Below, piece after piece: positions 1-64,000 of a stretch of DNA of 64,000 nt (position 1 is the stretch's first letter; every line of letters starts with the position of its first letter). The position numbers were made by a program, and so were the translations under genes. The stretch is from Candidatus Doudnabacteria bacterium RIFCSPHIGHO2_01_FULL_46_14 (GTDB lineage: Bacteria; Patescibacteriota; Doudnabacteria; UBA920; 2-01-FULL-46-14). Where the stretch lies: positions 86,983 through 150,982 of the forward strand of contig MFEK01000014.1 in assembly GCA_001779925.1 (NCBI GenBank). The letters are read 5' to 3'. Under the pieces are notes generated by a model, which saw nothing but the letters and a program-made list of their open reading frames with translations, did not search any database and was not told the DNA's origin.

Positions 1-1010
1 GGCAGCTCCGCGTTCAGGCTTATTCTGACGAAGCAATCGGCAAGGATATTATTACTGCCGATACGATTAAAGACCCTTCGGGATTGATCAAGTTGATCAA
101 AAAAACCATTACCCAGCCGAAATTCGGGCGAGTTACCACGCCCTATGTGATAGCTTCCATTCCTGAAACCAAATGTTTTGTGCGAGTCATCCAAATGGCT
201 GCGGTTTCCGCCGAAGAAGCCAAGGAAGCCATACCATGGGAGGCCGAAGCTTACATTCCCATTCCGATCGGTCAGGTCTATTTAGATTGGGTCATACTTT
301 CCGGCGATCCTAATCAAAAAGACAAAATGACTGTGCTGATTACTGCGGCGCCCAAGGATTACATTGACGACTACACCAGGATCTTAAAGGAAGCGTCCCT
401 GGAACCGGTAGCATTGGAGATTGAATCCCAGGCCACAGCGCGCAGTCTTGTCTCCAAGCTCGAAGAAACAGTGCTGATTTTGGACATCAATACCCTGCGG
501 ACCAGTTTTATTGTCTACGATCACAACACCCTGCAATTTACGTCTTCCGTGCCGATCGCGGGCAATGTTTTCACGGAAGGTGTAGCCAAGGCTTTGAATG
601 TCAGCACTGAGGAAGCAGAGAAAATAAAGCGCAGGGACGGGCTTGATGAAACGAAAAATGACGGCGCTGTAAAAAAAGCGCTTGCCCCGATTTTGAACAA
701 TCTTGTTTCAGAAATAAAAAACATTATTCGTTTCCACGAGGAACATGCCGCGGCCACGAGCAAGATTTCCCGGATTTTGCTTTCCGGAGGATCGAGCAAG
801 CTTAAGCACCTGCCTTCGGTCCTGTCGGAACGATTGTCCGGAAGCGATCTGTCTGACAGGGCGTTCCGGTCTTTGCCAGGGCTTAAAATAGAGCTTGGGA
901 ACCCTTGGGTAAAAGTCCTCGGCAAAAAACAAACTCCGCCCTTGTCGCGGGAAGATTCGCTTAGTTACGCCACAGCCATTGGTTTGGCGCTTCGGGGGTT
1001 TGAAGAATGA
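1..1010 (+). CDS. pilM: Type IV pilus assembly ATPase-like protein PilM (5' end outside window)
   Basis: Frame 3 is open from nt 3 with no upstream stop. Actin-like PilM motifs LDINTLRTSFIVYD and GNVFTEG. Followed by pilN and pilO. Confidence 0.8.
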   Translation, partial: QLRVQAYSDEAIGKDIITADTIKDPSGLIKLIKKTITQPKFGRVTTPYVIASIPETKCFVRVIQMAAVSAEEAKEAIPWEAEAYIPIPIGQVYLDWVILSGDPNQKDKMTVLITAAPKDYIDDYTRILKEASLEPVALEIESQATARSLVSKLEETVLILDINTLRTSFIVYDHNTLQFTSSVPIAGNVFTEGVAKALNVSTEEAEKIKRRDGLDETKNDGAVKKALAPILNNLVSEIKNIIRFHEEHAAATSKISRILLSGGSSKLKHLPSVLSERLSGSDLSDRAFRSLPGLKIELGNPWVKVLGKKQTPPLSREDSLSYATAIGLALRGFEE

Positions 1011-1011
1011 G

Positions 1012-1091
1012 CCCCGTTAGAAATTTGATCAAGAAAAATTAGACAAATAATTATGATAATACAAATTAACCTACAAGGATTTCTAACGGGG
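1012..1091. mobile_element. 80-bp MITE-like element with perfect 13-bp TIRs CCCCGTTAGAAAT / ATTTCTAACGGGG around a 54-bp AT-rich core, flanked by 4-bp direct repeat TGAG (1008-1011 and 1092-1095)
   Basis: TIRs and TSD read directly from the sequence. Removing the element restores a GAATGAGCGCT junction with pilM TGA overlapping pilN ATG. Confidence 0.65.
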
Positions 1092-1663
1092 TGAGCGCTG
1101 TCGCCGCAAAAAAACGGATCAACCTTCTGCCACCGGAGGAACAAAAAGAAGTAGCGCGTCTGGAAATAAACGCGGAAATTTTACATTTCGGCATAATTTT
1201 GACTGCAAGCTTGCTCGTCCTCGCCGCTGTTTTGTTCGGAGTGAATTTGTGGCTTGGCCGAACTGTGAGCAAGAATGACCAAGAGATCGCGAAATATTCG
1301 ACGCAACTCGAAGCGTATCAGGGGACGAGCTTGCAAAAAGAAGTCGCCGCGTTGAACGAAAACATTGAGAATTTCAAAATGCTTTCGGAGCAGAGCATGA
1401 AATGGTCGCCGTATTTAATGGAGCTGGCAACGCTCATTCCCAAGGACGTCAGTCTTGATTCCATACAGTTGAACCGGATTACGGGAAAGGTCGAGGTTAC
1501 CGGCCGGGCATCAAACCGCAATTCCGTTTTGGCCCTGCGCCAAAGAGTTCTCGATTCCAAGCATTTTAAGAATATCAATTTCCCCCTTTATAACCTGGAA
1601 ACAGCCCGAAACGTTAGCTGGAAATACCGTTTTTATTTGAGGATGGAAGAGGCGGAAGAATAA
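1091..1663 (+). CDS. pilN: Type IV pilus assembly protein PilN
   Basis: KKRINLLPPEE N-terminus, a single TM helix and position after pilM. The GTG start is created by the terminal G of the element plus the TSD. Confidence 0.7.
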   Translation: MSAVAAKKRINLLPPEEQKEVARLEINAEILHFGIILTASLLVLAAVLFGVNLWLGRTVSKNDQEIAKYSTQLEAYQGTSLQKEVAALNENIENFKMLSEQSMKWSPYLMELATLIPKDVSLDSIQLNRITGKVEVTGRASNRNSVLALRQRVLDSKHFKNINFPLYNLETARNVSWKYRFYLRMEEAEE

Positions 1664-1664
1664 T

Positions 1665-2270
1665 ATGAATGTTTTATCCAAAAATACCGCAAGGATCTAT
1701 ATCACCTGTGTGTTAATCGGCGCGGTTTTGGCCTTGCTGTTTTTTTTGCTGGTCATGCCGCTGGCCAGTTCGGTCAGGGGAACCCGCGCCAAGATTTTGA
1801 ACAACAGCGTCAAGATTGCCAAACTTTCCGGCGAGATCACGCAGTTCAAGGAAACCGAATCCAAGCTCGCCCAGATTAAAAAATCCGTAGCTGATGTTAA
1901 GCAGCTTTTTCCGGTTCGCGAAGAATCGGTTGTGCTGGTCGAAGCCGTAGAAGATGCGCTTGCCCGATCCGAGGTTGCGGCGGAAATTTCCATTACCGAC
2001 GATAAAGAAGGATCGGCAGCAAATGATAATGCGACAGAGGGGCTGATAAAGGGTCTAAAAAATATTGAGGAAGTGTCTTACGAACTGGATGTCAGCGGCG
2101 ATTACCGCAATTACGTTGATCTGTTGCTTTACATGGAATCGCTTCCTTATGGCACGGAAATAGTTGATATGAGTTTTGTCGCCGGACAGGAGCTGGGCGG
2201 CGTGACCCGGGCCAAGACCGGGCTTGCTAGCGGCAAGATCAGAGGGATATTTTTCCTGAAAAAACCATGA
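1665..2270 (+). CDS. pilO: Type IV pilus assembly protein PilO-like
   Basis: N-terminal TM helix then a coiled-coil periplasmic domain. Sits in the pilMNO gene order, 2 nt after pilN. Confidence 0.6.
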   Translation: MNVLSKNTARIYITCVLIGAVLALLFFLLVMPLASSVRGTRAKILNNSVKIAKLSGEITQFKETESKLAQIKKSVADVKQLFPVREESVVLVEAVEDALARSEVAAEISITDDKEGSAANDNATEGLIKGLKNIEEVSYELDVSGDYRNYVDLLLYMESLPYGTEIVDMSFVAGQELGGVTRAKTGLASGKIRGIFFLKKP

Positions 2271-2593
2271 TGAAAATTAAACTGAAAATTCCAAAAATCA
2301 GAGTTAATCCGGCCAAGATTCTCCTTTTGGCCCTGGCCATGGTCCTGACCGGGGAACTGTATGTTTTGTATTATGCTTTGTACGCTCCCGTAGAAGAAAT
2401 TGCCGGCGCGGAGACTTTGAGTGTCAGCGCCCTTAAAGACATAGATATTGATCTAGTGGAATACAATAAAATAAAAACATGGATTGAAACCAGGCGAAAC
2501 TATGTAGTGCCGCCGTATTCATTGGAGATTTCCACTACTACAGCTTCTACGACAGGACTGACCGGCAGAGAAAACCCGTTTGCTGATTACTAG
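2267..2593 (+). CDS. Small single-TM membrane protein in the PilP position, function unknown
   Basis: ATGA overlap with pilO; one hydrophobic helix. Confidence 0.35.
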   Translation: MMKIKLKIPKIRVNPAKILLLALAMVLTGELYVLYYALYAPVEEIAGAETLSVSALKDIDIDLVEYNKIKTWIETRRNYVVPPYSLEISTTTASTTGLTGRENPFADY

Positions 2594-2997
2594 CGTTTCT
2601 TTTTAGCATATTTCTGAAAGCCGAACAGCCCGCCGATGAGCCCTCCTGCGATTATTACAATGATCCAAAAGATTGAGCTTTTGGAAGTTTCGTTTGCGGC
2701 TTTATCCGTAGACGTGATGGTTCTCGCCGTCTCTTCGTTTTGGGCTGAAACATTTCCGTCTTCAGAATCTTGCTGTCCTTCCTCATTTTGATTTTGCCGG
2801 CCACCGTCCGGCTGGTTACTGCCGATTGATTCCTTATAGTTCGGCTGGACATCTTGAGGCAGAGGCTGTAGCGGATCTGTTTGTGGTAAATTTCCCGGCA
2901 CCAAACGAGCGGCGCTCGCGCTGTGATATGCGGCTAATGAAAAAATCAGGACGAATGCGAGGACAATTTTGTGGTGTTTAGGCATAGTCAATGTCAA
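2590..2997 (-). CDS. Secreted protein with Sec signal peptide, acidic Gln/Asn-rich middle and C-terminal TM anchor plus KKKR tail
   Basis: Last gene of the minus-strand minor-pilin operon, with 4-nt overlaps between genes. Confidence 0.4.
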   Translation of the reverse strand: MTLTMPKHHKIVLAFVLIFSLAAYHSASAARLVPGNLPQTDPLQPLPQDVQPNYKESIGSNQPDGGRQNQNEEGQQDSEDGNVSAQNEETARTITSTDKAANETSKSSIFWIIVIIAGGLIGGLFGFQKYAKKKR

Positions 2998-4400
2998 TTA
3001 TTAGACCAGGTGATTTGCTGGTAGCCGGAATTGGATAAGGGGAAACTCGGCGGCGGAGAAAACAGCAGGTTGGTGTCATAGGTGGTGACTGTGTTTTGGA
3101 AACCCGAGACTACGGTTCCGCTGCCGTTGACCCAGCTCCATGTCCAAACCCCGAAGCTCATCAGCGAGCCATAGGTTGTTATTGTGGTTTTTATGTTGCT
3201 GGGGAAATAGAAACGCTGGACACTCCCATTTTGGGCAATCAGGGCCGCATCAATATTCAGGGTATTTGGAACATAATATGTGGCTAGCACATCCTTTTGC
3301 GCAAGGAGTCCGAGCGCGACTGTGCCGTCCTTGACTGTATATTGAATGTTGTTGGGGATGAGAATGCTTGGCGCAGTCGCGGGATTATAAGGCAGTAGCG
3401 CGGCCGCGACCATAACCCGACCGGAGACTGTACCCTCCACCCAGGTGCGGTCCTCGATAAACATTATGCCGTTTGCCGGGAGCGCGGGGGTGGAAAGCAA
3501 GGTTCTGGCGCCTCCGCCGGTGCCGTAGTCTAAATCCTCATTATGCGCCGCGCCATTCACATCCCAGCCAGTGGGGTGCGCTCGGAGGCTGTTGACCCGG
3601 TAAATACTTACCGTGTTATTGCTATTGAATACCAGGGAATATCCTTGGGCATTGGAAGGGGCGAGATAAATGCCGTTTGTCTGAGCATCGTTTTTCATGG
3701 TGGCCAGATTGGCTGTGATGGTTGTGAAATCCAGGTTTGGCACGGGGAATTGCCAGAAATTCTGGGTAGATTGCGGCGCTGCCCCCCAGATTCCCGGTTT
3801 GCTTTGCGCCGGGCTGCAGCCGTGATATGGCTGGCACATGTATGTGGTTTTGGCGGAAGTGATCGGCGCGTTGCCGGTCCCGTCAAAGCGGATGCCATTG
3901 TTGGAATGAAACTCGCCATTGACCGATTCCGTATCGCCGATCCAAACATCGCTGTTAGTCAGAAAAGAATATTTTGCCAGTGAGGGAATCCCGTATCTTG
4001 TAGTAACGGTTCTTTTAGTGTTGGGATTGGCGAGGGTATAGCCCGTGGATCTGATTGTGACCACAGTGGAGCCGATGAGGGGAGGGGTGATTGTCAAACT
4101 GAACTGGCCTATCACCGTGCCGGTGTCAGTATCAATATAGTCATGCACATAAGGTCCCGCGCCTCCGGTGCCATCCTGATAGTCTGTAGGATAGTGGGCC
4201 AGATGCCATTGGTAATAATTGATGCCAGCCTCCGAGATCTGCAGGGCTTGCTCGCGGTTTACAGAGGATCTGAGTCCGCCAAGCATCCGGTTTCCCACGG
4301 AAAGCACTGCCAGCAGGGTCATGGAGAAAATAAACATTACCACAACCTCGTAGATCAATATGTAGCCTTGTGAACGAGTGTGTCTCATATTAGTTGCCAA
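2994..4400 (-). CDS. Pilus-associated protein with degenerate prepilin-like N-terminus (PilX/PilY-like candidate)
   Basis: N-terminal SQGYILIYEVVVMFIFSMTLLAVL hydrophobic segment; translationally coupled to upstream minor pilins. Confidence 0.5.
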   Translation of the reverse strand: MATNMRHTRSQGYILIYEVVVMFIFSMTLLAVLSVGNRMLGGLRSSVNREQALQISEAGINYYQWHLAHYPTDYQDGTGGAGPYVHDYIDTDTGTVIGQFSLTITPPLIGSTVVTIRSTGYTLANPNTKRTVTTRYGIPSLAKYSFLTNSDVWIGDTESVNGEFHSNNGIRFDGTGNAPITSAKTTYMCQPYHGCSPAQSKPGIWGAAPQSTQNFWQFPVPNLDFTTITANLATMKNDAQTNGIYLAPSNAQGYSLVFNSNNTVSIYRVNSLRAHPTGWDVNGAAHNEDLDYGTGGGARTLLSTPALPANGIMFIEDRTWVEGTVSGRVMVAAALLPYNPATAPSILIPNNIQYTVKDGTVALGLLAQKDVLATYYVPNTLNIDAALIAQNGSVQRFYFPSNIKTTITTYGSLMSFGVWTWSWVNGSGTVVSGFQNTVTTYDTNLLFSPPPSFPLSNSGYQQITWSNN

Positions 4401-5052
4401 GATTAGTTTTAAGATTGCGGATGGCGGCAGAGCTTGTCACAGTGTAGGTTTGGCTGTTGGCGATTCCGCCGGTAAGATAGATTTGTAGGTTGCTTTTGAT
4501 ATACCGGACCTGAGGGATGCTGACGGGCTGCGTCAGATAGTTGTCGAATGTGCCGTCATAAGTATCGTTGTAATAATAAAAGATCGGATTTGTGCCATTC
4601 GCTAAATCTTCGATTACTACCGAGGAAACCTCGCTGCCGGTATTGTAGACGGGCGGGGTTCCCGTGGGTTTGACAATGCCCCGATAAAGCTTGGCGTTTT
4701 GGGTATAATATCGAACCCGCTCTATGTCTGCGGCCTGGTCAACATTACTGTAAAATAAAAGTTGCTGCGCCTCAGTAATGCCGAGGGAATACGCGCCGGT
4801 CGCTCCCGAGGTTGCGTTACGCAGTTCGTTAGTGATTTGAAAAGCGGTTTTGCGGGCCTGGTCAGAACCGGCCAAAAGCCGTGATTGCCGGCTAGAGTTC
4901 GTGACCATGTTGGAGATGAGGATAATCATCCCGAGCGCGATTACCGAGAAAATGAAAATCGTTATGATCATTTCGATGAGGGTAAACCCACGCAGCAAAC
5001 TACGTTGTGGCGCGGTGGTAAACCCAGCAGCAAATTTGAATGCTTTTTTCAT
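4390..5052 (-). CDS. Type IV minor pilin (prepilin-type N-terminal cleavage/methylation domain)
   Basis: RGFTLIEMIITIFIFSVIALG class III signal motif. Confidence 0.65.
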   Translation of the reverse strand: MKKAFKFAAGFTTAPQRSLLRGFTLIEMIITIFIFSVIALGMIILISNMVTNSSRQSRLLAGSDQARKTAFQITNELRNATSGATGAYSLGITEAQQLLFYSNVDQAADIERVRYYTQNAKLYRGIVKPTGTPPVYNTGSEVSSVVIEDLANGTNPIFYYYNDTYDGTFDNYLTQPVSIPQVRYIKSNLQIYLTGGIANSQTYTVTSSAAIRNLKTNLGN

Positions 5053-6845
5053 GGCGACATCAGGACTTCTATCGTTTGATAACCATTGACATTCAGACCG
5101 GGCAAGATCTGGGTTTGGTAACCTGCTAGCGTCACGTCCAGGTCATAATTGTTTCCGGCGGTCAGCCCGGGAAATATGACCTGTCCCGGAGTAAAACAGC
5201 CTGATACGTAGTTAATCTGAACACTGGTCATGACCGGGGTTTTTTTCTCGTCGGTCGTGGAAAGCAAGGCTCGGTATCGCACGTAACGGTTGCTGTCATG
5301 CGCGTTGGAGATGCTGGTGCCCGGCACTGTGTAGAAAGTGCCGGATGTCCCATCCGGGCCTTTGTAATCCCATGTGGTATTGTCATTGTTGGAAGCGATT
5401 TGGAATTTTAGGGTGGTGGCCGGATTCTGCGAGGTCGGCATCCAGGTAATAGTGCTGTAATTGCTCGATGCTGTTCCCGTATCAAATGTCGAGGGTTGGA
5501 GCTCGCCGTTTGAAACGTAATCGCCAGTGATTTTGAGAAGCTCTACTCCGCTTGGTTTGACCTCGATCTGGCCGTCGTCAATGAAATATTTAGTAACGTC
5601 AGTGAAATTGGCCTGGCCAGGACCGCCTGTCCAGTCATTTTGGACCCAAACGCTGCCGCCGGTCGTGCCGTAGTAATCCTGGGGCTGGCTGCCGCCTTTT
5701 CGGAGGTGCACGGCCGCGTCCTGCAGTGTTGCCTGGGTTGCCGCGTCCTTGACTATCACAAGCAAACTATCCGAAGTTTCCGGGCCGAGGTTTAGGGTGA
5801 AGCTCTGGGTGGTGCCAGGCAGGAGGTTAATGTTTTGTATGGGTGAAGTCCCGTAGATCATGAGATTTTGTCCGGTCAACAAAGCGGGGAGGTAATTGTC
5901 CCATTCCATATTCTGCAGGGCGATGAGTCCGGCGATCGAAGAAAAGTTTTGATCAAATTTTAGGACATTGGGGTTGGTCCCGATTAGTTTTGATCCTTTG
6001 ACATTGACCCCGACATTGCTCAGGGGTTGGCAGGTTTGGTTCAGGGTGGATATATTGAGAGTACTGACCAGATCTATGGCAAAACTGACCTGGGTGACCT
6101 GGCCATTGATGATTGTCGCGTCGGGTTTGACTGGATTGGGATTGCCCGCGGTAATCGGGTAGGTCTGGTCTGAGGAGTACCCGCTTTTGCTAACTACAAT
6201 ATGGTAGCCGTTGACGCTTATCGGCAAGCCGACCTCAATCCAATTGCCGCTCGCATCAGTTTGACGGTTGAGGATTATATTCGGGTTGACCAGATTATTG
6301 GTAATGCTGACGCTTGCGCCTGCAACTGGCTGGCCGCTGGCATTAAAAACTTTTATGTAAAGTGCGCCGGCGTTGGAAAGTCCCTCCAGACCTTTCGGCG
6401 AGACAGTGGTAACAAAAGTATTGACCTGTCCCGTTACCGTGTTTTGGACATTCATTTTGACCTGTTTATAGTCATTCGGGGCCGGGTCTGTGCCTAGAAG
6501 GATCGTGCCGTCCGCACTGTCATCGACATAAGTAACTTCATAATAAATATTGTAATTGATGCCTTCAGCGCTGAGTATTTTCGGGTTTGCTTGGTCATTG
6601 AGATTGCCCGCAGGGTTGCCCGAGACTGTGCCGATGGTGCTGTAGGGTAGGTTTCGTATGGTTTCCAGTTCATTGGCGGTAAGGTTGGTAATCACGGTCT
6701 GCTGGCGGTTAACCTTGGTGACGCGATTGAGCGCGTTGAAAACACCAATTACTCCGACGAGCAGGATTGCGGCGATGCCGATGCCAACCACCGCTTCAAT
6801 CAAGGTGAATCCTTGGAGGATTTTTATTTTATTTTGTGTTCGCAT
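5049..6845 (-). CDS. Large (598 aa) prepilin-type protein, putative pilus tip or minor pilin
   Basis: QGFTLIEAVVGIGIAAILLVG N-terminus; first gene of the coupled operon 6845 to 2590. Confidence 0.65.
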   Translation of the reverse strand: MRTQNKIKILQGFTLIEAVVGIGIAAILLVGVIGVFNALNRVTKVNRQQTVITNLTANELETIRNLPYSTIGTVSGNPAGNLNDQANPKILSAEGINYNIYYEVTYVDDSADGTILLGTDPAPNDYKQVKMNVQNTVTGQVNTFVTTVSPKGLEGLSNAGALYIKVFNASGQPVAGASVSITNNLVNPNIILNRQTDASGNWIEVGLPISVNGYHIVVSKSGYSSDQTYPITAGNPNPVKPDATIINGQVTQVSFAIDLVSTLNISTLNQTCQPLSNVGVNVKGSKLIGTNPNVLKFDQNFSSIAGLIALQNMEWDNYLPALLTGQNLMIYGTSPIQNINLLPGTTQSFTLNLGPETSDSLLVIVKDAATQATLQDAAVHLRKGGSQPQDYYGTTGGSVWVQNDWTGGPGQANFTDVTKYFIDDGQIEVKPSGVELLKITGDYVSNGELQPSTFDTGTASSNYSTITWMPTSQNPATTLKFQIASNNDNTTWDYKGPDGTSGTFYTVPGTSISNAHDSNRYVRYRALLSTTDEKKTPVMTSVQINYVSGCFTPGQVIFPGLTAGNNYDLDVTLAGYQTQILPGLNVNGYQTIEVLMSP

Positions 6846-6997
6846 TTTTTGTTTCTACTGGATTTTTTCTTGAAAATATTATACCATAAAGCGAAGTATA
6901 TCACAAGGATTCGCGGCTCTCCGACCTGTGTCGGAGTCGGGTAAGGGTCGGAGAACGGCTCTAATCGGACAACAGATACCCGCCCGACTCGCCTGAC

Positions 6998-7072
6998 GGC
7001 CCTGTAGCTCAAAGGATAGAGCACTAGTCTTCGGAACTAGTGATGGGGGTTCAATTCCCTCCAGGGTCACCA
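6998..7072 (+). tRNA. tRNA-Arg (anticodon TCG)
   Basis: Manual cloverleaf: acceptor GGCCCTG/CAGGGTC, D arm GCTC..GAGC, anticodon stem CTAGT/ACTAG with loop CTTCGGA, T loop TTCAATT, CCA encoded. Confidence 0.8.
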
Positions 7073-7278
7073 TACGAGTCAGGCGGGCGGGTTTCAAAAC
7101 ATTGGGCTTCCGTTCTAAGTGGATAATCCTTTGGCTGAAAATTCCTGTTGGGCACATACGAATTTAATAACTGGGGCCCCCGAAAAAGCGCAGTTTTTTT
7201 GGGGAGAGCGGGACTCGAGCTTAGATTGCAGAGAACCGCTTTAACGATTCGCGAAAATCGTAGCCCTGAGTCACGCGA

Positions 7279-7354
7279 GGGTCGGTAGCTCAGTTGGTAG
7301 AGCAGGGGACTCTTAATCCCAAGGTCGTGGGTTCGATCCCCACCCGACCCACCA
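7279..7354 (+). tRNA. tRNA-Lys (anticodon CTT)
   Basis: Manual cloverleaf: acceptor GGGTCGG/CCGACCC, anticodon loop CTCTTAA, T arm GTGGGTTCGATCCCCAC, CCA encoded. Confidence 0.85.
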
Positions 7355-7396
7355 CAACACAACTCAAAGGTTTTTGCGAAGGCGGGCATCATAATC

Positions 7397-7603
7397 ATGA
7401 CAAACAAAGAAAAAATTTATGGAGTCACAGAGCTTTCAAAATTTTTCGCGGTCAGCGAAAAAACGATTTGGGATTGGTGCAGGAAAGGGAGACTTCCGGG
7501 ATTCAAAATAGGAAAAGAGTGGAAAGTGAGAATATCTGACCTAAATCGATTAATAATCGGAAAAGTTAATGCCAAAACAGAAAAGGGCAAGACTCTATTT
7601 TAA
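7397..7603 (+). CDS. Small excisionase/MerR-type helix-turn-helix DNA-binding protein
   Basis: VTELSKFFAVSEKTIWDWCRKGRLPGFKIGKEWKVRISDL matches the Xis-family HTH pattern. Lies 43 nt after tRNA-Lys. Confidence 0.5.
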   Translation: MTNKEKIYGVTELSKFFAVSEKTIWDWCRKGRLPGFKIGKEWKVRISDLNRLIIGKVNAKTEKGKTLF

Positions 7604-7605
7604 GT

Positions 7606-8670
7606 ATGATCAATTTTTTCTACGGCGAAGACACATTCACTCTGAGCCAGGAAATTACAAATTTAAAAGCAAGGTTTAAATTTGTGGAAACGCTGTCCAT
7701 CAACGGCGAATCAGATGTTCAGCTCAAAAATAAACTTCAGGACATCCTGCAAAGCCAAGGACTGTTTGTACAAAAAAAACTAGTAATTTTGAACAATTTT
7801 TTAACTGATGTAAAAGCCTATCCGCAGACTGAGGAGTATTTGCTTAAGGCTTTGAATAACTCGAACAGTGAGACTACGGTAGTGATTGCGCAGGAAGAAA
7901 AATTCGATCGCAGATTGAAATTTTTTAAAGCCTTGCAGAAAATAGCCCAGAATCGCGAATTCACTATCCCGGCGGGAAAAGATCTGGAAATTTGGATTAA
8001 GAGTTATTTGGGTCACCGGGGATTTGAAATCGAAAACAGTGGGCTTGTGGAATTAATTGCAAGATTGAGTGATGATGGTATTGACCCCGTTAGAAATAGC
8101 CCGTCCCAATGGGCATCTGGGCGTACTAGCACGGGCGAGATTGCTAACGGGACGAGTTTGTGGCAGGTCAGCTCGGAGTTGGAGAAATTGATGCTATTTC
8201 GATCCCCCCCCTCCCTCAGTCCCTCCCCACCAGGGGGAGGGAAGATTGCATTCGCTGACGTTCGCGATCTTGTGATGCCTAATATTTCCCAAAATGTGTT
8301 CCAGCTCACCAATCTATTCGCTGAAGGAAGAGGCCGTGAAGCTGTATCGCTTTTGGAAAAAATGATGAGCGCACCGCAGGCCTCGGATCTGAAATCTCAA
8401 ACCATTCAGATCATCGGGGGTCTGGCCTCCCAGATCCGAAGCTTGCTTTTGGTCAAGGATTTGGAAAGAGAGACACCTTCAAAGATTGCCGAGATTTTGA
8501 GTTGGAAAGAGGGACGAGTTTGGATAAACTCAAAGCTGGCCAAAAAATTCACAAAGGAAAAATTGCTTGGATTGATGCGCGACCTACGTGCGCTCGATTT
8601 ACGCTTGAAAACTTCGGAAGAACCGCCTAAACTGCTATTATCGCTATTCTTACAGAAAGCCAAAGTTTAA
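7606..8670 (+). CDS. holA: DNA polymerase III delta subunit-like protein carrying an in-frame repeat insertion
   Basis: N-terminal MINFFYGEDTF delta-subunit motif. A low-complexity insert (PVRNSPSQWASGRT..., PPSLSPSPPGGG) is encoded by the repeat elements at 8085-8245. Confidence 0.55.
   Translation: MINFFYGEDTFTLSQEITNLKARFKFVETLSINGESDVQLKNKLQDILQSQGLFVQKKLVILNNFLTDVKAYPQTEEYLLKALNNSNSETTVVIAQEEKFDRRLKFFKALQKIAQNREFTIPAGKDLEIWIKSYLGHRGFEIENSGLVELIARLSDDGIDPVRNSPSQWASGRTSTGEIANGTSLWQVSSELEKLMLFRSPPSLSPSPPGGGKIAFADVRDLVMPNISQNVFQLTNLFAEGRGREAVSLLEKMMSAPQASDLKSQTIQIIGGLASQIRSLLLVKDLERETPSKIAEILSWKEGRVWINSKLAKKFTKEKLLGLMRDLRALDLRLKTSEEPPKLLLSLFLQKAKV
8085..8151. mobile_element. Second copy of the CCCCGTTAGAAAT-TIR element family, inserted in frame inside holA
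   Basis: Shares the 20-mer TTAGAAATAGCCCGTCCCAA and further homology with the copy at 24369-24429. Imperfect TIR CCCCGTTAGAAAT / ATTGCTAACGGG. Confidence 0.5.
8201..8245. repeat. GC-rich hairpin repeat (TCCCTCCCC ACCA GGGGGAGGGA) of the CCCCTCC..GGAGGGG family, in frame in holA
   Basis: Family members at 10167-10199, 10576-10598 and 54241-54300. Confidence 0.45.
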
Positions 8671-8746
8671 CACGTTAGAAATAACAAAGAGTTAACATCA
8701 AGCGCGTAGAAACCAAACATATCTAGCGGTATCTAGAAAGGAATTT

Positions 8747-9529
8747 ATGACATTATTATTATGGATTCTTGCCGGCTGCATAGTTTCCGGAGTGTTATCC
8801 CTGATCGGCGGCGCAGTATTGCTCGTCAAGGCAGATTTGATTCGCAAATTTTCCACGCATTTGGTATCATTTGCGGTTGGAGCTCTTTTAAGCACTGCAT
8901 TTTTAGATCTTCTTCCTGAAGCAATAGAACATGGACGGGAGGCAGGAGTTGGAATCGATGCGCTTCTTGTTGCAGTTATGATCGGGATTGTTGGGTTTTT
9001 TATTTTAGAAAGTTTGATATTGAAATTCCATCCGCACCACCATGAGGACGAGGACGAGTTTCATCATCATGCGACGCCAAAGCTGCTGCTTATCGGGGAC
9101 ACTATGCACAATTTTATTGACGGCGTGGTTATAGCTGGAGCCTTTCTAACCAACGTGCCTTTGGGAATCGTAACGGCCATTGCGGTTGCCGCTCATGAAT
9201 TGCCTCAGGAAATTGGGGATTTTTCAGTGATGCTTTATCACGGCTGGGCAAAACCTAAAGTTCTGTGGGCCAATGTCATATCCTCTCTCTCGAATATTGC
9301 CGGAGCGCTAATTGCGTTTTTTGCCGCAAGTTTTCTTGAACCAAAATTGCCGCATTTACTAGCCCTCACCACTGGGATTTTTATCTACATCGCGGCCGCA
9401 GATCTCATTCCGGAAATTTCCATGTCCCATCGCCGTGATAAAACCAGTCATGTTATAATTTTGCTTTTGTTGGGAATTTTTGCAGTTTGGATTTTAAAAT
9501 TTTATCTGGAAGGAACCGTTCATGGCTAA
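8747..9529 (+). CDS. zupT: ZIP family metal (zinc) transporter
   Basis: His-rich loop HPHHHEDEDEFHHH, conserved HELPQEIGDF motif, multiple TM helices. Confidence 0.75.
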   Translation: MTLLLWILAGCIVSGVLSLIGGAVLLVKADLIRKFSTHLVSFAVGALLSTAFLDLLPEAIEHGREAGVGIDALLVAVMIGIVGFFILESLILKFHPHHHEDEDEFHHHATPKLLLIGDTMHNFIDGVVIAGAFLTNVPLGIVTAIAVAAHELPQEIGDFSVMLYHGWAKPKVLWANVISSLSNIAGALIAFFAASFLEPKLPHLLALTTGIFIYIAAADLIPEISMSHRRDKTSHVIILLLLGIFAVWILKFYLEGTVHG

Positions 9530-10157
9530 GTACATCGACATAAGCTTGAGCCTCGACAATACTACGTTTCCCTGGCCGGGCGACACGAGATTTGTTCGCT
9601 TGGAGAAAAAAGGATCCGGAATAGTTTCCCAGCTAATCATGTCAACGCATACCGGTACTCACATTGACGCACCCAAGCATTTTTTGTTTGATAAATCCGG
9701 CGTTGATCAAATTCAGCTAGCGAAATTGATCGGACCGGCGCGAGTTATGGCGATAAATTCTGAAAAATTAATCACAGTAAAAGATATTCTGTCGGCCCAA
9801 GGCCGATCCGCCTCGGGCGGAAAAATCCAAAAAGCGGAACGGATCTTGTTTAAAACCAGAAATTCCAAACTTTATAAAAAAGGCAGATTCACGGCTGATT
9901 ATGTTTCGTTGTCCCTTGAGGGTGCCGAGTATCTGGCAAAAAAGAAAATCAGTCTCGTTGGCATAGATTATCTGGGCATTGAAGCCAAAAGCGCGCCCGG
10001 GCATCCGGTGCACAAGACACTGCTTGCAGCAGGCATTGTGAATCTGGAGGGACTAGATTTATCCAAGGTCAAACCAGGCAATTACAATCTCGCGGCATTG
10101 CCGCTGAAAATAAAAGCTGGAGATGGTTCACCGTGCAGGGCTATTTTGTGGCGTTAG
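9522..10157 (+). CDS. Cyclase-family protein (kynurenine formamidase-like)
   Basis: HTGTHIDAPKHF cyclase signature. Confidence 0.65.
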   Translation: MAKYIDISLSLDNTTFPWPGDTRFVRLEKKGSGIVSQLIMSTHTGTHIDAPKHFLFDKSGVDQIQLAKLIGPARVMAINSEKLITVKDILSAQGRSASGGKIQKAERILFKTRNSKLYKKGRFTADYVSLSLEGAEYLAKKKISLVGIDYLGIEAKSAPGHPVHKTLLAAGIVNLEGLDLSKVKPGNYNLAALPLKIKAGDGSPCRAILWR

Positions 10158-10552
10158 GAATCTTTTCCCCTCCTTAACAAGGAGGGGTTAGGGGAGGTCT
10201 TGATTGCAGTCTCTATCTCCTCAAGTACTGCCTCAAGATTTTTATAAATTTCCTGATTGGTGAATCGAAGAAACTTGATGCCAAAAGATTGAATATAAGC
10301 CTGCCTATCCTTGTCCAGTCTTGCCGAATTGTCGTCAAAATGTGAATCACCATCAATTTCAATGGCCAATTTCAGGAGCGGGCAATAAAAATCAACAATA
10401 TATTTGCCTACACTGTATTGTCTGCGAAATTTTACGCCGAGTACACTTTTGTTTTTAAGATGCCCCCACAGGATCCGTTCTGCCGGGGGCATATCTGTTC
10501 TTAATTTTTGTCTTTTGATTTTTTCTGATGTCTTATTGAAGGTTTTTGTCAT
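10154..10552 (-). CDS. DUF559 (Vsr-like PD-(D/E)xK) endonuclease-domain protein
   Basis: ERILWGHLKN...KFRRQYSVGKYIVDFYCP...LAIEIDGDSHF...FLRFTNQEI. The C-terminal 14 aa are encoded by the flanking hairpin repeat. Confidence 0.65.
   Translation of the reverse strand: MTKTFNKTSEKIKRQKLRTDMPPAERILWGHLKNKSVLGVKFRRQYSVGKYIVDFYCPLLKLAIEIDGDSHFDDNSARLDKDRQAYIQSFGIKFLRFTNQEIYKNLEAVLEEIETAIKTSPNPSLLRRGKDS
10167..10199. repeat. Hairpin CCCCTCCTTAACAAGGAGGGG followed by TTAGGGGAGGTC; left inverted-repeat boundary of the DUF559 unit
   Basis: AGGGGAGGTC (10190-10199) is the exact reverse complement of GACCTCCCCT (10576-10585). Confidence 0.55.
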
Positions 10553-10575
10553 TTTTTACCCCACCTGACCTCCCC

Positions 10576-10598
10576 TTGTAAAGGGGAGGAACAAAACA
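10576..10598. repeat. Hairpin CCTCCCCTTGTAAAGGGGAGG; right inverted-repeat boundary of the DUF559 unit
   Basis: Mirror of the left hairpin; same loop type TTAACAA / TTGTAAA. Confidence 0.55.
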
Positions 10599-11528
10599 TC
10601 ATTTTTTATATTTGACCTCATGTCCGCCAAATTGCTTTCGAAGCAGGGCTACGATTTTGTTGGAAAAAATTTCCTGATTCTCCGGCTTTTCGGATTCTTG
10701 CCTGACGCGAAAGGCATCTTCCATTACCGGAACATTTACGCCCAGGCGTTTTGCTTCGTCAACAGTCCATTTGCCTTCGCCTGTATGGTGCACATAGCCG
10801 ACAACGTTATCAAGATCCTCAGTGTCAAAAATATTTTTAGCGAGGTCCACGAGCCAAGAGGATACCACTGAGCCTTTGCTCCAGATGTGCGCCACCTGCG
10901 AGAAATCAAGGTTTTTAAATTCAGACGCTTTCAGAACGCCGAAGCCTTCGGCGATCGCCTCCATCATGCCGTACTCGATGGCATTGTGCACCATTTTGAC
11001 GAAATGGCCCGCGCCGTTCGGACCAACCAGACCGAAATTTTCGCCATTGCCGGCCGCCAGCGCTTTGAATACTGGCTCTACCCGCGGCCAGATTTCTTTG
11101 GGACCACCAACCATGATGGAAAAGCCGTTTCTCTCTCCCCACACGCCGCCTGATGTGCCACTGTCGAAAAAATGAATACCTTGCTCTGCGAGTTTTTTGG
11201 CCCGGATTTGCGAGTCACGGTAAAAAGAATTGCCACCGTCTATCACAATATCACCTTTCGACAAGCTCAGGGCCTTCGGCCCAAAAAGGAATTCATCGAC
11301 GAGGTCACCAGCAGGGAGCATTAACCAGACGATTCGTGGTGAGTCTATTTCTGTAATTAGTTGCTCTGGAGTTTCCGCGACCTGGCCCCCAAACTTCGCA
11401 AATTCCTCCCGCGGTCCCGGACTGCGGTTCCATGCAATGATGTTAAATTTATTGGTATGCAGTCTGCGGGCAATCTGCGCGCCCATTCTACCAAGCCCCA
11501 TTATGCCTATTGTTACCTGATGTGCCAT
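10599..11528 (-). CDS. gnd: 6-phosphogluconate dehydrogenase, decarboxylating (short YqeC-type)
   Basis: N-terminal IGIMGLGRMGAQIARRL NAD-binding fold; typical length; overlaps zwf stop. Confidence 0.8.
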   Translation of the reverse strand: MAHQVTIGIMGLGRMGAQIARRLHTNKFNIIAWNRSPGPREEFAKFGGQVAETPEQLITEIDSPRIVWLMLPAGDLVDEFLFGPKALSLSKGDIVIDGGNSFYRDSQIRAKKLAEQGIHFFDSGTSGGVWGERNGFSIMVGGPKEIWPRVEPVFKALAAGNGENFGLVGPNGAGHFVKMVHNAIEYGMMEAIAEGFGVLKASEFKNLDFSQVAHIWSKGSVVSSWLVDLAKNIFDTEDLDNVVGYVHHTGEGKWTVDEAKRLGVNVPVMEDAFRVRQESEKPENQEIFSNKIVALLRKQFGGHEVKYKK

Positions 11529-12961
11529 TGCCTTTGATCCTTTTTGATTAATTTATCAGATCCTTCCGGACCCCAGCTTCCTGCGGGATAAACGGAAACC
11601 CTGGTTTTTTTCAAATATTTTTCAATCTCGTCAATGTATTTCCAGGAATACTCGATTTCATCAGAGCGGGCGAAGAGACGCTGATCTCCTTCGATGAAAT
11701 CGAGGAGCAAGCGCTCGTAAGCCTCCGGAAATTCACCTTGAAAAGCCGAATGATAACCAAGCTCCATGGTCACAGGGTGGAGGCGGATCCCAAATCCCGG
11801 GAATTTGGCCGCGATATCCAAAAACAGTCCTTCGTTCGGATGGATTTCAAAATTCAGCACATTGGGGATGTCCGGTTGTCCGCCAAACAGGTCAGGGAGA
11901 GGACGTTTGAAATGAATCGAAATTTCCGTTATCTTTGATTTTAGTTTTTTACCGGCGCGCAGATAAAAAGGCACGCCCTGCCATCGCGGGTTATCAACAT
12001 GGAGCTTCAGAGCGGCAAAGGTTTCCACTGTGGATTTTGGATGAATGTTCGGTTCCGCTCGGTATTTTGCGTACTGTCCGGCGGCTAGAGAATTTTTCAT
12101 TTCTTTAGCCTTTGGCATTCTGATTTGTTTTATCACTTTTGCCCGCTCATCGCGGATGGCGGTTGCCGACAGATCATGAGGGGCTTCCATGGCAATGTGA
12201 GCGACAAGCTGCATCATGTGGTTTTGCACTACGTCTCGGATTGCCCCTGTTTGTTCGTAGAACGCCCCGCGGTTTTCAATGCCCCTTTCCTCCAGAGAAG
12301 AGATTTGTATATGGTCAATGTATTTACGGTTCCAAATCGGTTCAAAAATACTGTTTGCAAACCGGACAGTGAGAATATTCTGTACGGTTTCTTTGCCGAG
12401 GTAATGGTCGATGCGGTAGATTTGGCTTTCAGAAAAATATTTTTCCAAAGTCTCGTCAAGTTTCTTTGCAGATTTGAGATCAGACCCGAACGGCTTCTCA
12501 ATGACCACTCTGGTTTGGCGCTTGTGGATCCGACAGCCGACGAGCAGGCCTGATTTGTCCAAAGCATGGGAAATGGTGTGGTAATGTGAGGGCAGGGTGG
12601 CGAAATAGAAGAGACGATTGGCGCAACTATGATTTTTGCTTTCTAGTTTTACCAGTAATTTAGCCAGTTTTTTAAAATCATTTTCGTTCGTGAAATTGCC
12701 CGACATATAATAAATTTTTTTCGCAAATTTATTCCATTCTTTGGATATGCCCGGCGGTTCTATTTTTTTACGAAACTGTTCGTGCGAAAACTCGCTTCTG
12801 GCAAAACCGACTATGCTAATCGACTTTGGCAGCAATTTTCGTTTATATAGGCGGTTGAGAGCAGGGATAAGCCTGTGGCCGGCCAGATCACCGGTCGCGC
12901 CAAAAATAACTAGGATGGTCGGGTCAAGATGTTCTTTTTGCATAACTTGATTATAAATCAA
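11513..12961 (-). CDS. zwf: Glucose-6-phosphate 1-dehydrogenase
   Basis: ILVIFGATGDLAGHRLIPAL and RIDHYLGKE signatures. Confidence 0.9.
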   Translation of the reverse strand: MIYNQVMQKEHLDPTILVIFGATGDLAGHRLIPALNRLYKRKLLPKSISIVGFARSEFSHEQFRKKIEPPGISKEWNKFAKKIYYMSGNFTNENDFKKLAKLLVKLESKNHSCANRLFYFATLPSHYHTISHALDKSGLLVGCRIHKRQTRVVIEKPFGSDLKSAKKLDETLEKYFSESQIYRIDHYLGKETVQNILTVRFANSIFEPIWNRKYIDHIQISSLEERGIENRGAFYEQTGAIRDVVQNHMMQLVAHIAMEAPHDLSATAIRDERAKVIKQIRMPKAKEMKNSLAAGQYAKYRAEPNIHPKSTVETFAALKLHVDNPRWQGVPFYLRAGKKLKSKITEISIHFKRPLPDLFGGQPDIPNVLNFEIHPNEGLFLDIAAKFPGFGIRLHPVTMELGYHSAFQGEFPEAYERLLLDFIEGDQRLFARSDEIEYSWKYIDEIEKYLKKTRVSVYPAGSWGPEGSDKLIKKDQRQWHIR

Positions 12962-12995
12962 AACTCCTCCGACGTGTAGTCGGAGGAGTTTTGAT
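12959..12995. promoter_or_regulatory. Perfect palindromic hairpin TCAAAACTCCTCCGAC GTGTAG GTCGGAGGAGTTTTGA; candidate bidirectional terminator
   Basis: 16-bp perfect stem read from the sequence. Lies between zwf start and the small minus-strand ORFs. Confidence 0.4.
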
Positions 12996-13000
12996 TTTGA

Positions 13001-13099
13001 CTATTCACTATCCACACCGCCTCGAGTGTCTTGTCTGGTATCTTCCTCAGCGTCCATGTTGCCGCTTGATTCCTGGCTCTGGTCTTGTTTTTCTCCCAT
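13001..13099 (-). CDS. Tiny hydrophilic ORF (32 aa, MGEKQDQSQESSGNMDAEEDTRQDTRGGVDSE) with strong SD GGAGGTGA
   Basis: Not in the ORF track (<60 aa). Paralogous to the ORF at 13151-13219. Confidence 0.3.
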   Translation of the reverse strand: MGEKQDQSQESSGNMDAEEDTRQDTRGGVDSE

Positions 13100-13150
13100 A
13101 TTCCTCACCTCCTCTCAGCTAGCGGTTAATCGGAAGCATAAAACATTTGC

Positions 13151-13219
13151 TTATTGATTGTCAGACTGGCCGCTTTGCTGACCTTGCTGCCCCTCTTGTC
13201 CTTGACCTTTTTTGTCCAT
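13151..13219 (-). CDS. Tiny hydrophilic ORF (22 aa, MDKKGQGQEGQQGQQSGQSDNQ) with strong SD GGGGAGGTGA
   Basis: Same architecture as 13001-13099. Confidence 0.3.
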   Translation of the reverse strand: MDKKGQGQEGQQGQQSGQSDNQ

Positions 13220-13383
13220 AATAATTTCACCTCCCCTCGGTTATGAATTATTAACGCTCAAACATTATGCTTTGCGCGCTTGATCTAACCGATAGACTAA
13301 TGAACAATTATTTACACAATAATTATCTTATTTTTGGAACAGCCCGGTTTTTGTTTCATGCCTCAGTTTCTATGCTTGTATAG

Positions 13384-13412
13384 TTGAAATTTTTCGTAAA
13401 AAATGGTAAAAT
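13384..13412 (+). promoter_or_regulatory. Sigma70-type promoter TTGAAA-17-TAAAAT upstream of the tRNA-Arg(TCT) locus
   Basis: -35 at 13384-13389, -10 at 13407-13412, 17-nt spacer. Confidence 0.5.
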
Positions 13413-13452
13413 CACAATAATTCGAATAAACGAGTCCCCGTAGTTCAACTTG

Positions 13453-13464
13453 CCCCGTTAGGCA
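13453..13464. repeat. Left arm CCCCGTTAGGCA of a perfect 12-bp inverted repeat; partner TGCCTAACGGGG at 13541-13552
   Basis: Shares the CCCCGTTAG core with the MITE TIRs at 1012, 8085 and 24369. Confidence 0.6.
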
Positions 13465-13466
13465 TT

Positions 13467-13538
13467 CTCCCCGTAGTTCAATGGATAGAACGGGAGCCTT
13501 CTAAGCTCTTGATGTAGGTTCGATTCCTACCGGGGGGA
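13467..13538 (+). tRNA. tRNA-Arg (anticodon TCT), inner intact copy, no CCA encoded
   Basis: Acceptor CTCCCCG/CGGGGGG, D arm GTTC..GAAC, anticodon stem GGAGC/GCTCT with loop CTTCTAA, T arm GTAGGTTCGATTCCTAC. Confidence 0.75.
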
Positions 13539-13659
13539 TGTGCCTAACGGGGTGAAGATAGAACACTGGTCTTCTAAGCCGGATATGTAGGTTTGATTCC
13601 TACCGGGGATACCAACGAGGCAGTAATTTGTAATTAGTACTTAGCCTATCCAAAATACT

Positions 13660-14181
13660 ATGGAAAAAAGCTTTCTACATTTTTTTCTCGGGTCTGATCC
13701 GGAACGGCACCGAAAAATCCTCAAAAGCCTGAAAGCGAAAGCTGACGCCAAACGGACCGTGACTGAGCGTATCGCTGACTGGATGACCAGTCATTTTGGC
13801 ACTATGTTCTTTTTGACTCTGAACGTCATCATCTTTTTCCTCTGGCTTTTGATAAACACTGGGAAAATTTCAGGCATACCTATTTTTGATCCTTTCCCTT
13901 TTAATCTTTTGACCACAGTCGTTTCCCTAGAAGCAATCATGCTCGCCATATTTGTGCTTATTTCGCAGAACCGGGCAGCTAGGGTTGATGATGTTCGCGA
14001 AGAAACTCATTTGCAGATAGACCTGATCACTGAAAAAGAAGTAACTAAGGTTTTAAAACTCCTCACAACAATTGCCGAGAAAAACGGCATTGACCTTTCG
14101 CAGGATCCTGAGTTACAGAAAATGCTGAAACCCGTGAGCGCCGACGATCTCGAAAAAATGCTCGAAAAAGAGATCTCTTGA
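13660..14181 (+). CDS. DUF1003 family membrane protein
   Basis: Two TM helices plus the conserved LISQNRAARVDDVREETHLQIDL region. Confidence 0.6.
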   Translation: MEKSFLHFFLGSDPERHRKILKSLKAKADAKRTVTERIADWMTSHFGTMFFLTLNVIIFFLWLLINTGKISGIPIFDPFPFNLLTTVVSLEAIMLAIFVLISQNRAARVDDVREETHLQIDLITEKEVTKVLKLLTTIAEKNGIDLSQDPELQKMLKPVSADDLEKMLEKEIS

Positions 14182-14359
14182 TTTTTGCTCCGAAAAGGAG
14201 TATACTATCTGCAGTGTATGACATCCGCCTACGCTAAAAGCTTCGGCGGACATGCAGCAAATGTTTGACACAGCAAACATGGTCTGACTCTTCACAATCT
14301 GTGTAAGAGTTTTTTTGAACCCAATTTTGAGTTTTACGCTTTGAGTTTCAAGTTATCAT

Positions 14360-14434
14360 GGTGCCCGTAGTTCAATGGTAGAACGCCGCTCTGTGGCAGC
14401 GGTCACGAGGGTCCGATTCCCTTCGGGCACCCCA
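14360..14434 (+). tRNA. tRNA-His (anticodon GTG) with G-1 and encoded CCA
   Basis: G-1 then acceptor GTGCCCG/CGGGCAC, anticodon loop CTGTGGC, T arm GAGGGTCCGATTCCCTT, discriminator C. Confidence 0.85.
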
Positions 14435-14438
14435 CAAA

Positions 14439-14470
14439 AAACCACCTGTTTGCGCAGGCGGTTTTTTGTT
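14439..14470 (+). terminator. Rho-independent terminator after tRNA-His
   Basis: Stem AACCACCTG / CAGGCGGTT followed by TTTTTTGTT. Confidence 0.5.
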
Positions 14471-14511
14471 AGTGCCATGAGAGCAGTCACCAGTCAGAAA
14501 CACCTCTTTAA

Positions 14512-14796
14512 TTGGTTGATTTGGTAGAGAACGGGTTTTTTACGAGGGTATTCTTGTTCATTTCGGTGGTATTTAGCTATTGTATCTCTATTGAATCTCT
14601 GTCATGCTCCCTGCATATGGCTATAAATTGGAAAGAGATTCACAAAGACTATCGCGGTTTATGGGTGGCGTTGGAAACCACAGTAATTGCTAGTGGAAAA
14701 ACAGCGGAAGAAGCTCTCGAAAGCGCGAAAAAACTTGGTTATCTAAAACCGATCATTGCGCTCATCCCTGACGAGCTTCCCACTTCTTTACTATAA
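14512..14796 (+). CDS. Hypothetical protein (94 aa)
   Basis: ORF only; no recognisable motif. Confidence 0.3.
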   Translation: MVDLVENGFFTRVFLFISVVFSYCISIESLSCSLHMAINWKEIHKDYRGLWVALETTVIASGKTAEEALESAKKLGYLKPIIALIPDELPTSLL

Positions 14797-15235
14797 AAAT
14801 ATTTGCTATATGGGGGGGGGTTAGCAATCTGATGGATTCGATATATTCTTTGAATTGCATGATCCTGTCGCCAAGCAGTTTTTCTTTTTGTTTATCCCAA
14901 CCCAGATCCATGGGCGCGCGGCCCTCTAAACTCAGGCCAGCTTTCATGGCTACGAGTTTTTCCGGTTCCGGGAGAGTAAATTTCCGCAGGCCCAAAAGAG
15001 CTATCTCCATCTCCGCCCGCATGGTCATGAACTTTGAGAGAAAATCCAGGGGGACGGGCGTGTCGAATTCCAAATCATGCTCATAGTGCCGCGCCAGTTC
15101 GGGCATATCCGGAAACATGGAAAGCATCTCTATAATAAGATTTTCGGCTTTTGCAAACGCTGCCATAACTTCCTCTGATCGAGACGGCTGCGGTTTATGA
15201 GGATTGATTAGTTCGCGGAGGTATTGAATGAACAT
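14762..15235 (-). CDS. Hypothetical protein (157 aa)
   Basis: ORF abutting the DUF3494 gene on the same strand. Confidence 0.4.
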   Translation of the reverse strand: MFIQYLRELINPHKPQPSRSEEVMAAFAKAENLIIEMLSMFPDMPELARHYEHDLEFDTPVPLDFLSKFMTMRAEMEIALLGLRKFTLPEPEKLVAMKAGLSLEGRAPMDLGWDKQKEKLLGDRIMQFKEYIESIRLLTPPHIANIFIVKKWEARQG

Positions 15236-15237
15236 AA

Positions 15238-16203
15238 CTAAATCGTTAGCTTTTTCTTTTGATCTATAGCAGATGATGCTAAAACTAACGTAAGCAAGCC
15301 GGCGATCGCAAGGTTTTTACCAAGAGCAGTTCCTGTAACCGGAAGTGGTGTAGCAGTTGGCGCCGGACTTGGCGCAGGAGCCAGGGCAGGGGTGACTGGG
15401 GTTGGAGTGGGCGTTGGCGCTGCAACTGGTGCGGGCGTTGGAGTGGTTGGGGTTGGGGTAGGTGATGGCGTCGGAGTTGGTGTTGGAGCGGGTGTAACAA
15501 CAACAGCCGTACACACTGCTTTGGTAATGGTGTTTGAATCCAGCGTAACTGCGCCGTTCCTTGCCAAAACCCGGCCTTCCACGTTGGCCCCTGTGGTGAG
15601 TGTGGCAGATGTGAGAGCTAGAATGTTTCCTTTCAAAAAGGAATTTGTGCCGAGAGTTGCGCTGCTGCCGATTTGCCAAAAGACATTGCAGGCTTGGGCA
15701 TTATTTGCCAGCACTATATTGCTAGATCCGGCTGTGATAAGCGTAGAAGCGGTTTTGAATACAAAGACTGCATTGGGATCGCCTTGGGCATCGAGGGTCA
15801 GGGTCCCTGTTATCCCAAATGTACCGGCTGCTGAATCGTAGATACCGGCAATTTTGGTTGTTCCACCGAGCTCCGTAGGGACTGTGGAAACTGGTGTTTG
15901 CCCTGCGGCGTTGTTGTAAGCGGTGACCAAATCATTTTTGGCCCCTTGAGTAACCGCATCACCTGCGTGATTTGTTCCGTTCAGCGTGACGGAGCCGAAA
16001 CCTGTCTGGGTCGCAGTTGGAAACGTTCCGACATCACCGGTGATCGTTGTCGCGCCTGTATTGGTGATCCCGGAGCCGCCCAGAACCGCGAAATTATCCG
16101 CTGCGCCAAGGTTTACTGCTGTGGCGGCGCTGACAAGCCCGGGCGGAGCAAGCGTAAAGGCGGCTGCTAGTACGATAAACGAGATTATACTTAACTTTTT
16201 CAT
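15238..16203 (-). CDS. Sortase-anchored surface protein: DUF3494 (ice-binding-like) domain, PT-rich linker, LPVTG sorting signal
   Basis: Signal peptide; NFAVLGGSGITNTGATTITGDVG DUF3494 motif; PTPTPTP linker; C-terminal LPVTG plus hydrophobic helix plus KKK tail. Confidence 0.65.
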   Translation of the reverse strand: MKKLSIISFIVLAAAFTLAPPGLVSAATAVNLGAADNFAVLGGSGITNTGATTITGDVGTFPTATQTGFGSVTLNGTNHAGDAVTQGAKNDLVTAYNNAAGQTPVSTVPTELGGTTKIAGIYDSAAGTFGITGTLTLDAQGDPNAVFVFKTASTLITAGSSNIVLANNAQACNVFWQIGSSATLGTNSFLKGNILALTSATLTTGANVEGRVLARNGAVTLDSNTITKAVCTAVVVTPAPTPTPTPSPTPTPTTPTPAPVAAPTPTPTPVTPALAPAPSPAPTATPLPVTGTALGKNLAIAGLLTLVLASSAIDQKKKLTI

Positions 16204-16499
16204 TTGTTTGAGACTTTCTTATTTATTGGGAAAACCTTGATTATGGACCTGACACTCCAATTGTCCAGGTTCAGGAAATAATAAACGCTGCGACCATGTT
16301 TTTTTTTATTCACGAGACCGCTTAGCGTGAGGATCTTCAAGTGTTGGGAAGAGAGCGGCATGGAGATGCTTAGGGTTTTCGCAATATTACTCACCACCAT
16401 GTGCTTTTTCTCGATCAGGGACCGAAAAATCCGGTATCGGTTTATGTCGCCTAAGGTTTTAAACACCAGAACTAACTCCCTATTTTTTCTGGTCTTCAT
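16200..16499 (-). CDS. ArsR/SmtB family transcriptional regulator
   Basis: YRIFRSLIEKKHMVVSNIAKTLSISMPLSSQHLKILTLSGLV winged-HTH pattern. Confidence 0.6.
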   Translation of the reverse strand: MKTRKNRELVLVFKTLGDINRYRIFRSLIEKKHMVVSNIAKTLSISMPLSSQHLKILTLSGLVNKKKHGRSVYYFLNLDNWSVRSIIKVFPINKKVSNK

Positions 16500-16572
16500 G
16501 AATACTGACCTTTCAATACTTAAGTAATTATCTAACTATTTAAGTATAGCTATGGTAATGGAGACTGTCAAA

Positions 16573-16600
16573 TGGCAGCGGTCACGAGGGTCCGATTCCC
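16573..16600 (+). repeat. 28-bp exact copy of the tRNA-His anticodon-to-T-arm segment (TGGCAGCGGTCACGAGGGTCCGATTCCC); direct repeat of 14391-14418
   Basis: Identical 28-mer read in both places; bounds a 2.1-kb islet. Confidence 0.55.
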
Positions 16601-16786
16601 CTTGACCCCCTGACTTTCAAACGTGCGCTATATGGCGCAGCATTAAATTGATAGGTTGTAAGCAGTATCTAGAACTTTTATAATTCCCTTATATGGTGCC
16701 GCCCGTCTCGCCGTCGGCATCGCCGAGGTTTGGACGAAAGCTAGTGTTTTTTGTTAAGATGAGGTTGTCATCCGAAATTTCTTGAA

Positions 16787-17473
16787 ATGGAAAAACTAAA
16801 GAAAATTTATTTTATCGCTGGGGTAGGAATCATGGCTTTTGGCATTGCTGCCGGCGCCGTATGGACTTTCCATCGGCCGGAGGAGAAAGCTCCTGAGAGC
16901 GCAACCGAAAGCGGAGTTTTAGGAGAGTCAAAAGAAAAAACTGCCGGCGCTGATTCTGATTCTGCAGATAGCCCAGCACCTGATCTCCTTGAAAATCCTG
17001 CATCAGCGCAAGCAGGCAAGGAATCGATTAAGCCATCTGCACCAGTCTCGGCGCCGCCTCCCGCCCAAGCTCCTGCCCCTCCGCCAGCTGGCGGACCAAA
17101 GCCAAAACCAATAGTAAAAAAGATTGATCCGTGTATTCAGGCTGCGGGCGATTTGGAGGCAAAAAAATCAGCAGCGCAGAAACTACTGGAGAAAGAACAA
17201 GGGGAAATTGAAAAGGAGTTTCAAGACCTTGCCAGAAAACGCACCGACGCGATAAATAAATATCTTACCGCAATCGCCCTGGCTACCGCAAAATACAATT
17301 CCTCGACCAGCACAGAAGCTTATGTTATTTATAAAGACGAACAAACCGAAGCGCAAAGCGATTACGCTCAGGCAAATGCGGACATCAGCGTTCAGGAAAC
17401 AGCAGTGACTGAGAGTAAGAAAATATCCCGGCAAAAATACGATGCTATTGCCGCGGAGCAGTTGTCTTGCTGA
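16787..17473 (+). CDS. Membrane-anchored protein with Pro/Ala-rich linker, unknown function
   Basis: N-terminal TM helix, APPPAQAPAPPPAGGPKPKP linker, coiled-coil C-terminus. Confidence 0.4.
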   Translation: MEKLKKIYFIAGVGIMAFGIAAGAVWTFHRPEEKAPESATESGVLGESKEKTAGADSDSADSPAPDLLENPASAQAGKESIKPSAPVSAPPPAQAPAPPPAGGPKPKPIVKKIDPCIQAAGDLEAKKSAAQKLLEKEQGEIEKEFQDLARKRTDAINKYLTAIALATAKYNSSTSTEAYVIYKDEQTEAQSDYAQANADISVQETAVTESKKISRQKYDAIAAEQLSC

Positions 17474-17497
17474 GCCGCAATTATTAATTTCTCACGG

Positions 17498-17848
17498 GTG
17501 AATAACGAAATCAAAATCGTCCAATCGCCAATTTCAATAGATGAGCTGCGGCAAATAGCTGCAAAGACTTTTGGCGATATGGTGAAAATCGTTGTCGATT
17601 TAGAAAAGGGAATTATGGCAGCAGGCGGGGAGCTTCATGCGGACGAGGAGGCGATACTGCTCGATCATGGTTCTAAACAAAATGATTTGTGGGGTGCAAA
17701 CATTTATATCAATGAACCGCGCGATTCATGGCTTGTGTACGATTCGATGATCAACCTGAGACCGAGCCAGGGGAACCTTTTGCGTACCGTGCAGAGTTCC
17801 GAAATCCGCGATAAAATTACCCAAGTCGTAAACAAATTGATACAATGA
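17498..17848 (+). CDS. Hypothetical protein (116 aa)
   Basis: ORF; ATGA-coupled to the next ORF. Confidence 0.4.
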   Translation: MNNEIKIVQSPISIDELRQIAAKTFGDMVKIVVDLEKGIMAAGGELHADEEAILLDHGSKQNDLWGANIYINEPRDSWLVYDSMINLRPSQGNLLRTVQSSEIRDKITQVVNKLIQ

Positions 17849-18165
17849 TTCACGAATCACTTGCTGCCGGCCGTTGGCAGAAAATGACTCTCGCAGAGCA
17901 GATGGGCAATGTCGGCAGTGAATTTGAGCGTGCTCGGGTTTGGAAGCAAAAGGCTCGCCCCGACAAATTTGAGCCGGCATTAGCAAGATTTGCAGAGCTT
18001 ATGGATCTGACGGTTTCTGACCAGCGCTGGCAGGGGATGCGGCGCAGGGAGCTGGCCCGTGCAAAAGAAGAAAGCCTTGCTGCGCTCATCGGCGAAGATT
18101 TGCAACAGCAGAGCTTGCAGGATTATTTTTTGCAATTCGCTATCCTGGCTCGCGCCAAACACTGA
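17845..18165 (+). CDS. Hypothetical protein, possibly MazG-like nucleotide pyrophosphohydrolase fold
   Basis: MTLAEQMGNVGSEFERA resembles the MazG helix; weak. Confidence 0.3.
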   Translation: MIHESLAAGRWQKMTLAEQMGNVGSEFERARVWKQKARPDKFEPALARFAELMDLTVSDQRWQGMRRRELARAKEESLAALIGEDLQQQSLQDYFLQFAILARAKH

Positions 18166-18194
18166 CCCAAAATTATTTTTTAATCCAATCAATC

Positions 18195-18785
18195 ATGAAA
18201 AAATACATCGCAGAACTCATCGGTACATTTAGCCTAGCGCTAGCCGTGTCTGTAGCTTTAACTAATAATTTACTGCTGGCGCCGGTTGCGGCAGGTCTGA
18301 CGCTCGCTTTGTTTGTTTATACGATCGGTCACGTTTCCGGATCACACATCAATCCCGCAGTGACGCTTGGTTTTTTGTTTATGAAAAAAATTGATATCAA
18401 AGACGCGCTCGGTTACATTGCCGCGCAATTTTTAGGAGCGTTTTTAGCTGTCATGATTTTTGGACAGTTCTCTTCTGAAGCAATAAATCTGGTAAGTCCT
18501 GATTCGCTAAAGGTTGGAATCGCTGAGATGATCGGATCATTTCTGTTTACTTTCGGTATTGCTGCCGCAGTCCACGAAAGAACCCCCTCAGCTGTCAAAG
18601 GCTTGGTGATCGGCGGCTCACTGCTTTTGGGGATTGTTATTGCGTCTATTGGCTCAAATGGAATTCTCAATCCTGCGGTAGCCTATGCTCTCGGTTCGTT
18701 TTCCTGGGCATATGCGCTAGGGCCGATCTTGGGCGCGGTTTTGGGCATGTGGTTTTTTTCTTTTACTGATCGCGCTAATCACTGA
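18195..18785 (+). CDS. Compact MIP-family channel (aquaporin-like)
   Basis: Two NPA boxes (SGSHINPAVTLG and GILNPAVAYALG) and six predicted TM helices in 196 aa. Confidence 0.65.
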   Translation: MKKYIAELIGTFSLALAVSVALTNNLLLAPVAAGLTLALFVYTIGHVSGSHINPAVTLGFLFMKKIDIKDALGYIAAQFLGAFLAVMIFGQFSSEAINLVSPDSLKVGIAEMIGSFLFTFGIAAAVHERTPSAVKGLVIGGSLLLGIVIASIGSNGILNPAVAYALGSFSWAYALGPILGAVLGMWFFSFTDRANH

Positions 18786-20119
18786 TTGAGCGCTTCGATA
18801 TCAGCTTGGTATTGATTGGCCATTTTGACGACATTGTCGCCGTAAAATCTATATTTGGTATTAGTGCCACCCGAGAAATAACGCATGGCCGCGGCCCATT
18901 CGCCTCCCACAGTGCCCGCGCCTCCCGCGTGCAGTTTGATCGCTGAAGCGATAAACGCGTCCCGGATATCCCAGGGGTTCGCGGTTTTGCCGGTGATGGC
19001 CGCAACTTTATCTTTATAGCCCATCCATGTTGAAGGAATAAATTGCGCCGGCCCCATAGCCCCGCCCCAGCCGATTTGCTTGCCGTTCCGACGCATGGGA
19101 CAGGAAACAGGGGTAGTGTCCGGGTCCATTCCCAGATCTGCTGTGATTAGTTTAAATGGCTCCTGGTCGCGCTCGGGTTTCATGACCACTCGCCAGCTTT
19201 TTTCCGGCGGATCGCCTGGGCGGTTGCAGGTGCCCACGTTTTTTCCCAGGTTTGATTCCTGCGTTAGAATGGCGAGTAAAAAAGCTGCGCGCACGCCAGT
19301 CATGCCTGAGGCATATTTGGCGATTTCCACGGCTTCGCCAAAGGTGATTTGCGTGTTGACGCCGAGCAGCTGATAGAGGCGATTTCTAATTTCCCCGGCT
19401 TTCTTTTTACTGTCGCCCAGCACTGCCTGATATTCTGACTCGAGCCCGCGGGTTTGCTCGAGGATGGTTTTTTGTTCGGTTTCCGTGCCCACTAGCTGCT
19501 CTTTTTGCAGGCTTTGGATAGACAAAAGATTATTTGCCTCGTCATGCTGCTCGCCAAGCGCGGTTTTTGCAGCCGTCAATTTTTCGTTTGTCTGTTTGGC
19601 TGCGTCAAGCAACGTGCCCAAGCCTTCGGAAACCTGCGAATAATATTCCAGTTCGGAGAGCACGTCCGAAAGATTGTCGTGGGAGAGCACGATGTGCAGA
19701 AGGGGAGTGTTGTCCTGTTCGTACGCAAGCGCAATCAACTCTGCCAGTTGCTTTTTCAGTTCAGACATTTTTGCGGCGTTGCGCTCGATAGAATCTTCTG
19801 TGACAGCAATGCGGCTGCCAATCTCGCTGATGCGTACAGTAGTCGCGCGAATCTGTAGATTCAAAGCGGACTGCTGTTTTTTGAGGGCTTTGATTTTATT
19901 CTGCAGACTGTCTTTTTGTCCTTTGATTTCCGTGAGCTCGCGCTCGTACGCGCGGATCTGGTTTTCTATGTCCAGCAGCTGCCGCTCCAGATCCGTTTTT
20001 TCATCCTGGCCTGCTTGTCCGCCTTGGGTGGACTGTCCGCTCGCCGGGACAATACTGCTTCCTAGAATCACAGCAAGTAAAATCAGCCTGGCTATGTATT
20101 TTTTAGCTCGAGAATTCAT
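18779..20119 (-). CDS. Secreted lytic transglycosylase (SLT domain) with long N-terminal coiled coil (EnvC-like)
   Basis: Signal peptide, about 250 aa of coiled coil, C-terminal LTQESN..GPAQFIPSTW SLT motifs. Confidence 0.6.
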   Translation of the reverse strand: MNSRAKKYIARLILLAVILGSSIVPASGQSTQGGQAGQDEKTDLERQLLDIENQIRAYERELTEIKGQKDSLQNKIKALKKQQSALNLQIRATTVRISEIGSRIAVTEDSIERNAAKMSELKKQLAELIALAYEQDNTPLLHIVLSHDNLSDVLSELEYYSQVSEGLGTLLDAAKQTNEKLTAAKTALGEQHDEANNLLSIQSLQKEQLVGTETEQKTILEQTRGLESEYQAVLGDSKKKAGEIRNRLYQLLGVNTQITFGEAVEIAKYASGMTGVRAAFLLAILTQESNLGKNVGTCNRPGDPPEKSWRVVMKPERDQEPFKLITADLGMDPDTTPVSCPMRRNGKQIGWGGAMGPAQFIPSTWMGYKDKVAAITGKTANPWDIRDAFIASAIKLHAGGAGTVGGEWAAAMRYFSGGTNTKYRFYGDNVVKMANQYQADIEALNQ

Positions 20120-20177
20120 CTATTTATGATTATATCATAGATGAAAAAATAAGCAGAAAAGACACGCTATAGCCTAA

Positions 20178-20207
20178 ATGTATTAGCGTGTTAACATGCT
20201 AATACAT
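20178..20207. promoter_or_regulatory. 30-bp near-perfect palindrome ATGTATTAGCGTGTTAACATGCTAATACAT, operator-like
   Basis: Read directly. Lies about 60 bp upstream of the transglycosylase start. Confidence 0.35.
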
Positions 20208-20470
20208 CAGATAAAAAAGAAAACGGGGCACTATGGCAATGTCCCGTTGATTCATAAATTCAGTCCGGCTATTGGTTGATGTATCTTGCCGCATAGAAAT
20301 TGTATACCTGATCATCGCGGCGGATTACACCTATAATTTTTTTGCGGCTCGTGGGAATTAAAGTGACCATTGCCCAGGTTGAGGAGATGGTTAGCGGAAA
20401 AAATAGAACGAATCGGCATGAGCAGCGTGACGACAAGGTATAGGAAAAAGTGAACATAGTTTATTCAAAA

Positions 20471-20498
20471 TAACCCGCCAACCATACGGTTGGCGGGT
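20471..20498 (-). terminator. Strong hairpin AACCCGCCAACC ATAC GGTTGGCGGGTT, terminator for glnII
   Basis: 12-bp perfect stem about 27 bp past the glnII stop, then a T-rich run in the minus sense. Confidence 0.45.
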
Positions 20499-20524
20499 TA
20501 GAAATGGCTGAATAGGTTACGGTT

Positions 20525-21532
20525 TTATCCGCAGACGGTTTCGATGAGGCGGGCGGTGACGCGGTAAGGGTCCATGTTCGCAGCTGGGCGGCGGTCCTCG
20601 AGATAGCCGCGGCCTAGCTGGGCGGTAAAGATCGGGATGCGGATCGAAGCACCGCGGTCTGATATGCCAAAGCGGAACTCGTCGATCTTTGCGGTTTCGT
20701 GCTTGCCGGTGAGGCGCAAATGATTGTCTGCGCCGTAGACCGCGATGTGCTCGTCACGCTTTAGGCCGAGTTTGTAGCAGGCTTCTTCCACAGCCCGCAT
20801 ACCGCCTTCGTCGCGCATGGCGCGCGTGGAGAAATTGGTGTGCGCTCCAGCGCCATTCCAATCCGCTGCGGGTTTGGGATGGAGCGACACAATGATGTCC
20901 ATCTCCTCGCCGATGCGCTGTAAGAGCCAGCGGGCCAACCACAGTTCGTCCGAGGCTTCCAAGGGACCCACCGGCCCGATTTGGAACTCCCACTGGCCAG
21001 GCATGACCTCGGCATTGATGCCAGCAAGAGTGAGACCGGCTTGCAGACAAGCTTCCATGTGCGCTTCCACGAGCCTGCGCCCGAAGATTTTGTCAGCGCC
21101 CACGCCGCAGTAGTACGGCCCCTGCGGACCAGGATAACCGTTTTCCGGAAAGCCCAGCGGCCGGTTGCCTTTGTACATAGTGTATTCCTGCTCAATGCCA
21201 AACCACGGCTCTTGATCTTCGTACTGTTTGGCGACTGCTCGCAAGCGCGCTCGGGCATTGCTTTCATGAGCTGTGCCGTCAGGACTGAGCACCTCGCACA
21301 TCACGAGAATATTGTCCTCGTTTCGGATCGGATCAGGGGTAAACCGCACTGGAACGAGGAGGCAATCGCTCTTGTGTCCTGTGGCCTGCTCTGTGCTCGA
21401 GCCGTCAAACCCCCAACCCGGAATTTCCGCGAGAGAATTAACTGGCCCAGGCAGGATTTTGGTTTTTGATCTCAAGGAAGCCGTGGGTTTGTAACCATCG
21501 AGCCATATATATTCGGCTTTGATTTTTGCCAT
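20525..21532 (-). CDS. glnII: Glutamine synthetase, short GSII-like form
   Basis: N-terminal AKIKAEYIWLDG and GS catalytic-domain motifs throughout. Confidence 0.7.
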   Translation of the reverse strand: MAKIKAEYIWLDGYKPTASLRSKTKILPGPVNSLAEIPGWGFDGSSTEQATGHKSDCLLVPVRFTPDPIRNEDNILVMCEVLSPDGTAHESNARARLRAVAKQYEDQEPWFGIEQEYTMYKGNRPLGFPENGYPGPQGPYYCGVGADKIFGRRLVEAHMEACLQAGLTLAGINAEVMPGQWEFQIGPVGPLEASDELWLARWLLQRIGEEMDIIVSLHPKPAADWNGAGAHTNFSTRAMRDEGGMRAVEEACYKLGLKRDEHIAVYGADNHLRLTGKHETAKIDEFRFGISDRGASIRIPIFTAQLGRGYLEDRRPAANMDPYRVTARLIETVCG

Positions 21533-21554
21533 ATTTTATTGGTTATTAATAATT

Positions 21555-21610
21555 AAAAAAACTGTCAAGATTTGCGTCCGCCAGAGGCGGATGAGTACAC
21601 AGTTTTTTTT
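21555..21610. terminator. Compound hairpin AAAAAAACTGT..GCGTCCGCCAGAGGCGGATG..ACAGTTTTTTTT
   Basis: Outer A/T arms plus inner GTCCGCC-N3-GGCGGA core, related to the 26664 and 38467 repeats. Confidence 0.4.
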
Positions 21611-21636
21611 AATCCTATTCTATTTTTTTTATTATA

Positions 21637-21912
21637 TCATGGCCGGGGTGTGGAAAACTCGTCCCGTCCAGTGCGAGGAGGTACGGGCGACGGGACGAGC
21701 ACTGGATCCCTCCCAATTTGCTCTCCAAACACATCAGGAGAGGTGCTTGTTGGGACGGTTTCTTCCGGTCTCTGAGACGGCGATGTCGCATTTTGACCAG
21801 GTTTGTCATCCTTTTTGGGCAGTTTTTTCCAGAGAAAAACGCCTCCGACAGCAAGGACGACCAGAAACACGACCCCCAAGATGATTTTCATGCGCGATTC
21901 CATAGGTTCCAT
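21637..21912 (-). CDS. Small secreted/membrane Pro-rich protein
   Basis: N-terminal hydrophobic helix; ORF only. Confidence 0.3.
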   Translation of the reverse strand: MEPMESRMKIILGVVFLVVLAVGGVFLWKKLPKKDDKPGQNATSPSQRPEETVPTSTSPDVFGEQIGRDPVLVPSPVPPRTGRDEFSTPRP

Positions 21913-22015
21913 AGGAATAGTTTAATTTGTTCAATTATACAACCATTTAGGCTCAGTGACCAAAAAAACCTAAAAATTTGTAACTACTTTTCAGGCTCAG
22001 AGTCAGAACTTATAG

Positions 22016-23704
22016 ATGACACTCAAAAAAATATATCTTAACCTGTTAATTGTAACGTTGGTCCTGGCCAACTTTATTTTTGCCCTGCCTGCGACGGCCG
22101 ATGAGAGTTCCCGCAAGATGGTGATTTATCGCGGGCAGGATGGAGCAAGCAGGATCGAGGTCATGGAGCTGACTGCGGAAGACGCTCGGGCGCTGGCACT
22201 CGACCCTCACGTGCTGCGCGTTGAAGATGACGCGACAGTATTTGCGACTGCACAAACTCTGCCTTGGGGCGTGGACCGCATTGATGCGGATAAAGCGCAA
22301 GATTTGAGTGTCGGCGCCGGAGTTCGAGTGGCGATACTTGATAGCGGCATAGACTTGGAGCACCCGGATCTTGCCGGCCGAATAAAAGGCGGTTACAATG
22401 CGCTCTCGCCAGGAGCTTCTTATGATGATGATTTCGGGCATGGCACACACGTTGCCGGCATTGTCGCTGGCCTGAGTAACAGCATCGGCATTGTGGGCGT
22501 GGCGCCTGCCGCGGATTTGTACGCCGTAAAAGTTTTGGATAGCACAGGCAGTGGATTTGTTTCAGATATTATTGCGGGCATTAACTGGGCCGCAGAAAAC
22601 GGCGTGCAAATAATCAATCTGAGTTTGGCAACGTCTTCTGACGTGCAGTCCTTGCACGATGCGGTATCCGCGGCAGTAAGCCGCGGGGTTCTGGTAGTGG
22701 TCGCGGCAGGAAACGATGGCGGGACCGTGAAATATCCGGCCGCGTATCCGGAAGCAATCGCCGTGGCGGCTCTGGACCAAACAGATAATCTTGCCAGCTG
22801 GTCATCGCGCGGGCCGGAAATCGATTTACTTGCTCCTGGGGCGAGTATTTATTCAACGTACGCAGGAGGGATTTATAAATTAATGCGCGGTACGTCCATG
22901 GCGGCTCCTCATGTTTCCGGAGCAGCCGCTTTGATTATGAGCAAGGGAAGCCTAAGCCCGGATGAGGTCAAAACGAAATTGTTAAATTCAGCAGAAACGC
23001 TTGTCTCAGACTATAAATTGGTTGATGCGGAAAATGCTGTGGCGCAAACCGCAAATCCACCACCTGTTGTTCCCTCAAATTCCACACCAGTTAATCAGCC
23101 TGTACAGACGGTTCCCAATCCTATTTCAGCGGCCCCGCCGCAAAGTTCTCCGACCCCTGTTGGACATGCGCCCGGTACCCTCATAAACATGAACGGTACA
23201 ATCTGGCGCATAACTGATGATGGCCAGGCAAGGCAAGGTTTTGACAGCTTGGAAAAATTTTTGTCGTATCGCTTCAAATTTACCATCGTCATGCGAGCCA
23301 ACACGGCCGACATGGCCAAACCTGATGCAGGCCTCATGTCGTGGAGCGACGGCGTACTTTTTAATGACAATGGCACTGTGTACCAGATCTCGGGCGGGCA
23401 AAAGCACGGCTTCACGTCGGCAGGGATTTTTTTGGCTCTTGGTTTTCGATTTGAAAATGTGATTTCCGGCCGGCCAAACGCGCCTACCGGTGCGCCGATT
23501 GTGGATCTTGATAAACATCTGCCGGGAACATTTGTGGTTGGCGCAGGGACCGTATATTTAGTGACGAGTTCCGGGTTGCGGGGTGTTCCAACTCCAGAGG
23601 TACTTTTCTCTTGGGGCGGAAACTGGTCGGAAATCGTGCCAGTCAAAAGCGCGGACCGGCAAGTTTTGACTGAAAATCTCACGCTTCGCATGGCCTCTTG
23701 GTAG
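22016..23704 (+). CDS. Secreted subtilisin-like serine protease (S8) with three C-terminal ~45-aa GTxY repeats
   Basis: Catalytic triad motifs ILDSGID, HGTHVAG and GTSMAAPHVSG. The C-terminal repeats are shared with the 39358 and 45244 proteins. Confidence 0.8.
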   Translation: MTLKKIYLNLLIVTLVLANFIFALPATADESSRKMVIYRGQDGASRIEVMELTAEDARALALDPHVLRVEDDATVFATAQTLPWGVDRIDADKAQDLSVGAGVRVAILDSGIDLEHPDLAGRIKGGYNALSPGASYDDDFGHGTHVAGIVAGLSNSIGIVGVAPAADLYAVKVLDSTGSGFVSDIIAGINWAAENGVQIINLSLATSSDVQSLHDAVSAAVSRGVLVVVAAGNDGGTVKYPAAYPEAIAVAALDQTDNLASWSSRGPEIDLLAPGASIYSTYAGGIYKLMRGTSMAAPHVSGAAALIMSKGSLSPDEVKTKLLNSAETLVSDYKLVDAENAVAQTANPPPVVPSNSTPVNQPVQTVPNPISAAPPQSSPTPVGHAPGTLINMNGTIWRITDDGQARQGFDSLEKFLSYRFKFTIVMRANTADMAKPDAGLMSWSDGVLFNDNGTVYQISGGQKHGFTSAGIFLALGFRFENVISGRPNAPTGAPIVDLDKHLPGTFVVGAGTVYLVTSSGLRGVPTPEVLFSWGGNWSEIVPVKSADRQVLTENLTLRMASW

Positions 23705-23736
23705 AAACTGATTTTTTGGCCTATAATTAAGCCAGA

Positions 23737-24279
23737 ATGTCGGTATTGAAACAAAAAATAAAATCAGGGTTTACTTTGATAGAGTTATTGGTGGTTATCG
23801 CCGTGATCGGTCTGCTGGCGAGCGTGATTTTGATTAGCTTGAACACCGCCCGGATCAAAGCCAGAGATAACCAGCGCAAGGCTACACTGAGGCAGCTAAA
23901 GACGGCTTTGGAACTCTATTTTGATGCTAATGGCAGTTACCCTGTAACTGTAGCCGGACCCTGGCCTTGGTGGTATTCGTCAGAGCCTGGTGACGCGGCA
24001 GCTAACGGCCCCGGCAACAACGGCGTGTGGATTTCAGGGCTGGTTCCTACCTATCTAGGATCTCTGCCGCGTGACCCACTCGGAGGAATCTCGCCTTACC
24101 CGGGTTGCGGCGGGACCTGGAAAAGATCGTACATATACACGAGTGATGCTACGAGTTATAAACTCGTCTCGCAGTGCTCTCCAGAAGGGGGGACAGTACT
24201 GTCCTCTGACGCTTTTTACGATCCGGTTCGCCCAGGTTATGCTTGGATGGTGTGTGCCGGCGTATCGTGTTCTTATTGA
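23737..24279 (+). CDS. Type IV pilin-like protein, array member 1
   Basis: Leader MSVLKQKIKSG then FTLIELLVVIAVIGLLASVILISLNTARIKARD; Cys pair near the C-terminus. Confidence 0.65.
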   Translation: MSVLKQKIKSGFTLIELLVVIAVIGLLASVILISLNTARIKARDNQRKATLRQLKTALELYFDANGSYPVTVAGPWPWWYSSEPGDAAANGPGNNGVWISGLVPTYLGSLPRDPLGGISPYPGCGGTWKRSYIYTSDATSYKLVSQCSPEGGTVLSSDAFYDPVRPGYAWMVCAGVSCSY

Positions 24280-24368
24280 AAGATATAGATTTGAGATCTA
24301 AAATCCAGTATTCTCGCTCATGGCAAGCAATGATGTAGCCTTACAAAGCAGGGGGAGGCTTTACCCTC

Positions 24369-24429
24369 TTAGAAATAGCCCGTCCCAAAGGCTCTTTGGG
24401 CGCACAAAAGCGCGGGCGCAATTTCAAAT
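24369..24429. mobile_element. 61-bp member of the CCCCGTTAGAAAT element family inserted at the pilin GFTL-coding site, flanked by 12-bp direct repeat GGCTTTACCCTC (24357-24368 and 24431-24442)
   Basis: Shares the 20-mer TTAGAAATAGCCCGTCCCAA with the holA copy. Direct repeats read from the sequence. Confidence 0.6.
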
Positions 24430-24904
24430 GGGCTTTACCCTCATCGAACTCCTCGTGGTCATCTCCGTCATCGGGCTTTTGGCCAGCGTGATTATGGTGG
24501 CTTTGAATTCAGCAAGAGTAAAAGCACGGGACATTAAAAGAATGTCCGATATAGGACAATTGCAGACGGCTTTGGAACTTTATTACGATAAATACAGTAT
24601 TTATCCGAACATCTCTCAATCCGCTGATTCTACCAATTGCGAAGATCGCACGCCGGCCCTAGTTTTTTATTTGGGTGAATTCATGTCATCTATTCCCCAC
24701 GACCCACAAGGTCCGCCCGCTGTTCCAAATGTTGATGCCGGTCCCGATCGCCATTGTTATTTTTATAATGTAAAAAAGAGCGGCCAGGGTTATGTAATTA
24801 TGGCTTACCAGGTCGAGCAGGTAACGACGGCTGCAAAAGGTGAAGGAGCGGCGTGTTATCCGGATGTGGTAAACGTTTATTGTAAAGGAATCAATTACCA
24901 ATAA
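24428..24904 (+). CDS. Type IV pilin-like protein, array member 2 (alternative upstream start 24320 reads through the inserted element)
   Basis: MGFTLIELLVVISVIGLLASVIMVALNSARVKARD; the ATG lies at the element/target junction. Confidence 0.55.
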   Translation: MGFTLIELLVVISVIGLLASVIMVALNSARVKARDIKRMSDIGQLQTALELYYDKYSIYPNISQSADSTNCEDRTPALVFYLGEFMSSIPHDPQGPPAVPNVDAGPDRHCYFYNVKKSGQGYVIMAYQVEQVTTAAKGEGAACYPDVVNVYCKGINYQ

Positions 24905-24905
24905 T

Positions 24906-25481
24906 ATGGATAATAAAAAGAATTTACAGGCCAATTCAGGCTTTATCCCCACACCACAACGCCGTTTGGTGTGGGGCTTTACCCTTATCGAACTTCTTGT
25001 GGTCATATCCGTGATCGGGTTGTTGGCGAGCGTGGTTATAATTTCCCTGAATTCATCAAGGATCAAAACCAGAGACACGGTGAGAAAACAAACTTTAAAG
25101 CAGCTGCAAAAGGCTTTGGAACTGTATTTTGACGCCAACGGCAATTATCCAATAGTGTCGCCTTACTATTCTTCAGAACCAGGAGACGTATGGCCTAACG
25201 GATCCGGCGGCAATGGCGACTGGATTCCCGGACTATCGCCGAATTATGTTTCCAAGCTGCCTCGCGACCCTCTTGGCGGCGCTTCCACGAATCCGGTTTG
25301 CACCCCAGGAGGTTATAAACGAGCTTATTATTACCGAAGCCTGGATGGCAAAGAGTACAAGCTTTATTCTCACTGTGGTCCCGAAGGTTCAGTAAATTCC
25401 GATGATCCTTTTTATGATCCGTCCCGGCCAACCTGGGCCTGGATGGTCTGCTCCGGCGAACCGGCGTGTTCAACGTGGTAA
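24906..25481 (+). CDS. Type IV pilin-like protein, array member 3, with a hairpin insertion in its leader
   Basis: Leader ...ANSGFIPTPQRRLVWG then FTLIELLVVISVIGLL. The insert CCCCACACCACAACGCCGTTTGGTGTGGGG (24947-24976) lies between GGCTTTATC and GGCTTTACCC. Confidence 0.6.
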   Translation: MDNKKNLQANSGFIPTPQRRLVWGFTLIELLVVISVIGLLASVVIISLNSSRIKTRDTVRKQTLKQLQKALELYFDANGNYPIVSPYYSSEPGDVWPNGSGGNGDWIPGLSPNYVSKLPRDPLGGASTNPVCTPGGYKRAYYYRSLDGKEYKLYSHCGPEGSVNSDDPFYDPSRPTWAWMVCSGEPACSTW

Positions 25482-25516
25482 AATAAAGTAAACATTTGAC
25501 AATTAACATTTAACAA

Positions 25517-26044
25517 TTGACAAAGAGCGCACAAATCAAAAGTCAAGGCTTTACCCTCATTGAGCTCCTCGTGGTCATTTCCCTCATCGGCTTGCTCGCG
25601 AGCGTGATTTTGGTCAGTTTAAATTCGTCGCGCGTTAAGGCCAGGGACACGGTGAGGAAGCAAACCCTTAGGCAGCTGCAAAAGGGTTTAGAATTTTACT
25701 ACAATCAAATTGGAAGTTATCCGGTAACTCCAGTTAACTGCTGCTCTTCGGAACCTGGCGACCCTTGGCATCCCCAGGATGACTGGATTCCCGGTTTGGA
25801 GCCTAGCTATATTTCTAAATTGCCTAGGGATCCTTTGGGTGGAATTTCGCCAATTTGCGCAGGACCCAGATATAGAAGTTATTTGTACCAAAGCGACAGC
25901 GACGGTAAAAACTATAAACTTTATGCTTATTGCAGTCCGGAAGGCGCTATGACTGACGACCCGTCCGATCCCTTTTACAGCCCAGGGGCTTGGTGGTATA
26001 CCTGGAGGGTCTGCGGCGGCACATCGGACTGCAATTCATGGTGA
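25517..26044 (+). CDS. Type IV pilin-like protein, array member 4
   Basis: TTG start; MTKSAQIKSQG then FTLIELLVVISLIGLLASVILVSLNSSRVKARD. Confidence 0.6.
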   Translation: MTKSAQIKSQGFTLIELLVVISLIGLLASVILVSLNSSRVKARDTVRKQTLRQLQKGLEFYYNQIGSYPVTPVNCCSSEPGDPWHPQDDWIPGLEPSYISKLPRDPLGGISPICAGPRYRSYLYQSDSDGKNYKLYAYCSPEGAMTDDPSDPFYSPGAWWYTWRVCGGTSDCNSW

Positions 26045-26055
26045 TAAATAGACTT

Positions 26056-26592
26056 ATGGAAAAAAACCAAAAAGCCTTTACCCTCATCGAACTCCTCGTC
26101 GTCATCGCCGTCATCGGTTTGCTGGCCAGCGTGGTTTTGGTGGCGATGAATAATTCACGGGCCAAGGCAAGGGATGCCAAACGGATCGCTGAAAAAAAAC
26201 AGGCGGTTACGGCGTTTAATTTATATTACAATGATAACGGCAAGTGGCCGCTAACCGTTTCTTCCTTTACACCCTCATCGAATTGTTTGGCGTCAAGTTC
26301 GGAAACTTGCTGGCTTGGCTCCAGAACAGGATTAGATTCACTTGTTAGCGCCCTTTCGCCGTATTTATCTTCTCTTCCGACAAACAATGTGCCAAGCGGT
26401 GTCCGGGCGTATAATCGGTTATTATATACAGACAATGCAAATGCCGGCGATATTGTCGCAGGCAGTCCCGCCGGAGCGTGGCTCATTTGGGTTCAGGAAA
26501 CCGGCATGACACCGGACAAGTGCGCAAGCAATATTATTTCAAACTATAGCGACGGCTATTTGTATTGCTATGAATTTTTGGGTCCGCCTTAG
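26056..26592 (+). CDS. Type IV pilin-like protein, array member 5 (Ala at the -1 cleavage position)
   Basis: MEKNQKA then FTLIELLVVIAVIGLLASVVLVAMNNSRAKARD. The upstream ORF extension to 25990 overlaps the previous gene and is unlikely. Confidence 0.55.
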   Translation: MEKNQKAFTLIELLVVIAVIGLLASVVLVAMNNSRAKARDAKRIAEKKQAVTAFNLYYNDNGKWPLTVSSFTPSSNCLASSSETCWLGSRTGLDSLVSALSPYLSSLPTNNVPSGVRAYNRLLYTDNANAGDIVAGSPAGAWLIWVQETGMTPDKCASNIISNYSDGYLYCYEFLGPP

Positions 26593-26623
26593 AAATATAT
26601 TTTGTATATTATAAAATAATTTT

Positions 26624-27262
26624 ATGAAGCGAAAAGGCTTTACCCTCATCAAGCTCCCCAGCTCTTCGTCCGCCTCTGGCGGACTACGGCGGGCCAATGC
26701 TTTCACATTGATAGAACTCCTCGTGGTCATTTCCGTCATCGGCCTGCTCGCCAGTATAGTTTTGGTGAGTTTGAACAGCGCGCGGGCCAAGGCAAGGGAT
26801 GCCAAGCGCTTAACCGACTTAGCCCAAATTAAGAAAGCTCTGGAATTGTATTATGACGATAACGGCAGTTATCCTAACACTAATTACAATGTCGGACCCG
26901 GGCAGTGGCGCACCCAATGCGCTTCCTCGGATTCATGGGTTACGCCAAACCTGCCGGCTGACCAGGTGATTAAAGATATTTATAATGGCAAAGGACTGGC
27001 TCCAACTTATATTAGCCCCTTCCCTTCCGACCCCCTCTTGAACGCAGCTTCGAGTCAAAATTGTTATAATTATACTTCCAATGGGACTGACTACAAGTTA
27101 ATAGATACAGCTTTAACAGATATGACCCTTGCCCAAATCAACCAGTATCCAAGCTATAAAGACCCTGCCAGAAACGACACAACCAATACAGCCCCGTGCA
27201 CCTCATTTGCTGATTATTCACTGACTTTGGCCATTTGGTCTCCTGGGGCGCAGTGCTGGTAA
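26624..27262 (+). CDS. Type IV pilin-like protein, array member 6, with a hairpin-repeat insertion in its leader
   Basis: MKRKGFTLIKLPSSSSASGGLRRANA then FTLIELLVVISVIGLL. The insert (26664-26693) has the GTCCGCCTCTGGCGGAC hairpin between GCTTTACCCTCATC and GCTTTCACATTGAT. Confidence 0.6.
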   Translation: MKRKGFTLIKLPSSSSASGGLRRANAFTLIELLVVISVIGLLASIVLVSLNSARAKARDAKRLTDLAQIKKALELYYDDNGSYPNTNYNVGPGQWRTQCASSDSWVTPNLPADQVIKDIYNGKGLAPTYISPFPSDPLLNAASSQNCYNYTSNGTDYKLIDTALTDMTLAQINQYPSYKDPARNDTTNTAPCTSFADYSLTLAIWSPGAQCW

Positions 27263-27278
27263 TTTTTTATTAAATTTT

Positions 27279-27755
27279 ATGAAGCGAAAAGGCTTTACCC
27301 TAGTTGAACTCCTCGTGGTCATCGCCGTGATTGGGCTTTTGGCCAGCGTGATTTTGGTGAGTTTGAACAGCGCGCGTGTGAAAGCCAGAGATGCTAGACG
27401 AAAAGCGGACATGTATCAATTGGGACTGGCAATACAGCTTTACTATGACGCTAACGGCACATTCCCGCCCAGCGTTTTAGATACAATTGACAACACAACA
27501 ACAAAAACCGGAGATTGGCCGCCTGCCTTTAAGACGGAGCTTGCCCCTTTTTTGTCCAAGCTTCCCCTGGACCCACTTTCAAATAGCGCTTTCCCTTTTT
27601 ACGGAGCAGAGAGGATGAATCGGGCTCCGGATGCGAATTGTAATGGGCAATTTGTCATCTGGATGTATTTTGAAGGAACGACTGATCCTGATTATGGTAA
27701 ATATATTTGCGGTTGGGCGCCGCTCCATTATATTAAGTTATTAGGCAAGTATTAA
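27279..27755 (+). CDS. Type IV pilin-like protein, array member 7
   Basis: MKRKG then FTLVELLVVIAVIGLLASVILVSLNSARVKARD. Confidence 0.65.
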   Translation: MKRKGFTLVELLVVIAVIGLLASVILVSLNSARVKARDARRKADMYQLGLAIQLYYDANGTFPPSVLDTIDNTTTKTGDWPPAFKTELAPFLSKLPLDPLSNSAFPFYGAERMNRAPDANCNGQFVIWMYFEGTTDPDYGKYICGWAPLHYIKLLGKY

Positions 27756-27767
27756 CTGCCCGAATAA

Positions 27768-28280
27768 ATGAAACAAAAAGGCTTAACCTTTACCCTTCGA
27801 CTACGCTCAGGGTTCACCCTCATCGAACTCCTCGTGGTTATTTCCGTCATCGGCCTGCTGGCGAGCGTGATTCTTATTTCTTTGAACAGCGCGCGGGCCA
27901 AGGCAAGGGATGCCAAACGCATCGCTGATATTCGGCAAATTCAAAAAGCTTTGGAACTCTACTATGATCAAAATAATGAATATCCGCGTTATGACGGCGG
28001 GGGAATAGTGACTTGCGGTGGTGCTTGGGCAACTACGGATGACGCGCCCACATTTATGCCCTGCTGGAATGATTTGCAAACAAAATTATCCCCGTATATA
28101 AATAGATTGCCGGTTGAAATTCTTTGGACATCCAGCGGTTATCATTATAAAACTCAAAACAGCGGACAAGGTTATTATTTGTTAATGTATCCTGAAAATA
28201 ACTCGATGTATCGGACTGATTCGCCTTGTTATGATAGTCAAGGTTCTCTTTGGTGGTGTACAGGGAATAATTGGGAATAA
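27768..28280 (+). CDS. Type IV pilin-like protein, array member 8, with a short leader insertion
   Basis: MKQKGLTFTLRLRSG then FTLIELLVVISVIGLL; duplicated GGCTTAACCTTTACCCTT / GGGTTCACCCTC. Confidence 0.6.
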   Translation: MKQKGLTFTLRLRSGFTLIELLVVISVIGLLASVILISLNSARAKARDAKRIADIRQIQKALELYYDQNNEYPRYDGGGIVTCGGAWATTDDAPTFMPCWNDLQTKLSPYINRLPVEILWTSSGYHYKTQNSGQGYYLLMYPENNSMYRTDSPCYDSQGSLWWCTGNNWE

Positions 28281-28301
28281 GGTAAGAAAAAATTAATAGA
28301 A

Positions 28302-28856
28302 ATGAGACCTCCACAAATACAAATCAAATATTCTTCTAAAGGCTTTACCCTCATCGAACTCCTGGTCGTTATTTCCGTTATCGGTCTGCTTGCTAGTGTG
28401 GTTATGATTGCTCTGAATTCCGCCCGTTTAAAGGCCAGGAACACCAAACGGCTTGCTGACATCAGGCAGTTGACCACAGCATTCAATCTTGGCCTTGATA
28501 GCAGCAGTAGCGGTTCCCTGCCTGCAAGCGGAGGTAATAATTGGGTATGCGTCAGCGCCAGTTGCTATGGGTCATGGGCGACAAGCTACCCCGCTAACGC
28601 TGGTGTTGATGCTTTTTTGGCGCCATATATTGCCAGCAAACCAACAGCTCCGCTTGGCAGTTATGCGGGAGCGGGCGGATATTTGTATATTTTTGGCTAC
28701 AACGGGGGGGCTGTGTCCCCGTATGACGGCAGTATTCTCGCAGGCACGTATTTGGACGCCCTCATGGAACCGCCTCTCACCCCAGGTATTTGCGGTTCAG
28801 GCAGAATATGGGACGCCACCTCAAACTACATTGAGTGCATGTTTAAGCTTGATTAA
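28302..28856 (+). CDS. Type IV pilin-like protein, array member 9
   Basis: MRPPQIQIKYSSKG then FTLIELLVVISVIGLLASVVMIALNSARLKARN. Confidence 0.65.
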   Translation: MRPPQIQIKYSSKGFTLIELLVVISVIGLLASVVMIALNSARLKARNTKRLADIRQLTTAFNLGLDSSSSGSLPASGGNNWVCVSASCYGSWATSYPANAGVDAFLAPYIASKPTAPLGSYAGAGGYLYIFGYNGGAVSPYDGSILAGTYLDALMEPPLTPGICGSGRIWDATSNYIECMFKLD

Positions 28857-29378
28857 ATGAAACAAAAAGGGTTTACCCTCATTGAACTCCTCGTGGTCAT
28901 TGCCGTCATCGGCTTGCTCGCCAGCGTGGTTTTGATGGCTTTGAATGCGACTCGAGTCAAAGCGAGGAATAGCAGGAGAGCTGCGGATATTCAACAGCTG
29001 GTTAAGGCTTTTAACTTAGCTGCCGATGCCGACGGCGGCACATTTCCCACTACTGGAATTAATCAATATTTTTGTATAAGCAGTACTTGCAGCGGCATAT
29101 GGCCTACCAACCCCAATGTTATAGTTGATAGCGCTTTGGCTCCCTATATAAAAAAGCCGACCGATCCCGTAGATTCTACCAGAGCCGGCGGGGGCTACAT
29201 TTATAACAGCAACTGGCCTTCCGGCAATGTTAGCCCCTATGACGGCACTGCCTGGGTAGGGGGTGTTTATTTGGCTTACTTATTGGAACCCGTTTCCATT
29301 ATCTCGGGCGTATGCGCACCGGGAAAAATTTGGATGGTTGACCAGACTTACATTGAGTGTTTGTTAAAGCTTGATTGA
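28857..29378 (+). CDS. Type IV pilin-like protein, array member 10
   Basis: MKQKG then FTLIELLVVIAVIGLLASVVLMALNATRVKARN. C-terminal region similar to member 9 (...YIECMFKLD versus YIECLLKLD). Confidence 0.65.
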   Translation: MKQKGFTLIELLVVIAVIGLLASVVLMALNATRVKARNSRRAADIQQLVKAFNLAADADGGTFPTTGINQYFCISSTCSGIWPTNPNVIVDSALAPYIKKPTDPVDSTRAGGGYIYNSNWPSGNVSPYDGTAWVGGVYLAYLLEPVSIISGVCAPGKIWMVDQTYIECLLKLD

Positions 29379-29868
29379 AAAAACCATGAAATCTAAATAT
29401 AAATTATCAACCGGTTTTACTTTAATCGAACTCCTCGTGGTCATCGCTGTTATCGGGCTTTTGGCGAGCGTGATTATGGTGAGTTTAAATAGTGCCAAGG
29501 CCAAGGCGCGGGATACTAAACGTAAAGCGGATTTAAAACAGGTCGCAACTGCCTTAAATCTTTATTATGACGAAAATAACTTTTTACCGGGAAATGCGTC
29601 CGGTTGGTGCTCTCTTTTTATCCACGGGGCCACTGGCTTTACGGGCAACGCCATGCCAGCTCCGCTTCTGACTAAGTACATGTCAAGCATTCCTTACGAC
29701 CCTATATGGGCTGGGGACGGGAACCCAAACAGCTACACGGCAGACTATCTGTATTATAATGTTGACAACACGAATGGTAAGTTTACTCTTTGCGCTAACT
29801 TTGAACAGGACCCGGGCAGTCTAACTGTCACGTGCGGCACTAATTATAAGTATTGCATAAGCCAATAA
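29371..29868 (+). CDS. Type IV pilin-like protein, array member 11
   Basis: MIEKTMKSKYKLSTG then FTLIELLVVIAVIGLLASVIMVSLNSAKAKARD. Confidence 0.65.
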   Translation: MIEKTMKSKYKLSTGFTLIELLVVIAVIGLLASVIMVSLNSAKAKARDTKRKADLKQVATALNLYYDENNFLPGNASGWCSLFIHGATGFTGNAMPAPLLTKYMSSIPYDPIWAGDGNPNSYTADYLYYNVDNTNGKFTLCANFEQDPGSLTVTCGTNYKYCISQ

Positions 29869-29906
29869 TTTTAAAAGGGCAAAAAATTTTAAAGTATAAT
29901 AAATTG

Positions 29907-30425
29907 ATGAACAAAATCAGACTTCAAACTGGCTTTACCTCCATCCCTCGGCCTTGTTCGTTCTTCGACAGGCTCAGAACGGCCTTGGGCTTGCCGAAAC
30001 GGTCGGGATTTACATTAATCGAACTCCTCGTGGTCATCGCTGTTATCGGGCTTTTGGCGAGCGTGATTATGGTGAGTTTAAATAGTGCCAGGGCCAAGGC
30101 GAGGGACGCGAGAAGAAAAGCGGATACAAAACAGTTGGGCACTGCTTTGGAACTATTTTACGATGCCAATAATTATTACCCTTACACGGGTTTGCCGGAT
30201 GGAAACAGCGCCGCAATGAGCTATTTAACGACTTATCTAACTCCGGCTTACCTGGCAAAAATCCCTGATGATCCTACCTGCCCGACGGTTTGCTATTCTT
30301 ACGTCCAGCTCGGAAGCGGCAAAGATTACGCGCTTTACGTGCCTCTGCAAGACAACCAAAATCCTTGCGTCATCAGGACTCCGGGCGCAACAGCTGTTTG
30401 GGCAGGTGTTCCTGGCTGTAACTAA
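29907..30425 (+). CDS. Type IV pilin-like protein, array member 12, with a ~62-bp insertion in its leader
   Basis: MNKIRLQTGFTSIPRPCSFFDRLRTALGLPKRSG then FTLIELLVVIAVIGLL. The insert (29953-30014) lies between GGCTTTACCTCC and GGGATTTACATTAATC. Confidence 0.55.
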   Translation: MNKIRLQTGFTSIPRPCSFFDRLRTALGLPKRSGFTLIELLVVIAVIGLLASVIMVSLNSARAKARDARRKADTKQLGTALELFYDANNYYPYTGLPDGNSAAMSYLTTYLTPAYLAKIPDDPTCPTVCYSYVQLGSGKDYALYVPLQDNQNPCVIRTPGATAVWAGVPGCN

Positions 30426-30472
30426 TCAAGTTTGCTCTTCTGCGCGGCAGAAAATAATGCTATAGTTCAGAC

Positions 30473-30823
30473 ATGATTATGGAAAGCGAAATTGGCAAGG
30501 TTCCCCAGGGGGAAACCGCAAGCCCGATAGAAAAGCTACAGCGCGAATACGCTATAAAATGGCTGGCGGCAATGATAGCCGCTTCAGAAGAACGAAGCTT
30601 ATCGAAGAATGACGAAGGCAGACATGAGGCCAAACAACGCTGGTCCGGGCTGCAAACTCAAGTTAAGGACGCTACTGATAAAATCAGGTCGTTACACGGT
30701 GCGGAAGCGGAAAAAATTTTTACCGAGGCCATGACAAAATATAATCTGGAAGGCAATCCGGATCCGCAAATTGCTGCAGAGGCCGAGAAACTTTATAACG
30801 AATGGGGAAAAACTAATGGGTGA
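30473..30823 (+). CDS. Hypothetical helical protein (116 aa)
   Basis: ORF; coupled to the next ORF by ATGGGTGA. Confidence 0.3.
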   Translation: MIMESEIGKVPQGETASPIEKLQREYAIKWLAAMIAASEERSLSKNDEGRHEAKQRWSGLQTQVKDATDKIRSLHGAEAEKIFTEAMTKYNLEGNPDPQIAAEAEKLYNEWGKTNG

Positions 30824-31058
30824 AAGAGGTGAAACTATTTTTCGTTTCAGCACGGAGAATCCCATGCTCCCGAAGGGGCATGGCGAGAAAAAAGCAGCGC
30901 GTAAAAAAAGGTCTGTACCATCCGCCGCGCTAAGAAATCTTGAGGTAGACCAGATTGATATTGACCGCCATGGCGGGAAACACGCCGTAGGGAGCGGTAT
31001 TCCAGAAATCGACCAGATTGATATCGATCGAGAGAAAAAACGCCAGAAAAAGATTTAG
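30816..31058 (+). CDS. Hypothetical basic protein with internal duplication (VDQIDIDRHGG / IDQIDIDREKK)
   Basis: ORF with internal start at 30816 overlapping the upstream stop. Confidence 0.3.
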   Translation: MGERGETIFRFSTENPMLPKGHGEKKAARKKRSVPSAALRNLEVDQIDIDRHGGKHAVGSGIPEIDQIDIDREKKRQKKI

Positions 31059-31738
31059 CTTAGTTCCAGAGCTTTTAGAAATTTGTTCAATTCATCGCCT
31101 TTCAGTTCATGCGACTGGCCTTGTGACAGGCCAGTTAGTTTTATATTGATAATCCGCTCCCGTTTCAGGTCGCGGACTGTATAGCCAAAAGCATCGCACA
31201 TACGCCGGATCTGGTGATGACGACCTTCGGTGAGAATGATTTTGAATTTGTTCTCGCCGAGCTTGGAGACTTTGGCGGGACGAGTGGTGTAGTCATCAAT
31301 TGTTATTCCTTTTCGGCAGTGCTCCAAAAATCCCGGACGCAGTTTTTTATCTACAGTTACGGTATATTCTTTTTCGTGCTCGTATTTGGGGTTGAGCATG
31401 CGGTCAGTAACCCGACCGTCATTGGTGAGCAAGATGAGTCCGTGCGAATTTTTATCCAAACGGCCGATCGGAAACGTGTCCCGGATTTTAATGCTGTGAG
31501 TGTCAATTCCCGTTGGTTTATGATATGCTAAATATATTCGCTGATCAGCGATTTTTTTAACAGTCGGCGAATCAACCTCAACCTTGTCGCCTTCATTTAT
31601 TTTCTGGCCAACGAGCGCGCGCTTGCCGTTGACTGTGACCAAGCCTTCGGCGATGAGTTTGTCAGCCATGCGACGGGAGCAATATTGTTTTTCTGATAGA
31701 TATTTATTTATTCTAATTGGATGATCCATACTTAACAT
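31055..31738 (-). CDS. rRNA pseudouridine synthase, RsuA/RluB family (S4 domain plus catalytic domain)
   Basis: S4 motif INKYLSEKQYCSRRMADKLI; catalytic YLAYHKPTGIDTHS and LDKNSHGLILLTNDG. Confidence 0.75.
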   Translation of the reverse strand: MLSMDHPIRINKYLSEKQYCSRRMADKLIAEGLVTVNGKRALVGQKINEGDKVEVDSPTVKKIADQRIYLAYHKPTGIDTHSIKIRDTFPIGRLDKNSHGLILLTNDGRVTDRMLNPKYEHEKEYTVTVDKKLRPGFLEHCRKGITIDDYTTRPAKVSKLGENKFKIILTEGRHHQIRRMCDAFGYTVRDLKRERIINIKLTGLSQGQSHELKGDELNKFLKALELS

Positions 31739-31776
31739 TGTAGCCCTTCGGCAAGCTCAGGGCAAAAATTCATTTC

Positions 31777-32730
31777 ATGAATTTTTGGAAACAATTAAAA
31801 AAACCAATAATGGCTCTCGCGCCCATGGCCAATGTTACGGATGCTGCATTTCGGCAGATAATTGCCAAATACGGCAAGCCGGACGTCATGTTTACCGAGT
31901 TCACCTCATGCGATGGGCTTGTGTCTGCCGGTCGCGGCAAACTCCTTGTAGATTTGAAATTCACGCCCGCAGAGCACCCGATTGTTGCCCAGTTTTTTGG
32001 TTCAAAGCCGGAAAATTTTTTCAACTGCGCTCAGCTTGCCCAAGAATTAAAATTCGACGGGATTGATATTAACATGGGCTGTCCGGACCGAGCCGTGGAA
32101 AGGCAGGGCGCCGGAGCAGCGCTAATCAAGACACCCGAGCTTGCCCAAGAAATAATTGCCGAAACGAAACGCGGTGCTCCGGATTTGCCGGTATCAGTCA
32201 AAACCCGCCTTGGTTATAATAAAAATATTTTGGAAGAATGGCTGCCAAAGCTTCTCGAAACCGGGCTTGCGGCAATAACCATTCACGCCAGAACCAGAAA
32301 AGAAATGTCGGACGTGGACGCGCACTGGGATCAGGTTAAACGAGCGGTAGAAATAACCGATGATATGGGAAAAGAAACCTTGATTCTTGGTAACGGGGAT
32401 ATAGGGGATATCGGAGAAGCCAAAGTCAAAGTCCAGGAAACGGGCTGCGACGGGGTAATGATCGGCCGAGGCATTTTCGGCAATCCCTGGCTGTTTAGCA
32501 GCGAGCGCGATTATAAAACCATAACACTAGAAGAAAAACTCGCTGTGATGCTTGAGCACACTTTTCTTTTTGAGAAGATGTTCAAGGACATAAAAAGCTT
32601 TGATGTCATGAAGAAGCACTACAAAGCTTACGTGGCCGGTTTTGACGGCGCAAAAGAACTGAGGGTCAAGCTTATGGAAGCAAAAAGCGCAGAAGAGGTT
32701 TCCCAAGTGATCACGCCGTACTTGGGGTGA
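31777..32730 (+). CDS. dus: tRNA-dihydrouridine synthase
   Basis: MALAPMANVTDAAFRQI...GIDINMGCP...TIHARTRKE Dus signatures. Confidence 0.8.
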   Translation: MNFWKQLKKPIMALAPMANVTDAAFRQIIAKYGKPDVMFTEFTSCDGLVSAGRGKLLVDLKFTPAEHPIVAQFFGSKPENFFNCAQLAQELKFDGIDINMGCPDRAVERQGAGAALIKTPELAQEIIAETKRGAPDLPVSVKTRLGYNKNILEEWLPKLLETGLAAITIHARTRKEMSDVDAHWDQVKRAVEITDDMGKETLILGNGDIGDIGEAKVKVQETGCDGVMIGRGIFGNPWLFSSERDYKTITLEEKLAVMLEHTFLFEKMFKDIKSFDVMKKHYKAYVAGFDGAKELRVKLMEAKSAEEVSQVITPYLG

Positions 32731-32805
32731 CAGAATCCGGTAACTATGCTATAGTTTATCCGTAGAATTAAATTCTGCTCTAAGCAGATTTTTTATTAGA
32801 CTTTT

Positions 32806-34611
32806 ATGAATATCCGTAACGTTGCAATTATCGCCCACGTTGACCACGGCAAGACCACTCTTGTCGATTCTTTGCTGCGCCAATCAAGCACTAAACTGCA
32901 TAAAGACATGGCCCAAAAAGAATTTATCATGGATTCCAATGATCTGGAGCGGGAGCGGGGGATTACGATTTTTTCCAAAAACGCGTCTGTGCGCTGGAAT
33001 GATACTAAAATAAATATTATCGACACCCCTGGCCATGCGGATTTCGGCGGTGAAGTAGAACGGGTTCTTCGCATGGCAGACGGCGCCCTGCTTCTCGTTG
33101 ATGCCAAAGAGGGACCAATGCCGCAAACCCGTTTCGTTTTGAAAAAAGCCCTGGCTTTGGGACTCCGCATCATTGTCGTAATCAATAAAATCGACAAATC
33201 AGATGCGCGCGTGCATTATGTGCACGACAAAACCCTGGATCTCTTTTTAGAGCTGGGGGCAAGCGATGAAATCGCGGATTTCCCTACGGTTTACGCGGCA
33301 GCCAAGCTTGGCAAGGCGGGTCTTGAGGCGGATCTCTCCAAAATGACAGATATCTCGCCCGTTTTTGAAGCAATCCTCAAACACATTCCTGCACCGCCTG
33401 TCGACGCAGAAAAGCCTTTGCAAATGCTCATCACGACAGTGAGCGCTGACACATTCAAAGGCCGCATTGCTACAGGGCGGGTCCATAACGGTGTGATCAA
33501 AGCAGGGCAGGACATCATGCACATTAACCGCGAAGGCCAAATGAAAAAATACCGAATAGTGTCACTGATGACTTTTGTGGGACTAGAGAGAGTGGATGCC
33601 GACGAGGTTTTAGCCGGTGACATCGCCTCCATTTCCGGGATTCCAGAAGTGGTCATAGGCGAGACGATTGCTGATGTTCTCAATCCAATCCCCTTGCCAG
33701 TGCTGGAAATCGAACAACCTACGGTCAAAATGACTTTTTCAGTCAATGATTCACCGTTTGCCGGCAAAGAGGGAGACTATTGCACCTCACGGCAGATCCA
33801 AGAAAGATTATACAAAGAGCTGGAAACAGATATGGCTCTTCGCGTGGATGATGGTTTGGCGCAAAACCAATGGACGGTTTCCGGTCGTGGCGAGCTGCAT
33901 TTGTCGATATTGATTGAACGCATGCGCAGAGAAGGATTTGAATTTCAAGTGAGCCGGCCGCAGGTCATCAACAAGGGAACGCTCACACCTTTTGAACGGG
34001 TCTTTATCGAGGTGCCAGAGGTACATTCCGGAGTGATTATCCAAAAGCTTGGAGGCCGTCACGGTGAGATGCAGGATCTACGCACGGAAAATGGCATTGC
34101 TTTTTTGGAGTTCTTGATTCCTACGCGGGGCCTTCTCGGATACAGAAGCGAGTTTCTTACTGACACGCGCGGGCTGGGTATCATCAATGCGACGTTCGAG
34201 GATTACCGGGAAGATCCGGGAAATTGGCGGGAGCGCGAGCAGGGGTCGCTTGTTGTTCATGAAACCGGCACTACCAACATGTACGGCCTCCTTAATGTTC
34301 AAGGCAGGGGAGTGCTGTTTATCGGGCCCGCAGTTTCGGTTTACAAAGGTCAGGTGGTCGGCCAAAATGCCAGGTCTGAGGATATTTCCGTAAATGTCTG
34401 TAAAGCGAAACAACTTTCCAATATGAGATCAAAAGGCGAGGGCGGCGCTGAGCATTTCAATGCTCCAAAAATAATGGAGCTCGAGGACGCCCTGCAATAT
34501 ATCGGCGATGACGAGCTTGTCGAGGTTACCCCGAAAAATGTCCGAATCCGTAAAACAATCCTCGACGAAGCCGAAGCCAAGAGAAAAGAGAAGATGGGCT
34601 TGGTGCGGTAG
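32806..34611 (+). CDS. typA: Translational GTPase TypA/BipA
   Basis: NVAIIAHVDHGKTTLVDSLL G1 motif, DTPGHADF G3 motif, typical length. Confidence 0.9.
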   Translation: MNIRNVAIIAHVDHGKTTLVDSLLRQSSTKLHKDMAQKEFIMDSNDLERERGITIFSKNASVRWNDTKINIIDTPGHADFGGEVERVLRMADGALLLVDAKEGPMPQTRFVLKKALALGLRIIVVINKIDKSDARVHYVHDKTLDLFLELGASDEIADFPTVYAAAKLGKAGLEADLSKMTDISPVFEAILKHIPAPPVDAEKPLQMLITTVSADTFKGRIATGRVHNGVIKAGQDIMHINREGQMKKYRIVSLMTFVGLERVDADEVLAGDIASISGIPEVVIGETIADVLNPIPLPVLEIEQPTVKMTFSVNDSPFAGKEGDYCTSRQIQERLYKELETDMALRVDDGLAQNQWTVSGRGELHLSILIERMRREGFEFQVSRPQVINKGTLTPFERVFIEVPEVHSGVIIQKLGGRHGEMQDLRTENGIAFLEFLIPTRGLLGYRSEFLTDTRGLGIINATFEDYREDPGNWREREQGSLVVHETGTTNMYGLLNVQGRGVLFIGPAVSVYKGQVVGQNARSEDISVNVCKAKQLSNMRSKGEGGAEHFNAPKIMELEDALQYIGDDELVEVTPKNVRIRKTILDEAEAKRKEKMGLVR

Positions 34612-34953
34612 CAACCATTCATTTCACAAAACCACGCAATTGCGTGAGAATGCGTAATGAAATTAGCCAATAAAAAAGATCCGAAAAACAGTCGTTCTGA
34701 CTTCGGATCTTTTTTTAATTTCTGCCTGGCATCATGCCGGCAGTTCGTTTGTGCTATTAGCCGATTGCGCGCCGGGAACGTATGATTTTATAAATCACTA
34801 CGAATCCGGCGCGTTTAAGTTCGGCTTTCATCTGCGCGATGAGTCCCTTTACGCTTGTGATGATTACTGTTGAGCTAAACAAAAAACTGCTCTTGCGAAC
34901 GGTTTTTTGCATCCGAGATTTGGCTTATATTAGCGTTATATCGGATGCGGTTA

Positions 34954-37605
34954 TTATCGTTTCGAGATAACTGCAGCGTGGCTTGTTTTAAAGGTCAGCT
35001 CCTCTTTCTTTGCATCAATCTCAATACTATCGCCGTTTTCGATTTCGCCTTTGATCATGGACAGAGCAAGTTTGTCGAGAATCTCTTTTTGCAGAGCTCG
35101 CTTCAGGGGGCGCGCGCCGTAGACCGGGTCATAGCCTTTTTCGGCCAAGACTTTCTTGGCGGCAGGTCGGACCTTGATCGTGATGTTGCGATCCATGAGG
35201 CGTTTCTGAATCTGAGCGATTTGCAAGTCCACAATAGTGTTGATTTGAGCTTGGGAGAGGGGATGGAAGATAATGATCTCATCAATGCGGTTTAGAAATT
35301 CCGGCCGGAAATGCTTGTTTAAGATATCGAGCACTTGCTCGCGCATTTCCTTTTCGGAAATCTCAGCCTGATCCTTATGTCCGTCCGCAAATCCTAGCCC
35401 TTGTTTGCGAATCATTTCCGAGCCGAGGTTGGAGGTCATGATGAGAATCGTATTTTTGAAATTGACTGCACGGCCCTTGGCGTCCGTGAGCTGGCCGTCG
35501 TCCAGGATCTGCAGCATGATGTTGAATATTTCCGGGTGAGCTTTTTCAATCTCATCGAACAATATTACGCTGTATGGGCGGCGCCGGATAATTTCCGTGA
35601 GCTGGCCGCCTTCCTCATAGCCGACATATCCCGGGGGTGAGCCAATAAATTTTGCTACAGAATGTTTTTCACTGTATTCAGACATGTCAATGCGCACGAG
35701 CGCTTTTTCATCGTTGAATAGAAATTCCGCAAGCGCTTTCGCAGTTTCAGTTTTTCCCACGCCGGTCGGCCCCATGAAAATAAATGAGCCGATAGGGCGG
35801 CGTTCTTCGGCAATGCCGGCGCGGCTTCTTCGGATCGCGTTGGAGATGGCGTCAATGGCTTCTGCCTGTCCGACGATTCTCTTTTTCATATCCGCTTCCA
35901 TATGGGACAGCTTCTTTGTCTCTGATTCGAGCATTTTGAACACTGGCACTCCGGTCCAGCGCGCAACTACATGAGCGATGTCTTCTTCTGTGACTTTTTC
36001 CCGCAGGATCTTGTGCTTGCTTTGCAGTTTGATGAGATATTGCTCTTTTTCTTCAATTTCCTTTGCGAGTTTCGGCAAAGTGCCGTAGCGGATTTCTGCC
36101 ACGCGATTGAGATCGCCGGCGCGCTCGGCTGCTTCAGCCTGCATTTTCAGTTCGTCTGTTTTGGATTTGTTCTCGCGAATCTTGGTGATAACCTCTTTTT
36201 CCGCTTCCCAGTGCAAGCGCAGAGTACGGGATTGTTCCCGCAGTTCCGCCAGCTCTTTTTCGATGCGCGGCAGCTCGAGCATGGACCGCTCCGACTCATC
36301 CTGTTTGAGAGCTTGCCGTTCTATCTCCAATTTTTGGATGCGCCTCGTCAAAAGATCAAGCTCTTCCGGCATACTGTCGATCTCCAACCTTAGATTAGAG
36401 CCGGCCTCATCAATAAGGTCAATGGCTTTGTCCGGCAGGAAGCGGTCTGAGATATAGCGGGATGAGAGGTGAGTGGCGGAGATTAATGCCTCATCAGTGA
36501 TTTTTACCCCGTGGTGAACCTCGTATTTTTCCTTGATGCCGCGGAGTATCGCGATAGTGTCTTCAACAGTCGGCTCGCTGATTATAATCGGCTGGAAGCG
36601 GCGCTCTAGGGCCGCGTCTTTTTCAATATATTTTTGATATTCTTTGAGGGTCGTAGCGCCAATCGCATGGAGCTGTCCGCGCGCCAGCATGGGCTTTAAC
36701 ATATTGGAGGCATCGAGACCTCCTTCGGCCGCGCCAGCGCCGACCACTGTATGCAGTTCGTCAATAAACAGGATAATTTTTCCAGCAGATCGTTCGATCT
36801 CGCGCAGTACTGATTTCAGGCGTTGTTCAAATTCGCCGCGGAACTTGGCGCCAGCCAGAAGCGCGCCCAGGTCAAGGCCAAGTAAGATTTTATTTTTCAG
36901 ACTCTCCGGCACGTCGCCAGAAATAATTCTTTGCGCCAACCCTTCCACCACAGCGGTTTTGCCCACGCCCGGCTCGCCGATGAGCACCGGGTTGTTTTTG
37001 GTACGCCGCGATAAAACCTGCATGACCCGGCGAATCTCTTGATCGCGCCCTATCACCGGGTCCAGTTTATTTTTATGCGCCAGTTCCGTGAGATTCAGGG
37101 TATATTTTTCAAGTGATTGATAAGTCTGCTCAGGCTCAGGATTGGTTACGCGCTCTGCGCCGCGGATGTCTTTGAGGCTTTCGAGGACCTCGTCTGTGCC
37201 CAGGCTGAACTGCTCGAGAATGCGCTTGGCCTGTCCTCCGCGCTCGAGAATTGCCAGAAACAAATGCTCTGTAGACACATAGTCATCCTTGAGTTTGATG
37301 GCTTCTTTCATGGACTGCGAAAGTACCTCGTTGAGGTTGCGAGTAACATAGATCTGCCCAAGCCCGGAAGGGAAGGCTGCAATCTGGGGGACGATCCGCA
37401 AATGCTTTTGGATCTGATTTTCCAGAAGCTTTGTATCTACCTTCAGTTTTTCCAACAGCGAGCCGACCACACCGCCTTCCTGCTGGATGAGCGAGAGGAG
37501 CAAATGCAAAGAGTCAACCTGCTGGTGCTCGTACTCGCTGGCGATTGTTTGAGAGGTTGCTATGGCCTCCTGGGCCTTTTGAGTAAATTTATCGAGTGGG
37601 ATCAT
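34954..37605 (-). CDS. clpB: Chaperone disaggregase ClpB
   Basis: Two AAA+ modules (GEPGVGKT and GPTGVGKT Walker A), middle coiled coil, 883 aa. Confidence 0.9.
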
Positions 37606-37750
37606 AGGAAATATAAAATTTAAAAATCAAAATGCAAAATTACTTATATTTTATAGTTAGCACTCTAAGATGTCAAGTGATAATCAGTAACACGGTTGAT
37701 GCAGTAAATATGGCCGATAGGAAGAATGATAGTCATGTATAAATGTCCAA

Positions 37751-38725
37751 TTATTTTCTAAAACGCCCGTGAAACTTGGCGTGGATTTCTTTTAATCTTT
37801 TATTGGTTAAATGCGTATAGATTTGCGTAGTCGTGATGGATGCGTGTCCCAGGATTTCCTGGACTGACCTGAGGTCTGCGCCGGCCTGCAGGAGATCCGT
37901 GGCCATTGTATGCCTGAGTGTATGCGGGGAAATTTTTATAGTAATCCCTGCCAGCAGAGCGTATTTTTTCATAAGGCGCTGGATCGTGCGAGCGGTGAGC
38001 GGTGAAACATCCGAGATGTCAATTTTATTATTTGAATGTCTTACGAAAAGGGCAGGGGAGTTATCCGATCTTTTGCTGAGATAATTTTTGAGCGCGCTGC
38101 GGGCAGCTGGCGACAAAAATACAACACGGATTTTATCGCCTTTCCCTTTGACTGAGAACTCGTCTTTTTTCAGGTTGACCTGTGCGCGTTTCAGGCCCGC
38201 GCATTCAGCAACGCGAAGGCCGGTGGAAAATAAAATCTCGAGAATCGCGCGGTCGCGCAAGCGCCGAAGTTCGTCTTTTTCCTGGTTGGTTGCGCGGAAG
38301 AGTTTTTCCAAATCCTCGGATTCAAGAAAGCTTACCTGCCTTGACGGCGTTTTTGGAAGTTCCAGTTTTTCGGCGGCAAGGCTTTTGACGTCGCGTCGGG
38401 CTAAATATTTGAGGAAAGAGCGAAGAGCAATAATGTGGTAGGTTTGCGTGGCGAGTTTCAGTTCTCCGCCTTCGTCCGCCTGAGGCGGACTTCGGCGGAC
38501 TTGTCGGCGATTCAATGCGAGGCGAAAGCTTCTTACCAAATCCAAATCAACGCCAGCAGGGGATGATACTCTTCGAGATTCCGCAAATTCGCAAAATCGC
38601 CGTAAATATAAATCATAATTGCGGATGGTCAGGCGAGAGCGGTTTTTTTCCACCTCTAGGTGCTCTAGGAATTGCTGTTTGTATTTTTTTAGTTCCGTTT
38701 GTTTCATATTGTGCGACGTACACAA
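37751..38725 (-). CDS. xerC: Tyrosine recombinase XerC/XerD-like carrying an in-frame hairpin-repeat insertion
   Basis: C-terminal HTLRHTMATDLLQAGADLRSVQEILGHASITTTQIYTHL with catalytic Tyr. Extra RRQVRRSPPQADEGGE segment encoded by the repeat at 38467-38500. Confidence 0.7.
   Translation of the reverse strand: MCTSHNMKQTELKKYKQQFLEHLEVEKNRSRLTIRNYDLYLRRFCEFAESRRVSSPAGVDLDLVRSFRLALNRRQVRRSPPQADEGGELKLATQTYHIIALRSFLKYLARRDVKSLAAEKLELPKTPSRQVSFLESEDLEKLFRATNQEKDELRRLRDRAILEILFSTGLRVAECAGLKRAQVNLKKDEFSVKGKGDKIRVVFLSPAARSALKNYLSKRSDNSPALFVRHSNNKIDISDVSPLTARTIQRLMKKYALLAGITIKISPHTLRHTMATDLLQAGADLRSVQEILGHASITTTQIYTHLTNKRLKEIHAKFHGRFRK
38467..38500. repeat. Hairpin repeat CCGCCTTCGTCCGCCTGAGGCGGACTTCGGCGGAC, homologous to 26664-26693
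   Basis: CTTCGTCCGCCTNNGGCGGACTNCGGCGG shared with the pilin-leader copy. Confidence 0.55.
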
Positions 38726-39235
38726 CTAGTATAGTAAACATCTCTACCGAAGTTAAGCGCGCTACTGTTGATAATCGTTTGACATAATATTAGACAGCCT
38801 GCAAAATGCATTTAACAAATACGGCTGATCAGAGGAACAAAACCTAATCGGTGAATCCGATGCCCCTCGATGTAGATCAGAGCCCTAGAAGCCAAGGAGG
38901 ACCTCATGTTTTTTGGTCACTTCTTTCCCCCGCCTCTTGGTGGCAACGTGTTTGTTCGTTGAATAGTTCACGAAACATTCGAAAACCACAACTACAAAGG
39001 AGAGTACTCTGATGAATGTTTCCGGTTCGAACAACTGGAACTTCGCACGGGTAGCCAATGGCGCAAGCAAAAATCACGAGCGCGCAGCCAACGGCAACGC
39101 GAAGACGAACAACAACAACAGCGCCATACACGGTTAGCGCTGAAAAACGTTAAGGAGAAGGCATGCAACGCTCCTACAGAAAGCCCCGTGATCGTCTCAT
39201 GGTATCGTAGTCGCGTTTAAGCGGCGACCATCTAA

Positions 39236-39290
39236 CCCGCTCATGTATTCACTCCCAATTTTTCCGGGACCACATGAGCGGGCCCCTTTT
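39236..39290 (+). terminator. Rho-independent terminator (11-bp stem CCCGCTCATGT / ACATGAGCGGG, then CCCCTTTT)
   Basis: Read directly; closes a short plus-strand unit of SD-led mini-ORFs (38897-39230). Confidence 0.5.
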
Positions 39291-39357
39291 ATATAAGGTT
39301 GCTTTTCCGGAAAATTTATGCTATAATTAGTTTAGAAAGTAAAATTAAATCATACAA

Positions 39358-42300
39358 ATGCTGAACAATAAGCGTTTTGGTAGATTGTTAATCCTTGCCG
39401 GAGTTATTTTGACGACCGGTTTTTTTGTGTCCGGAGTTTCAGAGGCCGCAGTCTCGATGGAGGGTAGTTTGGTTGCTGACAATTCGGGCACGGTTTACCT
39501 AGTCACCGGAGGAGAGCGCCGTCCGTTCCGGTCTCCCGAGGTTTTCTATTCTCACGGCTATAGCTTTTCCATGGTTGGCCAGGCTACAGCGGATGATTTG
39601 AACCTGCCGATTGGCCCTGTTATGATTTTCCGCGATGGCACGCTTGTCAAAGGTCCGAACGATCCACTGGTTTATCTCATTACCACCGGTTATAAGCGGC
39701 CGTTCCAGACTGCCGAGGATTTTTTGGGTCTTGGCTATTCTTTCTTTAATGTTGTTACAGCCAATGCCGAAACCTTTGCCGACCTTCCGGTAGGCGGAAT
39801 AATGAGCGAGGCTAAATATGGAGGCAATCACCCTCCGGGAACCTTAATCAATGACAACGGCACAATCTACCTGATAACACCCAACGGCCGGAGCGGATTT
39901 GCCAATGCGGATGATTTCCGGTCCCACGGCTATGGATTTAATCAAGTGGTTCTTGCGAATGAGACGGATCGGACATTGCCAAATACCGGCAATGTCCCAT
40001 ATCGGTTTATTCCCACTAGCTCTCTGCCTTTTTCTCCCAAGTCCCCGCCGCCGCTTCCCTCTGACCCGCGCGCGCCCACGAGACCGGCGGTGACAGGCCC
40101 AACCAGTGTCCTGGTCAAATCACTTAACACCTATAGCGCGGTTTCCACGGATCCTGATGGGGACTACATTATTTACACTTTTGACTGGGGCGATGGAAAC
40201 AGTTCCGAAAGATCCGCTGTTTCAGGACAACAGGTCTTTGTGTCCGAGCAGGTTTGGGCGACGAGCGGAATTTATACCGTGAAAGTCCAGGCCAGAGATG
40301 ATTTCGGTCATTATTCTGTGGTGAATACAATGACCGTTTCTGTCTTGCCGGATCTTCCGCCCGCGCCGACCGGCTCGGATTTGCCAGGTGATGCCAATCT
40401 TGACGACAAGGTGAATACTGGTGACTCCGTAGTAATCGACCTTCATGTTGACAATGTTTCAAAATTGACTGATCTTAACGCTTTAAACAATGCTGATGTC
40501 GACGGTAACGGTCTCATTACGAAAAATGATGCTAATCTGGTGGCCAATTTCTTTGGCCGCGTGATAAACAAATTTCCAACCTCCAGCACAACCGTAATCA
40601 GTTTTGCCAAAGCTTCTCCGTTGTCATCTACCACGGTCGCGGCGGGTGCGAACAATCAGCAGGTTGGAGCGTTTGCCGTTACAGTTATTGGCAACCCGGT
40701 ACAGGTCAGCAAGCTGGTGTTCGCTGTAAATAAAGCGATCACGAATGTTGTGGTTAAAGATGGCGACAAGATCATCGCAGGTCCGTTTGATGCGATCGGC
40801 GGCAAAATTACCATGACTGATACGATCATCTTTCAGCCAGGTACGTCCGATTATAAAATTTATGCCAATTTGAATAATGCTTTCGCAACCGGCGATGTAC
40901 TTACCCTGACTCTGGAAAATCCGGAGACCGCGGTGACCGCAAAAGATATTGTCAGTTTGTCAGGTATCACAGCCCAACCTAGGTACAACAAGGCACTTGA
41001 ATCAGTGATTATTAGAAAAGGGGCGGTTGTCGTGAGCACTTCGTCCAGTCCTGCCAGCCAAAGCGTTCTGATTGGAACTCCAGGATTTACATTTGCGAAT
41101 TTTGTGGTGGACGCCGCGGGTTCCTCGGAAGACATTCGTATTACTAGTTTCAAAGTCAGCCAAAAGACTTCCATGGTGGGGATTCAGAGTGATATTGCCA
41201 ATTTAACCATGTATGACGGGACTACACGGATTTCACCTTTTGTGCAACAACCCGGGGGAAGCTTAATTGTTACTTTCAATTTCACGAGTCCGGTCATAGT
41301 GCCTCGCGGAACCGCGAAGACGTTAACTTTGAAAGGAGACGTCGTTGCCGGGAAAAACGGCCAGACTCACAGTTTTGGCTGTCGGGGCACTGGATGCATA
41401 ACAGTTGTCGGATCTTCGACCGGAACAGCAATCACTCCAACAGTGGTGGACAGTGATGGTCCTATTATGACTCTAAGCGACGGCACTGGCGCTGGCGGCG
41501 GGACGCTTACCATTTCCGCTGATGCATCGAGCCCGCCGAGTGGTTTGCTGGTGGGGGGTGCAAGCAAGGTGACTGTTGCCGAGCTTCGCTTCTCAGCTGC
41601 AAATGACGATATGAATCTTGACAGTCTGCATTTTGATGTTACCGGGGTCAATGGGGGGATCCTGCGCAACCAAGTCAACCAGGTCTATCTTTTTGACGGG
41701 ACATCGCTTCTAGCTTTCGGTGTGCCGACTACCACCTCGGCAATTACTTTTCAAAATCTGCGCGACAGATTGATTATCCCAAAGAACGGAAGCAAAAAAC
41801 TCACAGTCAAGGTTGATACAGGTGTGGTGACGAATGGCCAAGGCGACGGTTATGTTGCCAGATCCGGCCAAGGCGTGGCCTTCAATGTTTATGAAGATTC
41901 GTATGGCGCCATTGGCCAGACTTCAGGGACGCGGGTTTTGAACAGCAGCAAATCCGGAAGCGTTACCGGCAGTGAATTTACGGTTTACAAATCCATTCCT
42001 AATGTTCAAAGAGTACCATTGAATACTGGGACATTAGTGAATGGTACCAATGTCCCAGTGTATAAGTTTAAAATCACTGCAGATTCAAAAGGTGATATTG
42101 CTTTTCATAAGGCAGTATTTGAAATTAGTGCCAGCAATGTTAGTACCGGGCCTTCGTATGGATTGTTTGAGGAGCCGGGTACCATTAATGAGGTAGATTT
42201 GAACTATTATCCGGAACTTCCGGGTGCATCCACTGATCCTATTTCCAGTAAAATAAATCTGATAAAGCGAGTCGGTACACCTGGTAATTTCAGATTAATT

Positions 42301-45126
42301 GCCGCAGGACTATCGAAAATTTACGAGGTTCGGACAACAATTTCCAATCGTTCCGGAAACGCTACAGTGAGTACTGTTATGCTGGGGGATTCCAGTTCGA
42401 TATTCGTGCCAGGACAGCCGCCAGTCCTCAACACAATGACAGGCGTAGATAGTTTTTCCGCGAGCAATTTTATCTGGTCTGATTTACACAGGTCAAATAA
42501 TCCGTCAGCCGTTCCGCTTTTGACACAGTGGTACAATGGTTTCAGAGTTCCCGGACTCCCGTCCCGCTCTGATGCGCAAGTCTTGACAAGCCCAAATGTT
42601 GCCCCGCCGCCAGTTCCAACCCCCACTCCCGGTCCGACCCCTGTTCCTGTTCCCTCCTACCGCTACATCAAGGTCCAATCCTCAAGCAATTCCTGGATCG
42701 CTTGGCATGAGATTCAAGCCATTGACACCTCGGGAAATATTCTCACCCCAGTAAGTTGCAGCGCCAGCGGCAACTACCTCTCTTCCTGTCAGGATGTGTA
42801 CCCTGGCAGGGGATCATATTGGAATGCAGGTGACTGGAGCGGCTGGATTACGCTGGATTATGGCGCTAACAAATTCATCTCACAGATAAAGCTCTTGCCG
42901 AGCAATTCTCCCAACCCTGCTTCTGGCACCCACGAGATTTTCGCCATGGCAGACGGCGGATCAGGCTATGGATCCCCAATAAAAACTTTCAGCGGGGCTT
43001 ACTATGACCAGCAGTGGCTCACGCACCAGGTTTCCTCTTCATCTGGCATTGGTCTTGAAAATCCCGGGGCAGTAACAGTCACGGCTCCGGCCGGGCAGTA
43101 TACAAATGCTTTCAGCATCCGTTCCACAACTGCCAAATCTTTCTATTTCTACGGCTACCCAACCAGCTATGGAGCAGGGATAAATATCGCCGAGTCGAGC
43201 GGAGGCATCTCCCCGGGAACACAGATGGATATCCGGATCCAGGTCAACAGTAATGTGCCTGCCGGAACCTACAAAGGCACAGTCAGTCTGCGTACCTCAG
43301 ATTCTGGCATAACCGGTGAGGTCACATTCCCGATCACAGTCATTGTGCCGTCTGCAGGATTACCAGATTTCAGCGTTGAACTGCCGATGGATATCAATCC
43401 CAAGATCGTTGACGCCTCAAATGCCATTGAGGTAAACAAGGACGCAGTACTGAGCTTTACCATAAAAAATAATGGGAGTACCTGGCCTACCAAGCCATCA
43501 TTTAGCCTCAGCTACAAAACAGGGATAAATCCAGTAAATGCTGATGCAGCTATTCCTGAAAATACCTGCAGTACTCTCACTCAGATGGCTTCAAATCAGT
43601 CTTGTGTATATGCGGTCAAGCTGAAATACAGCCAGACCACGTCTCTGACCAACAACGAAGTAAGGCTGGATATCGATTATTATAATTTGATCACAGAGAC
43701 AGATGAAAGTAATAATTGGGGCATCACTAGTTTTGGCGTCCGGTCAGTGCCCGTTGTCCCCAAACTAATTTCCTTATCTCAAAATTCCGGACCCACAGGA
43801 ACGAAAATCAATATTGAGGGAACAGACATAATGCTTTTGGGACGACCCACTACCGTATGGTTTGGCGCTGTCAGCGCATCCTTTCCTTTCGGCAGCGGAT
43901 TTATCCTCACCAACGTAGAGGTTCCAACTAGCTTAACCCAGGGTATTTACCCGGTGACAGTGAGTAATGGCGTAATGACGAGTAATGCCTTAAACTTTAC
44001 CGTTACAACAGGTGTGCCTAACACACCTTCCAATCTCGTGGCCGACAACTCGGTTTGCGGACAGGTCACCTTGAGCTGGACTGACAATGCCGCGAATGAA
44101 GATGGCTTTAAGATTTACCGCAATACAGCAGCGCCGAGCAGTGATTATTTTGAAACCGGAACTGGCTTTTCCAGGAAACGTTATGATCTAGTCTGGACAG
44201 TTGGCAATAACCTAAACACTCACACCTCAGGACCGCTGACTGACAATCCATCACCGGGAGGAGGTTATGGGTATGCAGTGCGCGCGTATAATAATACGAT
44301 GGGGGACTCAGCATGGGTGACCACTTCAAATTCAGTTTTGGTCAATCAATGCACCCAGTCGCCGCCACCGACCCCTACTCCTGTTCCAGCACCAGCACCT
44401 ACCCCGACGCCAGTTCCAACCCCCACTCCCGGTCCGACCCCTGTTCCTGTTCCCTCCTACCGTTACCTCAAGGTCCAATCCACGAGCAATTCCTGGGTGG
44501 CTTGGCATAAAATCGAAGCATATGACAGCGGTGGCAATCTTTTGACTCCTGTGAGCTGCAGCGCCAGCGATACTTATTCAACCTATGTCTGCCAAAATAC
44601 TTACCCGGGCGCGAGTTCGTATTTCATTTCCCCCGGTTACAGCGCCTCCATAACCCTGGACTATGGCAGCAACAAAAGTATTTCCCAGGTCAAGCTAAAG
44701 CCCAGCAATGACCCCAATCCTGCCAATGCCACGCACCAGCTGTTTGGGATGGCAGATGTGGACACTGGCTCCGGCTACGTGAGCCTCAAGACATTCAGCG
44801 GTCCAATCTACGACCAGCAGTGGCTCACATACGACACATCTGCTGTGCAGGGCGCGAGCATTGGCAATCGTGCGCCTTCCGCGCCCACTATCACCAAAAC
44901 CGGCCAGGTAATTTATGGCTATTCAGTTGATCTGGATGGTGACGCGATTACTTACCGCGTGAACTGGGGAGATGGAAGCGCGGAAGAAACCCAAAGACTC
45001 GGTTCGGGATACGCTTATGTTTTATCGCATGGCTGGAGAACGGGGACTTATCTTGTGACAGTCGCGGCAGATGATGGCCGGGGCAGCAGTGCGTCCGTTT
45101 CTTTCATGCTCGTTTCCGTGCCGTAA
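39358..45126 (+). CDS. Giant (1922 aa) secreted multidomain surface protein: N-terminal GTxY repeats, PKD-like domains, dockerin-like repeats, IPT/TIG, FN3, two discoidin-like domains
   Basis: Signal peptide; four ~45-aa repeats (GTVYLVTGGERRPFRSPEVFYSHGYSF); PKD signatures DGDYIIYTFDWGDGN and DGDAITYRVNWGDGS; dockerin-like DANLDDKVNTGD and DVDGNGLITKND; FN3 LSWTDNAANEDGFKIYRN. Confidence 0.7.
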   Translation: MLNNKRFGRLLILAGVILTTGFFVSGVSEAAVSMEGSLVADNSGTVYLVTGGERRPFRSPEVFYSHGYSFSMVGQATADDLNLPIGPVMIFRDGTLVKGPNDPLVYLITTGYKRPFQTAEDFLGLGYSFFNVVTANAETFADLPVGGIMSEAKYGGNHPPGTLINDNGTIYLITPNGRSGFANADDFRSHGYGFNQVVLANETDRTLPNTGNVPYRFIPTSSLPFSPKSPPPLPSDPRAPTRPAVTGPTSVLVKSLNTYSAVSTDPDGDYIIYTFDWGDGNSSERSAVSGQQVFVSEQVWATSGIYTVKVQARDDFGHYSVVNTMTVSVLPDLPPAPTGSDLPGDANLDDKVNTGDSVVIDLHVDNVSKLTDLNALNNADVDGNGLITKNDANLVANFFGRVINKFPTSSTTVISFAKASPLSSTTVAAGANNQQVGAFAVTVIGNPVQVSKLVFAVNKAITNVVVKDGDKIIAGPFDAIGGKITMTDTIIFQPGTSDYKIYANLNNAFATGDVLTLTLENPETAVTAKDIVSLSGITAQPRYNKALESVIIRKGAVVVSTSSSPASQSVLIGTPGFTFANFVVDAAGSSEDIRITSFKVSQKTSMVGIQSDIANLTMYDGTTRISPFVQQPGGSLIVTFNFTSPVIVPRGTAKTLTLKGDVVAGKNGQTHSFGCRGTGCITVVGSSTGTAITPTVVDSDGPIMTLSDGTGAGGGTLTISADASSPPSGLLVGGASKVTVAELRFSAANDDMNLDSLHFDVTGVNGGILRNQVNQVYLFDGTSLLAFGVPTTTSAITFQNLRDRLIIPKNGSKKLTVKVDTGVVTNGQGDGYVARSGQGVAFNVYEDSYGAIGQTSGTRVLNSSKSGSVTGSEFTVYKSIPNVQRVPLNTGTLVNGTNVPVYKFKITADSKGDIAFHKAVFEISASNVSTGPSYGLFEEPGTINEVDLNYYPELPGASTDPISSKINLIKRVGTPGNFRLIAAGLSKIYEVRTTISNRSGNATVSTVMLGDSSSIFVPGQPPVLNTMTGVDSFSASNFIWSDLHRSNNPSAVPLLTQWYNGFRVPGLPSRSDAQVLTSPNVAPPPVPTPTPGPTPVPVPSYRYIKVQSSSNSWIAWHEIQAIDTSGNILTPVSCSASGNYLSSCQDVYPGRGSYWNAGDWSGWITLDYGANKFISQIKLLPSNSPNPASGTHEIFAMADGGSGYGSPIKTFSGAYYDQQWLTHQVSSSSGIGLENPGAVTVTAPAGQYTNAFSIRSTTAKSFYFYGYPTSYGAGINIAESSGGISPGTQMDIRIQVNSNVPAGTYKGTVSLRTSDSGITGEVTFPITVIVPSAGLPDFSVELPMDINPKIVDASNAIEVNKDAVLSFTIKNNGSTWPTKPSFSLSYKTGINPVNADAAIPENTCSTLTQMASNQSCVYAVKLKYSQTTSLTNNEVRLDIDYYNLITETDESNNWGITSFGVRSVPVVPKLISLSQNSGPTGTKINIEGTDIMLLGRPTTVWFGAVSASFPFGSGFILTNVEVPTSLTQGIYPVTVSNGVMTSNALNFTVTTGVPNTPSNLVADNSVCGQVTLSWTDNAANEDGFKIYRNTAAPSSDYFETGTGFSRKRYDLVWTVGNNLNTHTSGPLTDNPSPGGGYGYAVRAYNNTMGDSAWVTTSNSVLVNQCTQSPPPTPTPVPAPAPTPTPVPTPTPGPTPVPVPSYRYLKVQSTSNSWVAWHKIEAYDSGGNLLTPVSCSASDTYSTYVCQNTYPGASSYFISPGYSASITLDYGSNKSISQVKLKPSNDPNPANATHQLFGMADVDTGSGYVSLKTFSGPIYDQQWLTYDTSAVQGASIGNRAPSAPTITKTGQVIYGYSVDLDGDAITYRVNWGDGSAEETQRLGSGYAYVLSHGWRTGTYLVTVAADDGRGSSASVSFMLVSVP
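42611..42720. repeat. Internal direct repeat, copy 1 (linker plus discoidin-like domain start); copy 2 at 44411-44520, exactly 1800 bp downstream
   Basis: 50-nt identical core CAGTTCCAACCCCCACTCCCGGTCCGACCCCTGTTCCTGTTCCCTCCTAC, then about 85% identity for 60 nt. Confidence 0.7.
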
Positions 45127-45243
45127 AATTTGCGGCTTCCTCTTGCATAACCCGAAAATTTGTGCTATAATAATAGGTATGAATCCTGTTAGATATTACG
45201 TTTGCACAAGCAGTGTTACGGATTTTAATGTATCTTCATTATT

Positions 45244-55253: not shown

Positions 55254-56600
55254 ATGAACACAACTTTGGAAAAGGTTGTAAATTTGTGCAAACGCCGCGG
55301 GATCATTTTCCCTGGGTCTGAGATTTATGGCGGGTTGGCTAATAGTTATGATTTCGGACCGTTGGGAACAGAGCTGAAGAATAATATCAAAAAGCTGTGG
55401 TGGAAAATGTTTGTTCAGGAGCGGAATGACGTCGTTGGTTTAGATGCGGCTATAATTATGAATTCAAAAGTTTGGGACGCAAGCGGGCATGTTTCGGGTT
55501 TTAATGATTTATTAGTTGAATGTAAATTTTGTCACAGCCGTTTTCGACCGGACGTTTTGGATAAAAGCGGTGCCGTAAGTCCGCACTCTAAGTTAAAAAA
55601 TGGTTTGATCTGTCCGAATTGCAATACAGTTCGGGAGTTCAGTCAACCCATCAAATTCAACACTATGTTTCGTACGAACCTCGGGCCGGTCGAGTCCTCA
55701 GAAAACGCGGTTTATCTGCGTCCGGAAACCGCGCAGGCCATGTTTGTAGATTTTAATACCATCGCTGAAACGTCCCGTAAAAAAATCCCGTTTGGCATCG
55801 CACAAATTGGCAAAGCATTCAGAAACGAAATCACGCCCGGCAATTTCATTTTCCGCACGCGCGAGTTTGAGCTGATGGAGATCGAATACTTTGTGCAGGA
55901 GAAAGATTGGAAAAAGTATTTTGAGCATTGGCTTGCTGAAATGAAAAAATGGATTACGGCCGTCGGCATTAACTCAAAGTTAGTCGAATACGTTGAAGTA
56001 CCAGATAGTGAGCGTGCGCACTACAGTAAACGGACGATTGACGTTGAGTTTAAATATCCGTTTGGTCAAAAAGAACTCTACGGCCTTGCCTACCGCACGG
56101 ATTTTGATTTGAAAGCCCACGGCATTGAGTACCGCGATCCGGTGAGCGGAGAAAAATTTGTCCCGCATGTCATCGAGCCGGCGCTTGGCGTGGAACGAAC
56201 AGTGCTGGCGGTACTGCTGTCATGCTTTGAAGAGGTGAGAGGCGGCCGCACCAAAACCACGGAAAGCGTTAAAGAACACGAAATCGTCCTGCGCTTGCCC
56301 AAAGAAATCGCGCCGATCAAAGTGGCTATCCTGCCGCTGTCCAAGAAAGAAAATCTGACCGGCATGGCAGAAGACATCCGCAAAACACTTTCCAAACGCT
56401 GGGTGGTAGATTATGACGAAACCGGTTCGATCGGCAAACGTTATCGGCGCCAAGACGAAATAGGCACGCCGTATTGTTTGACAGTGGATTTTGATTCACT
56501 CGAGGACAAGAAAGTCACGGTGCGTGATCGCGATACCATGGAACAGGAGCGGGTCGCGGTTAACGAATTAACATTTTATTTTGCCAGCAAGCTCAATTAA
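55254..56600 (+). CDS. glyQS: Glycine--tRNA ligase, dimeric class II type
   Basis: MNTTLEKVVNLCKRRGIIFPGSEIYGG; class II motifs. The upstream ORF extension from 55173 overlaps tgt and is rejected. Confidence 0.85.
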   Translation: MNTTLEKVVNLCKRRGIIFPGSEIYGGLANSYDFGPLGTELKNNIKKLWWKMFVQERNDVVGLDAAIIMNSKVWDASGHVSGFNDLLVECKFCHSRFRPDVLDKSGAVSPHSKLKNGLICPNCNTVREFSQPIKFNTMFRTNLGPVESSENAVYLRPETAQAMFVDFNTIAETSRKKIPFGIAQIGKAFRNEITPGNFIFRTREFELMEIEYFVQEKDWKKYFEHWLAEMKKWITAVGINSKLVEYVEVPDSERAHYSKRTIDVEFKYPFGQKELYGLAYRTDFDLKAHGIEYRDPVSGEKFVPHVIEPALGVERTVLAVLLSCFEEVRGGRTKTTESVKEHEIVLRLPKEIAPIKVAILPLSKKENLTGMAEDIRKTLSKRWVVDYDETGSIGKRYRRQDEIGTPYCLTVDFDSLEDKKVTVRDRDTMEQERVAVNELTFYFASKLN

Positions 56601-57624
56601 AACAATTCAAGCTTATCTCAAAGAGCATGGCCAAGATGCTTTTTTAGTGCTGACAAAAATAAACCGTCAGTATATTTCCGGGTTCACCGGATCCATGGGC
56701 GCGGTTTTGATAACAAAAAAATCTGCAGAATTGTATGTGGACGACCGGTACACGATCCGGGCCAAGTGTGAGTCGAATTTGAAAGTTTACTCCCTTTCCT
56801 CCCTTTCGTTGAAAGGAAAAGTAGCGGTTGAAGATCATATCTCGGTTCGCGAATTCGCCAGTCTGAAGAAGAATCATAAACGCGCTAAATGGAAGATAAC
56901 TTCCAATGTGGTGGAGAATCTACGGGCGGTGAAAAGCGCGGGAGAGATCAGGGAAATAAGGAAAGCAAGTAGAATCGTTGATCTCTGTTTTTCGCGGATT
57001 CATAAATTTGTGAAGGTTGGCATCACTGAGATGCAGATTGCCCAGGAATTGGAAAGAACCGCAATCAAAAACGGCGCGGATGGCATGGCATTTGAATCCA
57101 TTGTGGCGTGGGGGGCCAATGCGGCTGCGCCGCACCACCTTTCAGGAAAGCAAAAAATCGGCCGGGACAATTTTTTGCTTTTGGATTTCGGCGTGCTGGT
57201 AAATGGCTATCATTCTGATTTCACACGCACGTTTTTCATTGGGAGGCCAAATAAAAAACAGGAGAAAATTTATAATACGGTTTTGGAGGCTCAGGTCAGG
57301 GGCATTGAAAAAGTACAGCCAGAAAATCCGGCCGCATTAGTTGATACGGCTGCTCGCCGCCATATCGAGCGGGCAGGATTTGGGAAATACTTTACCCACA
57401 ACACGGGGCATGGCGTGGGTCTGGAAATACACGAATTACCAAACTTTTCAGCTAAATCCGGCGATGTTTTGCGCGCAGGCATGGTTGTCACAGTCGAGCC
57501 GGGTATATATATTGAGGGCTGGGGCGGGGTCAGGATAGAGGATATGGTGCTCGTCAGCGATGGCGGACCTATTATCCTGTCAAAAAGCCCCAAGGACTTA
57601 GAATCAATGATTGTTAGAGTTTAA
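56581..57624 (+). CDS. M24 family Xaa-Pro aminopeptidase
   Basis: Pita-bread fold metal ligands HHLSGK...DFGVLVNGYHSD...HGVGLEIHE...EPG. Confidence 0.75.
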   Translation: MPASSIKTIQAYLKEHGQDAFLVLTKINRQYISGFTGSMGAVLITKKSAELYVDDRYTIRAKCESNLKVYSLSSLSLKGKVAVEDHISVREFASLKKNHKRAKWKITSNVVENLRAVKSAGEIREIRKASRIVDLCFSRIHKFVKVGITEMQIAQELERTAIKNGADGMAFESIVAWGANAAAPHHLSGKQKIGRDNFLLLDFGVLVNGYHSDFTRTFFIGRPNKKQEKIYNTVLEAQVRGIEKVQPENPAALVDTAARRHIERAGFGKYFTHNTGHGVGLEIHELPNFSAKSGDVLRAGMVVTVEPGIYIEGWGGVRIEDMVLVSDGGPIILSKSPKDLESMIVRV

Positions 57625-57715
57625 TGCAAAATGTAAATATCAAAATCAAAATGAAAATTAAAAATTTTAAAATTTTACATTGTCATTTTACATTTTGATT
57701 TTTTAATTTTGAATT

Positions 57716-58978
57716 ATGTATAAGAAGCAAGTATTGAAGAATGGTCTTACGGTTTTAAAAGTTCCAGTGCGAGGCGCTAGGTCTGTTCTGGTTGATGTTT
57801 TCATCAAGGTTGGCTCGCGCCAGGAGAGCCCGCGTATTAACGGCATTTCGCATTTCTTGGAACATCTGTTTTTTAAAGGTTCAGCAAAATATCCTACTGC
57901 TCAAGATTTATCGCATGCTCTTGATGAAATCGGCGCGGAGTACAATGCCAACACCGGTAAAGAGCACACGCAGTACTACATCAAGGCCGCGAAAAAACAT
58001 TTGCCGTTTGTTTTTAATGTTCTCACCGACATGCTATTACATCCGGTTTTTGACAAGGCCGAGATTGAGCGGGAAAAAGGCGTGATCATCGAAGAGATAA
58101 ATATGTACCAGGACACTCCCATGCGCCATGTCGAAGATGTGTTAGAAGAGGTTATGTGGCCAGACCAGTCGTTGGGGAGAAACATAGCGGGCACCAAAGA
58201 AGTAATAAAAAAAATCAGCCGCCAGGATATTTTGGATTATGTTGAGACTTTTTACCAGCCGGAGAACATGGTTTTTTCGGTGGCTGGGGCGTATGACGAA
58301 GAAGTGCTTGATACCCTGATCAAAGAGTTTTGGAGTAAGCTTCAAAACAAGCAGTTTCCTAAATGGAAAAAAGCTTTAGAGAAACAAGTTGCGCCGGCCA
58401 TGAGAATAGAAGCAAAGAAAACTGAACAAATGCATTTGGCTTTGGGATTTCGATCCTATGACTACAATCATCCGGATTACATTCCCCAACTCATTCTTGC
58501 GACCATTCTCGGCGGCGGGATGAGTTCGAGGTTGTTTTCCGAAATCCGCGAGCGTCGCGGTCTTGCTTATTATATCAAAGCCTCAAGTTCCAATTATCAA
58601 GACACTGGGCTGTTTGTCATCCAAGCCGGGGTTCGACAAGGCTCCTTGAACGATTCAGTCAAAGTCATTGCTCAGGAACTAAAAAAGATAAAAACAGAGG
58701 CAGTGCCGGGACGCGAACTCAAAAAAGCCAAAGAGTACATCAAAGGAACTCTGACCTTGTCTCTGGAAGACAGCGAGAGCCTGCTGGGATGGTATCTCGA
58801 GCAGATTGCATTCCGCAAGAGGGTTTTAGAGCCGGAACAGGCGTTTGAGGAAATCGACGAGGTGACTGCCGAGGATGTAGCCAGGGTTGCTCAGGATATA
58901 TTTCAAAACAAAAAACTCAATTTAGCGATAGTGGGGGCAGGCAAGGTCGTGGAGATCCGAAAACTCCTAGCACTTTAG
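57716..58978 (+). CDS. M16 family zinc peptidase (pitrilysin-like)
   Basis: Inverted zinc motif HFLEHLFFKGS. Confidence 0.75.
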   Translation: MYKKQVLKNGLTVLKVPVRGARSVLVDVFIKVGSRQESPRINGISHFLEHLFFKGSAKYPTAQDLSHALDEIGAEYNANTGKEHTQYYIKAAKKHLPFVFNVLTDMLLHPVFDKAEIEREKGVIIEEINMYQDTPMRHVEDVLEEVMWPDQSLGRNIAGTKEVIKKISRQDILDYVETFYQPENMVFSVAGAYDEEVLDTLIKEFWSKLQNKQFPKWKKALEKQVAPAMRIEAKKTEQMHLALGFRSYDYNHPDYIPQLILATILGGGMSSRLFSEIRERRGLAYYIKASSSNYQDTGLFVIQAGVRQGSLNDSVKVIAQELKKIKTEAVPGRELKKAKEYIKGTLTLSLEDSESLLGWYLEQIAFRKRVLEPEQAFEEIDEVTAEDVARVAQDIFQNKKLNLAIVGAGKVVEIRKLLAL

Positions 58979-59008
58979 TTTTTCGTGGATTTTCGGTAAA
59001 ATAAGAGT

Positions 59009-60028
59009 ATGGCTGAACCGCAGAACATTAATGTGCATATTTCCACAATGGCCTTGGTCAAAATCGTGGTCGCGGGTTTGTTGTTGCTGCTTTTGTATGT
59101 TATTCGCGATATTATCCTCATGCTTGTGGTGGCAATGATTCTTGCCTCTGCCATGGATCCTCTTGTGGACTGGCTGTATCGTAAAGCTAAATTTCCGCGT
59201 GGCCTTTCTGTGCTCATGGTCTATTTGTTTTTTCTTAGCCTCCTCGGGCTTGTCGTTTATTTCTTGATTCCGCCGATCACTCAGGAGTTCAATTTGCTCG
59301 GTGCGCGCATAGAGGATTTCCGGCACGACCTGTCGACTCGCGCCGGTTCCCTTTCTAACGCGCTCAATCAGCTTGGTCTGGCCCGCGGTCTTTCCGCTTT
59401 GGGGCAAGGTTTTGCCGAGCTGACAAATGATGTATTTCAAAAAACTCTTGGTGTGGTTTCAAGCATTGTCCAGCTCGTGGGTACCCTGGTTTTTACTTTC
59501 TATTTGATTTCTTCCGAACATGGCATGAAAAATTTTGTCCGTTCCTTGGTACCGTACAAACACCAAGCATATGTCGTAGGCCTCACGGAAAAAATTCAGA
59601 CAAAAATCGGTTATTGGTTGCTTGGACAGCTGGTGCTTTCTGCATTCATTTTTTCGTTTACATTTTTGGGTCTTTTGGCGCTGGGCGTTAAATATGCTCT
59701 TGCCCTAGCTTTGCTAGCTGGTCTCTTGGAGATTGTGCCTTATCTGGGACCCATCCTTTCTGCTATCCCGGCGGTATTTGTGGCTTTTGCAGAATCCCCA
59801 ACATTGGCGATGTTTGTCATTGTTCTCTACATTCTTATTCAGCAGACCGAAAATTATATATTGGTGCCGAAGGTTATGGGTAGGACCATTGGTACAAATC
59901 CCCTGCTGATTTTACTGGCGGTTCTCATCGGGTTTAAAATAGCTGGAATTATCGGTTTGCTTATGGCCGTACCGGTTGTCGGTGCAATTACGGTTTTTGT
60001 CAACGATTTTAGAGAACAGAGGGCTTGA
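59009..60028 (+). CDS. AI-2E family transporter (PerM/YhhT-like)
   Basis: Eight TM helices; conserved LIQQTENYILVPKVMG segment. Confidence 0.75.
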   Translation: MAEPQNINVHISTMALVKIVVAGLLLLLLYVIRDIILMLVVAMILASAMDPLVDWLYRKAKFPRGLSVLMVYLFFLSLLGLVVYFLIPPITQEFNLLGARIEDFRHDLSTRAGSLSNALNQLGLARGLSALGQGFAELTNDVFQKTLGVVSSIVQLVGTLVFTFYLISSEHGMKNFVRSLVPYKHQAYVVGLTEKIQTKIGYWLLGQLVLSAFIFSFTFLGLLALGVKYALALALLAGLLEIVPYLGPILSAIPAVFVAFAESPTLAMFVIVLYILIQQTENYILVPKVMGRTIGTNPLLILLAVLIGFKIAGIIGLLMAVPVVGAITVFVNDFREQRA

Positions 60029-60029
60029 C

Positions 60030-61463
60030 GTGGACAAATTTTACATTACGACCCCAATCTACTACGTAAACGCGGAGCCTCATATCGGCACTGCTTATAC
60101 CACTATCGCCGCAGATGTGCTTGCACGGTTTTACCGCTTTGGTGGCGTACAGACATTTTTTTTGACTGGCACTGACGAGCACGGCTCGAAGATTGAGCGG
60201 GCAGCTATGGCAGCGGGCAAAGAGCCTGAGGAATTTACCCGTGAGATGGCGGCAAAATTTTCTTTCACTTGGGATACGCTAGCGATTGCGCCCGATGATT
60301 TTATCCGAACAACAGAGGAGCGCCATAAAACAGCAGTTGCTAAATTTTTGAAAGCATTGAAAGCTTCAGGCAAAGTTTACGAGGGCGAGTACGAAGGTTT
60401 GTACTGTGTGGGGCACGAAGCGTTTTTGACTGAGAAAGATCTTGATGAACAGGGCAACTGTCCGGATCACAAGACAGCACCGGAAAAGCTCAAGGAAAAA
60501 AATTGGTTCTTCAAACTTTCCGACTACGAGGCTCTTCTTAAAGAGAAAATAGAGACAGGCGAGTTGTTGATTGCTCCAGCGTCGCGTCGAAATGAGATTT
60601 TATCTTTTATTAATCAAGGACTAGATGATGTGGCCATTTCCCGGCCGAATGTAAAATGGGGTATCAAGCTTCCTTGGGACGAATCCCAGACTGCTTATGT
60701 ATGGATCGAGGCGCTTTTTAACTACGCTTCCGTATTAGACTATCCGGATGGGGAGAAATTTAAGCAGTTCTGGCCGCCGGATCTGCATGTGATGGGCAAA
60801 GATATCCTGCGTTTTCACGCGGTGATCTGGCCGGCTCTTCTGGAAGCTGTAAAGATGCCGTGGCCGAAAAAGATTTTTGGGCATGGGTTTTTCACGATTG
60901 ACGGACAAAAGATCAGCAAATCACTCGGAAATGTCATTGATCCGTTTGCATTGGCGCAAAAATACGGTACTGATACAGTGCGCTATTTTTTGTTGCGCGA
61001 AATCCCGTTTGGCCAGGATGGTGATTTTTCAATAAAAAAGCTGGAGGCAAGATACGACGGTGATTTGGCTAACGGTCTTGGTAATTTATTTTCCAGGCTG
61101 ACAACGCTCGTGGCGCAAAACCTGAATGGAGAAATCGGGGAGATCAAACCTTCTCCGCGAAGCCTGGAAGATATTGATAAGCTGGTGCAGGATTTACGTT
61201 TTCACGAAGCGCTCACGCGCATTTGGGAAGAGATTGCCTGGGCTAACAAATACATTGATGAAACAAAGCCCTGGGAAAAGGCGAAAACCGAGATGAAACT
61301 TTTTAGGGAAGTAATTGATAACCTCGTGGGATTGCTTTACGAGATCGCGCAAAAACTCGCACCATTCATGCCGGATACTGCGGAAAAAATCAGAAGCGGG
61401 CTGAGCACAGAAAAAATTGTTAAAGCTGAGCCACTGTTTCCAAGACTGGAAAAAATAACTTAA
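60030..61463 (+). CDS. metG: Methionine--tRNA ligase (ORF opens at 59976; probable GTG start at 60030)
   Basis: TTPIYYVNAEPHIGTAYT (HIGH) and KISKSLGN (KMSKS); 60030 lies just past the upstream stop. Confidence 0.85.
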   Translation: MDKFYITTPIYYVNAEPHIGTAYTTIAADVLARFYRFGGVQTFFLTGTDEHGSKIERAAMAAGKEPEEFTREMAAKFSFTWDTLAIAPDDFIRTTEERHKTAVAKFLKALKASGKVYEGEYEGLYCVGHEAFLTEKDLDEQGNCPDHKTAPEKLKEKNWFFKLSDYEALLKEKIETGELLIAPASRRNEILSFINQGLDDVAISRPNVKWGIKLPWDESQTAYVWIEALFNYASVLDYPDGEKFKQFWPPDLHVMGKDILRFHAVIWPALLEAVKMPWPKKIFGHGFFTIDGQKISKSLGNVIDPFALAQKYGTDTVRYFLLREIPFGQDGDFSIKKLEARYDGDLANGLGNLFSRLTTLVAQNLNGEIGEIKPSPRSLEDIDKLVQDLRFHEALTRIWEEIAWANKYIDETKPWEKAKTEMKLFREVIDNLVGLLYEIAQKLAPFMPDTAEKIRSGLSTEKIVKAEPLFPRLEKIT

Positions 61464-61505
61464 CCAACTAACAATTTAAGATTATCAGGTTGTTTAATTG
61501 CTAAA

Positions 61506-62402
61506 TTGATGGATCCGAAACTCATCGACACTCATACTCATGTCAATTTCCAAGCTTTTAAAAGCGATTCCGATGAGGTAATCCAAAGGTCCTTAGATTC
61601 CGGCGTATGGATGATAAATGCTGGGACTAAATTTGAAACTTCACGCGCGGCCGTGGAGCTTGCGGAAAATTATTCAGACGGGGTGTACGCTGCAGTAAGC
61701 CTGCACCCGATTCATCTGTTTGAGCATCATGTGGATATTAGCGAAGAAGGGCGGTCTTTTAACGGTGCCGGAGAAGAGTTTGATATGGATGCGTACAGAG
61801 ACTTGATTTCTCGTTCGATAAAAGTTGTCGCGATAGGCGAATTTGGTCTTGATTATTACAGACTCCCAAAGAATGTAGATCCCGAAGAAATAAAGCAGAA
61901 ACAAAAAGAAGTAATGATTGAGCATATCAAATTAGCAAGAGAGGTCAACAAACCGCTTATGATCCACTGTCGCCCCAGCGAAGGAACAATGGACGCGTAC
62001 GAAGACGTTTTGAAAATCCTAGACCAGTATTGCGTACTTTTTTCCCCTCCACGCGAAGGAGCGATGTCAGGGGAGGTCAGAGGTTTTGAAATCCACTGCT
62101 TTACCGGTTCTTCCGATATCGCTCAGGAATTTGTAAAGCGCGGCGGCTATATTGCCCTCAACGGCATAATAACTTTTGATAAATCCGGGCGGAGTGATGA
62201 AGTTGTCAAAAATTTACCCCTCGAATGGGCCATTCTCGAAACCGACGCGCCTTATCTCACGCCAATGCCACATCGCGGCAAACGCAATGAGCCTTCTTAT
62301 GTCAGATACGTCGCCGAAAAATTTGCAGAAATGAAGGGGATCGAGCCTGCCGAGGTCGAACGGGTCACCACTGCCAATGCTAGAAAATTATTTCGAATAT
62401 AA
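61506..62402 (+). CDS. tatD: TatD-family metal-dependent hydrolase
   Basis: MMDPKLIDTHTHVNF...HCFTGS...LETDAPYL signatures. Confidence 0.85.
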   Translation: MMDPKLIDTHTHVNFQAFKSDSDEVIQRSLDSGVWMINAGTKFETSRAAVELAENYSDGVYAAVSLHPIHLFEHHVDISEEGRSFNGAGEEFDMDAYRDLISRSIKVVAIGEFGLDYYRLPKNVDPEEIKQKQKEVMIEHIKLAREVNKPLMIHCRPSEGTMDAYEDVLKILDQYCVLFSPPREGAMSGEVRGFEIHCFTGSSDIAQEFVKRGGYIALNGIITFDKSGRSDEVVKNLPLEWAILETDAPYLTPMPHRGKRNEPSYVRYVAEKFAEMKGIEPAEVERVTTANARKLFRI

Positions 62403-62451
62403 TTTCACACCACAGTATAAAACTAAAACAAAAGAGGCGAATAAAATTCAT

Positions 62452-62485
62452 TTCCAAAATCAATACATTTGTATGTATTTTGGAA
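62452..62485. promoter_or_regulatory. 34-bp palindrome TTCCAAAATCAATACATTTGTATGTATTTTGGAA; second copy at 63203-63237
   Basis: Two nested inverted repeats read directly. Lies 15 bp upstream of the probable start (62500) of the PaaX-like gene. Confidence 0.5.
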
Positions 62486-62499
62486 ATGAAGATAGTTTG

Positions 62500-63189
62500 A
62501 TGAATTTTGACGATTCTATGACATATTACAAAAATCAGTTAAGCTCTATCGTACGAGCATCGCTGCGGAAACAAAAACAGCCCATGCTGACTGAAGAACA
62601 GAAGGAAAGACTTAAATCGGCAGCCCAAACAGCATTGACATTGATAGCCTTGCCAGGTGCAATTTTTCTTGGCGAGCTCGGTCGAGAACTTTTGCAAGGC
62701 ATCGAAAGCATGTTTTATCGCAAAAACCCTTTGCTGAAGTTGTCGCAAAAGGACAAGGAAAGAAAAGTTGTGAGAACTGTTTATTATCTGAAAGAACACG
62801 GTTTTATCAGAATGAAGCGCACTGGTAATGATATTAGGATAACCCTAAGCAAGTTAGGTAAGCAAAAGCTCTCCAAAATTGATTTTGATTACCTTTCCAT
62901 ACCAAATCCAGGTTCATGGAATGGCAAATGGTGGCAGGTGGCAGCCGATATTCCTACAAAAAAATATAGAAGAGGAGCGGACATGTTGCGGCAGAAAGTC
63001 AAAGATATGCGATTTTTCCCTCTCCAGAGGACTCTGTGGTTTTATCCCCATGATCCAAGATCAGAAATAGAATTTATCTCCAAGCATTATGGAATTAGCC
63101 GGTTTGTCACAGTTATGGAAGTTAATCGTCTAGATAAAGACGACGAACGTAAAATGAAGAAATATTTCAAGTTAGAAAAAATAATTTAA
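62500..63189 (+). CDS. PaaX-family-like winged-helix regulator (ORF opens at 62377)
   Basis: GSWNGKWWQVAADIPTKKYRRGADMLRQKVKDMRFFPLQRTLWFYP matches the PaaX C-terminal pattern W-G-W-x-V-x-x-D-I-P...LQ-x-S-V-W. Confidence 0.45.
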   Translation: MNFDDSMTYYKNQLSSIVRASLRKQKQPMLTEEQKERLKSAAQTALTLIALPGAIFLGELGRELLQGIESMFYRKNPLLKLSQKDKERKVVRTVYYLKEHGFIRMKRTGNDIRITLSKLGKQKLSKIDFDYLSIPNPGSWNGKWWQVAADIPTKKYRRGADMLRQKVKDMRFFPLQRTLWFYPHDPRSEIEFISKHYGISRFVTVMEVNRLDKDDERKMKKYFKLEKII

Positions 63190-63202
63190 GCACGCATTGT
63201 CA

Positions 63203-63237
63203 TTCCCAAATTTACTACATTTGTATGTATTTGGGAA
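63203..63237. promoter_or_regulatory. Second copy of the palindrome (TTCCCAAATTTACTACATTTGTATGTATTTGGGAA), between the PaaX-like gene and the IMPase gene
   Basis: Shares the core ACATTTGTATGTATTT with the copy at 62452. Confidence 0.5.
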
Positions 63238-63305
63238 TTGGAAAACGGTGCCGTATAAATTTTTGTCACCTTTTGAGATTGGCTGCACTGTGGTAGAATA
63301 AATAT

Positions 63306-64000
63306 ATGGAGCAATTTATTAAAAACTTGGCCAGAGGCGCGGGAGCAATCCTCAAAGAGGGATTTCACAAAGAACTGCAAATCAACCACAAGAAAGGCTA
63401 CTGGGATGTCGTGACTCAGTACGATTTGGCAGCCGATAAATATATTCAGGATCGCATAAAGAAAAAATTTCCCAAACACTCGATACTTTCCGAAGAAACT
63501 GGCGGCAGCCGCAAAGGCCAGAACATTTGGGTGATCGATCCGCTCGACGGCACTAGAAATTTTTCCCGCGGCACGCCGCTTTTTTGCACTATTATCGCTT
63601 TCATAAAAAACGGAAAAACAGAATTGGGAGCGATTTATGATCCAATTAAAGACGAGCTTTTCTATGCTCAGCGTGGCAAGGGCGCTGCTTTAAACGGTAA
63701 AGCAATAGATATTTTAAAACCGGATACATTGGCGCATTCAATGGCTGGGTTTGATTGGCATGTAAAAGATACCACGGCTAGAATCAGGCATAAAATCAAT
63801 AATTTGATTTATAACGAACGTTTATGGTACATGGCTTTGGGGAGCGCTGGATTGGATTTAGGGTATCTGGCAGCCGGGCGTTTTGATTTTGGTTTGTTGA
63901 ACGGCGCCCACCCGTGGGATTATGCAGCCGGTATTCTGATAGCTCGAGAAGCCGGAGCGAAAGTCACGGATTTTAGAGGACATTTCGCGGTTTGGGATTC
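63306..64000 (+). CDS. Inositol monophosphatase family protein (3' end outside window)
   Basis: SEETGG...WVIDPLDGTRNF metal-binding motifs; frame open to the window end. Confidence 0.6.
   Translation, partial: MEQFIKNLARGAGAILKEGFHKELQINHKKGYWDVVTQYDLAADKYIQDRIKKKFPKHSILSEETGGSRKGQNIWVIDPLDGTRNFSRGTPLFCTIIAFIKNGKTELGAIYDPIKDELFYAQRGKGAALNGKAIDILKPDTLAHSMAGFDWHVKDTTARIRHKINNLIYNERLWYMALGSAGLDLGYLAAGRFDFGLLNGAHPWDYAAGILIAREAGAKVTDFRGHFAVWD

Follow-up and report, generated by a model that had tools for sequence, protein, structure and literature searches.

In the Neisseria pilE/pilS system, silent pilin copies lacking a promoter and the conserved 5' part have their variable 3' part transferred in a process triggered by a G4 motif. 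The pilin family fam000005 is enriched across CPR bacteria, for which no PilQ-type secretin has been reported (Meheust et al. 2019, PMC6744442). Conserved multi-pilin clusters have been described in Paceibacteria UBA5633 (Kuroda et al. 2022, PMC9763046), and Nanosynbacter lyticus TM7x carries 12 pilins, clear minor pilins included, distributed over 4 loci (PMC11623550). In the archaeon Haloferax volcanii, six pilins (PilA1-PilA6) share a conserved, near-identical hydrophobic N-domain (H-domain) and differ in their C-domains; they are unlinked to the biosynthesis genes, and each is able to form pili as the major pilin, with condition-dependent subsets (Esquivel et al. 2013, reviewed in PMC4371748). 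The heteropolymeric pilus of Streptococcus sanguinis (PDB 8pfb) is built from PilE1 and PilE2, the products of two closely related genes rather than twelve.

An ORF scan of the window, the whole 64,000-nucleotide stretch analysed from a Rifle-aquifer (groundwater) Candidatus Doudnabacteria MAG (Patescibacteria/CPR), identified twelve closely packed prepilin ORFs, all on the plus strand, at 23737-30425 (table). All twelve matched PF07963 (N_methyl), with E=1.7e-07 for gene 1; 11 were above the gathering score and gene 3 scored 20.8 against 21.2. The original prediction of twelve same-strand tandem pilin genes was thereby confirmed. The reading judged best, with a probability of about 0.68, is that these are twelve complete, separately translatable, alternative major-type (type IVa/GspG-like) prepilin genes, evolving by slow birth and death in which the 5' module is occasionally converted. 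The locus resembles the CPR multi-pilin loci in protein family, N-terminus, monoderm-type machinery (PilM/N) and presumed host-contact role, and in that divergence is much greater among the pilin C-domains than among the machinery genes. It differs from them in having twelve major-type genes in a single unbroken run that is separate from the assembly genes. This is the largest tandem run seen, the runner-up having nine; of the 36 pilin loci measuring 8 kb or more, 25 held one pilin, seven held two and four held 4-9 in tandem. Functionally, the best analogy is H. volcanii, where paralogues likewise combine a near-identical hydrophobic N-domain with differing C-domains and are unlinked to the biosynthesis genes, although its pilins are archaeal, PibD-processed, not in one tandem array and experimentally tested.

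Table. Features of the pilin array and its surroundings (window positions; a slash marks the predicted cleavage site)
Feature	Position	Strand	Details
PilM	84-1010	+	PF11104 E=3e-37
PilN	1091-1663	+	PF05137 E=7e-07
PilO-position ORF	1665-2270	+	no Pfam match
Two minor-type pilins	4390-5052 and 5049-6845	-	divergent N-termini
Secreted-type subtilase	22016-23704		directly upstream of array; PF00082
Promoter-like site	23698-23727	+	TTGGTA-18-TATAAT; just 5' of gene 1; candidate
Similar promoter-like candidates	24276-24304; 26590-26617; 29871-29900	+	before genes 2, 6 and 12, respectively
Pilin gene 1	23737-24279	+	180 aa; leader MSVLKQKIKSG/F; subfamily 1/3/4; NCBI tag A2751_03530
Pilin gene 2	24320-24904	+	194 aa from ATG 24320; long leader with hairpin insert
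Leader insert, gene 2	24357-24433	+	copy GGCTTTACCCTC, GC-rich hairpin element, then real GGCTTTACCCTC
Pilin gene 3	24906-25481	+	191 aa; leader MDNKKNLQANSGFIPTPQRRLVWG/F; subfamily 1/3/4
Leader insert, gene 3	24938-24977	+	GGCTTTA, hairpin CCCCACACCA-N10-TGGTGTGGGG, then GGCTTTACC
Pilin gene 4	25517-26044	+	175 aa; TTG start; subfamily 1/3/4
Pilin gene 5	26056-26592	+	178 aa from ATG 26056; MEKNQKA/F; distant 9/10-group member
Pilin gene 6	26624-27262	+	212 aa; 26-aa leader MKRKGFTLIKLPSSSSASGGLRRANA/F; PF08334 T2SSG 21.8 bits, cut-off 21
Leader insert, gene 6	26636-26701	+	pseudo-site GGCTTTACCCTCATC, then palindrome GTCCGCCTCTGGCGGAC
Shorter shared tract, gene 6	26762-26806	+	partner 27873-27917 in gene 8; 36-nt exact run
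Pilin gene 7	27279-27755	+	158 aa; MKRKG/FTLVELL
Pilin gene 8	27768-28280	+	170 aa; leader MKQKGLTFTLRLRSG/F
Pilin gene 9	28302-28856	+	184 aa; subfamily 9/10
Pilin gene 10	28857-29378	+	173 aa; MKQKG/F; subfamily 9/10
Pilin gene 11	29386-29868	+	160 aa from ATG 29386
Conversion tract, gene 11	29416-29508	+	partner 30009-30101 in gene 12
Pilin gene 12	29907-30425	+	172 aa from ATG 29907; leader MNKIRLQTGFTSIPRPCSFFDRLRTALGLPKRSG/F
Leader insert, gene 12	29929-30008	+	pseudo-site GGCTTTACCTCCATC, then GC-rich hairpin
Conversion tract, gene 12	30009-30101	+	partner 29416-29508 in gene 11

In each product the residue at -1 is G or A, position +1 is F and position +5 is E, the F being followed by TL(I/V)ELLVVI(A/S)(V/L)IGLLAS, so that the predicted FTLIELLVVI-type N-terminus after G/A is present on every gene. 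The type IV prepilin pattern (class III signal peptide) consists of a short basic leader that ends in G/A at -1, F or M at +1, E at +5 and some 20 hydrophobic residues, and all twelve conform to it. The true cleavage site of gene 2 is MG/FTLIELL, at 24431. Leaders are unusually long in five genes, with 15-52 residues and a pseudo-site. Two cysteines lie within approximately the last 40 residues of all twelve products, where a terminal pair had been noted in most, and a sequence count gave four or more cysteines in 11. Structure modelling, proposed with the original prediction for the C-terminal domains, yielded AlphaFold models of pLDDT 93-94 with classic pilin folds, the long N-terminal alpha1 helix being packed on a beta-sheet head. 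Identification as the type II secretion major pseudopilin GspG was not supported by the PF08334 profile, as gene 6 alone barely reaches the cut-off, genes 8 and 12 match weakly below it and the others do not match; UniRef names such as 'GspG C-terminal domain-containing' are automatic.

All copies are complete genes, each having a start codon, a leader and a full N-terminus, and there are therefore no silent cassettes. The intergenic gaps are 0-40 nt on a single strand, the start of gene 10 lying immediately 3' of the gene 9 stop codon, which suggests an operon; the co-oriented genes are probably co-transcribed. The promoter-like sites are candidates only, because 16 were found in the region against 13 +/- 4 expected by chance.

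The array lies downstream of a secreted subtilase, as had been stated. It had also been placed near pilMNO and minor pilins. PilM, PilN and two minor-type pilins (220 aa, and 598 aa with a CarboxypepD_reg domain) are indeed in the window, but about 17-23 kb off rather than adjacent. The genes at 84-2270 constitute an assembly platform that would use the twelve pilins. No PilB, PilC, PilD or PilT was found among the scanned ORFs of the window, in which no GspD secretin or GspC-M genes were seen either. An alternative is that one major pilin, of the promoter-proximal 1/3/4 type, forms the fibre and the other eleven are low-abundance accessory or minor subunits (tip, priming, DNA-binding or secretion pseudopilus). 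The promoter-proximal part of the array includes genes 1, 3 and 4, genes 6, 8 and 12 have their weak GspG matches, and elsewhere in Patescibacteria a 1/3/4-type homologue is the sole pilin at its locus, in the fusA-tuf interval (L016) or following secY-adk-map (L014), as would suit a major pilin with high expression. However, all twelve genes encode the full major-type N-terminus with E5 and are similar in size, the recognisable minor-type pilins with divergent N-termini sit elsewhere, by pilMNO, and the 9/10 family, too, occurs widely as a conserved full-length pilin. A single major pilin is considered unlikely.

The 5' ~150 nt had been described as conserved at the DNA level. This holds for the first ~60-75 nt, to which strong conservation is confined, but the mean pairwise identity over the first 150 nt from F+1 is only 66% (range 57-86%). 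Exact shared runs are 8-26 nt in most pairs, 36 nt in genes 6/8 and 76 nt in genes 11/12, the only pair with a long identical tract. Alignment of genes 11 and 12 gave 91/93 identical nt in the tract, then 48/72 (67%), and 8/30 upstream; 43 concordant polymorphic sites occur in a run, a length reached by 0 of 2000 permutations (p<0.0005), and the C-domains of the two genes are unrelated (E=0.43). The genes 6/8 tract has 27 concordant polymorphic sites (global p about 0.009) and overlaps runs shared with genes 5 and 7. Synonymous similarity over codons 1-25 was 0.53 within the array, compared with a codon-usage expectation of 0.30-0.375 (null 0.375 +/- 0.011) and with 0.31 between genomes. Furthermore, relic fragments of the 5' module occur at six places, gene 5 contains an out-of-frame relic at 26262-26295, and the starts of genes 6 and 7 are 88% identical over 40 nt. 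Gene-conversion signatures are confined to the 5' module, where the evidence for short-tract conversion appears real but limited; the 11/12 and 6/8 tracts support the view that the module has served as a recombination substrate. The FTLIELLVVI(A/S)I N-terminus is common to nearly all 120 foreign homologues listed, and the module is the universal N-terminus of the CPR pilin family rather than a locus-specific one.

The original prediction saw in the array a pilin diversification locus. In such a system, recombination between 5' modules would swap, delete or duplicate C-cassettes and change the expressed pilin within the population. The genes 11/12 mosaic, the genes 6/8 tract, the raised synonymous similarity, the module relics and an order and copy number unlike those of the array in L098, a different organism from the same sample, would be in keeping with this. 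However, the exact identity of most pairs is short, the completeness of all copies leaves no expression site with silent copies, and recombination between direct repeats on one strand would remove genes for good. No G4 motif (G3+N1-7 x4) was present on either strand of 21001-32000, and no invertible segments were found in the array. The inverted repeats comprised three weak pairs, and none of these flanked a gene segment. Direct repeats in the array fell into families made up of 5' modules, gene starts and stretches shared by paralogues. Among the scanned ORFs there is a single recombinase-type gene, a XerC-like integrase 7 kb downstream, and no RT domain was detected among these ORFs, small ones being only partly covered.

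Three described systems were compared and rejected. Multiple pilin copies and non-reciprocal transfer (gene conversion) are shared with Neisseria pilE/pilS, but there are no promoterless 5'-truncated copies and conversion affects the conserved 5' module. The shufflon (R64 PilV/Rci) does not fit an array on one strand with no flanking inverted sites and an integrase 7 kb away, nor is there the template/variable repeat layout of a diversity-generating retroelement at the gene 3' ends. No working gene-shuffling system was found.

Ten contigs from at least seven samples were collinear with the window without structural variants. The three that span the whole array showed 0 differences across it, despite SNPs and an indel in nearby genes, and protein variants differ by 1-3 residues only. 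The invariance that would count against a variation system was thus partly observed, but the test is weak, because the identical contigs come from a single site and a single clonal population, and minority rearrangements do not show in short-read consensus assemblies. The comparison for copy-number and order variation suggested with the original prediction thus revealed none within this population, but both differ in L098, which has at least seven tandem pilins of the same subfamilies in another order, with a toxin-antitoxin pair inserted.

The C-termini had been called hypervariable and unrelated. Some are unrelated (e.g. genes 11/12), but C-domain identity is 50-60% among genes 1/3/4 and 45% between genes 9/10, gene 5 is a distant relative of 9/10, and an L.P.Y...LP.DP motif is common to all. 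Big-library C-domain searches covered genes 1, 3, 4, 5, 6, 9 and 10; the C-domains of genes 2, 7, 8, 11 and 12 may be lineage-specific or fast-evolving. For the 7 genes covered, the nearest C-domain relative (47-71% identity) was foreign, in another Patescibacteria genome. Foreign relative versus best paralogue gave 64 vs 60% for gene 1 (P0123 vs gene 3), 62 vs 60 for gene 3, 71 vs 50 for gene 4 (P0126/L097 vs genes 1 and 3), 49 vs 29 for gene 5 (P0347 vs gene 9), 59 vs 41 for gene 6 (P0241), 53 vs 45 for gene 9 and 47 vs 45 for gene 10. Subfamilies 1/3/4 and 9/10 have hundreds of full-length homologues (45-66% identity) across Patescibacteria, and gene 9 alone had 48,795 library matches with E<1e-3. 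The RLRSG leader insert of gene 8 is also present in a foreign homologue (P0245). Hypervariability is therefore not supported. Active pilin variation is distinctly improbable, and this conservation between genomes and the collinear contigs also speak against it. Programmed fast cassette switching was rejected as the mode of array evolution. The set is unusually large yet stable, and its pilin subfamilies are old and conserved.

GC-rich hairpin inserts, flanked by duplicated cleavage-site sequence, occur in 5 of the 12 genes and are an unexplained feature of the array. The gene 2 insert includes ~60-70 nt homologous to holA at 8082-8145, with a 20-nt exact core, and both the long ORF of gene 2 and the holA copy read it in the same frame (RNSPSQ..GRT). 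The gene 3 element is also found in a minor pilin (4991-5010, minus strand) and, by eye, at 29 of 30 identical nt in another organism (L100). Insert-type palindromes outside pilin leaders were observed in holA and the integrase. Rickettsia palindromic elements are in-frame selfish DNA in protein-coding genes. The inserts may be likened to them as short GC-rich palindromic repeats in frame in unrelated genes (pilin leaders, holA and integrase), but are much shorter (about 30-75 nt), with 2-4 copies per type in 64 kb. The relic fragments and the leader inserts are evidence of unusual past activity at the 5' ends, for which a purely static view does not account.

On the reading of twelve alternative major-type pilins, prepilin peptidase would cleave each membrane-inserted product between G/A and F, and type IV pilus machinery would polymerise the pilins via the shared hydrophobic alpha1 helix, with PilM and PilN supplied from the window and PilB, PilC and PilD necessarily encoded elsewhere. 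Because all twelve share this helix, any of the pilins could be assembled by the machine, singly or in mixtures. Judged from the sequence, all twelve would be co-transcribed and used, and mixed pili may form. The N-terminal module would be mainly a strongly selected CPR-family core, further homogenised by short-tract conversion, and the C-domains would be old conserved subfamilies in an array changed through slow duplication, loss and occasional recombination. Pili with different surfaces could then serve attachment, DNA uptake or other contacts. As pilin paralogues with divergent surface domains, the twelve genes plausibly equip an episymbiotic-type (CPR) bacterium with a repertoire for attachment.

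Multi-pilin loci are a known class in CPR genomes, and the array is one of the large ones; its shared 5' modules have undergone local conversion, and some of its leaders carry odd inserts. Its twelve open reading frames encode proteins of 158-212 aa and, if plausible start codons are assumed, are separated by gaps of 0-40 nt. All twelve match PF07963, the prokaryotic N-terminal methylation motif, and each has G or A at position -1 followed by FTL(I/V)ELLVVI(A/S)(V/L)IGLLAS..., with E at +5, and a Cys pair near the C-terminus. With the motif and the G/A-F cleavage site present in every copy, the tandem same-strand pilin paralogues of the original prediction are real, as is the upstream subtilase, a Peptidase_S8 protein. 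The NCBI annotation of this Patescibacteria/CPR MAG from the Rifle aquifer (locus tags A2751_03525 to 03585 for subtilase and pilins) lists the array pilins as hypothetical proteins. Their identification as pilins is solid, and sequence, fold and evolutionary pattern are demonstrated; processing, assembly, co-expression and function are predicted.

The twelve genes probably form one transcription unit. A promoter and terminator scan gave counts no higher than the shuffled expectation, and the promoter-like sites are candidates only. An Rfam scan of the window returned four tRNAs and no RNA family in the array. The array was also thought to lie near pilMNO and minor pilins. These genes are in the same window, but 17-23 kb away, with housekeeping genes and tRNAs between. 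Next to pilMN, a 598-aa protein combines a prepilin N-terminus with a CarboxypepD_reg-like domain; it is a candidate for a large pilin of the tip or adhesin type.

Coordinates of features in the window and on related contigs of other genomes
Feature	Position	Strand	Remark
Pilin array, genes 1-12	23737-30425	plus	
Peptidase_S8 protein (subtilase)	22016-23704		just upstream of array
Promoter-like site (candidate)	23698-23727		further candidates before genes 2, 6, 12
PilM, PilN, PilO-position ORF	84-2270		
Two pilins with divergent N-termini	4390-6845	minus	
Minor pilin with leader insert	4390-5052	minus	insert at 4985-5035
598-aa protein	5049-6845	minus	
Leader inserts in array	24357-24433, 24938-24977, 26636-26701, 27783-27812, 29929-30008		
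Leader inserts, other organisms	L100 484-528; L101 3714-3752		
Cores of three hairpin elements			AATAGCCCGTCCCAA, GTCCGCCNNNGGCGGAC, CCACAACGNNGTTTG
Copy of gene 2 insert	8082-8145		in holA
Copies of gene 6 palindrome	38461-38505	minus	in XerC-like integrase
	21576-21592		upstream of glnA
	20017-20033		
5'-module fragment in gene 5	26262-26295		
Near-identical tract, genes 11/12	29416-29508, 30009-30101		
SNPs among contigs	16797, 18887-19000, 33269		
6-nt indel among contigs	15476-15481		
28-nt tRNA-His repeats	14394-14421, 16573-16600		
107-nt direct repeat	42602-42708, 44402-44508		
Lone 1/3/4-type homologue, L016	10001-10519		between fusA and tuf
Lone 1/3/4-type homologue, L014	10001-10507		after secY-adk-map
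Tandem pilins, L098	1-4746		

The C-terminal domains had been described as hypervariable and unrelated to one another. However, C-domain identity is 50-60% among genes 1, 3 and 4 and 45% between genes 9 and 10, to which gene 5 is distantly akin, and the motif L.P.Y...LP.DP is common to C-domains throughout the set. Gene 3 had 1024 homologues at E<=1e-5, the best foreign ones being full-length and 55-66% identical, in Parcubacteria, Nomurabacteria, Portnoybacteria, Paceibacter and other Doudnabacteria. When gene 9 was compared with 1.84 billion cluster representatives, 43 were found at E<1e-30, full-length and 45-61% identical. The nearest foreign C-domain was compared with the nearest paralogue for genes 1, 3, 4, 5, 6, 9 and 10. 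Identities were 64 vs. 60% for gene 1, 62 vs. 60% for gene 3, 71 vs. 50% for gene 4, 49 vs. 29% for gene 5, 59 vs. 41% for gene 6, 53 vs. 45% for gene 9 and 47 vs. 45% for gene 10. Contrary to hypervariability, the foreign relative equals or surpasses the paralogue for all seven. These subfamilies are therefore older than the divergence of the organisms, and constraint has maintained them ever since. Nor is the N-terminal sequence peculiar to this locus; FTLIELLVV(I/V)(A/S)I begins nearly all of 120 listed foreign homologues.

A cassette-shuffling or diversification mechanism had also been proposed. Nothing at the array points to a programmed switch: every one of the twelve copies is complete, no G4 motif was found in 21-32 kb and no meaningful inverted repeat at the array. 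Only one integrase-type gene was seen, 7 kb downstream. Variation in copy number or order was likewise absent: ten contigs that carry gene 8 or the same subtilase, recovered from at least seven samples, are without exception collinear with the window. Three of them cover the array completely and show 0 differences over its 6.7 kb. The differences in the 22 kb compared are confined to a few SNPs and one 6-nt indel; three of the SNPs fall within 7 nt in a coiled-coil/transglycosylase-like gene, and the indel is in an ice-binding-like gene. Within the 90% protein clusters, no more than 1-3 residues distinguish the members. These contigs represent the short-read consensus of one clonal population at one site; they exclude common rearrangements there, but not rare ones. 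In a 5.8-billion-protein collection, neither the subtilase nor gene 3 had relatives between about 65-66% and 100% identity. The subtilase's 65% match sits on a 3.6-kb contig, and a scan of genome contigs with the subtilase, made to look for synteny, gave nothing but unrelated subtilases from Paenibacillus, Sporosarcina and archaea.

Two further repeats were seen elsewhere in the window. An exact 28-nt copy of the tRNA-His 3' end lies 2.2 kb downstream of it. Between the two repeats are an HTH gene, a 157-aa ORF and the gene for an ice-binding-like protein; the repeats resemble the attachment sites that would flank a small integrated island. A Pro/Thr-rich, linker-like direct repeat of 107 nt (93% identical) lies in the gene for a 1922-aa PKD/CARDB surface protein.

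Pilin loci of other genomes were examined for comparison. Three Patescibacteria contigs besides this one each have a 1/3/4-type homologue with no further pilin at the locus, and in two of these genomes the neighbours of the 1/3/4-family gene are ribosomal-protein and translation-factor genes. The position of a lone gene at fusA/tuf or secY-adk-map suggests that this type is the highly expressed major pilin; probably it is also the ancestral major pilin. When metagenomes were scanned with the array alignment, 80 loci came up. In the 36 analysed loci with a length of 8 kb or more (scan loci and five retrieved separately), 25 hold one pilin, seven hold two and four hold 4-9 in tandem; at locus L040, nine pilins directly follow pilC. 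A 4.7-kb contig of a different organism from the same sample as this MAG (L098, with pilins 54-67% identical) carries at least seven pilins in tandem. One is of the 9/10 type, three are of the 1/3/4 type, the order differs from that of the array, and a BrnT/BrnA toxin-antitoxin pair is inserted among them. A CPR-enriched pilin family has been described (PMC6744442), and multi-pilin clusters are conserved in Paceibacteria (PMC9763046). TM7x has 12 pilins over four loci (PMC11623550), whereas here twelve form one run, the upper end of this known class.

The 5' module, counted from the F+1 codon, was expected to be conserved as DNA over about 150 nt. This holds for the first 60-75 nt, where column conservation is high, but not for the whole 150 nt, over which pairwise identity averages 66% (57-86%). 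Exact shared runs are 8-26 nt in most pairs, with 36 nt for genes 6/8 and 76 nt for genes 11/12. From F+1 onward, genes 11 and 12 agree in 91 of 93 nt; outside this tract 48/72 positions match downstream and 8/30 upstream, and there is no relationship between the two C-domains (E=0.43). A Sawyer-type run test covered 115 polymorphic sites in the first 165 nt with 2000 permutations; the genes 11/12 run of 43 sites was reached in 0/2000 permutations, and the genes 6/8 run of 27 sites had a global p of about 0.009.

Furthermore, same-amino-acid codons at positions 1-25 are 53% identical within the array, where the codon usage of the window predicts 30%. Codon bias was ruled out as the cause of this similarity by a synonymous-codon shuffle within each gene, which gave 37.5 +/- 1.1% against the observed 0.534, and by a between-genome control: window and foreign modules show 31% synonymous-codon identity, foreign modules of one same locus 53%. 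At codons 25-55 the excess is gone (39 vs. 36%). The recombination signal is thus real and limited to the 5' module. The codon and run patterns together point to local concerted evolution through short-tract gene conversion, which appears to be general in CPR pilin arrays. The predicted role of the 5' module as a recombination substrate is borne out by genes 11/12 and 6/8, but not as a programmed switch; overall, support for reading the array as a "hypervariable diversification locus" is partial.

The leader-coding regions of genes 2, 3, 6, 8 and 12 and of one minor pilin contain a partly degenerate first copy of the cleavage-site sequence (GGNTTTACC..., 7-15 nt), a GC-rich hairpin of 21-77 nt and then the real site. 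An upstream pseudo G-F-T site was found in about 4% of CPR pilins (10/256, sampled sets). A 5'-module fragment, CCTTTACACCCTCATCGAATTG..., also lies out of frame in the C-terminal half of gene 5. The explanation that the inserts are plain relics of deleted pilin genes was partly dropped because those of genes 2 and 6 have non-pilin copies. A homologue of the gene 2 insert lies within holA (DNA polymerase III delta) and is translated there in the same frame. The palindrome of gene 6, GTCCGCCNNNGGCGGAC (4 matches vs. 0.01 expected), recurs in frame in an integrase gene and at two further places, one of them upstream of glnA. The gene 3 hairpin, CCCCACACCA-N10-TGGTGTGGGG, has a second copy in the minor pilin. 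For this hairpin, too, the relic explanation was partly dropped: by eye, 29/30 nt (about 97%) are identical in L100, a contig whose organism has a pilin only 60% identical in protein. In a third organism (L101), a different palindrome (ACGTTCA...TGAACGT) occupies the same position between 9-nt direct repeats. The three element cores are absent from roughly 90 loci of other genomes.

The inserts could be small mobile palindromic elements that prefer, or are tolerated at, cleavage-site DNA, and the in-frame palindromes in holA and the integrase resemble Rickettsia palindromic elements. Alternatively, they could mark places where the 5' module was broken and repaired again and again. A more general proposal is that the cleavage-site DNA serves small GC-rich palindromes in CPR genomes as a favoured target or as a point of breakage. 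Insertion would duplicate the site and yield prepilins that have a long leader and a pseudo-site. Such elements would likewise enter unrelated genes, holA and the integrase, in frame and, with short-tract conversion, the 5' ends of pilin genes would be the engine of array turnover. We consider this proposal unlikely, at roughly one chance in five. The hairpin inserts with their duplicated cleavage site are the sole part of the locus that may be new biology.

CPR/Patescibacteria are thought to need pili for finding and holding hosts and for DNA uptake. Twelve complete major-type pilins, in a genome assumed here to be roughly a megabase as is typical for the group, represent a heavy investment in the diversity of the pilus surface. 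That diversity consists of inherited, conserved subfamilies, some of them common to other Patescibacteria, rather than the output of a hypervariable switch.

What the first reader, a model, noticed from the sequence alone, without database searches (positions are those of the whole stretch)
24357..30040. The pilin GFTLIE-coding sequence is an insertion hotspot for different hairpin elements
Five of the twelve pilin genes have distinct palindromic inserts at the same place, GGCTTTACCCTC (codons G-F-T-L). Each sits between imperfect duplications of that target.
- 24369-24429: CCCCGTTAGAAAT-family MITE between two perfect 12-bp copies.
- 24947-24976: CCCCACACCA..TGGTGTGGGG hairpin.
- 26664-26693: GTCCGCCTCTGGCGGAC hairpin.
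- 27790-27810: short insert.
- 29953-30014: 62-bp insert.
The inserts lengthen the prepilin leader peptides, yet the ORFs stay open. Either one target sequence attracts several element families, or insertion-mediated leader variation is tolerated or selected.
Basis: seen in the sequence. Interest (0 to 1): 0.8.

Follow-up and report, generated by a model that had tools for sequence, protein, structure and literature searches.

The report
Mini transposons targeting pilin leader codons
Small selfish hairpin DNA elements have repeatedly inserted at one exact spot in type IV pilin genes, the codons where the signal peptide is cut off. There they are simply translated as extra leader peptide, and the same thing is seen in over a hundred other environmental bacterial sequences.

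Summary

**In the window.** The source is Candidatus Doudnabacteria. Five of the 12 tandem pilin genes carry an insert between an upstream G-F-T-like copy and the true G|FTLIE site.

**What the inserts are.** They are MITE-like units of the form 5'-CCC(C)…(G)GGG-3', flanked by a 4-nt direct repeat. In pilins the layout is GGN TTTA|CCCC…GGGG|TTTA CCN. The apparent 9-12-nt "target duplication" is mostly end mimicry: the element supplies the CC of the upstream ACC codon and the GGG of the downstream Gly(-1) codon.

**Families recognised.**
- CCCCCACACC… (read as "GFTPTP…LVWG|FTLIE"): g3 and the minor pilin.
- CCCCGTTAGAAAT… (read as "GFTPLEI…FLTG|FTLIE"): g2, plus three non-pilin copies in the window.
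- A TTCGAC..GCTCAG motif group: g8 and g12.
- g6 is unresolved.

**Outside the window.** Public genomes and metagenomes gave more than 130 further pilin genes with such inserts, in CPR and Planctomycetes, with about 35 different 10-nt left ends. Of 108 distinct elements, 101 are in frame and stop-free. Non-pilin copies show other 4-bp duplications.

**Limits.** No transposase was found and no empty/filled allele pair was seen.

**Verdict.** This is a new variant of a known kind: in-frame palindromic MITEs, like Rickettsia RPEs, with an undescribed preference for the prepilin cleavage-site codons.

The parts
23737..30425 (+). Tandem array of 12 type IV pilin-like genes (N-terminus GFTLIELLVVI). 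Seven have canonical short leaders: g1 23737, g4 25517, g5 about 26057, g7 27279, g9 28302, g10 28857, g11 about 29386.
   Evidence: PF07963 N_methyl hits
24364..24433 (+). g2 insert. A 70-nt family-2 element (CCCTCTTAGAAAT…ATTTCAAATGGGC) between TTTA 24360-24363 and TTTA 24434-24437. The TTTA-to-TTTA spacing is 74 nt, so it is out of frame with the upstream GFT copy.
24946..24977 (+). g3 insert. A 32-nt family-1 hairpin (T-CCCCACACCA-CAACGCCGTT-TGGTGTGGGG-C) between TTTA 24942-24945 and TTTA 24978-24981. It reads GFIPTPQRRLVW|GFTLIE.
   Evidence: (z = -3.35); near-identical insert in L009
26648..26698 (+). g6 insert of unresolved family. It contains the hairpin GTCCGCC-TCT-GGCGGAC (26668-26684). 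The upstream copy is GGCTTTACCCTC at 26636-26647. The functional copy GCTTTCACATTG at 26699-26710 differs mainly at synonymous positions. The 5' 23 nt are identical to the start of g7.
   Evidence: (z = -1.96)
27793..27812 (+). g8 insert. A 20-nt unit CCCTTCGACTACGCTCAGGG between TTTA 27789-27792 and TTCA 27813-27816. It is preceded by an extra GGCTTAACC (27780-27788), possibly a remnant of an earlier event. The TTCGACTACGCTCAGG motif recurs in fetched loci.
29940..30005 (+). g12 insert of 66 nt between GGCTTTACC (29931-29939) and GGATTTACATTA (30006-30017). It has degenerate CCC…GGGA ends and an internal TTCGACAGGCTCAGAACGG motif related to the g8 insert. It does not fold significantly.
   Evidence: (z = -0.12)
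4987..5018 (-). Sixth case, outside the reported range. A 32-nt family-1 relative in the minor pilin gene 4390-5052, between TTTA 5022-5019 and TTTA 4986-4983. It reads GFTTAPQRSLLR|GFTLIEM. The stem differs from g3 partly by compensatory changes.
   Evidence: z = -2.42
1012..1091 (.). Family-2 element (CCCCGTTAGAAATT…GATTTCTAACGGGG) between pilM and pilN. It is flanked by a perfect 4-nt direct repeat TGAG (1008-1011 and 1092-1095).
8085..8151 (+). Family-2 element inside the DNA polymerase III delta (holA-like) ORF 7606-8670, read in a different frame from the pilin copies (…DPVRNSPSQ…). Its first 20 nt are identical to the g2 element.
13453..13552 (+). Family-2-type element (CCCCGTTAGGCA…TGCCTAACGGGG) carrying a whole tRNA-Arg(TCT). 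It is inserted in the D-loop of a second tRNA-Arg(TCT)-like gene. In-silico excision restores that gene.

Best explanation
The inserts are miniature, non-coding, palindromic transposable elements (MITE-like).

**Anatomy.** Each unit starts with CCC(C), ends with (G)GGG, has terminal inverted repeats of about 10-20 nt, and is flanked by a 4-nt direct repeat taken from the target.

**Target in pilin genes.** The duplicated tetranucleotide is the TTTA inside GGN-TTT-ACC (Gly-1, Phe+1, Thr+2). The filled site reads GGN TTTA|CCCC…GGGG|TTTA CCN.
- The left end adds CC, so the upstream remnant still reads G-F-T.
- The right end adds GGG, which recreates the Gly(-1) codon in front of the intact FTLIE.

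The true prepilin-peptidase site is therefore rebuilt. The original short leader plus the element are translated as a longer leader, which is removed on maturation, so the mature pilin is unchanged.

**Consequences.**
- Selection on the host gene keeps almost only in-frame, stop-free copies.
- Each insertion recreates two target-like junctions, which explains tandem arrays that share single TTTA spacers.

**What is shown and what is inferred.**
- Shown: anatomy, multicopy status, patchy distribution, 4-nt duplications at other sites, frame bias, enrichment at the GFT site.
- Inferred: transposition by an unidentified transposase (possibly IS1380/piggyBac-like), real target preference rather than survival alone, and cleavage of the long leaders.
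For: 1. **Same anatomy in unrelated hosts.**
   - A genome scan for the family-1 3' junction gave 28 loci. About 25 read GGNTTTACCCCCACACC…GGTGTGGGGGTTTAC, in CPR lineages and in Planctomycetes/Sedimentisphaerales.
2. **Insert DNA is conserved while the host gene is not.** The family-1 insert of L009 differs from the corresponding 27 nt of g3 at 1-2 positions (read by eye). The two pilins are only 60% identical.
3. **Patchy distribution.** Only 3 of 120 closest homologues have a double GFT leader.
4. **Multicopy within genomes.** The same interior occurs in two pilin genes of one genome: L012/L018, L022/L039, L017 (two copies), L025 (two copies), L126 (two copies).
5. **The long repeat is mimicry.** The Gly codon on the 5' side varies (GGG/GGC/GGA/GGT/GCC) while the Gly codon on the 3' side is GGG in 24 of 28 loci. 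The Thr codon on the 5' side is nearly always ACC while on the 3' side it is ACN.
6. **True 4-nt target duplications at other sites.** In 947 kb of loci there are 98 paired family-2 copies. 72 are flanked by TTTA/TTTA. 8 of about 25 others have identical 4-mers (CAAG twice, TCCA, CTGG, CAAA, CTCA, TGAA, TGAG) against about 0.1 expected.
7. **Excision in silico restores genes.**
   - Removing 13453-13552 restores a tRNA-Arg call.
   - Removing the pilin inserts leaves canonical leaders: MDNKKNLQANSG, MKRKG, MKQKG, MNKIRLQTG, MKKAFKFAAG (compared).
8. **Translation constraint.** 101 of 108 elements are in frame and stop-free, against about 15% expected (one third times the 0.45 stop-free fraction of shuffles).
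9. **No protein-level function.** The same family is read in another frame in holA and also lies in intergenic DNA.
10. **Site enrichment.** 4 of 12 GFT TTTA sites against 0 of 98 other TTTA/TAAA sites in the cluster.
11. **Tandem arrays with single TTTA spacers.** Seen in L010, L018, L059 and L076.
Against: - No autonomous copy or transposase with these ends was found in 947 kb of fetched loci or in the window.
- No empty/filled polymorphism between close strains was seen. All 12 contigs of this strain are the same.
- The external scans required a pilin context, so the share of pilin sites (72 of 98) is inflated by ascertainment.
- The ends are very diverse beyond CCCC (about 35 different 10-nt left ends). 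That is unusual if one transposase must bind them. It could point to structure-based recognition or to another mechanism.
- g6, g8 and g12 fit the scheme only loosely: g6 has no TTTA/CCCC…GGGG frame, and g8 and g12 do not fold significantly.
- Cleavage of 20-140-residue leaders by the prepilin peptidase is untested.
Confidence: 0.75

Rival explanations
1. The double GFT motif and the sequence between are an ancient, functional leader module of these pilins (a propeptide or second processing site), inherited vertically.
For: The inserts are almost always in frame and stop-free. The end-encoded peptides recur (FTPTP…LVWG, FTPLEI…FLTG) in many organisms.
Against: - Only 3 of 120 closest homologues have it.
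- Conservation is at the DNA level, as reverse-complementary arms with variable interiors.
- The same DNA occurs in other frames and in intergenic DNA.
- The upstream copy lacks Glu+5 and the hydrophobic helix.
- Some copies are out of frame or contain stops, and use an internal start instead (L012, L022, L036, L039).
Confidence: 0.04
2. The hairpins are cis-regulatory RNA (or DNA) structures in the 5' coding region that tune translation or stability of individual pilin mRNAs. They could be original to the genes or exapted from mobile elements.
For: - Stable stems lie about 30 nt downstream of the start codon (g3 -20.5 kcal/mol, z = -3.35).
- Stems stay complementary although their sequence differs between lineages.
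- 6 of 14 pilin-type genes in one genome carry them.
Against: - No Rfam family matches.
- Copies occur in unrelated genes, in a tRNA gene and in spacers, with 4-nt duplications. A regulatory motif does not explain that.
- g8 and g12 do not fold significantly.
- Exaptation of some copies is not excluded.
Confidence: 0.1
3. Programmed translational bypassing, as in T4 gene 60 or mitochondrial byp elements. The ribosome would take off at the upstream GFT codons and land on the matching downstream GFT codons, skipping the hairpin.
For: Matched codons flank a hairpin-forming insert of 30-75 nt. This is the geometry of known bypass elements (own knowledge of T4 gene 60 and of Magnusiomyces byps).
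Against: - Bypassing needs no reading-frame continuity, yet 101 of 108 inserts are in frame and stop-free.
- No stop codon follows the putative take-off codon.
- The upstream copy of g2 has no in-frame start.
Confidence: 0.02
4. The structures arise without a mobile element, by local duplication or template switching. Candidates are gene conversion between paralogous pilin 5' ends, or error-prone repair at the quasi-palindrome GGGTTTACCC.
For: - GGGTTTACCC is itself a near-palindrome.
- The 5' 23 nt of g6 equal the start of g7, and its two GFTLI copies differ at synonymous sites, which suggests recombination between paralogues.
- Array copy number differs by one 51-nt unit between L076 and L157.
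Against: - Insert sequences are unrelated to their flanks.
- The same ends (CCCCGTTAGA…, CCCCCACACC…) recur in different phyla and at non-pilin sites with different 4-nt duplications.
- Recombination may well explain g6 and array expansion, but it does not explain the origin of the families.
Confidence: 0.08

Closest known systems
Rickettsia palindromic elements (RPEs), and intragenic MITEs generally (ERIC, Correia, BOX)
   Same: Short palindromic non-coding repeats, present in many copies, inserted in frame in protein-coding genes and translated without destroying the product (review PMC10969869).
   Different: - RPEs are about 100-150 bp, restricted to Rickettsia, and scattered over unrelated genes without a common target.
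- These elements can be as short as 20-32 nt and occur in CPR and Planctomycetes.
- They concentrate on one codon triplet of one gene superfamily, and they rebuild a processing site with their own ends.
piggyBac / IS1380-type DDE transposons
   Same: A 4-bp target duplication at a T/A-rich tetranucleotide (TTAA for piggyBac, TTTA here), and ends that begin CCC and end GGG. IS1380 transposases are the prokaryotic relatives of piggyBac transposases (PMC10140906). That IS1380 elements make 4-5 bp duplications with CC ends is from my own memory of ISfinder.
   Different: - No transposase was found.
- Duplications at non-pilin sites are not TTTA or TTAA (CAAG, TGAG, CTGG and others).
- The inverted repeats are far more diverse than in one IS family.
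- Membership is a lead only.
REP elements with RAYT (Y1/HUH) transposases
   Same: Short imperfect palindromes in many copies. A RAYT-like Y1_Tnp gene is present in some of the fetched contigs (L116, L146).
   Different: - REPs are extragenic, have a GTAG head and make no target duplication.
- The RAYT-like gene seen (L116 4040-4741) is flanked by a different hairpin, CTACGAGACCCGGCCTCGTAG, not by family-1 or family-2 ends.
Mobile elements that home to conserved multicopy sequences (Tn7 at attTn7, IS1111 at attC/REP, integrative elements in tRNA genes)
   Same: Use of a conserved, repeated, harmless target. The interrupted function is restored by sequence the element carries, as integrative elements restore a tRNA 3' end.
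   Different: Those systems have known recombinases and long recognition sites. Here only 4 nt are duplicated and the specificity determinant is unknown. The target is protein-coding and the element is translated.
Translational bypass elements (T4 gene 60, mitochondrial byps)
   Same: GC-rich hairpin inserts of 27-55 nt between matched codons inside ORFs. The byps are mobile.
   Different: Bypass elements are skipped by the ribosome and need not be in frame. These are in frame and stop-free in 94% of cases, which implies ordinary translation.

Membership tests
MITE (miniature inverted-repeat transposable element) | Terminal inverted repeats | tested here: met
   Arms of 10-19 nt in most elements: CCCCGTTAGAAAT/ATTTCTAACGGGG and CCCCCACACCAA/TTGGTGTGGGGG. 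They are weak in g8 and g12.
MITE (miniature inverted-repeat transposable element) | Target-site duplication of fixed length | tested here: met
   A 4-nt direct repeat. It is TTTA at pilins (72 of 98 family-2 copies). 8 of about 25 other copies have other identical 4-mers, against about 0.1 expected.
MITE (miniature inverted-repeat transposable element) | Small, non-coding, multicopy within a genome | tested here: met
   Length 20-135 nt. The window holds 4 family-2 and 2 family-1 copies. Several copies per locus occur in L017, L025, L053, L076 and L126.
MITE (miniature inverted-repeat transposable element) | A cognate autonomous IS with the same ends | tested here: inconclusive
   No ORF-bearing element bounded by matching CCC…GGG ends was found in 947 kb plus the window. 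Recurrent ORF clusters are pilus machinery plus one RAYT-like gene with other hairpins. Whole genomes were not searched.
MITE (miniature inverted-repeat transposable element) | Evidence of mobility (empty versus filled orthologous sites) | tested here: inconclusive
   - All 12 contigs of this strain are identical.
- Indirect support: patchy distribution, restoration of a tRNA gene on in-silico excision, and a 51-nt array-size difference between L076 and L157.
Rickettsia palindromic elements | In-frame insertion in ORFs with the product retained | tested here: met
   101 of 108 in frame and stop-free. The holA-like and pilin ORFs stay open.
Rickettsia palindromic elements | Sequence membership in the RPE families of Rickettsia | not tested
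   No RPE sequences were compared. The host lineage (CPR) and the element sizes differ, so only the mode of life is shared.
IS1380 / piggyBac-derived element | 4-5 bp duplication and CC(C)…(G)GG ends | tested here: met
   The family features are taken from PMC10140906 and from memory of ISfinder.
IS1380 / piggyBac-derived element | A DDE/DDD transposase of that family that binds these ends | not testable with these tools
   No transposase candidate was found. A whole-genome search and biochemistry are needed.
REP / RAYT system | Extragenic palindromes with a conserved 5' tetranucleotide, no target duplication, and a RAYT gene flanked by the same REPs | tested here: not met
   The elements are mostly intragenic and have 4-nt duplications. 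The RAYT-like gene in L116 is flanked by unrelated hairpins.
Translational bypass (byp / gene 60) element | The insert is skipped by the ribosome, so frame and stops inside it are unconstrained | tested here: not met
   A strong frame and stop constraint: 101 of 108 against about 15% expected.
Known structured RNA family (Rfam) | Match to a curated covariance model | tested here: not met
   No hit at E <= 1 in 23600-30600.

The most novel reading that the evidence does not exclude
A superfamily of tiny palindromic transposons (CCCC…GGGG ends, 4-bp duplication) uses the near-universal prepilin cleavage-site codons GGN-TTT-ACC as a safe harbour across bacterial phyla. Their own ends rebuild the Gly(-1)/Phe(+1) site, so the host pilin is still made. 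The empty site GGG-TTTA-CCC looks like two abutted element ends, which could be what attracts them and why they stack into arrays. If the enzyme is piggyBac/IS1380-like and excises precisely, insertion and excision could act as a reversible switch, or as a leader-length rheostat, on individual pilin paralogues.
Probability: 0.45. Interest if true: 0.8.

Novelty: new variant of a known kind. Interest (0 to 1): 0.68.

Why it matters
**For mobile-element biology.** This would be a MITE group with a coding-sequence target shared by hundreds of paralogues per community. It would also be the first case I know of in which an element restores a signal-peptidase site with its own termini. Some units are 20-32 nt, near the lower size limit for a transposable unit.

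**For type IV pilus biology.** The data predict natural prepilins with leaders of 20 to over 100 residues, including tandem arrays. That is a ready-made test of how long a leader the prepilin peptidase tolerates. The hairpins may also modulate which of many pilin paralogues is expressed in CPR episymbionts, whose pili mediate host contact.

**For annotation.** Insert-bearing pilins lose or weaken their PF07963 hit and invite wrong start-codon calls. The peptide signatures GFTPTP…LVWGFTLIE and GFTPLEI…FLTGFTLIE can flag them.

Tried and rejected
- **Strain polymorphism.** I looked up the g3 protein's contigs. All 12 are the same strain and essentially identical, so no empty site was available.
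- **Short consensus leader as a protein query**. It returned only short pilin fragments without inserts and was uninformative.
- **First genome scan with the exact g3 loop** (CCACACCACAACGNNGTTTGGTG). It found nothing because the loop is lineage-specific.
Rejected, because the Gly and Thr third-codon positions differ systematically between the two copies.
- **Autonomous elements.** Long-range CCC…GGG inverted pairs 600-3600 nt apart turned out to be separate MITEs in neighbouring pilin genes.
- **RAYT as the mobilising enzyme.** A Y1_Tnp gene occurs in a few loci but is flanked by other hairpins.
- **Rfam**: no match.
- **Literature searches** by keyword and by end sequence found no description of pilin-targeted MITEs.
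- **IS200/IS605-type insertion 3' of TTAC, and integron attC-like recombination.** Both were considered as mechanisms. They are not supported, because 4-nt duplications of varied sequence occur at non-pilin sites.
- **Two-gap pattern syntax.** It had to be worked around.

Full report
**Source and setting.** The window comes from a Candidatus Doudnabacteria genome (Rifle aquifer), going by the name a source gives to the g3 protein. It holds a type IV pilus locus. pilM/N/O-like genes lie at 84-2270 and minor pilins at 2994-6845 on the minus strand. Twelve tandem pilin-like genes lie at 23737-30425 on the plus strand. All twelve encode a mature N-terminus FTLIELLVVI, or FTLVELLVVI in g7.

**Checking the observation.**
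- The five inserts are at the stated positions.
- GGCTTTACCCTC with up to 2 mismatches occurs 20 times in the window against 4.85 expected. Four of those 20 matches are extra copies 36-75 nt upstream of a genuine pilin N-terminus.
- Distances between the upstream copy and the functional copy are 74 (g2), 36 (g3), 63 (g6), 30 (g8) and 75 nt (g12).
- g3, g6, g8 and g12 are therefore read through in frame. g2 is open only in a different upstream frame, with an ATG directly before the real GFTLIE.
- Folding relative to shuffles:

| Insert | z-score |
|---|---|
| g3 | -3.35 |
| g6 | -1.96 |
| g2 | -1.48 |
| g8 | -0.20 |
| g12 | -0.12 |

- I found a sixth case outside the reported range. The minor pilin at 4390-5052 (-) reads GFTTAPQRSLLR|GFTLIEM. 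It has the same 36-nt spacing as g3 and a homologous insert whose stem differs partly by compensatory changes.
- The locus is identical in 12 contigs from independent assemblies, so it is not an assembly artefact.

**Are the double GFT leaders ancestral?** No.
- Among the 120 closest homologues of the g3 pilin, only three have a second GFT in the leader. They are the query itself, P0007 (AFTPTPQRRLVRG|FTLIE) and P0053.
- P0007 is only 60% identical to g3 as a protein. Its insert DNA (L009) differs from the corresponding 27 nt of g3 at only 1-2 positions (read by eye).
- A search of 1.8 billion representative proteins with the g3 leader found P0230 (GFIPTPNNLVWG|FTLVE). It also found P0232, which has two tandem inserts of about 100 nt.

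**Family 1.**
- Scanning one genome per species for the 3' junction GGTGTGGGGNTTTACNCTNNTNGA gave 28 loci.
- About 25 of them have the full structure GGNTTTACCCCCACACC…GGTGTGGGGGTTTAC, read as "GFTPTP…LVWG|FTLIE".
- Hosts include Parcubacteria, Paceibacterota, Saccharibacteria, Portnoybacteria and Zambryskibacteria, and also Planctomycetes and Sedimentisphaerales.
- Interiors range from 24 to about 135 nt and differ between lineages. Each element keeps a long terminal stem.
- The same interior occurs in two pilin genes of one genome (L012/L018, L022/L039, L017 twice).

**What is actually duplicated.**
- On the 5' side the Gly/Ala codon is host-like and variable, while the Thr codon is almost always ACC.
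- On the 3' side the Gly codon is GGG in 24 of 28 loci, while the Thr codon is ACN.
- The CC after the first TTTA and the GGG before the second therefore belong to the element. Only TTTA is common to both flanks.
- The real anatomy is GGN TTTA|(C/T)CCCC…GGGG(G/A)|TTTA CCN. In the window, g3 is TTTA|T-CCCC…GGGG-C|TTTA.

**Family 2, and proof of a 4-nt duplication.**
- The first 20 nt of the g2 insert are identical to 8090-8109, inside a DNA polymerase III delta (holA-like) ORF.
- The same ends, CCCCGTTAGAAAT/ATTTCTAACGGGG, bracket 74-nt inserts at exactly the GFT position in two pilin genes of a Portnoybacteria genome (L025).
- By first 10 nt, 47 of the 108 start CCCCGTTAGA, with a further 10 or so differing by one base. 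13 start CCCCCACACC, with about 10 starting CCCCCGCACC or CCCCGCACC. About 30 other starts are mostly singletons.
- In the 947 kb now held there are 98 paired family-2 copies. 72 have TTTA on both sides. Among about 25 others, 8 have other identical tetranucleotides (CAAG twice, TCCA, CTGG, CAAA, CTCA, TGAA, TGAG), where about 0.1 would be expected by chance.
- One of these is in the window. Element 1012-1091 lies between pilM and pilN and is flanked by TGAG/TGAG.
- Another window copy (13453-13552) carries a complete tRNA-Arg(TCT) and interrupts a second tRNA-Arg-like gene. Deleting it in silico restores a tRNA call from the flanks.
- Together these are the hallmarks of insertion by transposition with a 4-bp staggered cut.

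**The remaining window inserts.**
- g8 is TTTA|CCCTTCGACTACGCTCAGGG|TTCA. Its core motif, TTCGACTACGCTCAGG (up to 3 mismatches allowed), has 17 matches in the fetched loci.
- g12 has degenerate CCC…GGGA ends and a related internal motif.
- g6 has a GC hairpin but no clean CCCC…GGGG/TTTA frame. Its first 23 nt equal the start of g7, and its two GFTLI copies differ at synonymous sites. Recombination between paralogues probably contributed. I leave g6 unresolved.

**How the host copes.**
- Removing each insert plus one flank copy leaves canonical leaders: MDNKKNLQANSG, MKRKG, MKQKG, MNKIRLQTG and MKKAFKFAAG. These are like the 4-14-residue leaders of insert-free homologues. The upstream GFT is thus the original cleavage-site remnant, and the original start codon is still in use.
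- Of 108 distinct elements, 101 keep the frame and are stop-free. About 15% would do so by chance, taking one third for the frame times the 0.45 stop-free fraction of shuffles.
- The few out-of-frame copies often supply an internal start (L012, L022, L036, L039).
- The same families are read in another frame in holA and lie in spacers. The constraint is therefore on the host ORF, not on an insert-encoded peptide.
- I infer that the lengthened leader (median 30 residues, maximum 142) is removed at the rebuilt G|F site. This is not shown.

**Is it a true hotspot?**
- Within the pilin cluster there are 110 TTTA/TAAA sites. 4 of the 12 GFT sites carry a CCC…GGG-type insert, and none of the other 98 do (p = 8.6e-5). 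Many of those other sites lie in leaders and spacers, where insertion should also be harmless.
- Tolerance alone therefore does not explain the pattern.
- One possible reason, which is an inference: the empty site GG(G)-TTTA-CC(C) resembles the junction of two abutted element ends, GGGG-TTTA-CCCC. Each insertion recreates two such junctions. This fits the tandem arrays with single TTTA spacers in L010, L018, L059 and L076.
- Non-pilin targets do not share GG…CC flanks, so this idea is weak.

**Mechanism and enzyme.**
- No autonomous copy was found.
- ORF families that recur among the loci are pilus machinery, plus a RAYT-like Y1 transposase. That gene is flanked by different hairpins.
- A 4-bp duplication with CCC…GGG ends recalls piggyBac and its prokaryotic relatives, the IS1380 family (PMC10140906; IS1380 details from memory). 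This is a lead, not a test.
- The great diversity of stems beyond CCCC remains unexplained under a simple one-transposase model.

**Comparison with known systems and novelty.**
- The way of life matches intragenic MITEs, above all the Rickettsia palindromic elements, which insert in frame in ORFs (PMC10969869).
- New here are the concentration on the prepilin cleavage-site codons, the rebuilding of that site by the element's termini, the very small size of some units, and the spread across CPR and Planctomycetes.
- Keyword and sequence searches of the literature library found no description, and Rfam has no match.
- I rate it a new variant of a known kind.

**Verdict.** Confidence in the MITE explanation is about 0.75. 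Interest is about 0.68.

Noticed in passing
window 13436-13613: A 100-nt family-2-type element (13453-13552) contains a complete tRNA-Arg(TCT) (13466-13539). It sits in the D-loop of a second, diverged tRNA-Arg(TCT)-like gene with an encoded CCA. Deleting the element in silico restores a tRNA-Arg call. It looks like a MITE carrying a replacement tRNA for the gene it disrupts.
   Followed up: partly
window 7606-8670 (inserts at 8085-8151 and 8220-8242): The DNA polymerase III delta (holA-like) ORF carries two in-frame hairpin inserts between its N- and C-terminal Pfam domains. One is a family-2 element and the other is a TCCCTCCCC-ACCAG-GGGGAGGGA hairpin.
   Followed up: partly
window 10167-10187, 10569-10589, 54273-54293: A further hairpin type, CCCCTCC…GGAGGGG, occurs at the 3' end of a DUF559 ORF, in the adjacent spacer, and inside the queuine tRNA-ribosyltransferase gene. 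The genome seems generally permissive to short GC hairpins in coding DNA.
   Followed up: no
window 1008-1095: An 80-nt family-2 element with a perfect TGAG duplication fills the whole pilM-pilN spacer. The GTG start of the pilN-like ORF (1091) overlaps the last base of the element.
   Followed up: partly
L076 841-1050 and 1895-2100; L157: Two neighbouring pilin-like genes each carry four tandem 51-nt units (a 47-nt element plus TTTA), which predicts leaders of about 70 residues. The 99%-identical contig L157 is 51 nt longer between anchors, so array copy number may vary between samples (or this is an assembly effect).
   Followed up: partly
L116 3940-4740 (also L055, L077, L079, L146): A RAYT-like Y1_Tnp (PF01797) gene is flanked by CTACGAGACCCGGCCTCGTAG hairpins. 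This is a separate REP-like system in the same CPR contigs and is not associated with family-1 or family-2 ends.
   Followed up: partly
window 27796-27811 and about 17 places in fetched loci (for example L144, L123, L059, L087): The motif TTCGACTACGCTCAGG (read as FDYAQ / LRLRSG) recurs widely in CPR-type contigs, often bounded by CCC…GGG. It is probably a third short repeat family.
   Followed up: partly
window 26624-26646 versus 27279-27301: g6 and g7 share an identical 23-nt start (ATGAAGCGAAAAGGCTTTACCCT). g11 and g12 share a 129-nt N-terminal block at 90.7% identity. Both point to gene conversion among pilin paralogues.
   Followed up: no
L001/L002 gene tables (window 24320-24904, 24906-25481, 26624-27262, 27768-28280): Insert-bearing pilins have no precomputed PF07963 (N_methyl) hit, or only a weak one, while most of their insert-free neighbours have a normal one. 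Such inserts can hide pilins from domain-based annotation.
   Followed up: no
window 37751-38725 (-): An XerC/D-like tyrosine recombinase (Phage_integrase plus SAM-like N-terminal domain). It is probably the housekeeping dimer-resolution enzyme, and no link to the elements was found.
   Followed up: no
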